64,000 nucleotides of DNA, from assembly GCA_002269645.1 (NCBI GenBank), contig NIVC01001398.1:1-64000 (forward strand), written 5' to 3'. Positions within the stretch are counted from its first letter, which is position 1; each line of letters opens with the position of its first letter. Positions 1 to 64,000 of this stretch are shown one piece after another. Under the pieces are notes generated by a model. The model saw nothing but the letters and a program-made list of their open reading frames with translations. It did no database searches and was not told the origin of the DNA. This DNA comes from Macrostomum lignano (lineage: Eukaryota). The position numbers and the translations under genes were made by a program.

Positions 1-983
1 TGATTTCGGCCCGAATTGATGCCTAAAAAACCAGCGAGTTCACCTGCCGGACGTGGAGAAAGACGTTCAGAAACGCAGGGGGGAGCTCAGCTTAAGGGAA
101 ACTCGGGCAGATAGCAGTTAGGTTGTTACTGTTGAAGTCTATATTGTAGCTGAGGCAGCGGGGTCTTCCATCTCCCTCAACGGTACGGTGGGCTTCTCTT
201 CAACGAACCGAGTCACAGTACTCAAACATCGGTGGTACGCAATGCTATCTTCAATGACTTCAGTCGGCCGTGATTCTCTTTATGTCGAGGTCGTCTCCAG
301 TCTCAATTCCTTTCAGTCGGGTGAAGCTCATACCGGCGTTCGCTTGTGCTGCCAAAATTGAAGTACCTTGCTATGACCGTAGATAGAGTCCTGTGCACGG
401 TTGCCAGTAGTGATTAATTCGCTAAATTAGGACTTTTGAGCAACCCTAACTCACTGCCACTGACCTGGGTGCAATCCGTGATAGGGTTGCTTGGATACTG
501 ATTGGTAAGCAAACAAGCGCGAACTTTATGAATGGGCCAGCAACCTTCCTAAAGTTCCGAGTGCTGTATCCGAGAGCCCAAATGCTGTCATTCAATGGAC
601 AATAATTAGCAATTACTTCCTGTTTCCATATTCTACCCAGCAAGCGGAGTGGATTTGAGGACAAGGGCAGCAGAGGGAAGCCAGAATTAATCACTTAGCC
701 AAGTTTTGGCCAGAAGTGACTCTAAATTCACTCACATGAAACAATTTTTCCTAGTATCCACTCACCAATGCGACACAAACCTGCCTGTCGCCTAACAATT
801 TGGCTTGCGATAAAAGCGTCCCTTCTGAGAGCCTCTGACCACCGGAATCACAACTCAATTTGCTTTCGCCCAGCTTACTCTATAAATCTACACGGGAAAC
901 GCCGAAGCTCAGAAGCAAAGCTGTGGAGACCCTGCAAGCAAAAGTTAATCTTCAGCCGCACCTCCTACTTTCACAGCGTTACC

Positions 984-2738
984 ATGACTACTGATGCAAA
1001 GAGCTCGAGTTCGACCAGCGGAGCGCTGGTGACGCAGGTCCTGCTGGAAGCGGCCAGCGAGACCACAGCCCACGGGCTCAGCAAGCTGGCGGGCCAGAGG
1101 CCGCTCTACATCAAGCTCTGCTGGCTGCTGGCCTTCCTGGCCCTGCTGGGGGTGTTCACGTACAGCATGCACGGATTCACCACCAAGCTGCTCAAAGGCG
1201 AAGTCAGCACATCTTACGAAGCTGAGGCTGTGGACTTTGAGTTTCCTGACGTGTACTTCTGCAACAACGTCCAGATATCTGGCACCTACTCTGTCACGCT
1301 TCCCGGTGCAGTTGTCGCCGACATCAACAGCCGGATGAGCGCCACTTTTGCCGCCTTCGATTTCGCGACGCAGCGGCTGCTCAACTCGTCGCTCTCGAGC
1401 GCCACCGCGTCTCAAATCGATCACATGAAGCTGTTCAGGCTGAAGTCCGCCATCCAGTCGATGCCTTACAATCTGCTCGTGGACAATCTCGCTCACAAGG
1501 AGCAGCAGACGGTGCTGAAGAACGAAAGCAAGTCGGGCATCTCCCTCAAGCCCTTCTACCATCCGAACCACCTGAAGTGTCTCAAAGTCGAAATGACCAA
1601 ACAGAGACGCGCTCAGCTGAGCAAGGTCAATTCGGAGATCAGCTTCCAATTCATCCTCGATCCGTACTTCACCGAATTCAATTATACGCTTAACTATTCT
1701 GCTTATGACCAGGTGCAGAGCGTAACTGTGCCATTGTACAACAACCTAACCGCATACGTGTATGATTGGGACCTTGATACTCCATATGAGATCGACAGAC
1801 CTATGGGAATGAGGCTGTACCTGGCACCGAGGGGAGAATATCCGAGCAGGTTTGTAACAAACTTTCTGCTTGCTCCAGGCAGATCTTACAGCATTGGACT
1901 CACCATGCAGAACATCAAGAAGGATCCGAAAGCATACGATGGACAGTGCCTGACCGAGGCTCCCGAGGTGCAGTTTGTCAATCCGTACAATGCCTCGGCG
2001 TACAATTTCAGCTACAGCAACAGCTTCTGCTACTTCTCAGAGTTTGCCCGGCAGCTGTCTCAGAACGGTTGCAGTCCATATGTGAACCCGCTGCCATGGG
2101 AGTACAGAAATGTGAGATTATGCCTGAACACGAGCGGCCTAAATGAGTCAGAGATCCAGTCGAATCTCATGCATGCCTTCACGGCTGACACGGCTACGCT
2201 GAAAGACTTCCAGCGGCTGTGCCAGAACAGGCAGCTGTGCCTGACCCGGACGTACGAGACCAGCATTTCGAGCGCAAATTGGCCAAATGAGAATGGACAG
2301 GTTCGCCTAATTATGAACACCATGAGGACCGTCTTTGATGTTTCTCCCACTGTCTCCAGACCTGCGTGGGTGGCTTTTTATTTGATTTTAGAATACCATG
2401 TTAAGTCTGGGAACATTCCATTTGCGGAAAGTATGGCATCGAAGGTCTTCTCGCGCTCAGGCCTGAAGGTGACGCTGCGTAGCGAGGAGTCGAGGAGCTC
2501 GCAGATCATTCTGTCGCCCGGCTATTCTCTGCAGACTTACATTGCCGATATGGGCGGCACTGCTGGCATCTACCTCGGCTGCAGCCTGCTTAGCCTGTGC
2601 GAGCTCATCGAGCTGCTTTACAACCTGATTGTCAGAACTCGGAGCCAGAGGAAGTCCAGCAATGTTGTCCATGTGAGGGCCGCGTCCCCGGCTGTCAGCA
2701 CTGTGACTTCGGACAGCCTCAAACTGGCCAAGAAGTAG
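984..2738 (+). CDS. Intronless DEG/ENaC/ASIC-family sodium channel subunit (~584 aa)
   Basis: Pre-TM1 HG motif (TTAHGLSKL), TM1, FPDVYFCNN (FPAVTxCN-like), Cys-containing thumb, SANWP, and TM2 YIADMGGTAGIYLGCSLLSLCE with GxS filter. ATG 984 (accATG) is preferred over ORF start 768 because homology begins there and a pyrimidine tract + CAG (961-976) lies just upstream. Confidence 0.93.
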   Translation: MTTDAKSSSSTSGALVTQVLLEAASETTAHGLSKLAGQRPLYIKLCWLLAFLALLGVFTYSMHGFTTKLLKGEVSTSYEAEAVDFEFPDVYFCNNVQISGTYSVTLPGAVVADINSRMSATFAAFDFATQRLLNSSLSSATASQIDHMKLFRLKSAIQSMPYNLLVDNLAHKEQQTVLKNESKSGISLKPFYHPNHLKCLKVEMTKQRRAQLSKVNSEISFQFILDPYFTEFNYTLNYSAYDQVQSVTVPLYNNLTAYVYDWDLDTPYEIDRPMGMRLYLAPRGEYPSRFVTNFLLAPGRSYSIGLTMQNIKKDPKAYDGQCLTEAPEVQFVNPYNASAYNFSYSNSFCYFSEFARQLSQNGCSPYVNPLPWEYRNVRLCLNTSGLNESEIQSNLMHAFTADTATLKDFQRLCQNRQLCLTRTYETSISSANWPNENGQVRLIMNTMRTVFDVSPTVSRPAWVAFYLILEYHVKSGNIPFAESMASKVFSRSGLKVTLRSEESRSSQIILSPGYSLQTYIADMGGTAGIYLGCSLLSLCELIELLYNLIVRTRSQRKSSNVVHVRAASPAVSTVTSDSLKLAKK

Positions 2739-3221
2739 GCGGAGTCGGTACGAGTCTACTTCTACGAGTCGGCTGTTCTTGATAATTGATCAACTATGTA
2801 GAAATTATTCAATAAACTTCAGTCGCTTAACAAATTATTGTTTTTAAAACTATGTCCGAACACAAAGACTGGATGATTATAGTTGAGGCTCAGCTAAAGT
2901 TTTATTCAACATAATTTAACACACATTAAGGCAACGATCATAGAGAAATTTCATTCGTCTGTCTTTGCCGATGCAACCCTTGGATAAAAATACAGAGTGC
3001 TACTATTATCTTATTTTTAGAAAGGTAGCTGAATAATACAATCTTATTGGAAAACTAAATTATTAGTTACGCTCGTATTACTATTTTTAGTGAGCTGATG
3101 AAGATTTTAAGTGGAAAAAATAACGCAACGAAAATTTTCAATGCATACAATCGTACTAGTACGCTCGTAACTAGATACTGTTAGTAGTGTAAACTGCGCA
3201 TTTGTTCAACTTCGCCGCAGC

Positions 3222-4578
3222 TCAGTCGGTGCTCATGTCGGTGCGGTCCAGGTCCTCTCTATCTTCTTCGTCCTCTCCGTCCTCTTCGTCAACTTCGTCC
3301 ACGCCCTCTCGCTTGGAGGAGCGGCGGTTCGACGAGTTTTGAGCGGTGTTGGAGGAGGAGGAGGAGGAGGGAGAGGACTCTTCGGAGTCACCTGCGGTGC
3401 CGGCTTTTCCGTTTTCGGAGGCTTCGCTGGCGGATGATTTGATGGAGTGACCGGTCTGAAATGAACGAGTGCACGAAGGCCAAGTCAGGGTCTGGGCGAG
3501 AGTCTGGGCGAGAGTCTGGGCGAGAGTCTGGACGAGAGTCTGGACGAGAGTCTGGGCGAGAGTCTGGGCGAGAGTCTGGGCGAGAGTCTGGACGAGAGTC
3601 TGGACGAGAGTCTGGACGAGAGTCTGGGCGAGAGTCTGGGCGAGAGTCTGGGCGAGGGCCGGGGGAAGGGCAGCCAGCAGCCGAGGCGCTCACCAGACGT
3701 CCAACCAGGTGGCTCCCAGCCTCGGCCAGCCGTTCGGTGGCGCGGGCGCCCAGCCGGCGGCCCAGCTCGTAGGCCATCGCCAGGCTGTGCGCCGGATCGG
3801 CCGGCTCGGCGGCCTCGGACTCTCCGTCGCCAGACTTCTTCTCGGCTTTATTATCGTCATCCTCGCGCTCGACATTCTTGGCGTTGCCGTTGGACGTCTC
3901 GGCCGGCGGCTCTTCCTGCGGTTTCTTTGCCGTCTTCTCGTCGGGCCCCGGCGGCAGGTAGCGGTCGACGCCGTCGCCGAGCAGTTCGATCAGCCGGTCG
4001 AAGCGGCGCAGGCCGGACTGGCCCAGGCGGCTGGCCACGGCGCGCCGGTAGCCCTCTAGGGTGGACGACTTCACAGACTCCGCCTGCGGAATACGGAGGG
4101 GGCGGGGCGCGGCGTTTGGTTTGGTGCGCTTTTGCTACCCCTCTACTCTGGCTACCTCATTAGCTACTTTACCTACCCCCACTATCTACTACCCAACCCC
4201 ACTCACCGTAGCGGCGGCAGCGGTAACCGGACTCAACAGCAAGTCCACTTTCGGTTTCACAGCAGCGCTGTAATAATCCCGTCCTCGCTTCATCACCTCG
4301 TCAGTCGGCTCCAGCACAGTCGGGCAGGCGGTCTCCAGCCGGTCAAGCAGCTGTCGACAAGCCAGACGGTCCAGTCCGGCTGCCCGTTCCTCGTAGCGGC
4401 TCAGCAACGGGCTGGCTGTCTGGGCGGCGCGCCTCAGGCCACTCTCGGCCAGCTCGGCGGCCGACTTGGCGTAGGCGCTGCGGTCCTTGGCCCAGGCGAG
4501 GCCGGCAGCGGCTTGGCCGTAGGCGGAAGCCACCACGGGATAGGCGGTCAGGCGGTTGAAGAAATCGGAGGCTACCAT
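3222..4578 (-). CDS. Perilipin (PAT-domain lipid droplet protein); exons 4578-4207, 4083-3694, last exon from 3455 or 3391
   Basis: PAT-like N-terminus (RLTAYPVVASAY...LDRLETACPTVLEPTDEV) and LLGDGVDRYLPP motif. Intron 4206-4084 (GTGAGT..CAG) joins the two ORFs in frame. Probable donor GTGAGC at 3693. The 3' end is uncertain. Confidence 0.85.
3489..3655. repeat. 12-bp tandem repeat (GAGAGTCTGGRC)n in probable perilipin intron 2
   Basis: Direct reading; gives the RPDS/ESGR periodic ORFs. Confidence 0.95.
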
Positions 4579-5720
4579 TGCTTACAGAATGTGTGTAGTC
4601 TGGCTCAGACGCTTCAGTAGAATTCAGAATTCAGACTTGTTGACTCAGACCGCGTGTCTGTCTGCCGAGGGGATTATTTATAACCCGAGAGTGAGAGAGA
4701 AATTCAAGCCTACCGTTGGGGGTGCGAGGTGCAATGTGCAAGAGCGTGCATGACTAAGGGCTGAGAGAGAGCAGAGAGTTCTACCTCCAACCCCCCCCCC
4801 CAGTGCGCACCCACCGACCTTCGGACCCCCCCCCGCCACTCTCAAGCAGCGTGCAATTGCGTGTCTTGAATAATAATAATAAGGTATTTAGTTGGACTGG
4901 TTGGTTAGTGCGTGGCTAAAAACACAGACAACCTTAGCTGGGGCTCCTTCTGTCTCTCTCTGTGACTCCTAAGTCGGGTTCAAAGTCCATTCACCACTCT
5001 TAAATCAGCATGCTTGCATGCCCCAGATAATCTCTGCTCTCCTTTCACCGCCACGTGACGCGTGATTCACACATTAAAGTTAACTGAGTTGTTTTCGATC
5101 TGTTTACTGAATTGGCCGTAGCACTGAATGTAATTACGAGTTGTGATAGCTCGCACACGCAATTCACATGACATTTACCTATTACCTCCGGTTTTGAGCG
5201 GCTACTCCAAATTATCGCTAGTAGCTCTGCGGGTCAAAGATCGCTCAAATCAATGTACAGTTGGTTCAGATCAATGTTAAAACTGATCTGAGCAAAATTT
5301 ATTTAATCCGCAGAGCCACTAGCGGTAAACCGGCCTTAACGGTTAACAGTCTACCTGATCACGCTCGCACAGACCCCAAAGGGCATAGATTCACTATTAC
5401 ATTACAAAATAGTTGATTGCACGAGAGGTCAAAGAATTTTCCTAACACGTTGTGACAATTAAGGTTCTCCTTTTTTGTGTTTTTGCAAATTTGACACGTA
5501 ACTGTCTGAATTAAGGTATCAGGATTAATTAGAGATGAAAAAATCCTGGGATGTTCATCTGTGCCATTTTTTTAAAGAAAACAACAGGTTAAATTCTTAA
5601 CTTTTAGTTTTTGCCACTTTTTACTCAGTGTTAGAAAAATCTATCACATCTGACACTTAATGCAGTGCTCACAGCCACCTAGCGAATCAACTACTCGTAA
5701 TTAGCTCTGATTATACTCCC

Positions 5721-6256
5721 GAGACCGAGGTGCTGGCTGTGTCGGCCGACATCCCAGCGGATCTGACGTGCCGCGGCGCAGACGGGCAGACGGCCAGGTT
5801 CGCACGCTGCAAGTGGTTCACCTCAACCGCAGAGACCTCAGAGCAGTTAGCATGGCCCTCTCCGGGCATGGCTGCTTCTCTCGCCACCGCTTCCTTCAGG
5901 GCCAAGTACCCGAGGAGCGGTGCCCCTTCTGCCGCTCAGGCAGTGAAAACACTTTTATCTGCCACTGCCCGGTTTTCACCAGGGCCAGGCTCACTCACCT
6001 CGGGCCTAACCCGGTTCTCTCCGACGTTTGCAGGCCCGAGAGCATCCCGCTGCTTGCCCGGTACCTCAGGGACACGGGACGAGCTGACTTCTTCCCCACC
6101 GCCGGTGAGGAGGACCGCGCTGCAGGCGAGACCGACGGGTCCCCTTGAGCGACAACACTTCAACGAAAGTCATTGGTCGCCAGGGGCTAGCGAAATGGGC
6201 GGTCCCCTCCGCCTCCTCGCTGCATCCGCCGGACGCCCCCTGCAGCTAAGTCAAGT
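5721..6256 (+). mobile_element. 3' fragment of a non-LTR retrotransposon (I/R1/LOA-like) with C-terminal Cys/His knuckle and 3' UTR
   Basis: Frame 5768-6148 has LSGHGCFSRH...CPFC...HCPVF..AR, typical of LINE ORF2 C-termini; left TSD copy ttatactccc at 5711-5720. Confidence 0.7.
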
Positions 6257-6868
6257 GGTTCACCTACCTCGGCGGTCTGGTGCCTCACGTGGAGGAAGAC
6301 CTCCGGCGGCGCAGAGGACGTGCCTGGGCGGCCTTCCGTTCGATCCGGGCCGACGTCCAGTCCGAAGCGCTGCCCAACCGCCAGAGGGCTCGGCTGTGGC
6401 AGGCGGTGGTCGAAACCGTCCTGCTCTACAACGCCGAGACGTGGACGCTGACGGCTACGCTGGAGCGGCAGCTGGACTCGGCGCACTCAGGGCTGCTCCG
6501 TGCGGCCTTTCGAGCTGACGAGAGCGTCGGGACCGAGGCCCTGTACGATCTGGCCAAGCTGCATCATCCTCCATCATCCTGCGCCGGCGGCGACTTCAAC
6601 GGGCGCGCCACGTGATCCGGGCCGAGGGCTACTGCACCCAACCTGTTCAGGACGTCCTGCTGCTCACCCTGCAGGGCCCGTTGAGGCGGGCCAGTCTTAA
6701 ACCCGTCGATACGTAGACTGCCTCCTACGCGACGCCGGGGGCGCCCGACACTGCCAACGGGGCGGACTTTGTCCGCTCTCAGGCTCTGCGGCGCGCCATC
6801 CGACGCACCCTGCTCTGCGACTTTGCTTGTGGGGCTGCGTAATTTATTGTTGTTGTTGTTTGCTGTTG
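6257..6868 (+). mobile_element. 5'-truncated, frameshifted RTE-type LINE (end of RT plus C-terminus) with (TTG)n tail
   Basis: FTYLGG, RGRAWAAF, VETVLLYNAETWTLT, then RRRRLQRARHVIR in a shifted frame; TTG tail 6846-6868; right TSD copy ttatactccc at 6869-6878. Confidence 0.8.
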
Positions 6869-7396
6869 TTATACTCCCATTCGGAATATTGACCAAATCG
6901 ATTACGACCAAGTGCGGCTGGTGCGGAGTCCAGGGTTCGAGGGCGCCTGAGGCTCGGGGTGTCGGTGCCAACTCGGAGGACAGCAAGCAGGTTACCAATT
7001 CATCTAAATCACAAGTCTCTCTCTCTCTCGAGCCAGCATCACGCACACAAATTCGAACTCTTAACTTCATGAAAATATTATAAATGTTTTTGCATGAAGT
7101 TGTCTGTGTAATAATAAATAATACAATAACAATTAATTAGAGAAAACCGTTTTTGAATTGGATATTTATTTAAATTGTAGAAAAATCTCTTGAAACAATA
7201 TTATTGTTTTACTCGTATTTTAGTTAGATAATATGGAATTGATTTGGGTAATGTACGTATCAGTTTATAGAAGAAGCTGGGGAGTTTCTATCTCAGAGTA
7301 ATGTGCTAATCAAATTGTGCCAACTCAGTAAAATTAATAGAGTGAAATATCTATTGTAAAAATTAGTAGTCTACTAAATCAACTACGGCTATTAAG

Positions 7397-7657
7397 TAAT
7401 AATAATGGCCAAATGTGCAACCGACAGCTCAGCCGCAGCTATTGTGCGTCGCATCTGAAGGCTGCGTACGGCTGTTCAGTCCAAGGATTAGGGGAGGGGG
7501 TCGCCACACACACACCATCAATTATTCCAGCTAATGCTGGCACCCATTTTACAGCTTAGGGTGAACTGAAGCAATCGCTCAAAGACACAAATTGTTCACA
7601 ACTGGGTCGAAAATCGAACCCCCCGACCTTTCAATAGTGAGTCCGAAGCTGTGGTCT
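7397..7657 (-). mobile_element. Probable tRNA-derived SINE, 5'-truncated
   Basis: Minus strand shows a B-box-like GGTTCGATT, then TGTGTCTTTGAGC...GCTGTAAAATGGGTGCCAGC, which resembles conserved central domains of metazoan SINEs as recalled, then an (ATT)n tail. Confidence 0.5.
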
Positions 7658-7737
7658 TAATAAAAATTAGAAAGATTAAAGATCGAAAACGTCATAACAG
7701 GGATAGTTAGGATAATGAGCACTTTGTGCATCATCAG

Positions 7738-8547
7738 TCACTCGCTTAGTACGCAGACTTTTTGAGCCGCAGCGTCGATCTCAGCCTGCTCACGCTGCTT
7801 TCCCTTGATCGTGGCCTCCGCCAGCTCCAAATACTTGGACAGAACCTGAATCTCCGTAGCTTTTCCTGCCACGCTGTCTGCCTGGGAGTTGAACAGTCGA
7901 ATTTTGTCCTCCAGCAGGTTTAGGTCGTTTTTAAGAGCATCGATCAGCTGGTTCAGGCGACTAATCCGATCATAGGCTTTGAAGGCAATCAGGCAGGCAC
8001 CGCCGCTCGCTACTAGAAGTGGTGGCGCCACAAGGCCAGACATGAGAGCTACCTGACTGGCACATATCAGGCCAGCCAGAGTGAGGCCCCCTCCATATAA
8101 AACAGTGTTCGACTTTGACTCATTAGCCGAATTGATGTCCACCTTGCACCGTTCAGCCAGGTCTGTCGCAGATCTTAGCGCCGACTGCAGAACTTCGTCT
8201 AGTTTAGCATAAGAAGAATTAATCTTCCTAGCAGCGGGCAGCAAGTCTTGAATCAGTGAGAGCATTCGCCTGTTGTCGACTCCCATTTTCATTTTCTCTT
8301 GAACTCGTTCCCATCCGCTCAGGAAGAGCTGACAGTCCGCCTCGAACTCTCTCGCCGACTTTTCGCACTGCCTGATCATGTTGGCGAGTTTTGTCTGGAT
8401 CTCTGACTTAATCCTAGCTTCGGATTGAGTCAGCTGAGCAAGTTATTTGCCAAAAACTTCATTAAGCTCTTTGGCCAGTTGAGTGCAGTCCTTAACAGTG
8501 CCAACCGCACTTCCGATAATTTCAAATATGTCTTTTAAGTTGGACAT
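7738..8547 (-). pseudogene. Intronless all-helical protein with central hydrophobic hairpin (ApoL/ClyA-type pore-former-like); in-frame TAA at codon 35
   Basis: ATG 8547 (MSNLKDIFEIIG...) is in frame with ORF 8379-7738; the only interruption is TAA at 8445-8443. Hydrophobic segment VLYGGGLTLAGLICASQVALMSGLVAPPLLVASGGACLIAF lies between amphipathic helices. Family call is by architecture only. Confidence 0.55.
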
Positions 8548-9898
8548 ATTTTCTTGCAGCAATATGAGAAAATACACCGAAGGCACGGAATAACTGGATA
8601 CAGATTGTCATAACACTGAGAAAATGTGAAAGCAGTTGTATTTATTGACCCTCAGCATACGTACATCAAAAGGGGAACTTCACTTTTGGGTGTACACTTT
8701 GATGCACGAGAAATTTTAATGCCTTCTCCCCTTGCACATGGCAGTGAATAGAGATTACTTTCACACTACTCAGACAGCGCAAAAATGTACACATTCAATT
8801 TAGAAAAAGATGCATGCTCGCTTACTCATTCATTTGAAGGACAATGCGGGCTATAGTGTATAAGATTCTGCTAATTTATATAATTCCACTTTTCCTTTAG
8901 CGGTTTAAAGTAAGCTAGGCATTATTTAAAGTACATGCATAAATAGCATCAATGAATTATGTACAGGGTACTGGCTGAGTGAAAAAATCATTAAATTATT
9001 TTTTTAAATACAGGTTTTTAATAAATTTATGAGATACTTATGAGCTCTTATAATTGATTAGACAATTGTAGACAATTGTTAGGACAATTGTAAAATTAGA
9101 CATGCTGTAATTCTGAGCTGGTATCTTACTTTTGCTGCAAATCTTCTTTCTCCTCTGGCAACTTTCCGGCTGGCAAAAAACAAATGCAAAAAATAAAAAG
9201 GAGACTAAAAGAGAATTTCCAAAGCTTTTTTATCGGGATTTCTGGGCGAATCGCAGTAGTAGAAAACCTAAGGGTATACAGACTCCAGAGAACTATAGAG
9301 GTTTCAGCTGAATCCTTGCATTGGAATTAGTGTACTTGCTGACACATGCACAGCGTAAATTGAGCTTCAATATAAATTGAATTAATCTTTGTGCTCTTTG
9401 TCTTTGATGTAACGACGAAATCATTATTTGCAATTTTCGATCCAAAGCCCATATGCCGTGCCCGGCCTCGTCCAACATCAGATCTGTATGTAAATGTTTT
9501 AAATTAGATTATAAAGAAGGTACCAATGAATAGTTTAAGTTTTTTGTGTGTTTACATATAATTTACCGACCATTTGAATTTTTGTCTAAAATAACTTCAG
9601 ATCTATCTATCTTAAAGGCAAAGCAAGATATGTTGGTTAAAAATAACGACATGGACCAGTCCAGTTAGCTATAATAACAAGCATCATTAAAATGCTTATT
9701 CAAAATTCATGGGAAGAGTGGGAGTAGAGTAGCGACAGGCTAGGTCGTTATGAAAGTTGTACATTTTGATAAGCATTTTAAATGCTGGAGTGTCGTGATA
9801 TTTTTTTAAATAAGCGTCTAAAATTATTCAGATAAAATAATTTTTTAAAAGCATAAGGTATATGCATGCAGCATTTTACGATTGTTTTACTAGTTGCT

Positions 9899-9911
9899 GT
9901 TGTCAAGTAAC
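9899..9911. promoter_or_regulatory. Possible RFX X-box (GTTGTCAAGTAAC)
   Basis: Resembles the 13-bp X-box type GTTGCCTAGCAAC; would lie ~120 bp upstream of the SAXO ATG without the intervening transposon. Confidence 0.3.
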
Positions 9912-11870
9912 TGTTTTACGACACATTTTTAACGTGAGCCACTCGCGCTATATTGTTCAAGCGTAGACCTACGATAGTTTACAGTTCCCGGTGTAAAATT
10001 CGACGTCGATTCGAAGTCGATTCGAAGTCGATTTTTCTTCTAAAGTCGAATTGACGCAGATGCCGAATAGAAGTCGAAAATTCGACTTCGATTTGAGTTG
10101 CATCAACAGTTTTAACAAATTAAATTTACTCTTGTAAATATGAACTTGACCGTAACGGCAGTACTTTTAGTAACAGATTAATTTAAATTTTTAGTTTAGA
10201 ATTATGTTTACTCGAGCTATTTTGCAGCACACGATACTAAATGGTGTGAGTTTAAATTAATGACGTTAAATTTGCAGCTTATTAGATCGCCTGGGCAAAA
10301 AACGCTCGTAGTTAGAAGTTTACTTAAAGGTTTGCAATTTCAAAGTATAAGATGCAGTTCTGAATAAGTAATCAATTTAAAATAGCATTCGGAGTATGCA
10401 GCAGCAAATTAATTTAGTTCTTTCGACTGATTTTTTTCACAAAGTTATTATGTTTTAACTTGTCATTTGGGATATGCTCTCTCCTGACTTTTTCTAAAAT
10501 TTTAGTCATTGCATTTGGTCGCTATAGTCATAGCATCTATGCATGGGGTGTTCTAATCAACAGCCATATTATTCAACATTCATTTTTGTAAAAAAAGTAA
10601 AAAAACTTCTCTCTCTATAATTTTTGCAACTTTATAATTAACTAGCTGTAGTCACATTAGCAACCTTACTTTAAAAAGACACTTTTAACATGTTGTTTGA
10701 AGCACAGAGCCAATAGGCATGTGCTAAATATAGTGAGCATTCTTGTTTCAGCTATTTTTAAGATAAATTGCTACAATTTTTATTGTTTGTTTTTTGTGGA
10801 TTTTATTATGAAATCATAATTATTTTATGACAATTTTTATGGGGTCCAAACTAGATTGATGTCAATTTTTCAGTTAATACTTTGCTTAACTTTTTAAATA
10901 TTTTTATTAAGCTTTAATGAAATGATAATAAGTGATATAGGCTTCTAATCCAAATTGCTCATGGTGATGCTAAACAAGTTTTTGGTTTATTTGTCTCCAA
11001 TCAAGAAGCACTCTATAAACTTATATAATGGAATTCTAATGATGTAGAACATAAAATTTTATTTCCTTTACAGTTGTAAAGTTCCAATTTTTTATTTTTG
11101 GGCTTTAGTTTAGGATTATTCATGAGATCCTAGGCCTATAAAATTAAAGCTTTAACTATTTGTTATTATAGATCCTTTATAAACTTTAGTGCCTTTGATA
11201 CTTTATTGCACTTTAAATGGCTTTTGTAGATATATACTATGTTTTACTTATAGTAATATGTTCCATCTAAAGCAAACACTGTATTATCATTTCTAAACTA
11301 TTGCTGAATTATTCTTACTGAGCAGTACAGACTGCATAATGTTTGAATTAGCTAGGGTCAAGTTCATCTTTTTTAAATATAGAGGGAATTTCAAACAGTT
11401 GGGAGAAAGGCGAAATACTATTTTTGAGTAGACATAATATCATTTATACAACTGTGTACATTTACATCGAAATCTTTCACTTAAAATTTAGTACAAAAAA
11501 ACATCCACATTGACAGCCAAATAATAACCAAGCATTATCAATAACAGACTAGTCCTTTTTAATTTCTTGTGCAATATTGCAAATTTTTTATTTATACAAA
11601 ATAATTTACTGTTCACTGTTTTAATTCACTGATTCAATTTACTGTTTCAGATTAACATGGCATCACGAAATTTCAACAGGGAAATTCGGAAGAAACTGCT
11701 GGACTTTACGCTCGTATTCATGTAGAAGGGGATTCTGAGGCTCATGAATTTAATAGTAGGCCTATGGATGCTGAAAGACAATTTGGCTAAATCTTGGATG
11801 AAGATGAAGGTGTTGAACCAACTGTATATATATCTGAGCAGGAGGATGATGCTGGGGAGGAGGATCACAA

Positions 11871-14422
11871 GTGAATCGTTCGAGTTTCGGGCGGATATCT
11901 GTGCCGTCACATCGTTTTGGAACAACATCATCCGATGAGACAGCAGATGAAACCGATGTGCATTCTGCTGGGAGCCCATTTGAAGCGCCGGTTTCTAGGA
12001 AGCCTGCACCTGAATCCAGACCTATGCTTCCAGATCCGTTGCTCCTGTTACCCAATCAACAGCACAGCGCGTGTTTGCCGCCACATGTTTCGTGCAGTTC
12101 TGGCCCATCTGATTTCCAAAATATCATGCACAACGAAGGAGTTGTCCCACAAACCTCCAACAGTGGCGATTCTCTCCTCCGAGAACTAACTGGAGACCTG
12201 CGGGTCACGCCACATTCGTCGGTTTCAAGCGGGAATCATCCGGCTCGGGATCATCAGGGCCGTTTCCATTTGGAGACACAAACAATAGTGAGCAAGTGGG
12301 AGAAAGACTTCCGTTCCGCTGGATTGGACCTTTACTCCAACAGAGGTAATGCAAATCGAAATCCTGCTGTAGAAACTTCATGATAAAGTACTCGTACATG
12401 CGTTGTTCTTGTTCCTGCAGGAATAGTGCATCTACTCGCCCACTTGGTGCGCGACATCAAGATGGTTTCAAAGAACCAGTCGACCACCTCATCTGACGCC
12501 GCTGAGTCTCCGTCACTGGTACATATAGATGATTCACTTGGTGACCTTCCGATGAAAAATGTATCTGAATACCAGAGCTTCTGTCGGAAGATACAAGAAT
12601 CTGGTTTCCAGAACGCTATAGTAAGTCAATTCATGTCTCAATACTTTTATCAAATGTTTATGGGCGCAAAATTGCTTCATATTTCATGAGTTTAACATCA
12701 TTTTAAATAAATACATGTATCACGAAATATTATGCTGCATGCATGAAAAAGTTCTTTGGTACGGTAAATATAAAAATGACTGATGTTGCAGGTGACTCAA
12801 ACGCGCGTCCTTTTACAGATTTCGAAGCTACGACGCCTTGGTGGCAACACTGCTGAAGCCCACACAGCAAGAATAATGGACTTTCTGCTGTCAAGAAAGT
12901 TTCAACAGGCTTTCAATCGGTCTGGTAGGGATTATTCGCAAGCACGAAAAACAAGTGGCAATAAGCTATCATTTGCCAAAACCTTGGAACCGATCGTCAT
13001 TTGTAAGTTAATGTTATGAACTAATGCTCCTGCCAAACCTTTGCTTAGGAATTTATACGTATCATTTCCAAATGTACTTCGTATATTTATATTTACCCGT
13101 TAATGTACCACTAATGTGCACTACTAATATATTTACAGGGGCGTCACCAACGGGGGGGACAGGGGGGACATGTCCACTCCAGTAAAATATCTGGGGGGGG
13201 CATGCCAATGCTTTGTCCCCCCACCCCCACCTTGTGGCCCGTTATTAATTTTTGCTGCATGGTGACAAAATAGCGCCTGCGGCGCTAAAATGAGTGCCTG
13301 TGGCGCTAAAATGAGTGCCTAAGGCGCTAAAATGAGTGCCTGCAGTGCTAAAATGAGTGTCTGCAGTGCTAAAATGAGTGTCTGCAGTGCTAAAATGAGT
13401 GTCTGCAGTGCTAAAATGAGTGTCTGCAGTGCTAAAATGAGTGCCTGTGGCGCTAAAATAAGTGCCTAAGGCGCTAAAATGAGTGCCTAAGGCGCTAAAA
13501 TGAGTGCCTGCAGTGCTAAAATGAGTGCCTGCGGTGCTAAAATGAGTGCCTAAGGCGCTAAAATGAGTGCCTGCAGTGCTAAAATGAGTGCCTGCGGCGC
13601 TAAAATGAGTGTCTGCAGTGCTAAAATGAGTGCCTGCGGTGCTAAAATGAGTGCCTGCGGCGCTAAAATGAGTGCCTAAGGCGCTAAAATGAGTGCCTGC
13701 AGTGCTAAAATGAGTGTCTGCAGTGCTAAAATGAGTGCCTGCGGTGCTAAAATGAGTGCCTAAGGCGCTAAAATGAGTGCCTGCAGTGCTAAAATGAGTG
13801 TCTGCAGTGCTAAAATGAGTGCCTGCGGTGCTAAAATGAGTGCCTGCGGCGCTAAAATAAGTGCCTGCAGTGCTAAAATGAGTGCCTGTGGCGCTAAAAT
13901 AAGTGCCTAAGGCGCTAAAATGAGTGCCTGTGGCGCTAAAATAAGTGCCTAAGGCGCTAAAATGAGTGCCTGTGGCGCTAAAATAAGTGCCTAAGGCGCT
14001 AAAATGAGTGCCTGTGGCGCTAAAATAAGTGCCTAAGGCGCTAAAATGAGTGCCTGCGAAGCAAAAATGAGTGCCTGCAGTGCTAAAATTTGTGCTGACA
14101 ACACCGATTCTGAAAATAATGTACATGTAGGCATTTCGTCGTGTACATGTGCATATAGAATTCTTGGCTTTGTCCCCCCCCACCATAAAATCCATGGCGA
14201 CGCCCCTGTCTATTTACCTGTAATTGTATTTCCATGCAGTTAAAACGATGTCACACAAAAAGTACTCGCGTGCCTACGTGTAAAATGCAGTGAATTTATT
14301 TGCTTTCAGTGGCCGTAACCAAGGCGTTTCCGCAAGCTTCTGAGGAGCGAATCACTCAAAAGATTAAGCGAATGCTGAAAGATTCAAAAGTGAGGGCCAC
14401 GTCAAAGCGACATGAGGAGTGA
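11871..14422 (+). CDS. DUF4806-like transposon accessory protein; exons ..12345, 12421-12620, 12792 or 12819-13002, 14310-14422; 5' end uncertain/degraded
   Basis: LPMKNVSEYQSF...KLRRLGG...RIMDFLL...FNRSG...KLSF...AVTKAFP...IKRML pattern; GT-AG junctions with matching phases (1,0,1). Confidence 0.7.
13136..14208. mobile_element. Non-autonomous hAT-like MITE nested in the last intron of the DUF4806-like gene
   Basis: TIRs CAGGGGCGTCACCA / TGGCGACGCCCCTG; 8-bp flanks tatattta (13128-13135) and tctattta (14209-14216), 7/8 identical. Confidence 0.8.
13277..14090. repeat. 21-bp minisatellite (GCTAAAATGAGTGCCTGCAGT and variants) inside the MITE
   Basis: Direct reading. Confidence 0.97.
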
Positions 14423-14988
14423 ATTTTAAGAGTGCTTAGATGTCTGCATCATGATACGTTTTTAAATACGAACTACTACTCATATATGCTTCTCAAAGAC
14501 GCTGGATATCAAAGTCCATTCATCATAAATTTCTTAGTTTTTAGTTTTTCCGACTTTTTGCGTTGTCTTTTCTAATCGTTGTAATTGTTTTGTTAATTTA
14601 TATACCAAAGCTTCTCTTTACTGCGCTCGTAGTTTCTTTAAAAATAAACCATATTTCAGCTTTTTGTGTTCCATTTTATGCGGTTATTTTGTTCTGATTT
14701 AATGCCGCGCATTCAAAAGATATACTACATGAAGTCACCCTCGTATTGAATATTTAAATTAAGTTATTTATTTAAAGAATTTTGTTTGTTTTGAGGCCAC
14801 ATTCAGAGGCGAAAATCAAAGAAGTATCGCGAAATTTAGGCCGAAAAACTCGACTTCGAATCGACGTCGAATCACCGGGACATCATTCGACGTCGATTCG
14901 GCTTAAAATTTTCGAAGTCGATTCGACGTCGATTTTTACACCGGGTTATTTGTATAACTTTATTGATTATTATATATCTCGATTAAAG

Positions 14989-20422
<5,434 letters not shown>

Positions 20423-21304
20423 GGCGGCCGACCCGGACGCGCTGCGGTGGAGACCAGACACGCCTACCCAGTAGCAGAAATCTTTATTAGATGCTTGTTG
20501 CCGCTAAATAACTCGTAATTTCCCTAACGATATCACTATGCTGCTTTATGGCCTCGCTACTCTTTGTCACTGTAATCTCTCTGAAAATTTTAGTCGATTT
20601 ACCTGTAGAAGGATGTGTTTCGGGGAAGGGTTTTTACCATAGACAATCTTGGTCGAGAACGAAATGAAAATTCGTTAAAGAAACATTTAAAAAAAAAAAA
20701 ATTATTTGGTTTTGTTAAAGCGAATCAACTCTGGGATCAACAGAGGTTTTTTCTTCCATATTCGTACTGGCTAGAAATCTTCCATACAATATTTTTTTTT
20801 CCATCGGTTTGAAAACTTCTCTGCTTTCACAGGTCACCAACTGGCTGCTATTAAAGAAATGTTAAATTGCATCACGCGACTCACTCACTGTGTGTGCTTT
20901 GTTTTCCAAGAACCCTGTTATCGAACTTCCGTTTAGAGCAAGTTTAGGCTGTCTTACCTAGACTGCGTATTGGACCGCTTTTCCAGTGTACAATCTGATT
21001 ATAATCTTTTTTTACTTCCATTTTTACTGTCTGCAGCTGGTTTTGCCTGCGCGGCCCCAGTTTACTACAAGACGACGAAATTTTTAGAATCCTTATCTGT
21101 ACTCTTTTCTTAATGTTTTCCTATAGTCTCCACTAGAAGCAGCCGCAAGTACGGGTTGCCTTGCTATTCTGTGTCTCTAAACAAATCTCAAGTGAAAAAT
21201 GAGGCGATCAAAGCGACGAGAGCTTTTTCGTTTTCCTTTTAAATTCCTGCTGGTTTGTCTAACTTTTCTTGTACTTTAACCGCAGATTTTCTGCCGCCCC
21301 TCTT

Positions 21305-21925
21305 AGGGTGAGAAAGAAGGGGAGAGGCTGAGAGACAGGATGAGAAAGAAGGGGAGAGGCTGAGAGAGGGTGAGAAAGAAGGGGAGAGGCTGAGAGACAG
21401 GGTGAGAAAGAAAGGGAGAGATTGAGACAGGGTGAGAAAGAAAGGGAGAGGCTGAGAGATAGGGTGAGAAAGAAGGGGAGAGACTGAGAGACAGGGTGAG
21501 AAAGAAGGGGAGAGGCTGAGAGACAGGACGAGAAAGAAGGGGAGAGACTGAGAGACAGGGTGAGAAAGAAGGGGAGAGTCTGAGAGACAGAGAGTGAGAG
21601 ACAGGGTGAGAAAGAGGGGGAGACAGAGAGACAGGGTGAGAAAGAGGGGGAGACAGAGAGACAGGGTGAGAAAGAAGGGGAGAGACTGAGAGACAGGGTG
21701 AGAAAGAAGGGGAGAGGCTGAGAGACAGGGTGAGAAAGAAGGGGAGAGATTGAGACAGGGTGAGAAAGAAAAGGAGAGAATGAGAGACAGGATGAGAAAG
21801 AAGGGGAAAGACTGAGAAACAGGGTTAGAAAGAAGGGGGCGAATGAGAGACAGGGTGAGAAAAAAAGGAGAGACTGAGAGATAGGGTGAGAAAGAAGGGA
21901 GGACAGTGAGAGGAAGGGTGAGAGA
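21305..21925. repeat. ~33-bp GA-rich minisatellite (GAGACAGGGTGAGAAAGAAGGGGAGAGGCTGA-like)
   Basis: Direct reading. Confidence 0.93.
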
Positions 21926-22260
21926 ATGCGGAGACGATAGGGAACAAACAAAAAAGGGGAAAATAAGAAGGAAGCCCTGAAGCGGCGCTCCCAAAGTATA
22001 GAAAAAAAGATTGGATCGATTTGCACTTCAAATACCAAATACAAAATGGCAGTCAACTTGCGTATTGGGAAGAAAGATTTGTTTTACAAGCCGATTCCAC
22101 CTTCGAGGAATCGGGGCGGTGCGAACAAGTATTTGCTTAGCTGAACTGAGTTCTCGGTCCCATGGCAACTGCCGAGCAAACAGGAATTCCTACTATCTGC
22201 AAGCTGGCTTTTGAAATTTGTTTCTTAATAATTCTCCCGTCTAAGGAGGGATTTGGCGAA

Positions 22261-23084
<824 letters not shown>

Positions 23085-23085
23085 A

Positions 23086-23477
23086 GACTGGGGAACTGGG
23101 GAACTGGGGAACTGGGGAACTGGGGAACTGGGGAACTGGGGAACTGGGGAACTGGGGAACTGGGGAACTGGGAACTGGGGAACTGGGGAACTGGGGAACT
23201 GGGGAACTGGGGAACTGGGGAACTGGGGAACTGGGGAACTGGGGAACTGGGGAACTGGGGAACTGGGGAACTGGGGAACTGGGGAACTGGGGAACTGGGG
23301 AACTGGGGAACTGGGGAACTGGGGAACTGGGGAACTGGGGAACTGGGGAACTGGAGAACTGGGGAACTGGGAACTGGGGAACTGGGGAACTGGGGAACTG
23401 GGGAACTGGGGAACTGGGGAACTGGAGAACTGGGGAACTGGGGAACTGGGGAACTAGGGAGCTGGAGAGCTGGGGAA
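23086..23477. repeat. (GGGGAACT)n 8-bp repeat
   Basis: Direct reading; abuts the GATA array. Confidence 0.98.
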
Positions 23478-23914
23478 CTATATCTTCCCCATTGCATTTC
23501 TCTTATCTTCCCTTTTGTCCGCATCCGAGCCATGGAAACGCTCTAAAGAAGACATCTACTCGAACTAAGAAGCTTTCGGGCCACCGCGCGCCGAACTTGA
23601 GAAGATATGGAGAGTCGGGGGAGCAGCCGCTGAAGTGGGAGATGAGCCCGCCCCGCCTGTGACAGCCGTGCACAGTGCGGTACAGGGCAGGCGGGAAGAT
23701 AAGAGGGAGAAAACATTTCGCAAGAATCCTTTTTGGTCTCCGCTACCCAAGTAGCAGCAGCTGCTTGCATGCAATTCTGCGCTGACATGAATTATTGATG
23801 CGCATCTACTTAGCTCGCCGCGCGATCAGCAGAATGTGCTCGGGAGGCATTCTGCTTCTCACCTCATTCTCTATCTTCGCGACTTTGCTGTTCTCCTCTC
23901 ACTCAATGTGTCTC

Positions 23915-24625
23915 TCCGTGTCTCTCCCTGCGTCTCTCCCTGTGTCTGTCCCTGTGTCTGTCCCTGCGGTGTCACCGTGCATCTCTCCCTGCGTCTCTCC
24001 CTGCGTCTCTCCCTGCGTCTCTCCATGCGTCTCTCCCTGCGTGTCTCCCTGCGTCTCTTCCTGCGTCTCTCCGTGTGTCTGTCCCTGCGTCTCTCCCTGC
24101 GTCTCTCCATGCGTCTCTCCCTGCGTCTCTCCCTGCGTCTCTCCATGCGTCTCTCCCTGCGTGTCTCCCTGCGTCTCTTCCTGCGTCTCTCCGTGTGTCT
24201 GTCCCTGCGTCTCTCCCTGCGTCTCTCCATGCGTCTCTCCCTGCGTGTCTCCCTGTGTGTCTCCGTGCATCTCTTCCTGCGTCTCTCCCTGCGTCTCTCC
24301 CTGCGTCTCTCCCTGCGTCTCTCCCTGCGTCTCTCCCTGCGTCTCTCCATGCGTCTCTTCCTGCGTCTCTTCCTGCGTCTCTCCGTGTGTCTGTCCCTGC
24401 GTCTCTCCCTGCGTCTCTCCATGCGTCTCTCCCTGCGTGTCTCCCTGCGTGTCTCCGTGCATCTCTTCCTGCGTCTCTCCCTGCGTCTCTCCCTGCGTCT
24501 CTTCCTGCGTCTCTCCGTGTGTCTGTCCCTGCGTGTCTCCCTGCGTGTCTCCCTGCGTGTCTCCCTGCGTGTCTCCCTGCGTGTCTCCGTGCATCTCTTC
24601 CTGCCTCTCTTCATGTGTCTTTCCC
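23915..24625. repeat. 12-bp minisatellite (CTGCGTCTCTCC)n with variants
   Basis: Direct reading. Confidence 0.96.
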
Positions 24626-26835
24626 TGCATCGCTGGCTCTAACCAGCCCATTCTCCATTTCCCTGAGTCTCTACTCATATTAGCCCCTGCATGTCTCACC
24701 CAAGCCATTCCCTACTCAGAGTCTTCCCAACTGGATAATTAAGCGCGAGAAAGCTCCCATTGAGTAGTTATTTAAAGAAATATGAGCAAACCTAAGGATC
24801 AGGCGTAGGCATATAGTAAGTATATATTGATCTGAACAATAAGTGCTGTATGGTGCTGGCCCTGGGCCGGCAAAGTGCACCGCGCGCATCAAGCTGGAGC
24901 CGCTCTCAGGGCACACCCGGCCACTTCAATGCCAGGCTTTATTTAACTTTAACTTCAGACCAGCTGGGGGTGGCGGGGAGGGCGGCTTATCGGGGGCCAA
25001 ACGCCTGAGAGACCCCTCGGCATGAAATCCTCGCCCAAGCACCCGTGCAGGTCTGTGTTGACTCTGCACTCATTGCGATTGCGATGGGGCGGCCGCCTGC
25101 TTGTTGGCCCCGCGACTGCCCCCCCCCCCATCTCAGCCTCCCGCAACCATTTCCCACTCTGTTTAACTAGGGGAGCGCGCGCCCAGGTAAGTCCAAATCG
25201 CTCTTCCTAGCTGTGCTCCCATCCCGGTGCCAGGCTCAAGCACTCCTGTCCCACAATGGGCCTACAGAGCTCACACTGGCCAGTCATTCATTGCCAGCTG
25301 CTGCTGGCTCGACTTCATGGCTTCATCGCTTCCGCTGGGCTTCCGTCTCTGACTGCCCCCCCCCGGGCTGGCCAAACACGGCAGGCTGAGAGCTGGGAAA
25401 GAGTTGCCAGGCAATAGGAGTTATTAATCACGCAGGTCGCACCCCACAGAAATCTAGACCGACTCAAATCACCAAAGCCTACATCTGAGATTCTGAGCTC
25501 ATATTGAAAACCGTCTTCGTCTTATAGAAGAATTATGACTCAATTTGTCATCTTTAGCTCACTGCTCTGCATTGAGGCTGCGTCTTCATCTTGCCGGGCG
25601 TCTAATTACTCTAACAATATCCCAGCTCCCGTGTCAGGCGGAGCGCCAGCCCCGTGTGCTGCTCAGTGTGCTATTGCTATTGGCATGCTGGGGCAAACTT
25701 CCCACTGGCGCGTTTCTTCCCTGTCAGCTCAATTCCCCAATCCCCCCCCCAGACAGACGGGCTTGGGGAGCACAGGAAATTGAATACAAAATACCCCCCC
25801 CCCTGTCCCAAATCCCAGGTGAGCCAGCATTTTAATTATCTGCGGATCTGCACTCGGGCCCCCTGCTCTCCCGTGGAACTGCCGATGCATGAGAAATGCT
25901 TAACTGAGTCCATAGTGGCGCTGCCATATCCCCTTCACTTCTCCCTTATTCTCAGACCTGCACTGAGTCGCACTGCTCCCCGTAACACCTTCCCGAATTT
26001 CATACCCTCTCTGCTTCGGCCCAAAAAATATTTGGGTGGAGATTCCTAAAAAACATAAACCCCTAAGCTCGGGCTAATCTCGCCTCGCTATCCACCCCCC
26101 CCCCCCCGAGGATTTGCGCAGTGCAGCCGCGGACTCCGTCAGGGGCGAAGGCTTCATAGAGAACAGCAGAACTGCCCAAACTACAAAACTGCACGCACTG
26201 AAGGCGACGACTCCCACTGCTGAGAGTCGGAGAGATTTGGCTATAGCAAGAAATCAGAAGCCCTTTCTCTCGATCCCCAAACGCCCAATGCCGCCCCCAA
26301 TCCCGCTGATCCGCAATATTGTCCCGCAGCGGGGGTGGGGGTTGGGCGATAGCTTCTTCGCCTTGGAGGGAGAAACTCTTGGACTGGCTGAATCGGGGGA
26401 GTGGGGCGGGGGGCGGTAGGACAAGCTGGCAGTAGCAGCAGCTCCCCCTCCACCCCAAATCCCACAACCTCCACGGCTGCATGGGCGAAGCAGCGGCGGT
26501 CTGTTTGGCCCCCTCGGAGCACGCAGCCCCCCATCCCTCGCGCCCGAGATCGGCTTAGCCAGGCACAGGAGTTGGAAATGAAGTGCAGGGGGGGGGCAGC
26601 CCTGCAGTCCCTCTGCTTGGCTTTTCTTCTCTGTTTCTCTGCAGAGATCCGCTGCCATTGGTTGTCGGACAGCAGCAGGGCCAGGGGCCTCCGCCTCTGC
26701 CCCCCACTCAACTCGTCCGGAATAAAAAGGCCCATTCTCGGCACTGCAGCGGCCCTTCTCAGCCCCAAGGCAGCAGAAATCTTAGGGTGAGACGCAGCAG
26801 TAGAAACAGCGCAGTTTATATCGCCCAGGCAGCCA

Positions 26836-42291
<15,456 letters not shown>

Positions 42292-43884
42292 AAGTACGAG
42301 TAAGTTGGAGCTCGAGGTCACATAAACGCCTTGTTTGGCTAACGTCTCTTCAATAGTGACTTCATTTTGAAAATTCTGCCCAGTTTACCGAGCTATTTAA
42401 ATTTATCGCTAATTTTCAACTCGTTTCAAATTGGCCCCGTCTTGCTTTGGGAAGAGAAAATGTTTCCATAGCTTTATCTTGTAGAAGTCTTCATTTTTCA
42501 AAGGCCCGTTCACATTGTCTATAATATCTTAGAGGGTCAAATATTGCTAAAAGCGATTATAAATGGCTTTATACGTAGATCAATGTGCATTGACTTTTGC
42601 AATTTTTGACTCGCGGAGCTACTATAAGTGGTAATGTCAACCGGCCTTGAGAAAGCCATTTTAAGGTGTTTTAGACGCCCGTAACATTATTGATGCTAGC
42701 AAGAATTGACTAGTTTGGAAGCCCACAAAGCGATGAAAATACGATGTACATCTAGATATCTCTCCCCTAGAGAGGGATAGAAATTTATGTACACCAGCCA
42801 ATCCTCTGCCCCAAAGATTGTACACTCTCCCTCTATCCTCTGTCCTCTCTTCATGCTTTCACAGCCCCGCGAGTGTACATTGCGGCCGGCAGTGTGTATG
42901 AGATCCAGTTCAATCAGGGCATAGATAATAGTTCATTAGACTAGCATTATGAGCCCCCCTTAGGGGCATGCACTAAACCACCCGTGATTGCAGTGATACG
43001 TTTTTGAATGCTTTTCACACCAAGCAGTTTCATATTTGATGCCCCACACAATTTAAGTTGATCAAATTCACTTTTCTTTACCGCGCCTCAACCTTGGCCT
43101 GAACAAAGCAGGCCAGATAAGCCTATTATTACTGAAAGAGAGTGGAGAGAAATAATTGCTTCGTCCTGCGCATGGCATTCAGAACAAAATTCAAATTTTC
43201 AAGCCGTAGGAATGCTTGCTTTCGCTTTAACTGATCATATTTTTGCTGTTTTTATTTGACTAACTTATGTACAAAGCGAATGCTATATATATATGGAAAC
43301 TGGCATATTTAGTCCTAGGGTTTTGCGAAACTAACTAAATGCTTCTCCCATGCTACAAAGACCCACCTAAACTGTAATGCAAGCACCGTTCAGAAACTAG
43401 GTCCGCCACGATTTAGCCAGTTTTGCACTGTGCCACCCAACTCAGCCGGCCTGTTTGCCTAGTAACTAGTCAGTAAATTATCTTTTTGTGAGCTAATTAT
43501 GAGCACGGGTGCCCTTTGTGTCCATTTTTCGCGACCCAAAACAGACTCTGATTGGCACCGTATTGCGACAGACACGGCAGAACTTTAAGGGAATCTTATT
43601 TAGCGATGGACCTTCCCTATTTATCTTAATAACTGATTTGTTGTTGTTTCACTTTGGAATATTAATAGACAGTTGCTCCTCAAGTTATATACATATATAT
43701 GTATATTAAATATGAATATTTGAAGAAATAATGAGCTCCAAATATAATATCTAAGTCAGTTTTGCTTGCAACTCGAGAGCCGTGTTTGAAATGTAGACTA
43801 CTTACTCATTTGGTGTTTTCATTTGGTTGCACATTTTTAAATCCTCGAAACTTAGAGATGACCTAACCAAAAGACCCAGAGTTG

Positions 43885-44515
43885 AGACTCTGATTCACTC
43901 GGAAATGACATCCTGATTCATTCGGAGTTGACATCACGATTCACTCGGAGTTGACATCCTGATTCATTCGGAGTTGACATCCTGATTCATTCGGAGTTGA
44001 CATCCTGATTCACTCGGAATTGACATCCTGATTCACTCGGAATTGACATCCTGATTCATTCGGAGTTGACATCCATCCTGATTCACTTGGAGTTGACATC
44101 CCTCCTGATTCACTCGGAATTGACATCCTGATTCATTCGGAGTTGACATCCATCCTGATTCACTTGGAGTTGACATCCCTCCTGATTCACTCGGAAATGA
44201 CATCCATCCTGATTCACTTGGAGTTGACATCCATCCTGATTCATTCGGAATTGACATTCATCCTGATTCATTTGGAGTTGACATCCTGATTCACTCGGAG
44301 TTGACATCCTGATTCATTCGGAATTGACATCCTGATTCACTCGGAGTTGACATCCTGATTCATTCGGAATTGACATCCTGATTCATTCGGAATTGACATC
44401 CTGATTCGCTCGTAGTTGACATCCTGATTCACTCGGAATTGACATCCTGATTCACTCGGAATTGACATCCTGATTCACTCGGAATTGACATCCTGATTCA
44501 TTCGGAATTGACATC
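43885..44515. repeat. 23/27-bp minisatellite (TGACATCCTGATTCAYTCGGART)n
   Basis: Direct reading. Confidence 0.96.
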
Positions 44516-44967
44516 CATCATCCATCGATTTGTCCAAAGTCTTACACATCCTGCAGCTTGCCCATCTGTTCCGCGAAAGAGGGAGCACGGGAGGAGGCTG
44601 AGAACAAGTGCACTGGCAGCTTAGGCCTACAAAACGCATCAGTTTGCCTTTGCTGCAGAGCTTCGAATTTGCTGTCCAAATTACCAGTAATTGCCTATTT
44701 GCATAAGCTTTTAATTGCTGGCGTTCTGGGCGACCACTTCTGCCAGCTTGTGCACACAGAGCCAGTTACGATTGAGCTTGAGCTCCCGTCACTCATGCAA
44801 ACTGGGAACGTATACTCGTACGCAGCCGTTATAGAGAACTTAGAAAAGGTTTATATTTCTACTGATAGTAGATGAAAAGAACATTGCAAGGAAAATTCGC
44901 AACGGTCTTCGAGAAATTTCGCCATTTGCAGCCTTTTAAATAGAAGGATTCGCTGCCGACTCCAGTT

Positions 44968-45096
44968 GGCAGGCTAAGCCAAGCGGTTACTTCGTTAGTG
45001 ATCTATTCGGTAATGATGTTCTGCTTTTAACGGAAACAAGTTGGTTCGATCCCAACCTAACGCCCAAATCAAACTGCTAGCGCAATCCTGCCTTTT
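44968..45096 (+). ncRNA. vtRNA: Vault-RNA-like Pol III gene, copy 1 (129 nt), with embedded tRNA-like domain 44992-45064 (anticodon TTT, Lys)
   Basis: 5' GGCAGGCTAAGCCAAGCGGTTACTTCG matches the recalled vault RNA signature (human vtRNA1-1 GGCTGGCTTTAGCTCAGCGGTTACTTCG). 3' GCTAGCGCAATCCTGCC-TTTT. Terminal helix GGCAGG/CCTGCC, inner helix AGCGGTT/AACTGCT, B box GGTTCGATCC, TTTAAA at about -30. Confidence 0.78.
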
Positions 45097-45419
45097 ACAC
45101 TTTTGACTATTTCTCTTCAGGTTTCTGTTAATCCTAAAAAACTTTTCTGTTTCTTATTGAAGATCCTGAAGAGTTGAACAACTCATCTCAGCACAAAAAA
45201 CTTTATTTGCTGTCTACTTTGGTCCTTGGGGAAAACTGCCACCTAGTTAGCTTATTTAAAAGGCGTTAGCTTATTCTCTTCTCTTCAGTAGCTAAGTCTC
45301 AGTAGCTAAAGTAGAACATCATTACAGTAATAAAATAACCTGCATTAAATGGTGAACCAGCCACTATAAATGGTGAGCCAGCCACTATAAATGGTGAGCG
45401 GCTACAGCACCAGAAGCTG

Positions 45420-45548
45420 GGCAGGCTCAGCCAAGCGGCTACTTCGTTAGTTATCTAATTGGAAAGATGTTCTGCTGTCACCAGAAAGGTTGTTGGTTCG
45501 AGTCCAACCTAACGCTCATTCTTGCTGCTGGCGCCATCCTGCCATTTT
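45420..45548 (+). ncRNA. vtRNA: Vault-RNA-like Pol III gene, copy 2 (129 nt), with embedded tRNA-like domain 45444-45516 (anticodon GTC, Asp)
   Basis: 5' GGCAGGCTCAGCCAAGCGGCTACTTCG; 3' GCTGGCGCCATCCTGCC-ATTTT; inner helix AGCGGC/GCTGCT (compensatory relative to copy 1); B box GGTTCGAGTCC; TATAAA at 45386-45391. Confidence 0.78.
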
Positions 45549-46342
45549 CTTCTTGCGTCCAAGCCAAATTTGCCGATATGTATCGAAAGATAATGTAGGC
45601 TCCATGTTCTACTTCCTTCATAAACTCTGGATAAGAGTCAATTTTGCCGATATGTATCGAAAATAAATAAAATAATTTTCGAATTTTCGTCAAGGCTAAA
45701 TTTGCCTATATGTATCGAAAAATATAGTAAGTCCAGGACAAAGCCTCTTGCATGCTGGATTTTCGGGTTAGGCAATGTAAAGTATAGTAGCTTTAAAGAG
45801 AATTTCTAAATACAAGTATATTGTTCGCATGGCAAATTGTTGTTTACTAAAACTAAACAGAAAAGCAAATACTAAGCTGTACAAGTGTGCAAATTTAATA
45901 ATTCAAAACAATTAAACAACTGGCAAGCAAAATTCGAATGCAGCAGCAAGATTATGGACCCAATTTGGGAATAAATATCGAATGGAGGAATCTCGCAGGA
46001 GACCCTATAAAACACAGATGAGAATGGAAGAATTCAACAAATAGACTGGCAGATTGTTCTCAGCAAGTTTTCAATTTTCTATACCGTTTTTAAGGTAGTA
46101 ACTTTACACGGAAATTTTTATAAACACTATCTATAACAATTAGCATATAGAAAGCTACTCTCAGTAGTAGGAATGGAACACGTATTTACAGGAATAGTTT
46201 ATCGCCAACAAAAAAAACTTTTTAAGCGAGCAAACCGTGTGTTCGGCAACGGTTTTGAGAGGGGACAACTAGAAAATAAAAGCATTGACAAGTCGGACTC
46301 GAGACACACACAAACAGGGGGTCACTAGGCTGCTACCAAGCC

Positions 46343-47058
46343 TCAGCTGCTCTGCCCATTGAATCCCACCCTCAGTGATAGGTTGCCAATTATGCCAGCG
46401 TTCACTGTCACGTGGGCTGGCGGAGGCTGCGGCTGCAGCGGCTGCTGCTGCTGATGATAATGATGAGGCTGGTGCGGAGGCTGCGGAAGCTCTGGACTGT
46501 TCAATTCGACCACAGTTTCAGTCGGGCCGCTGCCGCCGCCGCCGCCCCGAGCGCTATGACAGCTCTCCCAGCTGGAGCAGAGCGACGCGGCGTCCCCCTG
46601 CGTTGCTATGGGAACCAAATCGGCGGCCTGAACGTACTCGTTGTCTAAGCAGAGACGTTCGTTGCGCTGCTCCGCCGGCGCCTCCGGCTGCTGCCGCCGC
46701 TGCTGCCGCCGCTGCTGCATCAGAGGGTCGGCCGCCTTGGAGTTTGCCACCAGAGTCTCCGACGGCTGGCGCGGCGCCTTGGAGGCCACGATGCCCTTCA
46801 GCAGGAAGTTCCTCGTGGTCGTTGACGAGGTGCGCGGCTTCGAAGCCGACGAGGATGTCGACGAAGTCGACGTGGACGAAATCGGCTGCCGGGGCTCCGG
46901 CTTGCCGCGCCGGCACCGCGCCGCATCGGCGATGCAGCCGACGCCGATGGCAACGCCGACAACAAAAGCCAGCAAACTAGCGCCGGCCAGGGCGCCGAAG
47001 AAGGCACCGGTGCCGATGCTGGCATCGGACAGTGGGGCGCCGTCCGACTGCTGGCTGA

Positions 47059-47112
<54 letters not shown>

Positions 47113-50100
47113 TGCTGCTGCCTCCGGTGGAGGCGAGCTGACGAGGGCCCTGCGGCTCCTTCGGCGGTCGCAGAGGGAGGCCTCTGCTGCAGGGATCTGC
47201 GTGAAGGACGGAGGGAGGGAGGGGTTAGAACACTTGATTCACCGACCGGTGTCAATTCCCGTCATAGCTATGGTCCCGGGTAGGACCTGGGATGAGACAT
47301 TATTCACTAGTGCTCTTCAGACTGGAGTGCCACTCTCTCAAATCCTCTGAGATTAGCCTGTCACTCTCTCAGATCCCCAGAGATTAGACTGTCACTCTCA
47401 GAGATCTCCCGAGATTAGACTATCACTTTCTCAAATCCTCTGAGATTAGCCTGTCACTCTCTCAGATCCCCAGAGATTAGACTGTCACTCTCCTCGATCC
47501 CCAGAGATTAGACGGTCACTCTCAGAGATCCCCAGAGATTAGACTGTCACTCTCTCAGATCCCCAGAGATTAGACTGTCACTCTCTCAGATCCCCAGAGA
47601 TTAGACTGTCACTCTCCTCGATCCCCAGATATTAGACTGTCACTCTCTCAGATCCCCAGAGATTAGACTGTCACTCTCTCAGATCCCCAGAGATTAGACT
47701 GTCACTCTCTCAGATCCCCAGAGATTAGACTGTCACTCTCTCAGATCCCCAGAGATTAGACAGTCACTCTTTGAGACCCCGGAACTGAAATGCCAATCAG
47801 CCATAGTCTTAAAAGCTACCCGTTGTTAGTGCGAATTTTTAAGGCCCTAAAAGAAGACAGGCCCGCAGTCACGCTGCCCAAGTTGCCGAGGTGTCTGTGT
47901 TTTGCTTTCTCTAGCAGAAACTGTGAGCCACTAAACCACAGCAGCTGGCACGGGATTACACTGGAAAGCTTTCACGCCTGCTGGACAAGTGGCCCGCAGA
48001 TTTCCACCTTTCTTCAACAGCGGGACGCCGCGGTAGGATTTGAATCGAGGAGGCGTTAATCGTCTTAAGGCGGCTTTACCGCTTAGAGAGAGTGTGCTAG
48101 AAAGCCCAGTGGGGGATTAAGACGAGAACCAATTAAGTTCCCTCTCCATCATCCCCGAGCACCTGTTGCAGCTGCAAGGGATCAGGCGATCAGGCAAAAT
48201 GCGCTTGCCTGAAAAATGATCCGAAAATGGATATTCGAACAGATTTTGCCAGAGCTGTGCCCTCGGGGAAGGCCCGGGTCCGTGCGGCCTTGCCGAGGTG
48301 GCGCCAGGAAATTTTAAGGAACTTTTGTGTCAATTCTTTGTTGGAACTCTTATAAATACCGATGTGCTATCTTCATCTCCTCTCAGCATCTCCAATGCTC
48401 TCTTCATCTCTCAGCATCTCCAATGCTCTCTTCATCTCTTCTCAGCATCTCCTGTGCTATCTTCATCTCCTCTCAGCATCTCCAATGCTCTCTTCATCTC
48501 TCAGCATCTCCAATGCTCTCTTCATCTCTTCTCAGCATCTCCTGTGCTCTCTTCATCTCTTCTCGGCATCTCCAGTGCTCTCTTCATCTCTTCTCGGCAT
48601 CTCCTGTGCTCTCTTCATCTCCTCTCAGCATCTCCAGTGCTCTCTTCATCTCCTCTCAGCATCTCCAGTGCTCTCCTATTCCTGCATCTCCTGTGCTCTC
48701 CTCTCCCTGCATCTCCTGTGCTCTCCTCTCCCTGCATCTCCAGTGCTCTCCTCTCCCTGCATCTCCAGTGCTCTCCTCTCCCTGCATCTCCAGTGCTCTC
48801 CTCTCCCTGCATCTGAAGTACTTTTCTCACTCATTATCTACCTTCGATTCCCTACTTCTCCCCCATTATCTACCTATAATTCCCTACTTCTCCCCCATTA
48901 TCTACCTTCAATTGCCTACTTCTCTCTCATTATCTAGCTTCAATTCCCTACTTCTCCCCTACCCACCTTTGATTCTTCCGCCAGTTCCTCTCACTTCCTT
49001 CACCTACCAAGCCGGCATCCGGTAATTGCCTCCCGCAGTCCAGTCAAAGTTTCCCTGTGTCAGCTCTCTTCCCTTTGACCAGGCGGAAGCAGCCGAAGTG
49101 TCTGTCCGCATTTTCAAGCAGCTTTAGTTACCAAGGCGGGCATGATTAACTTCCATCCTATTCTTAGAAAGGCTCTGGAAGCAGCTGGCTTGAAAATTTC
49201 AAGACCGAGAGCGCGCCTGCCCAATGCGAATTGAGGGCGCCGACGCCGTTCAAAACCATTAAGTAGAGGCTGCTTTTTTTAAAGTGCAAAAATGTCAATA
49301 GACTAGCTTTGCATAGATTGTGCCGATTTGTATCGATAGCTATTTTAGTTATCACGTGTGATAACAGCAGTTGTTTGTGATTTTTCTGCTTTGTTTTTCT
49401 GCTACAGGCACACTGGCGGAAGAGATGACTAAGCAGAAAAAGCAACTTCACTGCATTTGCTGGGAGCTCCAATGTCTCCTCTCACTCTCCTTACTCTCCC
49501 AGCACCCCAAATTCTGCCAGAGCCGCAGACAGCTTTAGTAAACAGCCGCAGTGCAGGCCTGCCTCCTTTTGCGTCGAAGTGGCTGGCAGGCAGGCAGGCA
49601 GCCGCTGACTAAGCTGTTGAGGCTCTCGTGGAATCGCTGGGAGGCAAGTACATACGAGTGTATTGGCTGGATGAGATAAGAAAAACTCGGTGTACAATTA
49701 GGTTACAGTAGCATGTCTTCCCAGGGGACATTGCGATACAAAATCTTACGACTATAGGATTGATAAGAGGACATTCTGCAGACGCTTCTCGGATATTAAG
49801 GAAGAGTTGCTGAAAATGGGCTAGGGCTAGGGCTAGAGTTAGAGCTAGGGCTAGGGCTAGGGCTAGGGTTAGGGTTATAGCTAGGGCTAGGGTTAGGGAT
49901 TAGCTAGGGCTAGGGCTAGGGTTAGGGTTATAGCTAGGGCTAGGGTTAGGGTTAGAGCTAGGGCTTGGGCTAGGGTTAGGGTTAGAGCTAAGGCTAGGGC
50001 TAGGGTTAGGGTTAGAGCTAAGGCTAGGGCTAGGGTTAGGGTTGGAGCTAAGGCTAGGGCTAGGGCTAGGGTTAGGGTTTGAGCTAGGGCTAGGGTTAAG

Positions 50101-53100
50101 GCTAGGGTTAAGGCTAGAATTAGGGTTGGGGTTAGGGCCAGGATTCAGCTTCAACTCACGGGAGCTATTCCTGTCCTTGGCGGCGCAAGCAGCCGTCTCA
50201 GTTGCCGCGGCCGCCATCTCCGCCGGAGTCAGGCGAGCCCGCAGGCTGGCCCGATCGGTGCAGCGGCCGGTCCCGTCCGCCGAGGTCGACCAGATGCACA
50301 GAGGGTCGGCCAGGCGTCCGCAGGCCGCGCAGCCGCCGTTGCCACCTTCGCAGCGGGTCAGCGGCAAGGCTGAGACGCCGTCGGGACTGACGGCGAGAAT
50401 TCGGCGATGCCTCAGTAGGAGGGACTCGACCGGCTGGCCGGGCGGCAGAACCTGCAGCGTCTCAACGGCCGTAGGCAGAGTTACGTTGGCGCTCGCAGAG
50501 AGGCGAGTCACTTCGCCTGTGTCTGAGGGATGAGACCGATTCTGGAGCTGCTCACTCAGCCGGGAGAAGTGCTGGCTAAATTTCTAGCTTGTTCACATGG
50601 TCTCTGGTTCACTGTCTCTCTCTAGTTCACTGTCTCTCTCTGGTTCACTGTCTCTCCCTGGTTCACTGTCTCTCTCTAGTTCACTGTCTCTCTCTGGTTC
50701 ACTGTCTCTCTCTAGTTCACTGTCTCTCTCTAGTTCACTGTCTCTCCCTGGTTCACTGTCTCTCTCTAGTTCACTGTCTCTCTCTGGTTCACTGTCTCTC
50801 TCTGGTTCACTGTCTCTCTCTGGTTCACTGTCTCTCTCTGGTTCACTGTCTCTCCCTGGTTCACTGTCTCTCTCTAGTTCACTGTCTCTCTCTAGTTCAC
50901 TGTCTCTCTCTAGTTCACTGTCTCTGTCTAGTTCACTGTCTCTCTCTAGTTCACTGTCTCTCTCTAGTTCACTGTCTCTCTCTAGTTCACTGTCTCTCTC
51001 TAGTTCACTGTCTCTTTAGTTCACTGTCTCTCTCTAGTTCACTGTCTCTCTCTAGTTCACTGTCTCTCTCTAGTTCACTGTCTCTATCTAGTTCACTGTC
51101 TCTCTCTAGTTCACTGTCTCTCTCTAGTTCACTGTCTCTCTCTAGTTCACTGTCTCTGTCTAGTTCACTGTCTCTCTCTAGTTCACTGTCTCTCTCTAGT
51201 TCACTGTCTCTCTCTAGTTCACTGTCTCTCTCTCTAGTTCACTGTCTCTCTCTCTAGTTCACTGTCTCTCTCTAGTTCACTGTCTCTCTCTAGTTCACTG
51301 TCTCTTTAGTTCACTGTCTCTCTCTAGTTCACTGTCTCTCTCTAGTTCACTGTCTCTCTCTAGTTCACTGTCTCTCTCTAGTTCACTGTCTCTTTAGTTC
51401 ACTGTCTCTCTCTAGTTCACTGTCTCTCTCTAGTTCACTGTCTCTCTCTAGTTCACTGTCTCTCTCTAGTTCACTGTCTCTCTCTAGTTCACTGTCTCTC
51501 TCTAGTTCACTGTCTCTTTAGTTCACTGTCTCTCTCTAGTTCACTGTCTCTCTCTAGTTCACTCTCTCTCTCTAGTTCACTGTCTCTCTCTAGTTCACTG
51601 TCTCTGTCTAGTTCACTGTCTCTCTCTGGTTCACTGTCTCTCTCTAGTTCACTGTCTCTCTCTAGTTCACTGTCTCTCTCTAGTTCACTGTCTCTCTCTA
51701 GTTCACTGTCTCTTTAGTTCACTGTCTCTCTCTAGTTCACTGTCTCTCTCTAGTTCACTGTCTCTCTCTAGTTCACTGTCTCTCTCTAGTTCACTGTCTC
51801 TCACTAGTTCACTGTCTCTCACTAGTTCACTGTCTCTCTCTAGTTCACTGTCTCTCTCTAGTTCACTGTCTCTCTCTCTAGTTCACTGTCTCTTTAGTTC
51901 ACTGTCTGATTCTAGTTCACTCTATCTCTCCTCTGTCATTTATTATTTTAAATATTAAAAGTTTAAAGTTTAAATCTAAATATTTTCTAGAATTAATTTT
52001 TTCTATAAACTGCAACAGAAATCCAGGGCAGCCCTTGCCCATGGTAGCGCCCCAACAACAACTGGCCTGGGTGACAGGAGTTCAAACATTTTTCTTATTC
52101 TCTGGTAGCTATGGCAGGCAGACAGCCCTGGACAAGTTGCACTGGATAAATATGAATACAGTTATATAAAAAAGATGCGCTCAGCCAAAAACAGAAACCA
52201 TAACACTCATGGCTTCATGAGTGTGGAACTCGTGGCTTCTGCTCGCAGCAATGAGTAGCAAACGCTGGGTCAGCTGCTTTTAATGTTGATGGAGCGGCGC
52301 CTAGAAACAGACGTGCCGCTCCGCCGGTTGAGAGCTCAGCTCAAGTGTAGGTAAGATTCGAGCGCAGGCCAGTGCGCTGAGAAATTCGAAGAGCACTCCT
52401 CCCTGCCGAGATGCTATCGCTGACTCATCGAGGCCAGAGAGAGAGAGAGAAAAATGAGACTGCGAGATCGGCGCAGAGTTTCTGGCCTGGGAGTGAGAGT
52501 AAGGCGGGGCTGGGGCCACCGCGCCTGCGGCTGGGGCCACTACGGCGATAAGGAAAAGATAGGCGGGCCCAGAGTGGCTCCGGTCTCACTGTTGTCTTTC
52601 TAAAGCAAGCAGGCCTTACTGAATTTTTCAACTACAATTATAGTAAACTAAAATGCTCTAAGCTAGGTTTTTTTCTATCGGTTTAGGCAAAAGTGCTGCT
52701 TTGTTAAAAGGCAAGCTGACACAGAGCCAAAGGCGTCGAATATAGTACATTAACAGTTGTTAGCTCGCTGTCAACAGCCTAAAACTGTTCTGCTTTCGAT
52801 AATCCTGAAGCTTCTCTCAGCCAAGAATATATGGCCATCTTTTCAATCATATTTACCTCCGCTCAAGACAGCAGCTCAAAGCCCCATTCACCCCAGCCCC
52901 ATTCACCATGGCTCCATTCACCATGGCTCCATTCACCCCAGCCCCATTCACCATGGCTCCATTCACCATGGCTCCATTCACCCCAGCCCCATTCACCATG
53001 GCTCCATTCACCATGGCTCCATTCACCCCAGCCCCATTCACCATGGCTCCATTCACCCCAGCCCCATTCACCCCAGCCCCATTCACCACAGCCTCATTCA

Positions 53101-56100
53101 CCCCAGCCCCATTCACCCCAGCCCATTCACCCCAGCTCCATTCACCCCAGCCCCATTCACCCCAGCCCCATTCACCCCAGCCCCATTCACCCCAGCCCCA
53201 TTCACCCCAGCCCATTCACCCCAGCCCCATTTACCCCAGCCCCATTCACCCCAGCCCCATTCACCATGGCTCCATTCACCCCAGCCCCATTCACCCCAGC
53301 CCCATTCACCCCAGCCCCATTCACCCCAGCCTCATTCACCCCAGCCCCATTCACCCCAGTCTCATTCACCCCAGCCTCATTCACCCCAGCCCCATTCACC
53401 CCAGCCCCATTCACCCCAGCCTCATTCACCCCAGCCTCATTCACCCCAGCCCCATTCACCCCAGCCCCATTCACCCCAGCCCCATTCACCCCAGCCTCAT
53501 TCACCCCAGCCCCATTCACCCCAGCCCCGCTCACCCCATCCAACGAGCAGCTGGTCGGTCTCCACCCCGAGCTTCTCCGCCTTCGTCAGGAGCGTCAGAG
53601 CGGTCGGCCGCCTGTCGATCGCAGCCTGCGGCGGCAGCACCGTCAGCGCCTCGGCCAGCATCGGCAGAGCCAGCAGGGAGGCCATCCTGGCCACCAGCAG
53701 GTCGCTCAGGCGGTTCCGCTGCGCATCCTCCGGCGTCCAGGAGCAGTTGAACGGCTCCGACACGTCGCTGCGCCGACGGAAGTTCTCCCGCGACAGGCGG
53801 CTGGCCAGCAAAGGCGACTGCCAGCTCCGCCGGCTCAGCTCGATGAAGTCGCCGTCGCCAGTCAGCAGGCGCTCGGCGTCGGCCAGACGGAAGCGGCAGA
53901 CGGCGCGGAAGCCGCCGGTTGGCGAGTTTTGCGGGGCGAACAGGCCGATGAACTGGCCGTCAGAGACCGGCGTTGCCAGCTCTGTAGTTTGGAAGAAGTT
54001 CAAATTTTAATTCGCTTTTGGTCTTGAGAGTGCCAGTTTGAGTTTGCTGAGCGTCATTTTGAGTTCGGTGAGGTGTCATTTTGAGTTCGGTGAGTGTCAA
54101 TTTCAGTTCGATGAGTGTCATTTTGAGTTCGGTGAGTGTCATTTTTAGTTCGGTGAGGTGTCATTTTGAGTTCGGTGAGTGTCATTTTTAGTTCGATGAG
54201 TGTCATTTTGAGTTCGGTGAGTGTCATTTTTAGTTCGGTGAGTGTCATTTTGAGTTCGGTGAGTGTCATTTTAAATTCGGTGAGGTGTCATTTTTAGTTC
54301 GGTGAGGTGTCATTTTAAATTCGGTGAGGTGTCATTTTGAGTTCGGTGAGTGTCATTTTTAGTTCGGTGAGGTGTCATTTTAAATTCGGTGAGGTGTCAT
54401 TTTGAGTTCGGTGAGTGTCATTTTTAGTTCGGTGAGGTGTCATTTTAAATTCGGTGAGGTGTCATTTTGAGTTCGGTGAGTGTCATTTTGAGTTCGGTGA
54501 GGTGTCATTTTGAGTTCGGTGAGTGTCATTTTGAGTTCGGTGAGGTGTCATTTTGAGTTCGGTGAGTGTCATTTTTAGTTCGGTGAGGTGTCATTTTAAA
54601 TTCGGTGAGGTGTCATTTTGAGTTCGGTGAGTGTCATTTTGAGTTCGGTGAGGTGTCATTTTGAGTTCGGTGAGTGTCATTTTTAGTTCGGTGAGTGTCA
54701 TTTTAAATTCGGTGAGGTGTCATTTTGAGTTCGGTGAGTGTCATTTTGAGTTCGGTGAGTGTCATTTTAAATTCGGTGAGGTGTCATTTTGAGTTCGGTG
54801 AGTGTCATTTTGAGTTCGGTGAGGTGTCATTTTGAGTTCGGTGAGTGTCATTTTTAGTTCGGTGAGTGTCATTTTAAATTCGGTGAGGTGTCATTTTGAG
54901 TTCGGTGAGTGTCATTTTAAATTCGGTGAGGTGTCATTTTGAGTTCGGTGAGTGTCATTTTGAGTTCGGTGAGTGTCATTTTGAGTTCGGTGAGTGTCAT
55001 TTTGAGTTCGGTGAGTGTCATTTTGAGTTCGGTGAGGTGTCATTTTGAGTTCGGTGAGGTGTCATTTTGAGTTCGGTGAGGTGTCATTTTGAGTTTGAAA
55101 AGTGCGAATTTTGAGGTTGGTGAGTTGCCACTTGAGTTCGGTGAGTGCCCTTTTGAGTTCGAAAAGTGGCATTTTGAGTTCAATGAGAGCCATTTTGAGT
55201 TCAGTGAGTGCCATGTTGAATCATAAAACTGCTATATTGGGTTGTAAAAACGCCATTTCGCATCTTCAGACAAAGGAGTATTTAGCTTAGAACATGGCGA
55301 CAGCACCGCCTATGCATTTTCCTTAGCAAATAATCTTCTCTATTCAGCAAAAAACTCCCAATTCTGGACCACACTCCAGCGTCCAACATCCTTAATTTCC
55401 TGCCAAAATTCCCTAAAAAAATTCACGCATTCTCCAAGATCTCTTTCAGCAGACAATACTAACTGCCCCCCATACGTCTCTTCCAATTTCCCGAAAAGCC
55501 TTCACTGCAGCAGAAGACAGACAGAGAAAGAGCCCACAGAAATTTCTTGAATGAGCACGACTCTCTCTGTCTGCTTACTCTGTTTGCTTTTTCCGCCTCA
55601 AGGCCATATTGCGAGTGTTGACTAGCGGTCCAACACTCGGGCACTCATGGCCAGGCGACTCCCCGAACTCGGGCCTGCAACACTCGAATCATGTCCAACA
55701 GGAAACACCAAAATGCACTAATAGTATATCGCTTTGTCTGATATCCCCCTTATCGGTAAGAGCACTATTTATCCCAGCAACACGTTGCAGTGCCTTCATT
55801 CAGGCAGTGAGTTGTACTATCGGGCCTAACGGGACTACACGCAAAGAGATTGTGGTAAATAAAAGCTTACTAATAACTCAATTAGAGAGAAATCTACCTG
55901 TTGCACACTTTTTAGCCATGTGTGAGCCCGACTCAGCTCAGATAAGAGCGTAGGCCCGCTCTCTGTTACCCTCTCTGCCGGCTCTCTGTTACCCTCTCTG
56001 CCGGCTCTCTGTTACCCTCTCTGCCCGCTCTCTGTTACCCTCTCCGTCCGCTTTTTGTTACCCTCTCTGCCGGATCTCTGTTACCCTCTCTGCCCGCTCT

Positions 56101-59100
56101 CTGTTACCCTCTCCGTCCGCTTTTTGTTACCCTCTCTTCTGGCTCTCTGTTACCCTCTCTGCCGGCTCTCTGTTACCCTCTCTGCCGGCTCTCTGTTACC
56201 CTCTCTGCCGGCTCTCTGTTACCCTTTCTAACCGCTCTCTGATGCCCTCTCTGCCCGCTCTCTGTTCCCTTTCTGACTGCTCTGTTACCCTCTCTGACCG
56301 CTCTCTGTTACCCTCTCTGCCCACTCTCGAAAGAGCATTAGTAGATAGCGCTAGGAGCTGTCCAAGAAGAAAAGTGTAGTTTATTTACATCAGACTGATG
56401 AAGCTAGCGCCAGCGAAAACAGGATGAGGCGCAGAGGATTCTGGGATGATGCGGACAAGTGTCTCTGACCCCCAAGAGGAATTAATTAGCAATAGGTGGA
56501 TGGAAAAAGGACAAAGAAGGACAGAGATGCGCATTGAGGTCAGGAGATCAATGATAGATTGATTGATTCCGTGATAGGGAAATCCTGTGAGCAAGCCGCT
56601 TGTGTGTGGGGGGGGGGGCGGTGGGGAGGCATGAAGATCGGTAGTGCAAGAAAGGTAGACGGGGGCTGAAAATAGAATCGTCCAGTTTGCTGTGTCCCCT
56701 GCGACCCTGTCAATGCTGCAATGCTGGGGTCAGGGCGGCCGGCGAGCCCTCAGTGTTGCCGCCGTTACATACAGAAGCGAGGGAGCGACAGGGCAGAGAG
56801 GGATAGGCAAAAATAGGAGAGAGAATTTATTGTGTCGCATTGTATTTTTATTAAATAGAGAGAGAGCGAGAGCCAGGGGAATCGGGAATAGGGGCGAGGG
56901 GAGGGGGAGAGGTCGCTCCGGGTCGGGTCAGGGGAAAGGTTTCCGCTTGCACTCGCGGCGATTTACGTCGCTGATTCAGGAGCACAACAGGCCAGACAGG
57001 CCCCAGTTGCAGTTACAATTCCCCCCGCCCCTGGTGCAGCGGACTGGACTGGGGGCCGGCAGCTGTCCGCTGCCGGCTGAAGCTGCTGAAATCACGGGCA
57101 GGCAGGGGTGAGGAGGAGGAGGGAGAAAGAATGGAAAAAGAGCAGTCGGGGTGAGAGAAACCGGTCAGAGAGGGTAACAGAGAGCGGTCAGAGAGGGTAA
57201 CAAAGAGCATCAGAGAGGGTAACAGAGGGCGGTCAGAGAGAGTGCTATAGAGCATCAGAGAGGGTAACAGAGGGCGGTCAGAGAGAGTGCTATAGAGCAT
57301 CAGAGAGGGTAACAGAGAGTGGTCAGAGAGAGTGCTATAGAGCATCAGAGAGGGTAACAGAGAGCGGTCAGAGAGAGTGCTATAGAGCATCCGAGAGGGT
57401 AACAGAGAGCGGTCAGAGAGAGTGCTATAGAGCATCCGAGAGGGTAACAGAGAGCGGTCAGAGAGAGTGCTATAGAGCATCAGAGAGGGTAACAGAGAGC
57501 GGTCAAAGAGAGTGCTATAGAGCATCAGAGAGGGTAACAGAGAGCGGTCAGAGAGAGTGCTATAGAGCATCAGAGAGGGTAACAGAGAGCGGTCAAAGAG
57601 AGTGCTATAGAGCATCCGAGAGGGTAACAGAGAGTGGTCAGAGAGAGTGCTATAGAGCATCCGAGAGGGTAACAGAGAGTGGTCAGAGAGAGTGCTATAG
57701 AGCATCAGAGAGGGTAACAGAGAGCGGTCAGAGGTTGAGAGAGAGGGAGAAAGGGACAACGAAACGAACACAAGAGAGAGAGCATCGTCAAAGTTGGAAG
57801 TTGTCAAGTAGTCAACAGTATTGATTCAATGCCATTAGCTGTAATTAGCACTGACCGGCGACATGTATCGAAATTACACAAAGCAGAAGCGCACACCGGT
57901 GACTCACCCAGCACGTCGTAATCGACTCCATCGTGCCGGCAGACTAGCCGGAGCTTAAAGAATGACGTCAGCACGCGGGGGCTGGTCCTGTTGCCGAGGG
58001 TCTGGCCAGGGTCGTTCAAACAGATTCGAGCCAGCCGCGTGAATGTCGGAATCTGAGATTGACGTGAAGTTTGAGCAGTATGTTGGCTAATTGCATACGC
58101 GGTAACAATCGGAAAAAAAGCTTCAATAATAAAACCAAAAAAGTCATTTTATGAATTCATTTCTAATTAAAGCTCTGTGCTCAAACCAATTCCCAAGGCA
58201 CTCAGTGGATCAGAGAGACCCTAGTGGGAGCATGGGACAAGAAAATCTGCCTCCAAACCATGCGCAGAAGTTTGGCAAAAAAAGATTGAGCAACAGAAAC
58301 TTTTTATTGGCTTCTTCTTGCTACAGGAGGGCTCTTTGATTGAAGAGGAGATCCACCCTAATTTGCTTTTCCTCAGGGAGAACAGCGTATGGGTTGTATG
58401 AGAGATTGGCCATATGGAGGGGGCATTGAGCGAAATGAAAGAGCGGAAAAGGGCGGAAGAGTTGCAGGCAGAGGGCGGAAGGGTTGCAAGCAGATGGCGG
58501 GAGGGTTGCAAGCAGAGGGCGGAAGGGTTGCAAGCAGATGGCGGGAGGGTTGCAAGCAGAGGGCGGAAGGGTTGCAAGCAGATGGCGGGAGGGTTGCAAG
58601 CAGAGGGCGGAAGGGTTGCAAGCAGATGGCGGAAGGGTTGCAAGCAGAGAGCGGAAGGGTTGCAAGCAGAGGGCGGAAGGGTTGCAAGCAGATGGCGGAA
58701 GGGTTGCAAGCAGAGAGCGGAAGGGTTGCAAGCAGAGGGCGGAAGGGTTGCAAGCAGATGGCGGAAGGATTGTAAGCAGAGGGTGGAGGAAGGGTTGCAA
58801 GCAGAGAGCGGAAGGGTTGCAAGCCAGAAGTTTCGCTCGGAGAGGGCGGAGCAATAAAAAGATGCGCCAAAGGCGCAATTTCGCTCAATACCTATTCATG
58901 CGAGCGCGACTCGTTTGCTCACTTTCAATTTCTCTCTCTCTCTCTACCTCTCATTGAAAAGAGCTTAAACTACAGAACTCGCTCTAAACATGACTCACAT
59001 TTTCGCTGGGCTCTCTAACGCTTAGCGGCTGGGGTGACGGCGGTCAGCAAAAGCTGAACTACTGCTCTTTACAGCCCCTGTATCAAATTACCCCAATGCC

Positions 59101-59669
59101 CCCCCAGGCTCGATCACAAGAAAAGTGGCCGATTGCGCAGAAAGGAAATAAAACCGGGTCCCAAAGCAGAGCGTGATGCCTTGGTCAGGCTATGGCTGTA
59201 ACACGGACTGTGATGACTGTCCCCAGCTCCATACCAGGTTAATCTGAACTGGTAGGGTGTTAATTAACTTCTCATAGCAAGGCATAGCAAACCTCTGGAC
59301 CCATCATCCCCCGGGCTGGCCCACCCAGTCAGTAAACTTTGTTAAAGTTTACTCACAGCTTTCAACAAGGGCACACAAGAGTCCTCTAGGCTAGCATGCT
59401 CACGCGGAGAGGTGAGACATACTATTTTGCAGGACAGGGCTACTTGGCTAAAGTTATTAAGTAAAGATAGCTTTCATTTTCTTTCCTAGACATCACCATC
59501 TTAGGAGGTGCTGAGTAAGGTACGAGTAGGCACAGGGGCCCTTCATATTTAGAGAACAGCAGTCAGACAGACAGAAAGAAAGAGAAAGACACACTTTGAC
59601 TTATCCATCTCGCTTTAGGCCAACTGTCCAACGGCATTCTAAAATAGGCCGAGAGAACAAGAGCAATGT

Positions 59670-59758
<89 letters not shown>

Positions 59759-60266
59759 GGAGAGAGAGAGGCAGCATTTCGGCCCGTGGCGCAACTCGCC
59801 ATTGCACTACGCGAGATTCCGATGCAATTACTGGGAAATTTCGCATTCGGGTCTCCTCATTTTGTAGTGCAAACAAAGGCTTAGTTTGTAGCAAAATCGC
59901 ATCTGCGAATATTGCCGTAAATGCTGGTCGACTGCTTTAGCCCCGAAATCCGGACTTCTTCTGCTGCCTTCAGTTCTGATTCTGAATATGGCATTGAAAT
60001 TTGCTGCAAGACATTTGCAGCGGCTTCAGCTTTAGTTGCGCATTATGCCCGATGACAGATTTAATCAGTGTCAGTTGCGTAACTCTATTGCGCACATGCA
60101 ATCTCTTTATTAGCGGCTGGCCTGTTGACTGCGATGCGTGGAAAGATTGACAACATGCACTGGGGTGGGCTGAAGGGCGTGAGAATGGCGAAGTTGAGTT
60201 AGGAAGACATGGCACTGAGCAATGAGAAAGAGTCTTAAATGGCCTAGAACACAGACACAGACAGAA

Positions 60267-60339
<73 letters not shown>

Positions 60340-60340
60340 T

Positions 60341-60397
<57 letters not shown>

Positions 60398-60509
60398 AAG
60401 ACAGAAAGACAGACAGGCAGACAGACAGACAGACAGACAGACATACAGACAGACAGGCAGACAGACAGACAGACATACAGACAGACAGACAGACAGACAG
60501 ACGACAGAA

Positions 60510-60580
<71 letters not shown>

Positions 60581-60659
60581 AAGACAGAAAGACAGACAGG
60601 CAGACAGACAGACATACAGACAGACATACAGACAGACAGGCAGACAGACAGACAGACAT

Positions 60660-60698
<39 letters not shown>

Positions 60699-60729
60699 CA
60701 TATACAGACAGACAGAAAGACAGACAGGC

Positions 60730-60766
<37 letters not shown>

Positions 60767-61368
60767 GGCAGCCCACCTGGACCAGTCCGGACCGCTCGGT
60801 ATTGACAGTTTCCACATAGTTGCTGGTCTCGGCCGCTGGCTCGGTGTACACGGCGTACATCCTGTCTCTGACCTCGTGCATAACGTGGGCGCGGGCGCCG
60901 CGCGCCATCCACAGAGCGCGGCTGCGGCGCGAGTACAGATCGGCTGTGGTGAAGCCGATGTCGGCAAACTCGGGCCCGGTCAGCTCCACCAGGTCGGTGG
61001 CCTCGCGAATCGGCGGCAAGGCGGCGAAGAAGACCCACGAATTGCCGCGGCTCAATCGAAGCGACACCGGCGGCGGCTGCGACTTCTTTGACGGCGCTGG
61101 CGGCAGGAGGAGCGCGCTGATCTGCCGGTTCACCGGAGCAGCCGCGGAGTGTCGCCAGACTCTGCCGGCGCTGGCGCTGCCTCGGTCGAACCGGCGGCAG
61201 ACCCGGCTGTCACCGTCGCCGACAATCGCGCAGACGAAGGCGGCGCCGCTGCCGGAGTGGCCGGGGAAGAAGAGGCTGCGCACCAGGCCGCCGCTGCCAC
61301 CGGTTGGCCAGGCCGCCACCTTGGCGAAGTCCGAGATGTTGCTCGTCCGAAGCTCGTACACAGCGTCC
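46343..61368 (-). CDS. Divergent transmembrane semaphorin (Sema + PSI + TM + cytoplasmic tail), 5'-incomplete; exons 61368-60777, 58052-57908, 53981-53535, 50522-50160, 47196-46343
   Basis: [19 protein letters not shown]...[11 protein letters not shown]...YDVLE, FIGLF...AVCRF, LLVGWDTGEV, PSI domain [10 protein letters not shown]...GRC, and [28 protein letters not shown]. All four internal introns are GT-AG with compatible phases (0,1,1,1). Upstream exon(s) not found. Confidence 0.88.
47330..47775. repeat. 31-bp minisatellite (GAGATTAGACTGTCACTCTCTCAGATCCCCA)n
   Basis: Direct reading. Confidence 0.96.
48360..48815. repeat. CT-rich minisatellite, ~30-bp units grading to 26-bp (CATCTCCAGTGCTCTC core)
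   Basis: Direct reading. Confidence 0.9.
49817..50136 (+). repeat. Degenerate telomere-like hexamer array (TTAGGG/CTAGGG/CTAGAG)
   Basis: Direct reading; interstitial, in a semaphorin intron. Confidence 0.9.
50605..51915. repeat. 18-bp minisatellite (GTTCACTGTCTCTCTCTA)n
   Basis: Direct reading. Confidence 0.98.
52880..53530. repeat. 15-bp minisatellite (CCCCATTCACCCCAG / CTCCATTCACCATGG)n
   Basis: Direct reading; abuts the donor at 53534. Confidence 0.97.
54050..55095. repeat. 20/21-bp minisatellite (GTGTCATTTTGAGTTCGGTGA[G])n
   Basis: Direct reading. Confidence 0.97.
55957..56325. repeat. 23-bp minisatellite (GCTCTCTGTTACCCTCTCTGCCG)n
   Basis: Direct reading. Confidence 0.95.
57162..57730. 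repeat. 45-bp minisatellite containing the reverse complement of the 23-bp unit core
   Basis: CAGAGAGGGTAACAGAGAGC is the reverse complement of GCTCTCTGTTACCCTCTCTG. Confidence 0.95.
58460..58825. repeat. 22-bp minisatellite (GCAGAGGGCGGAAGGGTTGCAA) with alternating variants
   Basis: Direct reading. Confidence 0.95.
59671..59770. repeat. (GA)n microsatellite
   Basis: Direct reading. Confidence 0.97.
60255..60770. repeat. (GACA)n microsatellite
   Basis: Direct reading; abuts the donor at 60776. Confidence 0.98.
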
Positions 61369-64000
61369 CTTGAAATTTTCGAAATGATCATCGCTAGATG
61401 CGTCAGCATAAGACGCAAACCCCTTGAACCCACGAGGTCTCACCTGCCACCCAAGTACAAGCGATCTCCATCTTCAGCCACCAGGGACAGACTCTGGCCA
61501 GGCAGAGACAAATGCTCAACTGTGCCAAGCAGGTCTAAAATAAAATTGAATTTCGATGTTTTCTTGGAATTTTCCTAGGCCTGTTAAGTAAGTTCATGAA
61601 AAAGCTTAGGATGCAATAAAGTTGCTCACCTTTCTGCGAAAGGATCCTCATGCTTTTAAGCTGACAATTACACGAAGCTAATGCAATTAAATGGCCAATT
61701 AAATTGACCAAGAGAATGGAATGCTTGCAGTGAAACATTTTCTTTAACAAGGTTTTTTATTTATTTATGAATCTATCGGCCTCCAGTTGATGGTGGCTCA
61801 AGCAGCTTTTGTTTTTGTGAATGTTTGCAGCAAAGTTTGCAAAAATTCATCTTCATTTTATTAGTAAAGTAATTCTAAAGAATGCTTTTATATTTTCGGA
61901 TGCATAAAAATAGAAAAGTATTATTAAAATATGTTTTTTGAAACTTTTAATAGGTCTAAAAGGAACAAATATGGCTACATACATTAGCCCTAAAATATAG
62001 TCTAATTAGTTTGCAGTTAAAATATATAACAGAACTATTTATTAAGATTAATTTTTAATTCAAAATAAGCTAAAAACTAATTAAAATTATTGATATGCTT
62101 GATTGCAAAAAAAAATTTAGTTATGCTCAACTAAAATTGCATTTTTGGCATGCCACTAAGTTTGTACAACCAAAATTAAATATAAAGTCTATTGAATAAG
62201 TCTCTGCTGCAACTTAGATCTGAAAATTTAAAATAATATAATAAGAAATAAAATACACTAATATTAAGAGTCGATCAATAAGAACTCCAAATAATGTTTG
62301 CCTTATCAAAAATTAGATTATAATTTCACAAGTAACTGTATCATAGCTGCCTACAAACATAATAGCATTAAAATAAATAATATAATGGTGAAATTTACTA
62401 AGGATGTACCTAAAACATTACCGAGTACAGCGATTAACCAGAGTTAAGATGCTTTCTTGGCCTTGTGTTTAGCAATCACGAGCACTTTCAAAAGCATGGC
62501 TTGCTAGTTCGGTAAAATTGAAATGTGAATTTTATAGCCAGTAGACACCGTGCAAGAAAGTAATTTTTGGACTTTTTAGTTAATATCTGATAATCTGAGT
62601 TTTTATTCTTTCGAAAAATCGGTAGCATTTGATAAATAGATCAGCCAACAGAACTAACTTTAACGAGAAGTTGTTATACCATTTATGTGCAACGCGTATT
62701 TTCTCGGCTTTTGACACAAAACATGCAAGAGAGTCTAAATTCTTAGAAACAGATCATAATGTCTGATCTTCCCTGATAAAAAAGACAGATAATATTCTGC
62801 AAACAAGAAAAGTGCTCATTTTTTAGACATGGAGTGCGTAAGTAAAGTTGCATAATGCATACTCCCGGCGTGGTACTGCTGAAGATCGAACTGCCGAATC
62901 TGCATTTGAACCTACGATTCCGATGAATGTGGTGAATTCCGTCTGGACCAAAGCAACCAGAAAACAGTTGGGCTCTTGTGTGGCATTTGTGTAGCCAATG
63001 ATTATCTCAATTGGGCCATCTCATCATTCTTCGATTTTCTTCATGATATGATACGTACGACTGGTGATGCTGCTACTGCTACTGGGTCTGTTACATATGA
63101 TGCTGAGCTCGGGTCAACTGGTACTGCAACTTCTTAACTGTCTTCTCGCTGGCTGAATATTCTTTTCTGCTGCTGTTTCAACTAATTAGAGTGATTAATA
63201 AAGTCGCAGTTGCAGCGCGCTCGATCGGTTTGCATGAGCTCTAGCTAATTTCCGTAGCCAGCCTGGCCCGCTTCAAGTAGCTGCTAGCGGTGGTGGTAGC
63301 ACAGTTGCAGTGGCGAGGGACATTCCTCGACGATCCATCTTAGCAGTACTGGCGGATACAGCTTGTCAGTCCCTGCATCACAATACTTCGTACATGTATA
63401 ACCAGCTTGGTTTCACAGATTACTGTACATGTATAGTTGTAGTGACGCAATTGCAACTTTGTCTGGAACCGCATTCCACAGCAAACGCATGGATATAGTT
63501 AGGGCTAGTAAGGGCTAAGTAGTGTTATAATTAAGCTGGATCTATTGAATGTGCACTACATATTCATAATTTTGAAATAGGTCGCCGAAATTGCTGGGCT
63601 GGGCTCGGAATTACCCTGGCAGAATAATTTGGAACCTGTTCTGTTCTGCTATGGCCCGACCAAGAAGCACCTGCTGGTCGTCGCGAAGGACAAAAATCGG
63701 CTCCTACTGAAGAAGCAGACCTAGCCGAATCAGGTGCCACCTGGTGAATCTGCCATTTGGCCATCGAAAGATCAACTTTGAATCGAGAACTGCTAGGAAC
63801 TGACTCGAGTTTAAGTTTTCCAGGCCAGATGCTGCATTGCATATTCTGTTACTTTTCCAACGTTTCCCTTTAATTCCCTTTGCATGAGGAGTTTGGCCTC
63901 TCGATAAACGTTTTCTTTCTAAGTTTAAATTCACACCTGTTTCGATACCCCCCTGCTTCTTCACCCCTTTTCTGGACATCAGGGGTTTTGCCAAAAGAAA

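Follow-up and report, generated by a model that had tools for sequence, protein, structure and literature searches.

Tandem vault RNA genes with a tRNA-like cloverleaf centre in flatworm DNA

What vault RNAs do is still under debate, and as a rule their central domain is regarded as a variable spacer. Two similar units lying in tandem within a 64-kb window (the whole stretch of DNA that was analysed) raise the question of whether they belong to this family and, if so, what occupies their centre. The original prediction took them for expressed vault RNA genes of a probable flatworm, 129 nt each and 452 bp apart. Both units are placed and measured as it proposed: GGCAGGC begins at 44968 and at 45420 on the + strand, 452 bp start to start, and the length of 129 nt is counted from GGCAGG to the end of the T4 run, T4 included. 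The guess at a flatworm was also right, because a neighbouring INPP1 exon has its nearest protein relative in Macrostomum lignano, at 80% identity.

Two units of the vault RNA family

Both units are members of the vault RNA family by sequence and by structure. A cmsearch of the whole window with the Rfam Vault model RF00006 (gathering score 34), the check suggested in the original prediction, gave a positive result for each unit over the full length of the model:

44968..45096, + strand: vault RNA gene, copy 1 (RF00006, 47.2 bits, E = 2.1e-7, model positions 1-99 of 99)
45420..45548, + strand: vault RNA gene, copy 2 (RF00006, 55.2 bits, E = 1.2e-9, model positions 1-99 of 99)

A chance match is rejected by these whole-window E values (2.1e-7 for copy 1, 1.2e-9 for copy 2). 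The match depends on sequence outside the tRNA-like core that is described below, namely on GGCAGGCU.AGCCAAGCGG.UACUUCG at the 5' side and CUGCU.GCGC.AUCCUGCC at the 3' side, and at 129 nt each unit falls within the 80-150 nt length of vault RNAs. A custom model, R1, scores 151.9 bits on copy 1. Macrostomum vault RNAs are in themselves already known, being listed by Rfam, and the family is less poorly annotated outside deuterostomes than had been assumed: vault RNAs are on record from Lottia, Helobdella and Macrostomum lignano (Rfam) and from Fasciola hepatica (PMC2770079, PMC8824774), and S. mansoni and F. hepatica encode MVP (PMC2770079, PMC8824774). Elsewhere in the window, an ASC channel open reading frame has no homologue at E<=1e-10, and a sub-threshold H19_3 match at 23376-23492 is noise inside a simple repeat.

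The promoter, terminator and end-pairing elements that had been pointed out for the two units were all found again, the Pol III signals as a full set with equal spacing in both copies (the TATA-like boxes and terminators by direct reading):

44935..44940, + strand: TATA-like box TTTAAA of copy 1; CAGCC precedes it by 1 nt
44977..44994, + strand: copy 1 box A (AGCCAAGCGG) and vault-specific motif TTACTTCG
45043..45053, + strand: copy 1 box B (GGTTCGATCCC), coinciding with the core's T-loop and T-stem
45074..45092, + strand: copy 1 3' strands of P2 (CTGCTAGC) and P1 (CCTGCC)
45093..45096, + strand: copy 1 T4 Pol III terminator
45386..45391, + strand: TATA-like box TATAAA of copy 2; CAGCC precedes it by 2 nt
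45429..45446, + strand: copy 2 box A (AGCCAAGCGG) and CTACTTCG
45495..45505, + strand: copy 2 box B (GGTTCGAGTCC), coinciding with the core's T-loop and T-stem
45525..45543, + strand: copy 2 3' strands of P2 (CTGCTGGC) and P1 (CCTGCC)
45545..45548, + strand: copy 2 T4 Pol III terminator

The TATA-like boxes lie 33 nt (copy 1) and 34 nt (copy 2) upstream of GGCAGG, a matching distance although the upstream flanks are otherwise unalignable; the TATAAA of copy 2 is the last of three copies in a 21-nt tandem repeat. Box A runs in both copies into the expected (T/C)TACTTCG, as AGCCAAGCGG(T/C)TACTTCG, and a box B of the form GGUUCGA(UC/GU)CC follows, so that each copy has the vault RNA order of box A, conserved UUACUUCG and box B. 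The combination of box A with TTACTTCG serves as a vault RNA search signature in PMC8824774; in the 64 kb, box A plus the vault motif has two matches alone with 3 mismatches allowed, against 0.14 expected. In copy 1 box A is also the 5' strand of the inner panhandle helix P2.

The 5' and 3' ends of each unit pair as a panhandle. Its closing helix P1, GGCAGG/CCTGCC, is 6 bp long, invariant, and followed in both copies by the T4 run, and P2 comprises 9-10 bp. The compensatory base change that had been claimed for the inner helix is real, U-A in copy 1 versus C-G in copy 2 at alignment columns 21/108. The segment with the 3' strands of P2 and P1 has 87% identity between the copies, and the linker just upstream of it has diverged.

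The tRNA-like centre

In the central region the original prediction recognised box B, which is the T-arm of a tRNA mimic, and missed the full cloverleaf that lies after box A and ahead of the outer stem's 3' strand. In each unit the middle 73 nt, referred to here as the core, match the Rfam tRNA model RF00005 above its gathering score of 29:

44992..45064, + strand: copy 1 cloverleaf core, anticodon loop CUUUUAA (RF00005, 42.6 bits, E = 1.1e-5; ARAGORN tRNA-Lys(ttt))
45444..45516, + strand: copy 2 cloverleaf core, anticodon loop CUGUCAC (RF00005, 49.0 bits, E = 1.9e-7; ARAGORN tRNA-Asp(gtc))

The nucleotides that make conserved tertiary contacts in tRNA accompany the cloverleaf. By direct reading of copy 2 these are U8-A14, A15-U48, G18/G19 with U55/C56, and G26-A44, and U33, a purine at 37, U54-A58 and G53-C61 are kept as well. 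These attributes of a tRNA gene are absent: a body and identity elements consistent with the anticodon, a paired 1:72, a D-arm box A of its own and a near terminator. The core part of R1 also matches a real bacterial tRNA-Leu.

Relative to the Vault consensus both copies have an insertion of ~20 nt directly after box B, and this insertion provides the 3' T-stem and 3' acceptor strands; typical Vault family members are therefore without a cloverleaf. Run on five Fasciola hepatica vtRNAs and three human vtRNAs, ARAGORN calls no tRNA in any of them. In place of the variable central domain without defined fold that is a feature of vault RNAs, the two units have a conserved tRNA-like cloverleaf, which departs from the usual Vault anatomy and breaks no family-defining feature. 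No description of a tRNA-like or cloverleaf vault RNA was found in the literature searched, which yielded only unrelated or viral-tRNA papers, and the tRNA-mimic core of a vault RNA appears to be undescribed.

Folding predictions differ between the copies. For copy 2 the minimum-free-energy fold is the panhandle with the complete cloverleaf (-39.6 kcal/mol), and the RNAalifold consensus retains P1, P2 and the acceptor, anticodon and T stems. The cloverleaf fold of copy 1, at -27.0 kcal/mol, lies 9 kcal/mol above the minimum-free-energy fold of that copy, and mismatches interrupt the D stem (U·U) and P2 (C·A) of copy 1, which together suggest that copy 1 may be decaying. The alternative hairpin in the minimum-free-energy fold of copy 1 was not adopted, since copy 2 does not conserve it. 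The folding z-scores of the two copies are modest, -2.25 and -1.55.

As to the source of the core, a comparison with 20 human isotypes, and not with the flatworm's own tRNAs, gives scores of 13 and 17 for tRNA-Asn(GUU) and of 7 or less for all others. The likeness to cytoplasmic tRNA-Asn(GUU) lies in the D-loop, the anticodon stem, the variable loop AGGUU and the T arm; over the anticodon arm, variable loop and T arm, copy 2 and human tRNA-Asn are identical at 34 of 41 positions, as counted by eye. Unlike tRNA-Asn, the core has unrelated acceptor and D stems, a U1·C72 mismatch and, now, the anticodons UUU and GUC. A further point of likeness is CUGUUAA, the most parsimonious ancestral anticodon loop of both copies. 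PMC7549673 confirms the mammalian tRNA-Asn sequence in its 5' half; an exact-sequence literature search with the 3' half was without a match.

Selection and competing explanations

Selection appears to have acted on the stems. The comparison covers two sequences that are paralogues (n=2) and includes a single genuine double-sided compensatory change; the copies differ at 5 of 72 paired columns as against 23 of 60 unpaired ones (p = 1.2e-5). With box A, box B and the vault motif removed the counts are 4/56 paired and 21/47 unpaired (p = 1.5e-5), and in the core alone 2/35 and 11/24 (p = 7.6e-4). Among the five differing paired columns, the U-A/C-G double change accounts for two and a U-G/U-A difference for one; the other two are mismatched in copy 1 and paired in copy 2. 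Between the copies the flanking DNA aligns no better than shuffled sequence does, yet the units remain identical at 105 of 129 positions (81%) with substitutions that avoid paired positions, and on these grounds both the outer panhandle stem and the cloverleaf look selected. Part of the conservation of paired columns could be DNA-level promoter constraint. Purifying selection of this kind suggests that the units are expressed, as had been proposed.

The best explanation, with a probability of about 0.7, is that these are two paralogous Pol III vtRNA genes of a Macrostomum-like flatworm, which would derive from an old tandem DNA duplication, be kept by selection, and combine a panhandle and a tRNA-shaped centre in an RNA with a vault role. 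Judging by the sequence signals, Pol III transcription would be directed by the upstream TATA-like box at about -33 together with the internal box A at +10 to +19 and box B at +76 to +86, and would stop at the T4 run to give an RNA of ~126-129 nt. Its 5' and 3' ends would pair as the vault panhandle, consisting of P1 (GGCAGG/CCUGCC), an internal loop and P2, and the normally variable centre would give way to a tRNA-shaped module of 73 nt with all four arms (acceptor, D, anticodon and T). The module's T-arm would serve also as box B, and its 5' acceptor strand would start within the conserved vault motif UUACUUCG. The intact RNA would then work as a vault RNA, with the panhandle and 3' U-tail probably bound by vault and La-type proteins, and the L-shaped core would be a tRNA mimic for tRNA-binding or tRNA-modifying proteins and no decoding tRNA.

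A more far-reaching proposal is that the central domain of macrostomid vault RNA is a working L-shaped tRNA mimic, probably derived from tRNA-Asn, which links vault RNA to tRNA biology; it is advanced tentatively, the odds lying somewhat against it. If it is true, the mimic could act by two routes. In the first, tRNA-binding enzymes would take it as a substrate or be decoyed by it: U33-G34-U35 and C38 in copy 2 are the context used by queuine-insertion and Dnmt2 enzymes, and human vault RNA is a substrate of NSUN2. In the second, it would be a precursor from which RNase P and RNase Z cut a small tRNA-like RNA. A conserved tRNA-mimic centre would provide a testable handle on the partners of the RNA, in the form of tRNA-modifying and tRNA-processing enzymes.

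The second route can also be taken as a full alternative, in which the 129-nt Pol III transcript is mainly a precursor from which RNase P and RNase Z release a 73-nt tRNA-like RNA, the panhandle regulates processing, and the 5' leader and 3' trailer either persist as a short duplex or are degraded. The cloverleaf contains the acceptor/T-arm stack recognised by both enzymes, the single-stranded linkers between core and P2 in the predicted folds, 5 nt on the 5' side and 9-10 nt on the 3' side, leave the cleavage sites accessible, and the 3' linker evolves freely (5/9 columns differ). However, no promoter role falls to the 3' strands of P1 and P2, which nonetheless differ at only 2/15 columns, the compensatory pair included, and fit a functional panhandle; the vault family match spans the whole unit from end to end, and a U1·C72 mismatch suits RNase P poorly. 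The transcript is unlikely to be mainly a precursor.

It is very unlikely that the vault RNA genes are real and their cloverleaf a functionless by-product, such as a piece of tRNA-Asn that recombination at box B brought in and that has not yet decayed. The core is closest to human tRNA-Asn(GUU) among the 20 isotypes and the anticodon triplet differs between the copies, both as such a capture would have it, but the capture would have to be older than a duplication whose flanks have lost all similarity. Despite that age the non-promoter stem columns of the core differ at 2/35 versus 11/24 in the loops, and the tertiary-contact nucleotides are intact.

Still less probable is an origin as tRNA-derived SINE copies or retropseudogenes without a function of their own. 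The internal Pol III promoter held by the tRNA-like core is in favour of it, as is the presence of tRNA-derived SINEs in flatworm genomes (PMC2770079). The original prediction had named thousands of dispersed copies, flanked by target-site duplications and with LINE-like tails, as the mark of a SINE, and these were looked for within the 64-kb window. Rfam hits at E<=1, R1 unfiltered and a motif scan gave two copies, adjacent and in the same orientation, and neither unit has target-site duplications, flanking direct repeats or an A-rich or LINE-like tail. Conservation of the TATA-like box at an equal upstream distance is unexpected of retroposed copies, and the substitution pattern is that of purifying selection on stems.

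That the units are genuine tRNA-Lys(UUU) and tRNA-Asp(GUC) genes with long leaders and trailers, and owe their vault match to shared boxes A and B, is hardly credible in spite of the RF00005 scores above gathering and the ARAGORN isotype calls, for the cores are not real tRNAs. "Lys" and "Asp" have one shared body (acceptor, D and T stems are common to both, as is the U1·C72 mismatch), their D-arm box A is degenerate with A10 in place of G10, and they have no terminator of their own, the T run lying 28 nt beyond the 3' end of the core and past the 3' strand of the panhandle. The vault match is carried by sequence outside the core, and human tRNA-Lys and tRNA-Asp are unlike either core. Standard pipelines would annotate such loci twice, as tRNA-Lys/tRNA-Asp and as Vault, and so inflate flatworm tRNA gene counts.

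Comparison with known RNAs

Relatives of the two vault RNA genes were searched for in public collections by a pattern of box B ... UUACUUCG plus box A (TCGAACC N{25,55} CGAAGTANCCGCTNNGCT). The matches were 6 loci in metagenomes, 2 in bacterial MAGs and 0 in viruses, about the number estimated for chance. Rfam identifies no vault RNA at the six metagenome loci, R1 has no match at the pattern sites of any of the eight loci, and the structured-RNA matches in these loci are ordinary bacterial tRNAs alone.

In their gene structure the two units resemble vertebrate vtRNA1-1 to 1-3 and vtRNA2-1 and the lophotrochozoan vtRNAs, which have a TATA-like box, box A followed by UUACUUCG, box B and a T-run (PMC9179338, PMC8824774), and with the vtRNAs of RF00006 in general they share a length of 80-150 nt, a 5'/3' panhandle and an arrangement in small gene clusters (PMC9179338, PMC8824774). 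The difference lies in the centre, a complete cloverleaf here and a variable hairpin there; the short central helix of RF00006, UUCG with the CGAG of box B, is replaced by acceptor and T stems.

A non-decoding cloverleaf inside a longer non-coding transcript is also found in mascRNA, the MEN-beta elements and parts of the gammaherpesvirus TMERs. The TMERs are Pol III transcripts that use the tRNA-like part as promoter, and mascRNA (from MALAT1), MEN-beta and TMER elements are excised by RNase P and RNase Z. Unlike these RNAs, which have no enclosing end-to-end helix, the core of the two vault RNAs lies within a conserved panhandle.

The bacterial Y RNA YrlA, associated with Ro60 (PMC4201824), has the same overall plan of an end-paired protein-binding stem with a tRNA-mimicking module opposite, whose arms resemble the D, T and acceptor arms of tRNA. 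The vault RNA core has all four arms, whereas YrlA is without a normal anticodon arm, and YrlA belongs to an unrelated bacterial family whose partner is Ro60 and not the vault; the two are analogous in design with no homology. If the macrostomid centre is a true mimic, it would be a second independent case, after YrlA, in which the RNA of a large RNP joins a terminal protein-binding stem to a tRNA-like module. It would then be the clearest sequence-level hint, in parallel with YrlA, of module exchange or common ancestry between vault RNA and tRNA, and a data point on the trading of parts between Pol III type-2 genes and tRNA genes.

Vault family assignment and promoter signals

The two units in the Macrostomum lignano window are vault RNA (vtRNA) genes, and the RNA probably stays intact (probability about 0.7), each unit consisting of a panhandle and a conserved tRNA-mimic central domain. 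Both match the Rfam Vault model (RF00006) over its entire length and above the gathering score of 34, copy 1 at 47.2 bits (E = 2.1e-7) and copy 2 at 55.2 bits (E = 1.2e-9). The match depends on vault-specific sequence beyond the promoter boxes, i.e. 5' GGCAGGCU.AGCCAAGCGG.UACUUCG and 3' CUGCU.GCGC.AUCCUGCC-UUUU, and the full-model matches of both units support the original prediction of vault RNA genes. The predicted layout is likewise borne out by direct reading: a tandem pair of 129-nt units starting GGCAGGC at 44968 and 45420, hence spaced 452 bp, and ending in a closing CCTGCC and a T4 run (45093-45096 and 45545-45548). TATA-like boxes lie 33 and 34 nt upstream of the units (TTTAAA, 44935-44940; TATAAA, 45386-45391), box A with its adjoining motif, AGCCAAGCGG(T/C)TACTTCG, at 44977-44994 and 45429-45446, and box B at 45043-45053 (GGTTCGATCCC, copy 1) and 45495-45505 (GGTTCGAGTCC, copy 2). 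The AGCCAAGCGG(T/C)TACTTCG sequence occurs at those two sites only in the whole window with <=3 mismatches allowed (0.14 expected). A third copy in the 64 kb was found neither by a relaxed Rfam scan (E<=1) nor by unfiltered search with R1, a custom covariance model of the two copies, whose next-best match scores 12.7 vs ~152 bits for the units.

Features of the window (coordinates, strand, description)
768-2738, +, intronless 656-aa ORF with full-length ASC/DEG-ENaC domain (PF00858, E = 7e-35)
15899-16285 and 17055-17471, +, SAXO1/2 exons, stabiliser of axonemal microtubules (PF05217, E = 2e-11 and 1e-19)
39305-39640 and 41800-42291, +, exons of an inositol polyphosphate 1-phosphatase-like (INPP1-like) gene
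44968-45096 and 45420-45548, +, vtRNA copies 1 and 2, in a ~4 kb non-coding gap from the INPP1-like gene 3' end (+) to the 46343-46975 ORF (-)
46343-46975, -, uncharacterised gene ORF on the other side of that gap

The window is metazoan by its ASC/DEG-ENaC channel ORF, SAXO exons and inositol-phosphatase exon. Exon 41800-42291 is 80% identical to M. lignano inositol-1,4-bisphosphate 1-phosphatase (UniRef); the next-best matches are at <=40% across most of the query, and no other match is above 58%. This identity assigns the window to a macrostomid flatworm; the protein search found no protein identical to the exon's product. A word-indexed protein search with the 768-2738 ORF gave no homologue at E<=1e-10, so the channel is very divergent. 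The window is very densely packed with tetranucleotide microsatellites, such as (CAGA)n, (TAGA)n and related repeats, and with longer minisatellites, e.g. at 19425-20461, 22225-23533, 28126-28974, 29824-30453 and 60110-61040; numerous long but spurious ORFs result on either strand. Close to the pair, a 23-nt minisatellite (43890-44516; 26 copies, 85% matching, consensus CTGATTCACTCGGAATTGACATC) lies ~450 bp upstream of copy 1, and a 21-nt tandem repeat (45346-45399; 2.6 copies, TAAATGGTGAGCCAGCCACTA) triplicates the copy 2 TATA-like box at 21-bp steps, only the last box being at -34. Directly 3' of the copy 2 terminator are three ~45-nt repeats (45553-45729; spacings 74 and 58 bp), each with a near-palindromic core GCCGATATGTATCGAAA, which could be a protein-binding site or a mobile-element remnant.

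The tRNA-like core

Although the elements listed in the original prediction are all present, it missed the complete tRNA-like cloverleaf of 73 nt nested in each unit (44992-45064 and 45444-45516). The Rfam tRNA model (RF00005, gathering score 29) scores these cores at 42.6 bits (copy 1, E = 1.1e-5) and 49.0 bits (copy 2, E = 1.9e-7), and ARAGORN calls them tRNA-Lys(UUU) and tRNA-Asp(GUC), respectively. By direct reading, the acceptor stem UCGUUAG/CUAACGC has 6 bp and a mismatch at U1·C72, and the D arm is AUCU/AGAU in copy 2 and contains a single U·U mismatch in copy 1. The anticodon stem is 5 bp long and closes a loop of 7 nt that retains C32, U33 and A37; the variable loop has 4-5 nt, and the T arm, GUUGG-UUCGA(UC/GU)-CCAAC, is perfect. 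The copy 2 core also retains U8-A14, A15-U48, G18G19/U55C56, G26-A44, U54-A58 and G53-C61, the set of contacts behind the L-shaped tRNA fold. The R1 core part (positions 26-107) matches an ordinary bacterial tRNA-Leu(GAG) at 4926-5015 (-) of L008, an unrelated locus in a Kofleriaceae MAG (E = 4.5e-4), which independently shows the core to be tRNA-like.

The vault box B is the T arm of the core, and the 5' acceptor strand starts within the vault motif UUACUUCG. In the RF00006 alignment both copies have, directly after box B, a ~20-nt insertion compared with the Vault consensus, and this insertion provides the 3' strands of the T and acceptor stems; typical Vault family members thus lack the cloverleaf. 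ARAGORN makes no tRNA call in the five Fasciola hepatica vtRNAs published in PMC8824774 (Table S9) or in three human vtRNAs.

Selection, folding and alternative readings

The units are identical at 105/129 positions (alignment score 75 vs -17 ± 6 for shuffles), and alignments of their flanks (-150 to -41 on the upstream side, +1 to +110 on the downstream side) do not score above shuffled sequence. The pair thus stems from an old duplication, after which conservation kept both copies. In a comparison of just these two paralogous sequences, on which all selection and covariation figures rest, differing columns of the panhandle and cloverleaf number 5/72 paired vs 23/60 unpaired (Fisher p = 1.2e-5), 4/56 vs 21/47 (p = 1.5e-5) once boxes A and B and the vault motif are left out, and 2/35 vs 11/24 (p = 7.6e-4) in the core alone. 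Two of the five differing paired columns (alignment columns 21/108) represent the predicted compensatory change in the inner helix, double-sided with U-A in copy 1 vs C-G in copy 2; one is U-G/U-A, and two are mismatched in copy 1 and paired in copy 2. The minimum-free-energy structure of copy 2 is the panhandle with the full cloverleaf (-39.6 kcal/mol), and the RNAalifold consensus keeps both panhandle helices, outer (P1) and inner (P2), along with three cloverleaf stems (acceptor, anticodon, T). Folding z-scores are modest (-2.25, copy 1; -1.55, copy 2). The copy 1 cloverleaf is modelled 9 kcal/mol above the minimum-free-energy fold of that copy, so of the two genes copy 1 may be the weaker.

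The most serious rival, an unlikely one, is a precursor whose core would be cut out by RNase P and RNase Z, as in the case of mascRNA, and the single-stranded linkers flanking the core make such excision possible. However, P1 and P2 are conserved on their 3' strands, which play no part in the promoter (2/15 columns differ, vs 5/9 in the adjacent 3' linker), and because of this conservation and a vault match that runs end to end, an intact vault RNA is the likelier product. That the units are SINE or retropseudogene copies is argued against by the conserved upstream TATA-like box at each copy and by the outcome of a search for the expected signs, which found no flanking target-site duplications, no A-rich or LINE-like tails, and only two, adjacent copies in 64 kb. 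The cores were rejected as real tRNAs: the "Lys" and "Asp" cores have the same acceptor, D and T stems, both carry U1·C72 and A10 with a degenerate D-arm box A, and the first T run is 28 nt past the core 3' end, beyond the panhandle strand. The anticodon triplet, UUU in copy 1 vs GUC in copy 2, is free to vary between the copies.

Origin of the core and known relatives

Among 20 human tRNA isotypes (5' halves of Asn, Asp, His and Pro confirmed in PMC7549673), tRNA-Asn(GUU) aligns best to both cores, with scores of 13 and 17 vs <=7 for all others. By-eye count gives 34/41 identities to the copy 2 core in the stretch made up of anticodon arm, variable loop and T arm. For the anticodon loops CUUUUAA (copy 1) and CUGUCAC (copy 2), parsimony gives CUGUUAA, the Asn loop, as the ancestor. 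The best alignment and this ancestral loop suggest, as a lead only, that before the units were duplicated in tandem the core was captured from, or recombined with, a tRNA-Asn gene at the box B that they have in common.

Vault RNAs are on record from deuterostomes, Lottia, Helobdella, M. lignano (Rfam hits) and Fasciola (PMC2770079, PMC8824774, PMC9179338), so the pair itself is at most another case of a known kind. What is added to the original interpretation is a conserved tRNA mimic as the vault RNA central domain, of which no description was found in the literature searched, key papers on vault RNA evolution aside. Pattern scans for relatives in metagenome, bacterial MAG and viral collections gave only chance matches. 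The nearest analogue in design is the bacterial Y RNA YrlA, in which a tRNA mimic likewise accompanies a terminal stem that binds protein (PMC4201824).

What the first reader, a model, noticed from the sequence alone, without database searches (positions are those of the whole stretch)
44992..45516. Vault-like RNAs whose central domain is a complete tRNA cloverleaf, with a different anticodon loop in each paralog (Lys UUU vs Asp GUC)
Seen: in both copies the region between the vault-like arms folds as a 73-nt cloverleaf. Acceptor (T)CGTTAG/CTAACG(C); D arm ATC(T)/(T or A)GAT with a GG-containing loop; anticodon stem TTCTG/CRGAA; 4-5 nt variable loop; T arm GTTGG-TTCGA(TC/GT)-CCAAC. The 7-nt loops are CTTTTAA (45024-45030) and CTGTCAC (45475-45481). 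Established: these equal the canonical loops of tRNA-Lys(UUU) and tRNA-Asp(GUC). The three loop differences (positions 34, 36, 38) all convert one cognate loop into the other while the stems stay paired. The 1:72 pair is a T/C mismatch and base 73 is C or T, so these are unlikely to be working translational tRNAs. Inference: a family of tRNA-mimic vault RNAs with interchangeable anticodon modules, which could be decoys or sensors for synthetases, modification enzymes or anticodon nucleases. I know of no description of this, but could not search the literature.
Basis: partly seen in the sequence, partly recalled or inferred. Interest (0 to 1): 0.93.

Follow-up and report, generated by a model that had tools for sequence, protein, structure and literature searches.

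The report
Flatworm vault RNAs with tRNA-shaped core
Two neighbouring small-RNA genes in what looks like a Macrostomum flatworm genome are vault RNAs whose middle section is a conserved, complete tRNA-shaped fold. I found no description of this, and it gives a concrete handle on what vault RNAs bind, but the different "anticodons" in the two copies look like drift rather than swappable modules.

Summary
Two tandem units of about 128 nt (44967-45096 and 45419-45548, + strand) each score above Rfam's curated cut-offs for Vault RNA (47 and 55 bits) and, nested inside, for tRNA (43 and 49 bits). ARAGORN calls them tRNA-Lys(UUU) and tRNA-Asp(GUC).

Each unit has a TATA box about 33 nt upstream, a vault-type box A in the 5' arm, a T-arm that doubles as box B, and a T4 terminator.

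The copies are old. Their flanks do not align, and 14 of 17 tRNA-variable loop positions differ. Yet all 17 universal tRNA positions are identical, and only 2 of 40 stem positions differ, neither breaking a pair that the other copy has (p about 1e-6 and 2e-4). The cloverleaf is therefore under selection, not chance and not a SINE.

They are not ordinary decoding tRNAs: both copies share one AU-rich body, pair 1:72 is a U/C mismatch, and base 73 is C or U.

The "interchangeable anticodon module" idea rests on two copies. Positions 34, 36 and 38 diverge at the same rate as the other unconstrained positions.

Best reading: bona fide vault RNA paralogues with a tRNA-mimic central domain, analogous to bacterial YrlA Y RNAs. 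I could retrieve no further family members.

The parts
44935..44942 (+). TATA-like box (TTTAAATA) of copy 1, about 33 to 26 nt upstream of the GGCAGGC start
   Evidence: Read from the sequence. It is the only upstream block shared with copy 2.
44967..45096 (+). Copy 1: whole vault-type Pol III transcription unit, including the T4 terminator at 45093-45096
   Evidence: RF00006 47.2 bits, E=2.1e-07, full model 1-99. Own covariance model R1 gives 153.5 bits.
44968..44991 (+). Copy 1 5' panhandle arm with vault box A and the conserved motif (GGCAGGCTAAGCCAAGCGGTTACT); the last 4 nt are an unpaired joiner
   Evidence: Alignment to the Vault consensus. Pairs with 45072-45092 at predicted probability 0.96-1.0 for the outer helix and for the GCGGU/ACUGC segment; the three pairs in 44978-44981 are weak in this copy (0.01-0.28).
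44992..45064 (+). Copy 1 tRNA-shaped central domain. Anticodon loop CTTTTAA at 45024-45030, anticodon TTT at 45026-45028, T arm at 45040-45056, box B GGTTCGATCCC at 45043-45053
   Evidence: ARAGORN tRNA-Lys(ttt). RF00005 42.6 bits.
45072..45092 (+). Copy 1 3' panhandle arm (AACTGCTAGCGCAATCCTGCC)
45386..45392 (+). TATA box (TATAAAT) of copy 2, at the same distance (about 33 nt) from the GGCAGGC start as in copy 1
   Evidence: It is the last unit of a 21-nt tandem repeat.
45419..45548 (+). Copy 2: whole vault-type Pol III transcription unit, including the T4 terminator at 45545-45548
   Evidence: RF00006 55.2 bits, E=1.2e-09. R1 gives 153 bits. The minimum-free-energy fold is panhandle plus cloverleaf.
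45420..45443 (+). Copy 2 5' panhandle arm with box A (GGCAGGCTCAGCCAAGCGGCTACT)
   Evidence: C45439 pairs with G45524, a compensatory change relative to the U-A pair in copy 1 (columns 21/108).
45444..45516 (+). Copy 2 tRNA-shaped central domain. Anticodon loop CTGTCAC at 45475-45481, anticodon GTC at 45477-45479, T arm at 45492-45508, box B GGTTCGAGTCC at 45495-45505
   Evidence: ARAGORN tRNA-Asp(gtc). RF00005 49.0 bits. All 20 modelled stem pairs are standard.
45524..45543 (+). Copy 2 3' panhandle arm (GCTGCTGGCGCCATCCTGCC)

Best explanation
These are two anciently duplicated, tandem vault RNA genes of a macrostomid flatworm.

Shown:
- Each gene has a TATA box about 33 nt upstream, a vault-type box A in the 5' arm, a box B, and a T4 terminator. 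This predicts a Pol III transcript of about 127 nt.
- Its 5' and 3' ends form the vault panhandle.
- Its central domain, which is unstructured and variable in other vault RNAs, has full tRNA cloverleaf architecture. It carries every nucleotide needed for the L-shape: U8, A14, G18, G19, A21, G26/A44, U33, A37, U54-U55-C56-G57-A58 and G53-C61.
- The T-loop doubles as box B.
- Both the panhandle and the cloverleaf are under purifying selection.

Inferred:
- The RNA works as a full-length vault RNA in which the arms bind the vault partner. The tRNA-shaped domain is a handle that recruits tRNA-recognising proteins: La, RNase P/Z, the CCA enzyme, elbow and T-loop modification enzymes, anticodon-loop enzymes and exportin-t. 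This would give the RNA tRNA-like handling, much as the tRNA-like domain of bacterial YrlA Y RNAs does.
- The RNA does not decode.
- The triplets UUU and GUC are most simply neutral divergence at unconstrained loop positions, possibly from a GUU ancestor.
For: Vault identity:
- RF00006 scores 47 and 55 bits against a cut-off of 34, with near-consensus arms.
- Panhandle pairs have predicted probability 0.96-1.0, apart from the three weak pairs at 44978-44981 in copy 1.
- One compensatory U-A to C-G change sits in the panhandle.
- TATA boxes lie at equal spacing and T4 runs follow each unit.
- M. lignano vtRNAs are already listed by Rfam, according to PMC8824774.
- Taxon: the neighbouring INPP1 exon is 80% identical to an M. 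lignano protein.

tRNA shape:
- RF00005 scores 43 and 49 bits against a cut-off of 29, and ARAGORN calls both.
- ARAGORN makes 0 calls in 1000 shuffles of the centre for each copy.

Selection:
- Over the whole unit, 5 of 70 paired columns differ against 23 of 62 unpaired (Fisher p=3e-5).
- Over the cloverleaf, 2 of 40 paired columns differ against 14 of 34 unpaired (p=1.8e-4).
- Both stem changes involve no loss of a standard pair: U.G versus U-A, and a U/U mismatch in copy 1 versus U-A in copy 2.
- 0 of 17 universal positions differ against 14 of 17 tRNA-variable positions (p=1e-6).
- The flanks do not align.
- The tertiary 15:48 pair is U:A in copy 1 and A:U in copy 2 (read).

Not a general vault feature: no tRNA is called in Fasciola or human vtRNAs, and the Rfam Vault consensus has an unstructured centre.

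Precedent for a tRNA-mimic domain in a non-coding RNA of a ribonucleoprotein particle: YrlA (PMC4201824).
Against: - Only two sequences are available, with no ortholog. No compensatory change lies inside the cloverleaf itself, so its support comes from the pattern of conservation rather than from covariation.
- Copy 1 is predicted to prefer another fold by 9 kcal/mol.
- There are no expression, size, modification or vault-association data.
- The cloverleaf has single-stranded joiners on both sides (4 nt on the 5' side, 8-9 nt on the 3' side). It therefore looks like a competent RNase P/Z substrate, and the full-length form may not be the stable species.
- Conservation of the stems could partly reflect DNA-level promoter constraints, at least around the T arm.
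Confidence: 0.55

Rival explanations
1. Precursor model, like mascRNA or the MHV68 TMERs. The 127-nt transcript is mainly a pre-tRNA-like precursor. RNase P and RNase Z excise the 73-nt cloverleaf, which receives CCA and is exported as a stable tRNA-like small RNA. The vault arms act as promoter (box A) and as a leader-trailer helix that presents the substrate, or persist as a short duplex.
For: - The acceptor plus T stack is 12 layers.
- Unpaired joiners (UACU on the 5' side; 8-9 nt on the 3' side) flank positions 1 and 73.
- All elbow nucleotides recognised by RNase P/Z are present.
- A leader-trailer interaction promotes RNase P processing of the MALAT1 tRNA-like element (PMC8457004, listed).
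- M. smegmatis YrlA can be cleaved by RNase P and receive CCA (section title in PMC4201824).
Against: - The panhandle arms are conserved at the RNA level, including a compensatory pair, and match the vault consensus well beyond box A. This is not expected for a disposable leader and trailer.
- The U1/C72 mismatch lies at the cleavage site.
- There are no data on RNA size.
Confidence: 0.25
2. This is a family of tRNA-mimic vault RNAs whose anticodon loops are selected to copy particular tRNAs (Lys-UUU, Asp-GUC). They would serve as decoys or sensors for synthetases, anticodon-loop modification enzymes or anticodon nucleases.
For: - Both 7-nt loops, including base 38, are identical to the cognate loops of E. 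coli lysT and aspU.
- U35 is retained while 34, 36 and 38 changed.
- From my own knowledge, not tested: UUU, GUC and the one-step intermediate GUU are the anticodons of the class IIb synthetase trio Lys/Asp/Asn, which read U35. CUGUCAC also fits the Dnmt2-type CUNNCAC loop and the U33-G34-U35 motif of tRNA-guanine transglycosylase.
Against: - There are only two copies.
- Positions 34, 36 and 38 diverge at the same near-saturated rate as every other unconstrained position (14 of 17).
- Any triplet in a C32-U33-NNN-A37 frame reads as some anticodon.
- A and C are the commonest bases at position 38, so two 'cognate' loops have a chance probability of a few percent to about 10%, judged post hoc.
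- Acceptor-end identity elements (G73) are absent.
Confidence: 0.1
3. They are genuine decoding tRNA-Lys and tRNA-Asp genes that happen to have long, pairing leader and trailer sequences. The Vault hits would then be false positives.
For: Both pass RF00005 and ARAGORN. The anticodon loops are cognate.
Against: - Both 'isotypes' share one AU-rich body, with identical acceptor and T stems and near-identical D and anticodon stems.
- Pair 1:72 is a U/C mismatch, and base 73 is C or U.
- The tRNA scores are only 13.6 and 20 bits above the family cut-off.
- Copy 1 has a 3-bp D stem.
- The arms match the Vault model at E=1e-9 and 2e-7, including the AGCNNAGCGGYUACUUCG and GCGC..UCCNGCC motifs that no tRNA leader needs.
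- The TATA spacing places the transcription start at the vault 5' end.
Confidence: 0.04
4. Inert sequence: decaying chimeric pseudogenes, or copies of a tRNA-derived SINE, with no RNA-level function.
For: tRNA-derived Pol III repeats are common in animal genomes, and the window is very repeat-rich. A 25-nt inverted fragment of the unit lies at 45308-45332.
Against: - A covariance-model search with filters off finds only the two units in 64 kb; the next hit scores 12.7 bits.
- The flanks do not align, and there is no A-rich or simple-repeat tail and no SINE body.
- Substitutions avoid stems and universal tRNA positions (p=1e-6 to 3e-5). Neutral decay would not produce this pattern.
Confidence: 0.04

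Closest known systems
Vault RNA (Rfam RF00006). M. lignano members are already listed by Rfam, as cited in Fontenla et al. 2022, PMC8824774
   Same: - Pol III gene with box A, box B and a T-run.
- Near-consensus 5' motif GGCNGGCU.AGCNNAGCGGYUACUUCG and 3' motif CNGCNGGCGC..UCCNGCC.
- 5'/3' panhandle, 80-150 nt, tandem paralogues.
   Different: - The central domain is not a short variable linker. It is a 73-nt tRNA cloverleaf, about 32 nt of insertions relative to the 99-position model.
- The Rfam inner helix (UUCGA with UCGAG of box B) is replaced by, or competes with, the acceptor and T arms.
- Fasciola and human vtRNAs give no tRNA call.
YrlA, the tRNA-like bacterial Y RNAs (Chen et al. 2014, PMC4201824)
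   Same: A non-coding RNA of a large ribonucleoprotein particle in which a terminal helix binds the particle protein and a second domain mimics tRNA. YrlA carries tRNA modifications and is a substrate for tRNA enzymes. This is the best functional analogy.
   Different: YrlA is bacterial and Ro60-associated, has no sequence homology to these units, and its mimic lacks a normal anticodon arm. Here the mimic is a full four-arm cloverleaf with a canonical 7-nt anticodon loop.
mascRNA and menRNA, the tRNA-like elements of MALAT1 and NEAT1 (PMC8457004, PMC11693755)
   Same: A tRNA-like fold embedded in a longer non-coding RNA. It is recognised by RNase P/Z, and a leader-trailer interaction matters (listing).
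   Different: Those are Pol II lncRNA 3'-end processing signals with a degenerate anticodon arm. They have no vault arms and no internal Pol III promoter role.
MHV68 TMERs (viral tRNA-like-miRNA Pol III transcripts, PMC4337559) and tRNA-derived Pol III RNAs or SINEs such as rodent BC1 (own knowledge)
   Same: Pol III transcripts in which a non-aminoacylated tRNA-like module supplies the box A/B promoter and is fused to another functional RNA module.
   Different: In those the tRNA-like part is at the 5' end with the partner module downstream. Here it is nested inside a closing panhandle, and a separate vault box A lies upstream of it. These units are not dispersed.
Cytosolic tRNA-Lys(UUU), tRNA-Asp(GUC) and tRNA-Asn(GUU)
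   Same: - Identical 7-nt anticodon loops to E. coli lysT and aspU.
- All universal tertiary nucleotides are present.
This is a lead only.
   Different: One shared AU-rich body carries both anticodons. Pair 1:72 is mismatched, and base 73 is C or U. The cloverleaf sits inside a conserved longer transcript.

Membership tests
Vault RNA (RF00006) | Covariance-model score at or above the curated gathering score (34 bits) over the full model | tested here: met
   55.2 and 47.2 bits, model positions 1-99 of 99, E=1.2e-09 and 2.1e-07
Vault RNA (RF00006) | Pol III gene layout: internal box A and box B, a T-run terminator and, in many species, an upstream TATA-like element | tested here: met
   Box A region AGCCAAGCGGYTAC. 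Box B GGTTCGANNCC. TTTT at 45093-45096 and 45545-45548. TATA boxes at 44935-44942 and 45386-45392, equally spaced from the start. These are sequence matches only; transcription was not measured.
Vault RNA (RF00006) | Panhandle formed by the 5' and 3' ends, with a total length of 80-150 nt | tested here: met
   Predicted pair probabilities 0.96-1.0 for the outer helix and the GCGG segment in both copies; three pairs at 44978-44981 are weak in copy 1. One compensatory pair. About 127 nt to the T-run.
Vault RNA (RF00006) | Physical association with the vault particle (MVP/TEP1), and presence of MVP in the genome | not testable with these tools
   No expression or pull-down data. MVP is not in the window, and I could not reach the source genome.
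tRNA (RF00005) | Cloverleaf and conserved tertiary nucleotides detected by a covariance model and by ARAGORN | tested here: met
   49.0 and 42.6 bits against a cut-off of 29. ARAGORN Lys(ttt) and Asp(gtc). 0 calls in 1000 shuffles per copy.
tRNA (RF00005) | Fully paired 7-bp acceptor stem and an isotype-appropriate discriminator and body | tested here: not met
   U1/C72 mismatch in both copies. Base 73 is C or U. Identical acceptor and T stems and near-identical D and anticodon stems under two different anticodons.
tRNA (RF00005) | Processing to a 73-76-nt CCA-ended species, aminoacylation, and use in translation | not testable with these tools
   Needs northern blots, an acid-urea gel or tRNA sequencing.
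tRNA-derived SINE | Many dispersed copies, with a tRNA-related head followed by an unrelated body and an A-rich or simple-repeat tail | tested here: not met
   Only two adjacent copies in 64 kb with filters off. Similarity ends at the T-run, and the flanks do not align. Genome-wide copy number could not be tested.
YrlA-type tRNA-like Y RNA | Ro60-binding helix and linkage to a Ro60 gene (bacteria and phages) | not tested
   This is an animal genome. YrlA is cited only as a functional analogy.

The most novel reading that the evidence does not exclude
Macrostomid (perhaps wider lophotrochozoan) vault RNAs form a family of full tRNA mimics whose anticodon loops are individually selected to copy particular tRNAs. 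The retained U35 and the UUU/GUC (and inferred GUU) triplets would target the class IIb Lys/Asp/Asn synthetases or anticodon-loop enzymes (Dnmt2, TGT, Elongator). The vault RNA would then link the vault particle to tRNA metabolism as a decoy, sensor or chaperone. As a corollary, this architecture may preserve the ancestral state from which vault RNAs evolved out of a tRNA gene.
Probability: 0.1. Interest if true: 0.85.

Novelty: new variant of a known kind. Interest (0 to 1): 0.6.

Why it matters
The function of vault RNAs, and what their variable central domain binds, has been open for decades. This is a vault RNA whose centre is a selectively maintained, complete tRNA shape.

- It predicts concrete partners: the tRNA processing, modification and export machinery. 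These can be tested in Macrostomum lignano, a laboratory flatworm.
- It gives a eukaryotic parallel to the tRNA-mimicking bacterial Y RNAs.
- It gives physical form to the idea, prompted by the shared box A/B promoter, that vault RNAs are related to tRNA genes.
- For annotation, such loci will be double-called as tRNA genes and as vault RNAs, and they will inflate tRNA-Lys and tRNA-Asp counts.

Tried and rejected
Attempts to find more family members:
1. I scanned the metagenome contigs with AGCGGYTACTTCG-N(42-66)-GGTTCRANNCC. It returned 25 loci, all bacterial coding sequence or bacterial tRNA genes with a chance leader match, and no vault RNA.
2. A family-specific pattern on the prokaryotic genome collection gave 0 hits. 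The general pattern on viral contigs gave one phage tRNA-Thr with a chance leader.
3. I tried synteny through the neighbouring INPP1 exon. The M. lignano homologue (80% identity) has no contig on record, and neither does the window's own ASC-channel ORF. Two loci with INPP1 homologues at 39-40% identity (L026, L027) contain no vault or tRNA hit.

Literature:
4. Stadler et al. 2009 and Mosig et al. 2009 are not held. No held paper combines vault RNA with a tRNA-like, cloverleaf or mimic description of this kind.
5. I could not verify the recalled human tRNA-Asn sequence by text search (0 hits). The 'Asn-like origin' therefore remains a lead resting on memory.

Rejected readings:
- SINE.
- Chance cloverleaf caused by box B.
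- Ordinary tRNA genes (shared body, 1:72 mismatch).

Limit of the covariation test: the count of structure pairs on two sequences has no statistical power (254 of 500 shuffles reach the observed value). I used the placement of substitutions instead.
Full report
WHAT IS THERE

The region holds two head-to-tail units 452 nt apart on the + strand: copy 1 at 44967-45096 and copy 2 at 45419-45548.

- Rfam at curated thresholds reports four hits in the whole 64-kb window, all here. Vault RNA (RF00006) scores 47.2 and 55.2 bits (cut-off 34) over the full 99-position model. Nested inside each is a tRNA (RF00005) hit at 42.6 and 49.0 bits (cut-off 29).
- ARAGORN finds exactly two tRNAs in the window: tRNA-Lys(ttt) at 44992-45065 and tRNA-Asp(gtc) at 45444-45517.

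GENE ANATOMY

Similarity between the copies begins at the GGCAGGC start and ends at the T-run. Outside that, only a TATA-like box aligns. This is TTTAAATA at 44935-44942 and TATAAAT at 45386-45392, each about 33 nt upstream of the start.

Each unit contains, in order:
- the vault 5' motif GGCAGGCU.AGCCAAGCGGYUACUUCG, which includes box A;
- a 73-nt cloverleaf;
- an 8-9-nt joiner;
- the vault 3' motif CUGCURGCGC.AUCCUGCC;
- a TTTT terminator.

The cloverleaf's T arm (GTTGG-TTCGANN-CCAAC) is at the same time the vault box B. The last three bases of the vault UUCG motif are acceptor positions 1-3. This layout predicts a Pol III primary transcript of about 127 nt that starts at the vault arm, not at the tRNA-like part.

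IS IT MORE THAN CHANCE?

- I shuffled the 48 nt between TACTTCG and GGTTCGA while keeping the arms, box B and the 3' acceptor strand. ARAGORN then made 0 calls in 1000 shuffles for each copy.
- The Rfam Vault consensus has an unstructured centre, and the present units need about 32 inserted nucleotides relative to it.

The cloverleaf is therefore real and is not a generic vault property.

FOLDING

- For copy 2 the minimum-free-energy structure is exactly the panhandle enclosing a four-arm cloverleaf. Helix probabilities are 0.4-0.65 for the cloverleaf arms and mostly about 1.0 for the panhandle.
- For copy 1 the panhandle, anticodon arm and T arm are predicted. The 5' acceptor strand, however, prefers to pair with the 3' part of the D region. 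The full cloverleaf is 9.2 kcal/mol above the minimum-free-energy fold. Its D stem is 3 bp plus a U/U mismatch.
- Thermodynamic prediction often fails on real, unmodified tRNAs, but this is a genuine caveat for copy 1.

EVIDENCE FOR SELECTION

The copies are old. The flanks are unalignable, and the 3' joiner is largely different. Substitutions are placed as follows:

| Comparison | Constrained class | Unconstrained class | Fisher p |
|---|---|---|---|
| Whole unit, paired vs unpaired columns | 5 of 70 differ | 23 of 62 differ | 3e-5 |
| Cloverleaf, paired vs unpaired columns | 2 of 40 differ | 14 of 34 differ | 1.8e-4 |
| Unpaired tRNA positions, universal vs variable | 0 of 17 differ | 14 of 17 differ | 1e-6 |

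- Both stem changes involve no loss of a standard pair: U.G versus U-A in the anticodon stem, and a U/U mismatch in copy 1 versus U-A in copy 2 in the D stem.
- The universal class is positions 1, 8, 14, 18, 19, 21, 26, 32, 33, 37, 44, 54-58 and 72. The variable class is 9, 15-17, 20, 20a, 34-36, 38, 45-48, 59, 60 and 73.
- The tertiary 15:48 pair is U:A in copy 1 and A:U in copy 2 (read).
- The panhandle contains one true compensatory change, U-A to C-G (columns 21/108).
- With only two sequences the formal covariation statistics have no power. The fine-grained interleaving of frozen stems and saturated loops is still hard to explain by neutral decay or by gene conversion.

WHAT IT IS NOT

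- It is not a SINE. A covariance model built from the two copies and run with filters off finds only these two in 64 kb; the next hit scores 12.7 bits. There is no tail or body beyond the T-run.
- It is not an ordinary tRNA gene pair. The two 'isotypes' share one AU-rich body, pair 1:72 is U/C, base 73 is C or U, and the flanking arms match the Vault model at E=1e-9 and 2e-7.

THE ANTICODON QUESTION

The loops CTTTTAA and CTGTCAC are identical to those of E. coli lysT and aspU and, from memory, to the human cognates. The data do not require this.

- These three positions, together with position 35, are the only loop positions a tRNA-shaped scaffold leaves free.
- Free positions elsewhere in the molecule differ at 82%.
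- UUU and GUC are each one substitution away from GUU.
This is a lead only; I could not confirm that sequence by text search.
- A residual curiosity: U35 is kept, and Lys, Asp and Asn are the class IIb synthetase trio that reads U35. CUGUCAC also fits the Dnmt2 and TGT substrate motifs. This is my own knowledge, it is post hoc, and it has a chance probability of a few percent.

I give the decoy or sensor reading about 0.1.

ORGANISM AND PRIOR KNOWLEDGE

- The window is an animal genome. It contains an ASC channel, SAXO exons and an INPP1 exon and many microsatellites.
- The INPP1 exon 2.7 kb upstream is 80% identical to a Macrostomum lignano protein, and the next hits are at 40%.
- Fontenla et al. 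2022 state that, within flatworms, vtRNAs were previously known only from M. lignano via Rfam. The vault identity is therefore already in databases.
- I found no paper describing a tRNA cloverleaf or tRNA mimicry in any vault RNA. The two key evolution papers are not held.

MECHANISM

Shown:
- The gene layout predicts a Pol III transcript with both arms.
- Both arms and the cloverleaf are under purifying selection.
- All L-shape nucleotides are present.

Inferred (confidence 0.55): the RNA acts as a full-length vault RNA, and its tRNA-shaped centre is a handle for tRNA-recognising proteins. This is analogous to YrlA Y RNAs, which carry tRNA modifications and are substrates for tRNA enzymes (PMC4201824).

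Main rival (0.25): RNase P and RNase Z excise the cloverleaf as a small tRNA-like RNA, as happens for mascRNA. The single-stranded joiners at both acceptor ends make this plausible. RNA-level conservation of the arms argues that the arms matter too. The two readings are not exclusive.

LIMITS

I could not obtain any further family member. Metagenome, prokaryote-genome and viral pattern scans gave only chance bacterial or phage hits. Macrostomum contigs are not in the positional index, and distant INPP1 loci carry no vault RNA. Everything about family-wide behaviour therefore remains a prediction.

VERDICT

- This is a new variant of a known kind: a vault RNA with a tRNA-mimic core.
- Interest is 0.6, limited by having only two copies and no expression data.

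Noticed in passing
window 45308-45332 (- strand): A 25-nt inverted fragment of copy 1, covering the D-loop to the start of the anticodon loop, lies between the two genes. Its core is 17 of 18 complementary to 45010-45027. The local alignment score is 33, against a maximum of 23 in 500 shuffles. It carries the copy-1-type CTTT loop start. It could be a relic of an inverted partial duplication, or a site complementary to a copy-1-derived small RNA.
   Followed up: partly
window 45346-45408: A 21-nt tandem repeat (TAAATGGTGAGCCAGCCACTA), each unit carrying a TATAAAT box. The last unit supplies the promoter TATA of copy 2, so copy 2 has three phased TATA boxes upstream.
   Followed up: no
window 45553-45729: Three copies of a roughly 45-nt repeat with the core AAATTTGCCGATATGTATCGAAA, spaced 74 and 58 nt apart, immediately downstream of the copy 2 terminator. 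Function unknown.
   Followed up: no
window 44400-44539: A 23-nt tandem repeat (CCTGATTCACTCGGAATTGACAT, about 5-6 units) roughly 430 nt upstream of copy 1.
   Followed up: no
window 768-2738 (+); 15899-17471 (+); 41800-42291 (+): An apparently intronless 656-aa amiloride-sensitive sodium channel (ASC/DEG-ENaC) ORF, exons of a SAXO1/2-type axonemal microtubule stabiliser, and the terminal exon of inositol polyphosphate 1-phosphatase, which is 80% identical to M. lignano.
   Followed up: partly
window 19400-24700, 28100-30500, 35200-38400, 50600-54000, 60100-61000: Very long tetranucleotide and short-period microsatellite arrays give spurious ORFs hundreds of codons long in several frames on both strands, with strong local GC and AT skews.
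   Followed up: no
L011 3400-3486, L015 2913-2998, L021 5830-5915, L028 335-420: In metagenome and viral contigs, bacterial or phage-type tRNA genes are preceded by a shared leader: hairpin gcacctcccggtgcg, then AGCGGTTACTTCGGATAC. In L028 the tRNA is tRNA-Thr(ggt), in an array with tRNA-Tyr and tRNA-Glu. The leader matched my vault pattern by chance; it looks like a conserved spacer of a tRNA array.
   Followed up: no
literature, PMC8824774: In Fasciola hepatica, vtRNAs are enriched in extracellular vesicles. Among the frequent tRNA fragments named there are 5' halves of tRNA-Lys(TTT) and tRNA-Asp(GTC), the same two anticodons as here. This is probably coincidence, but reads from tRNA-like vtRNAs could be mis-assigned to such tRNAs.
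   Followed up: no
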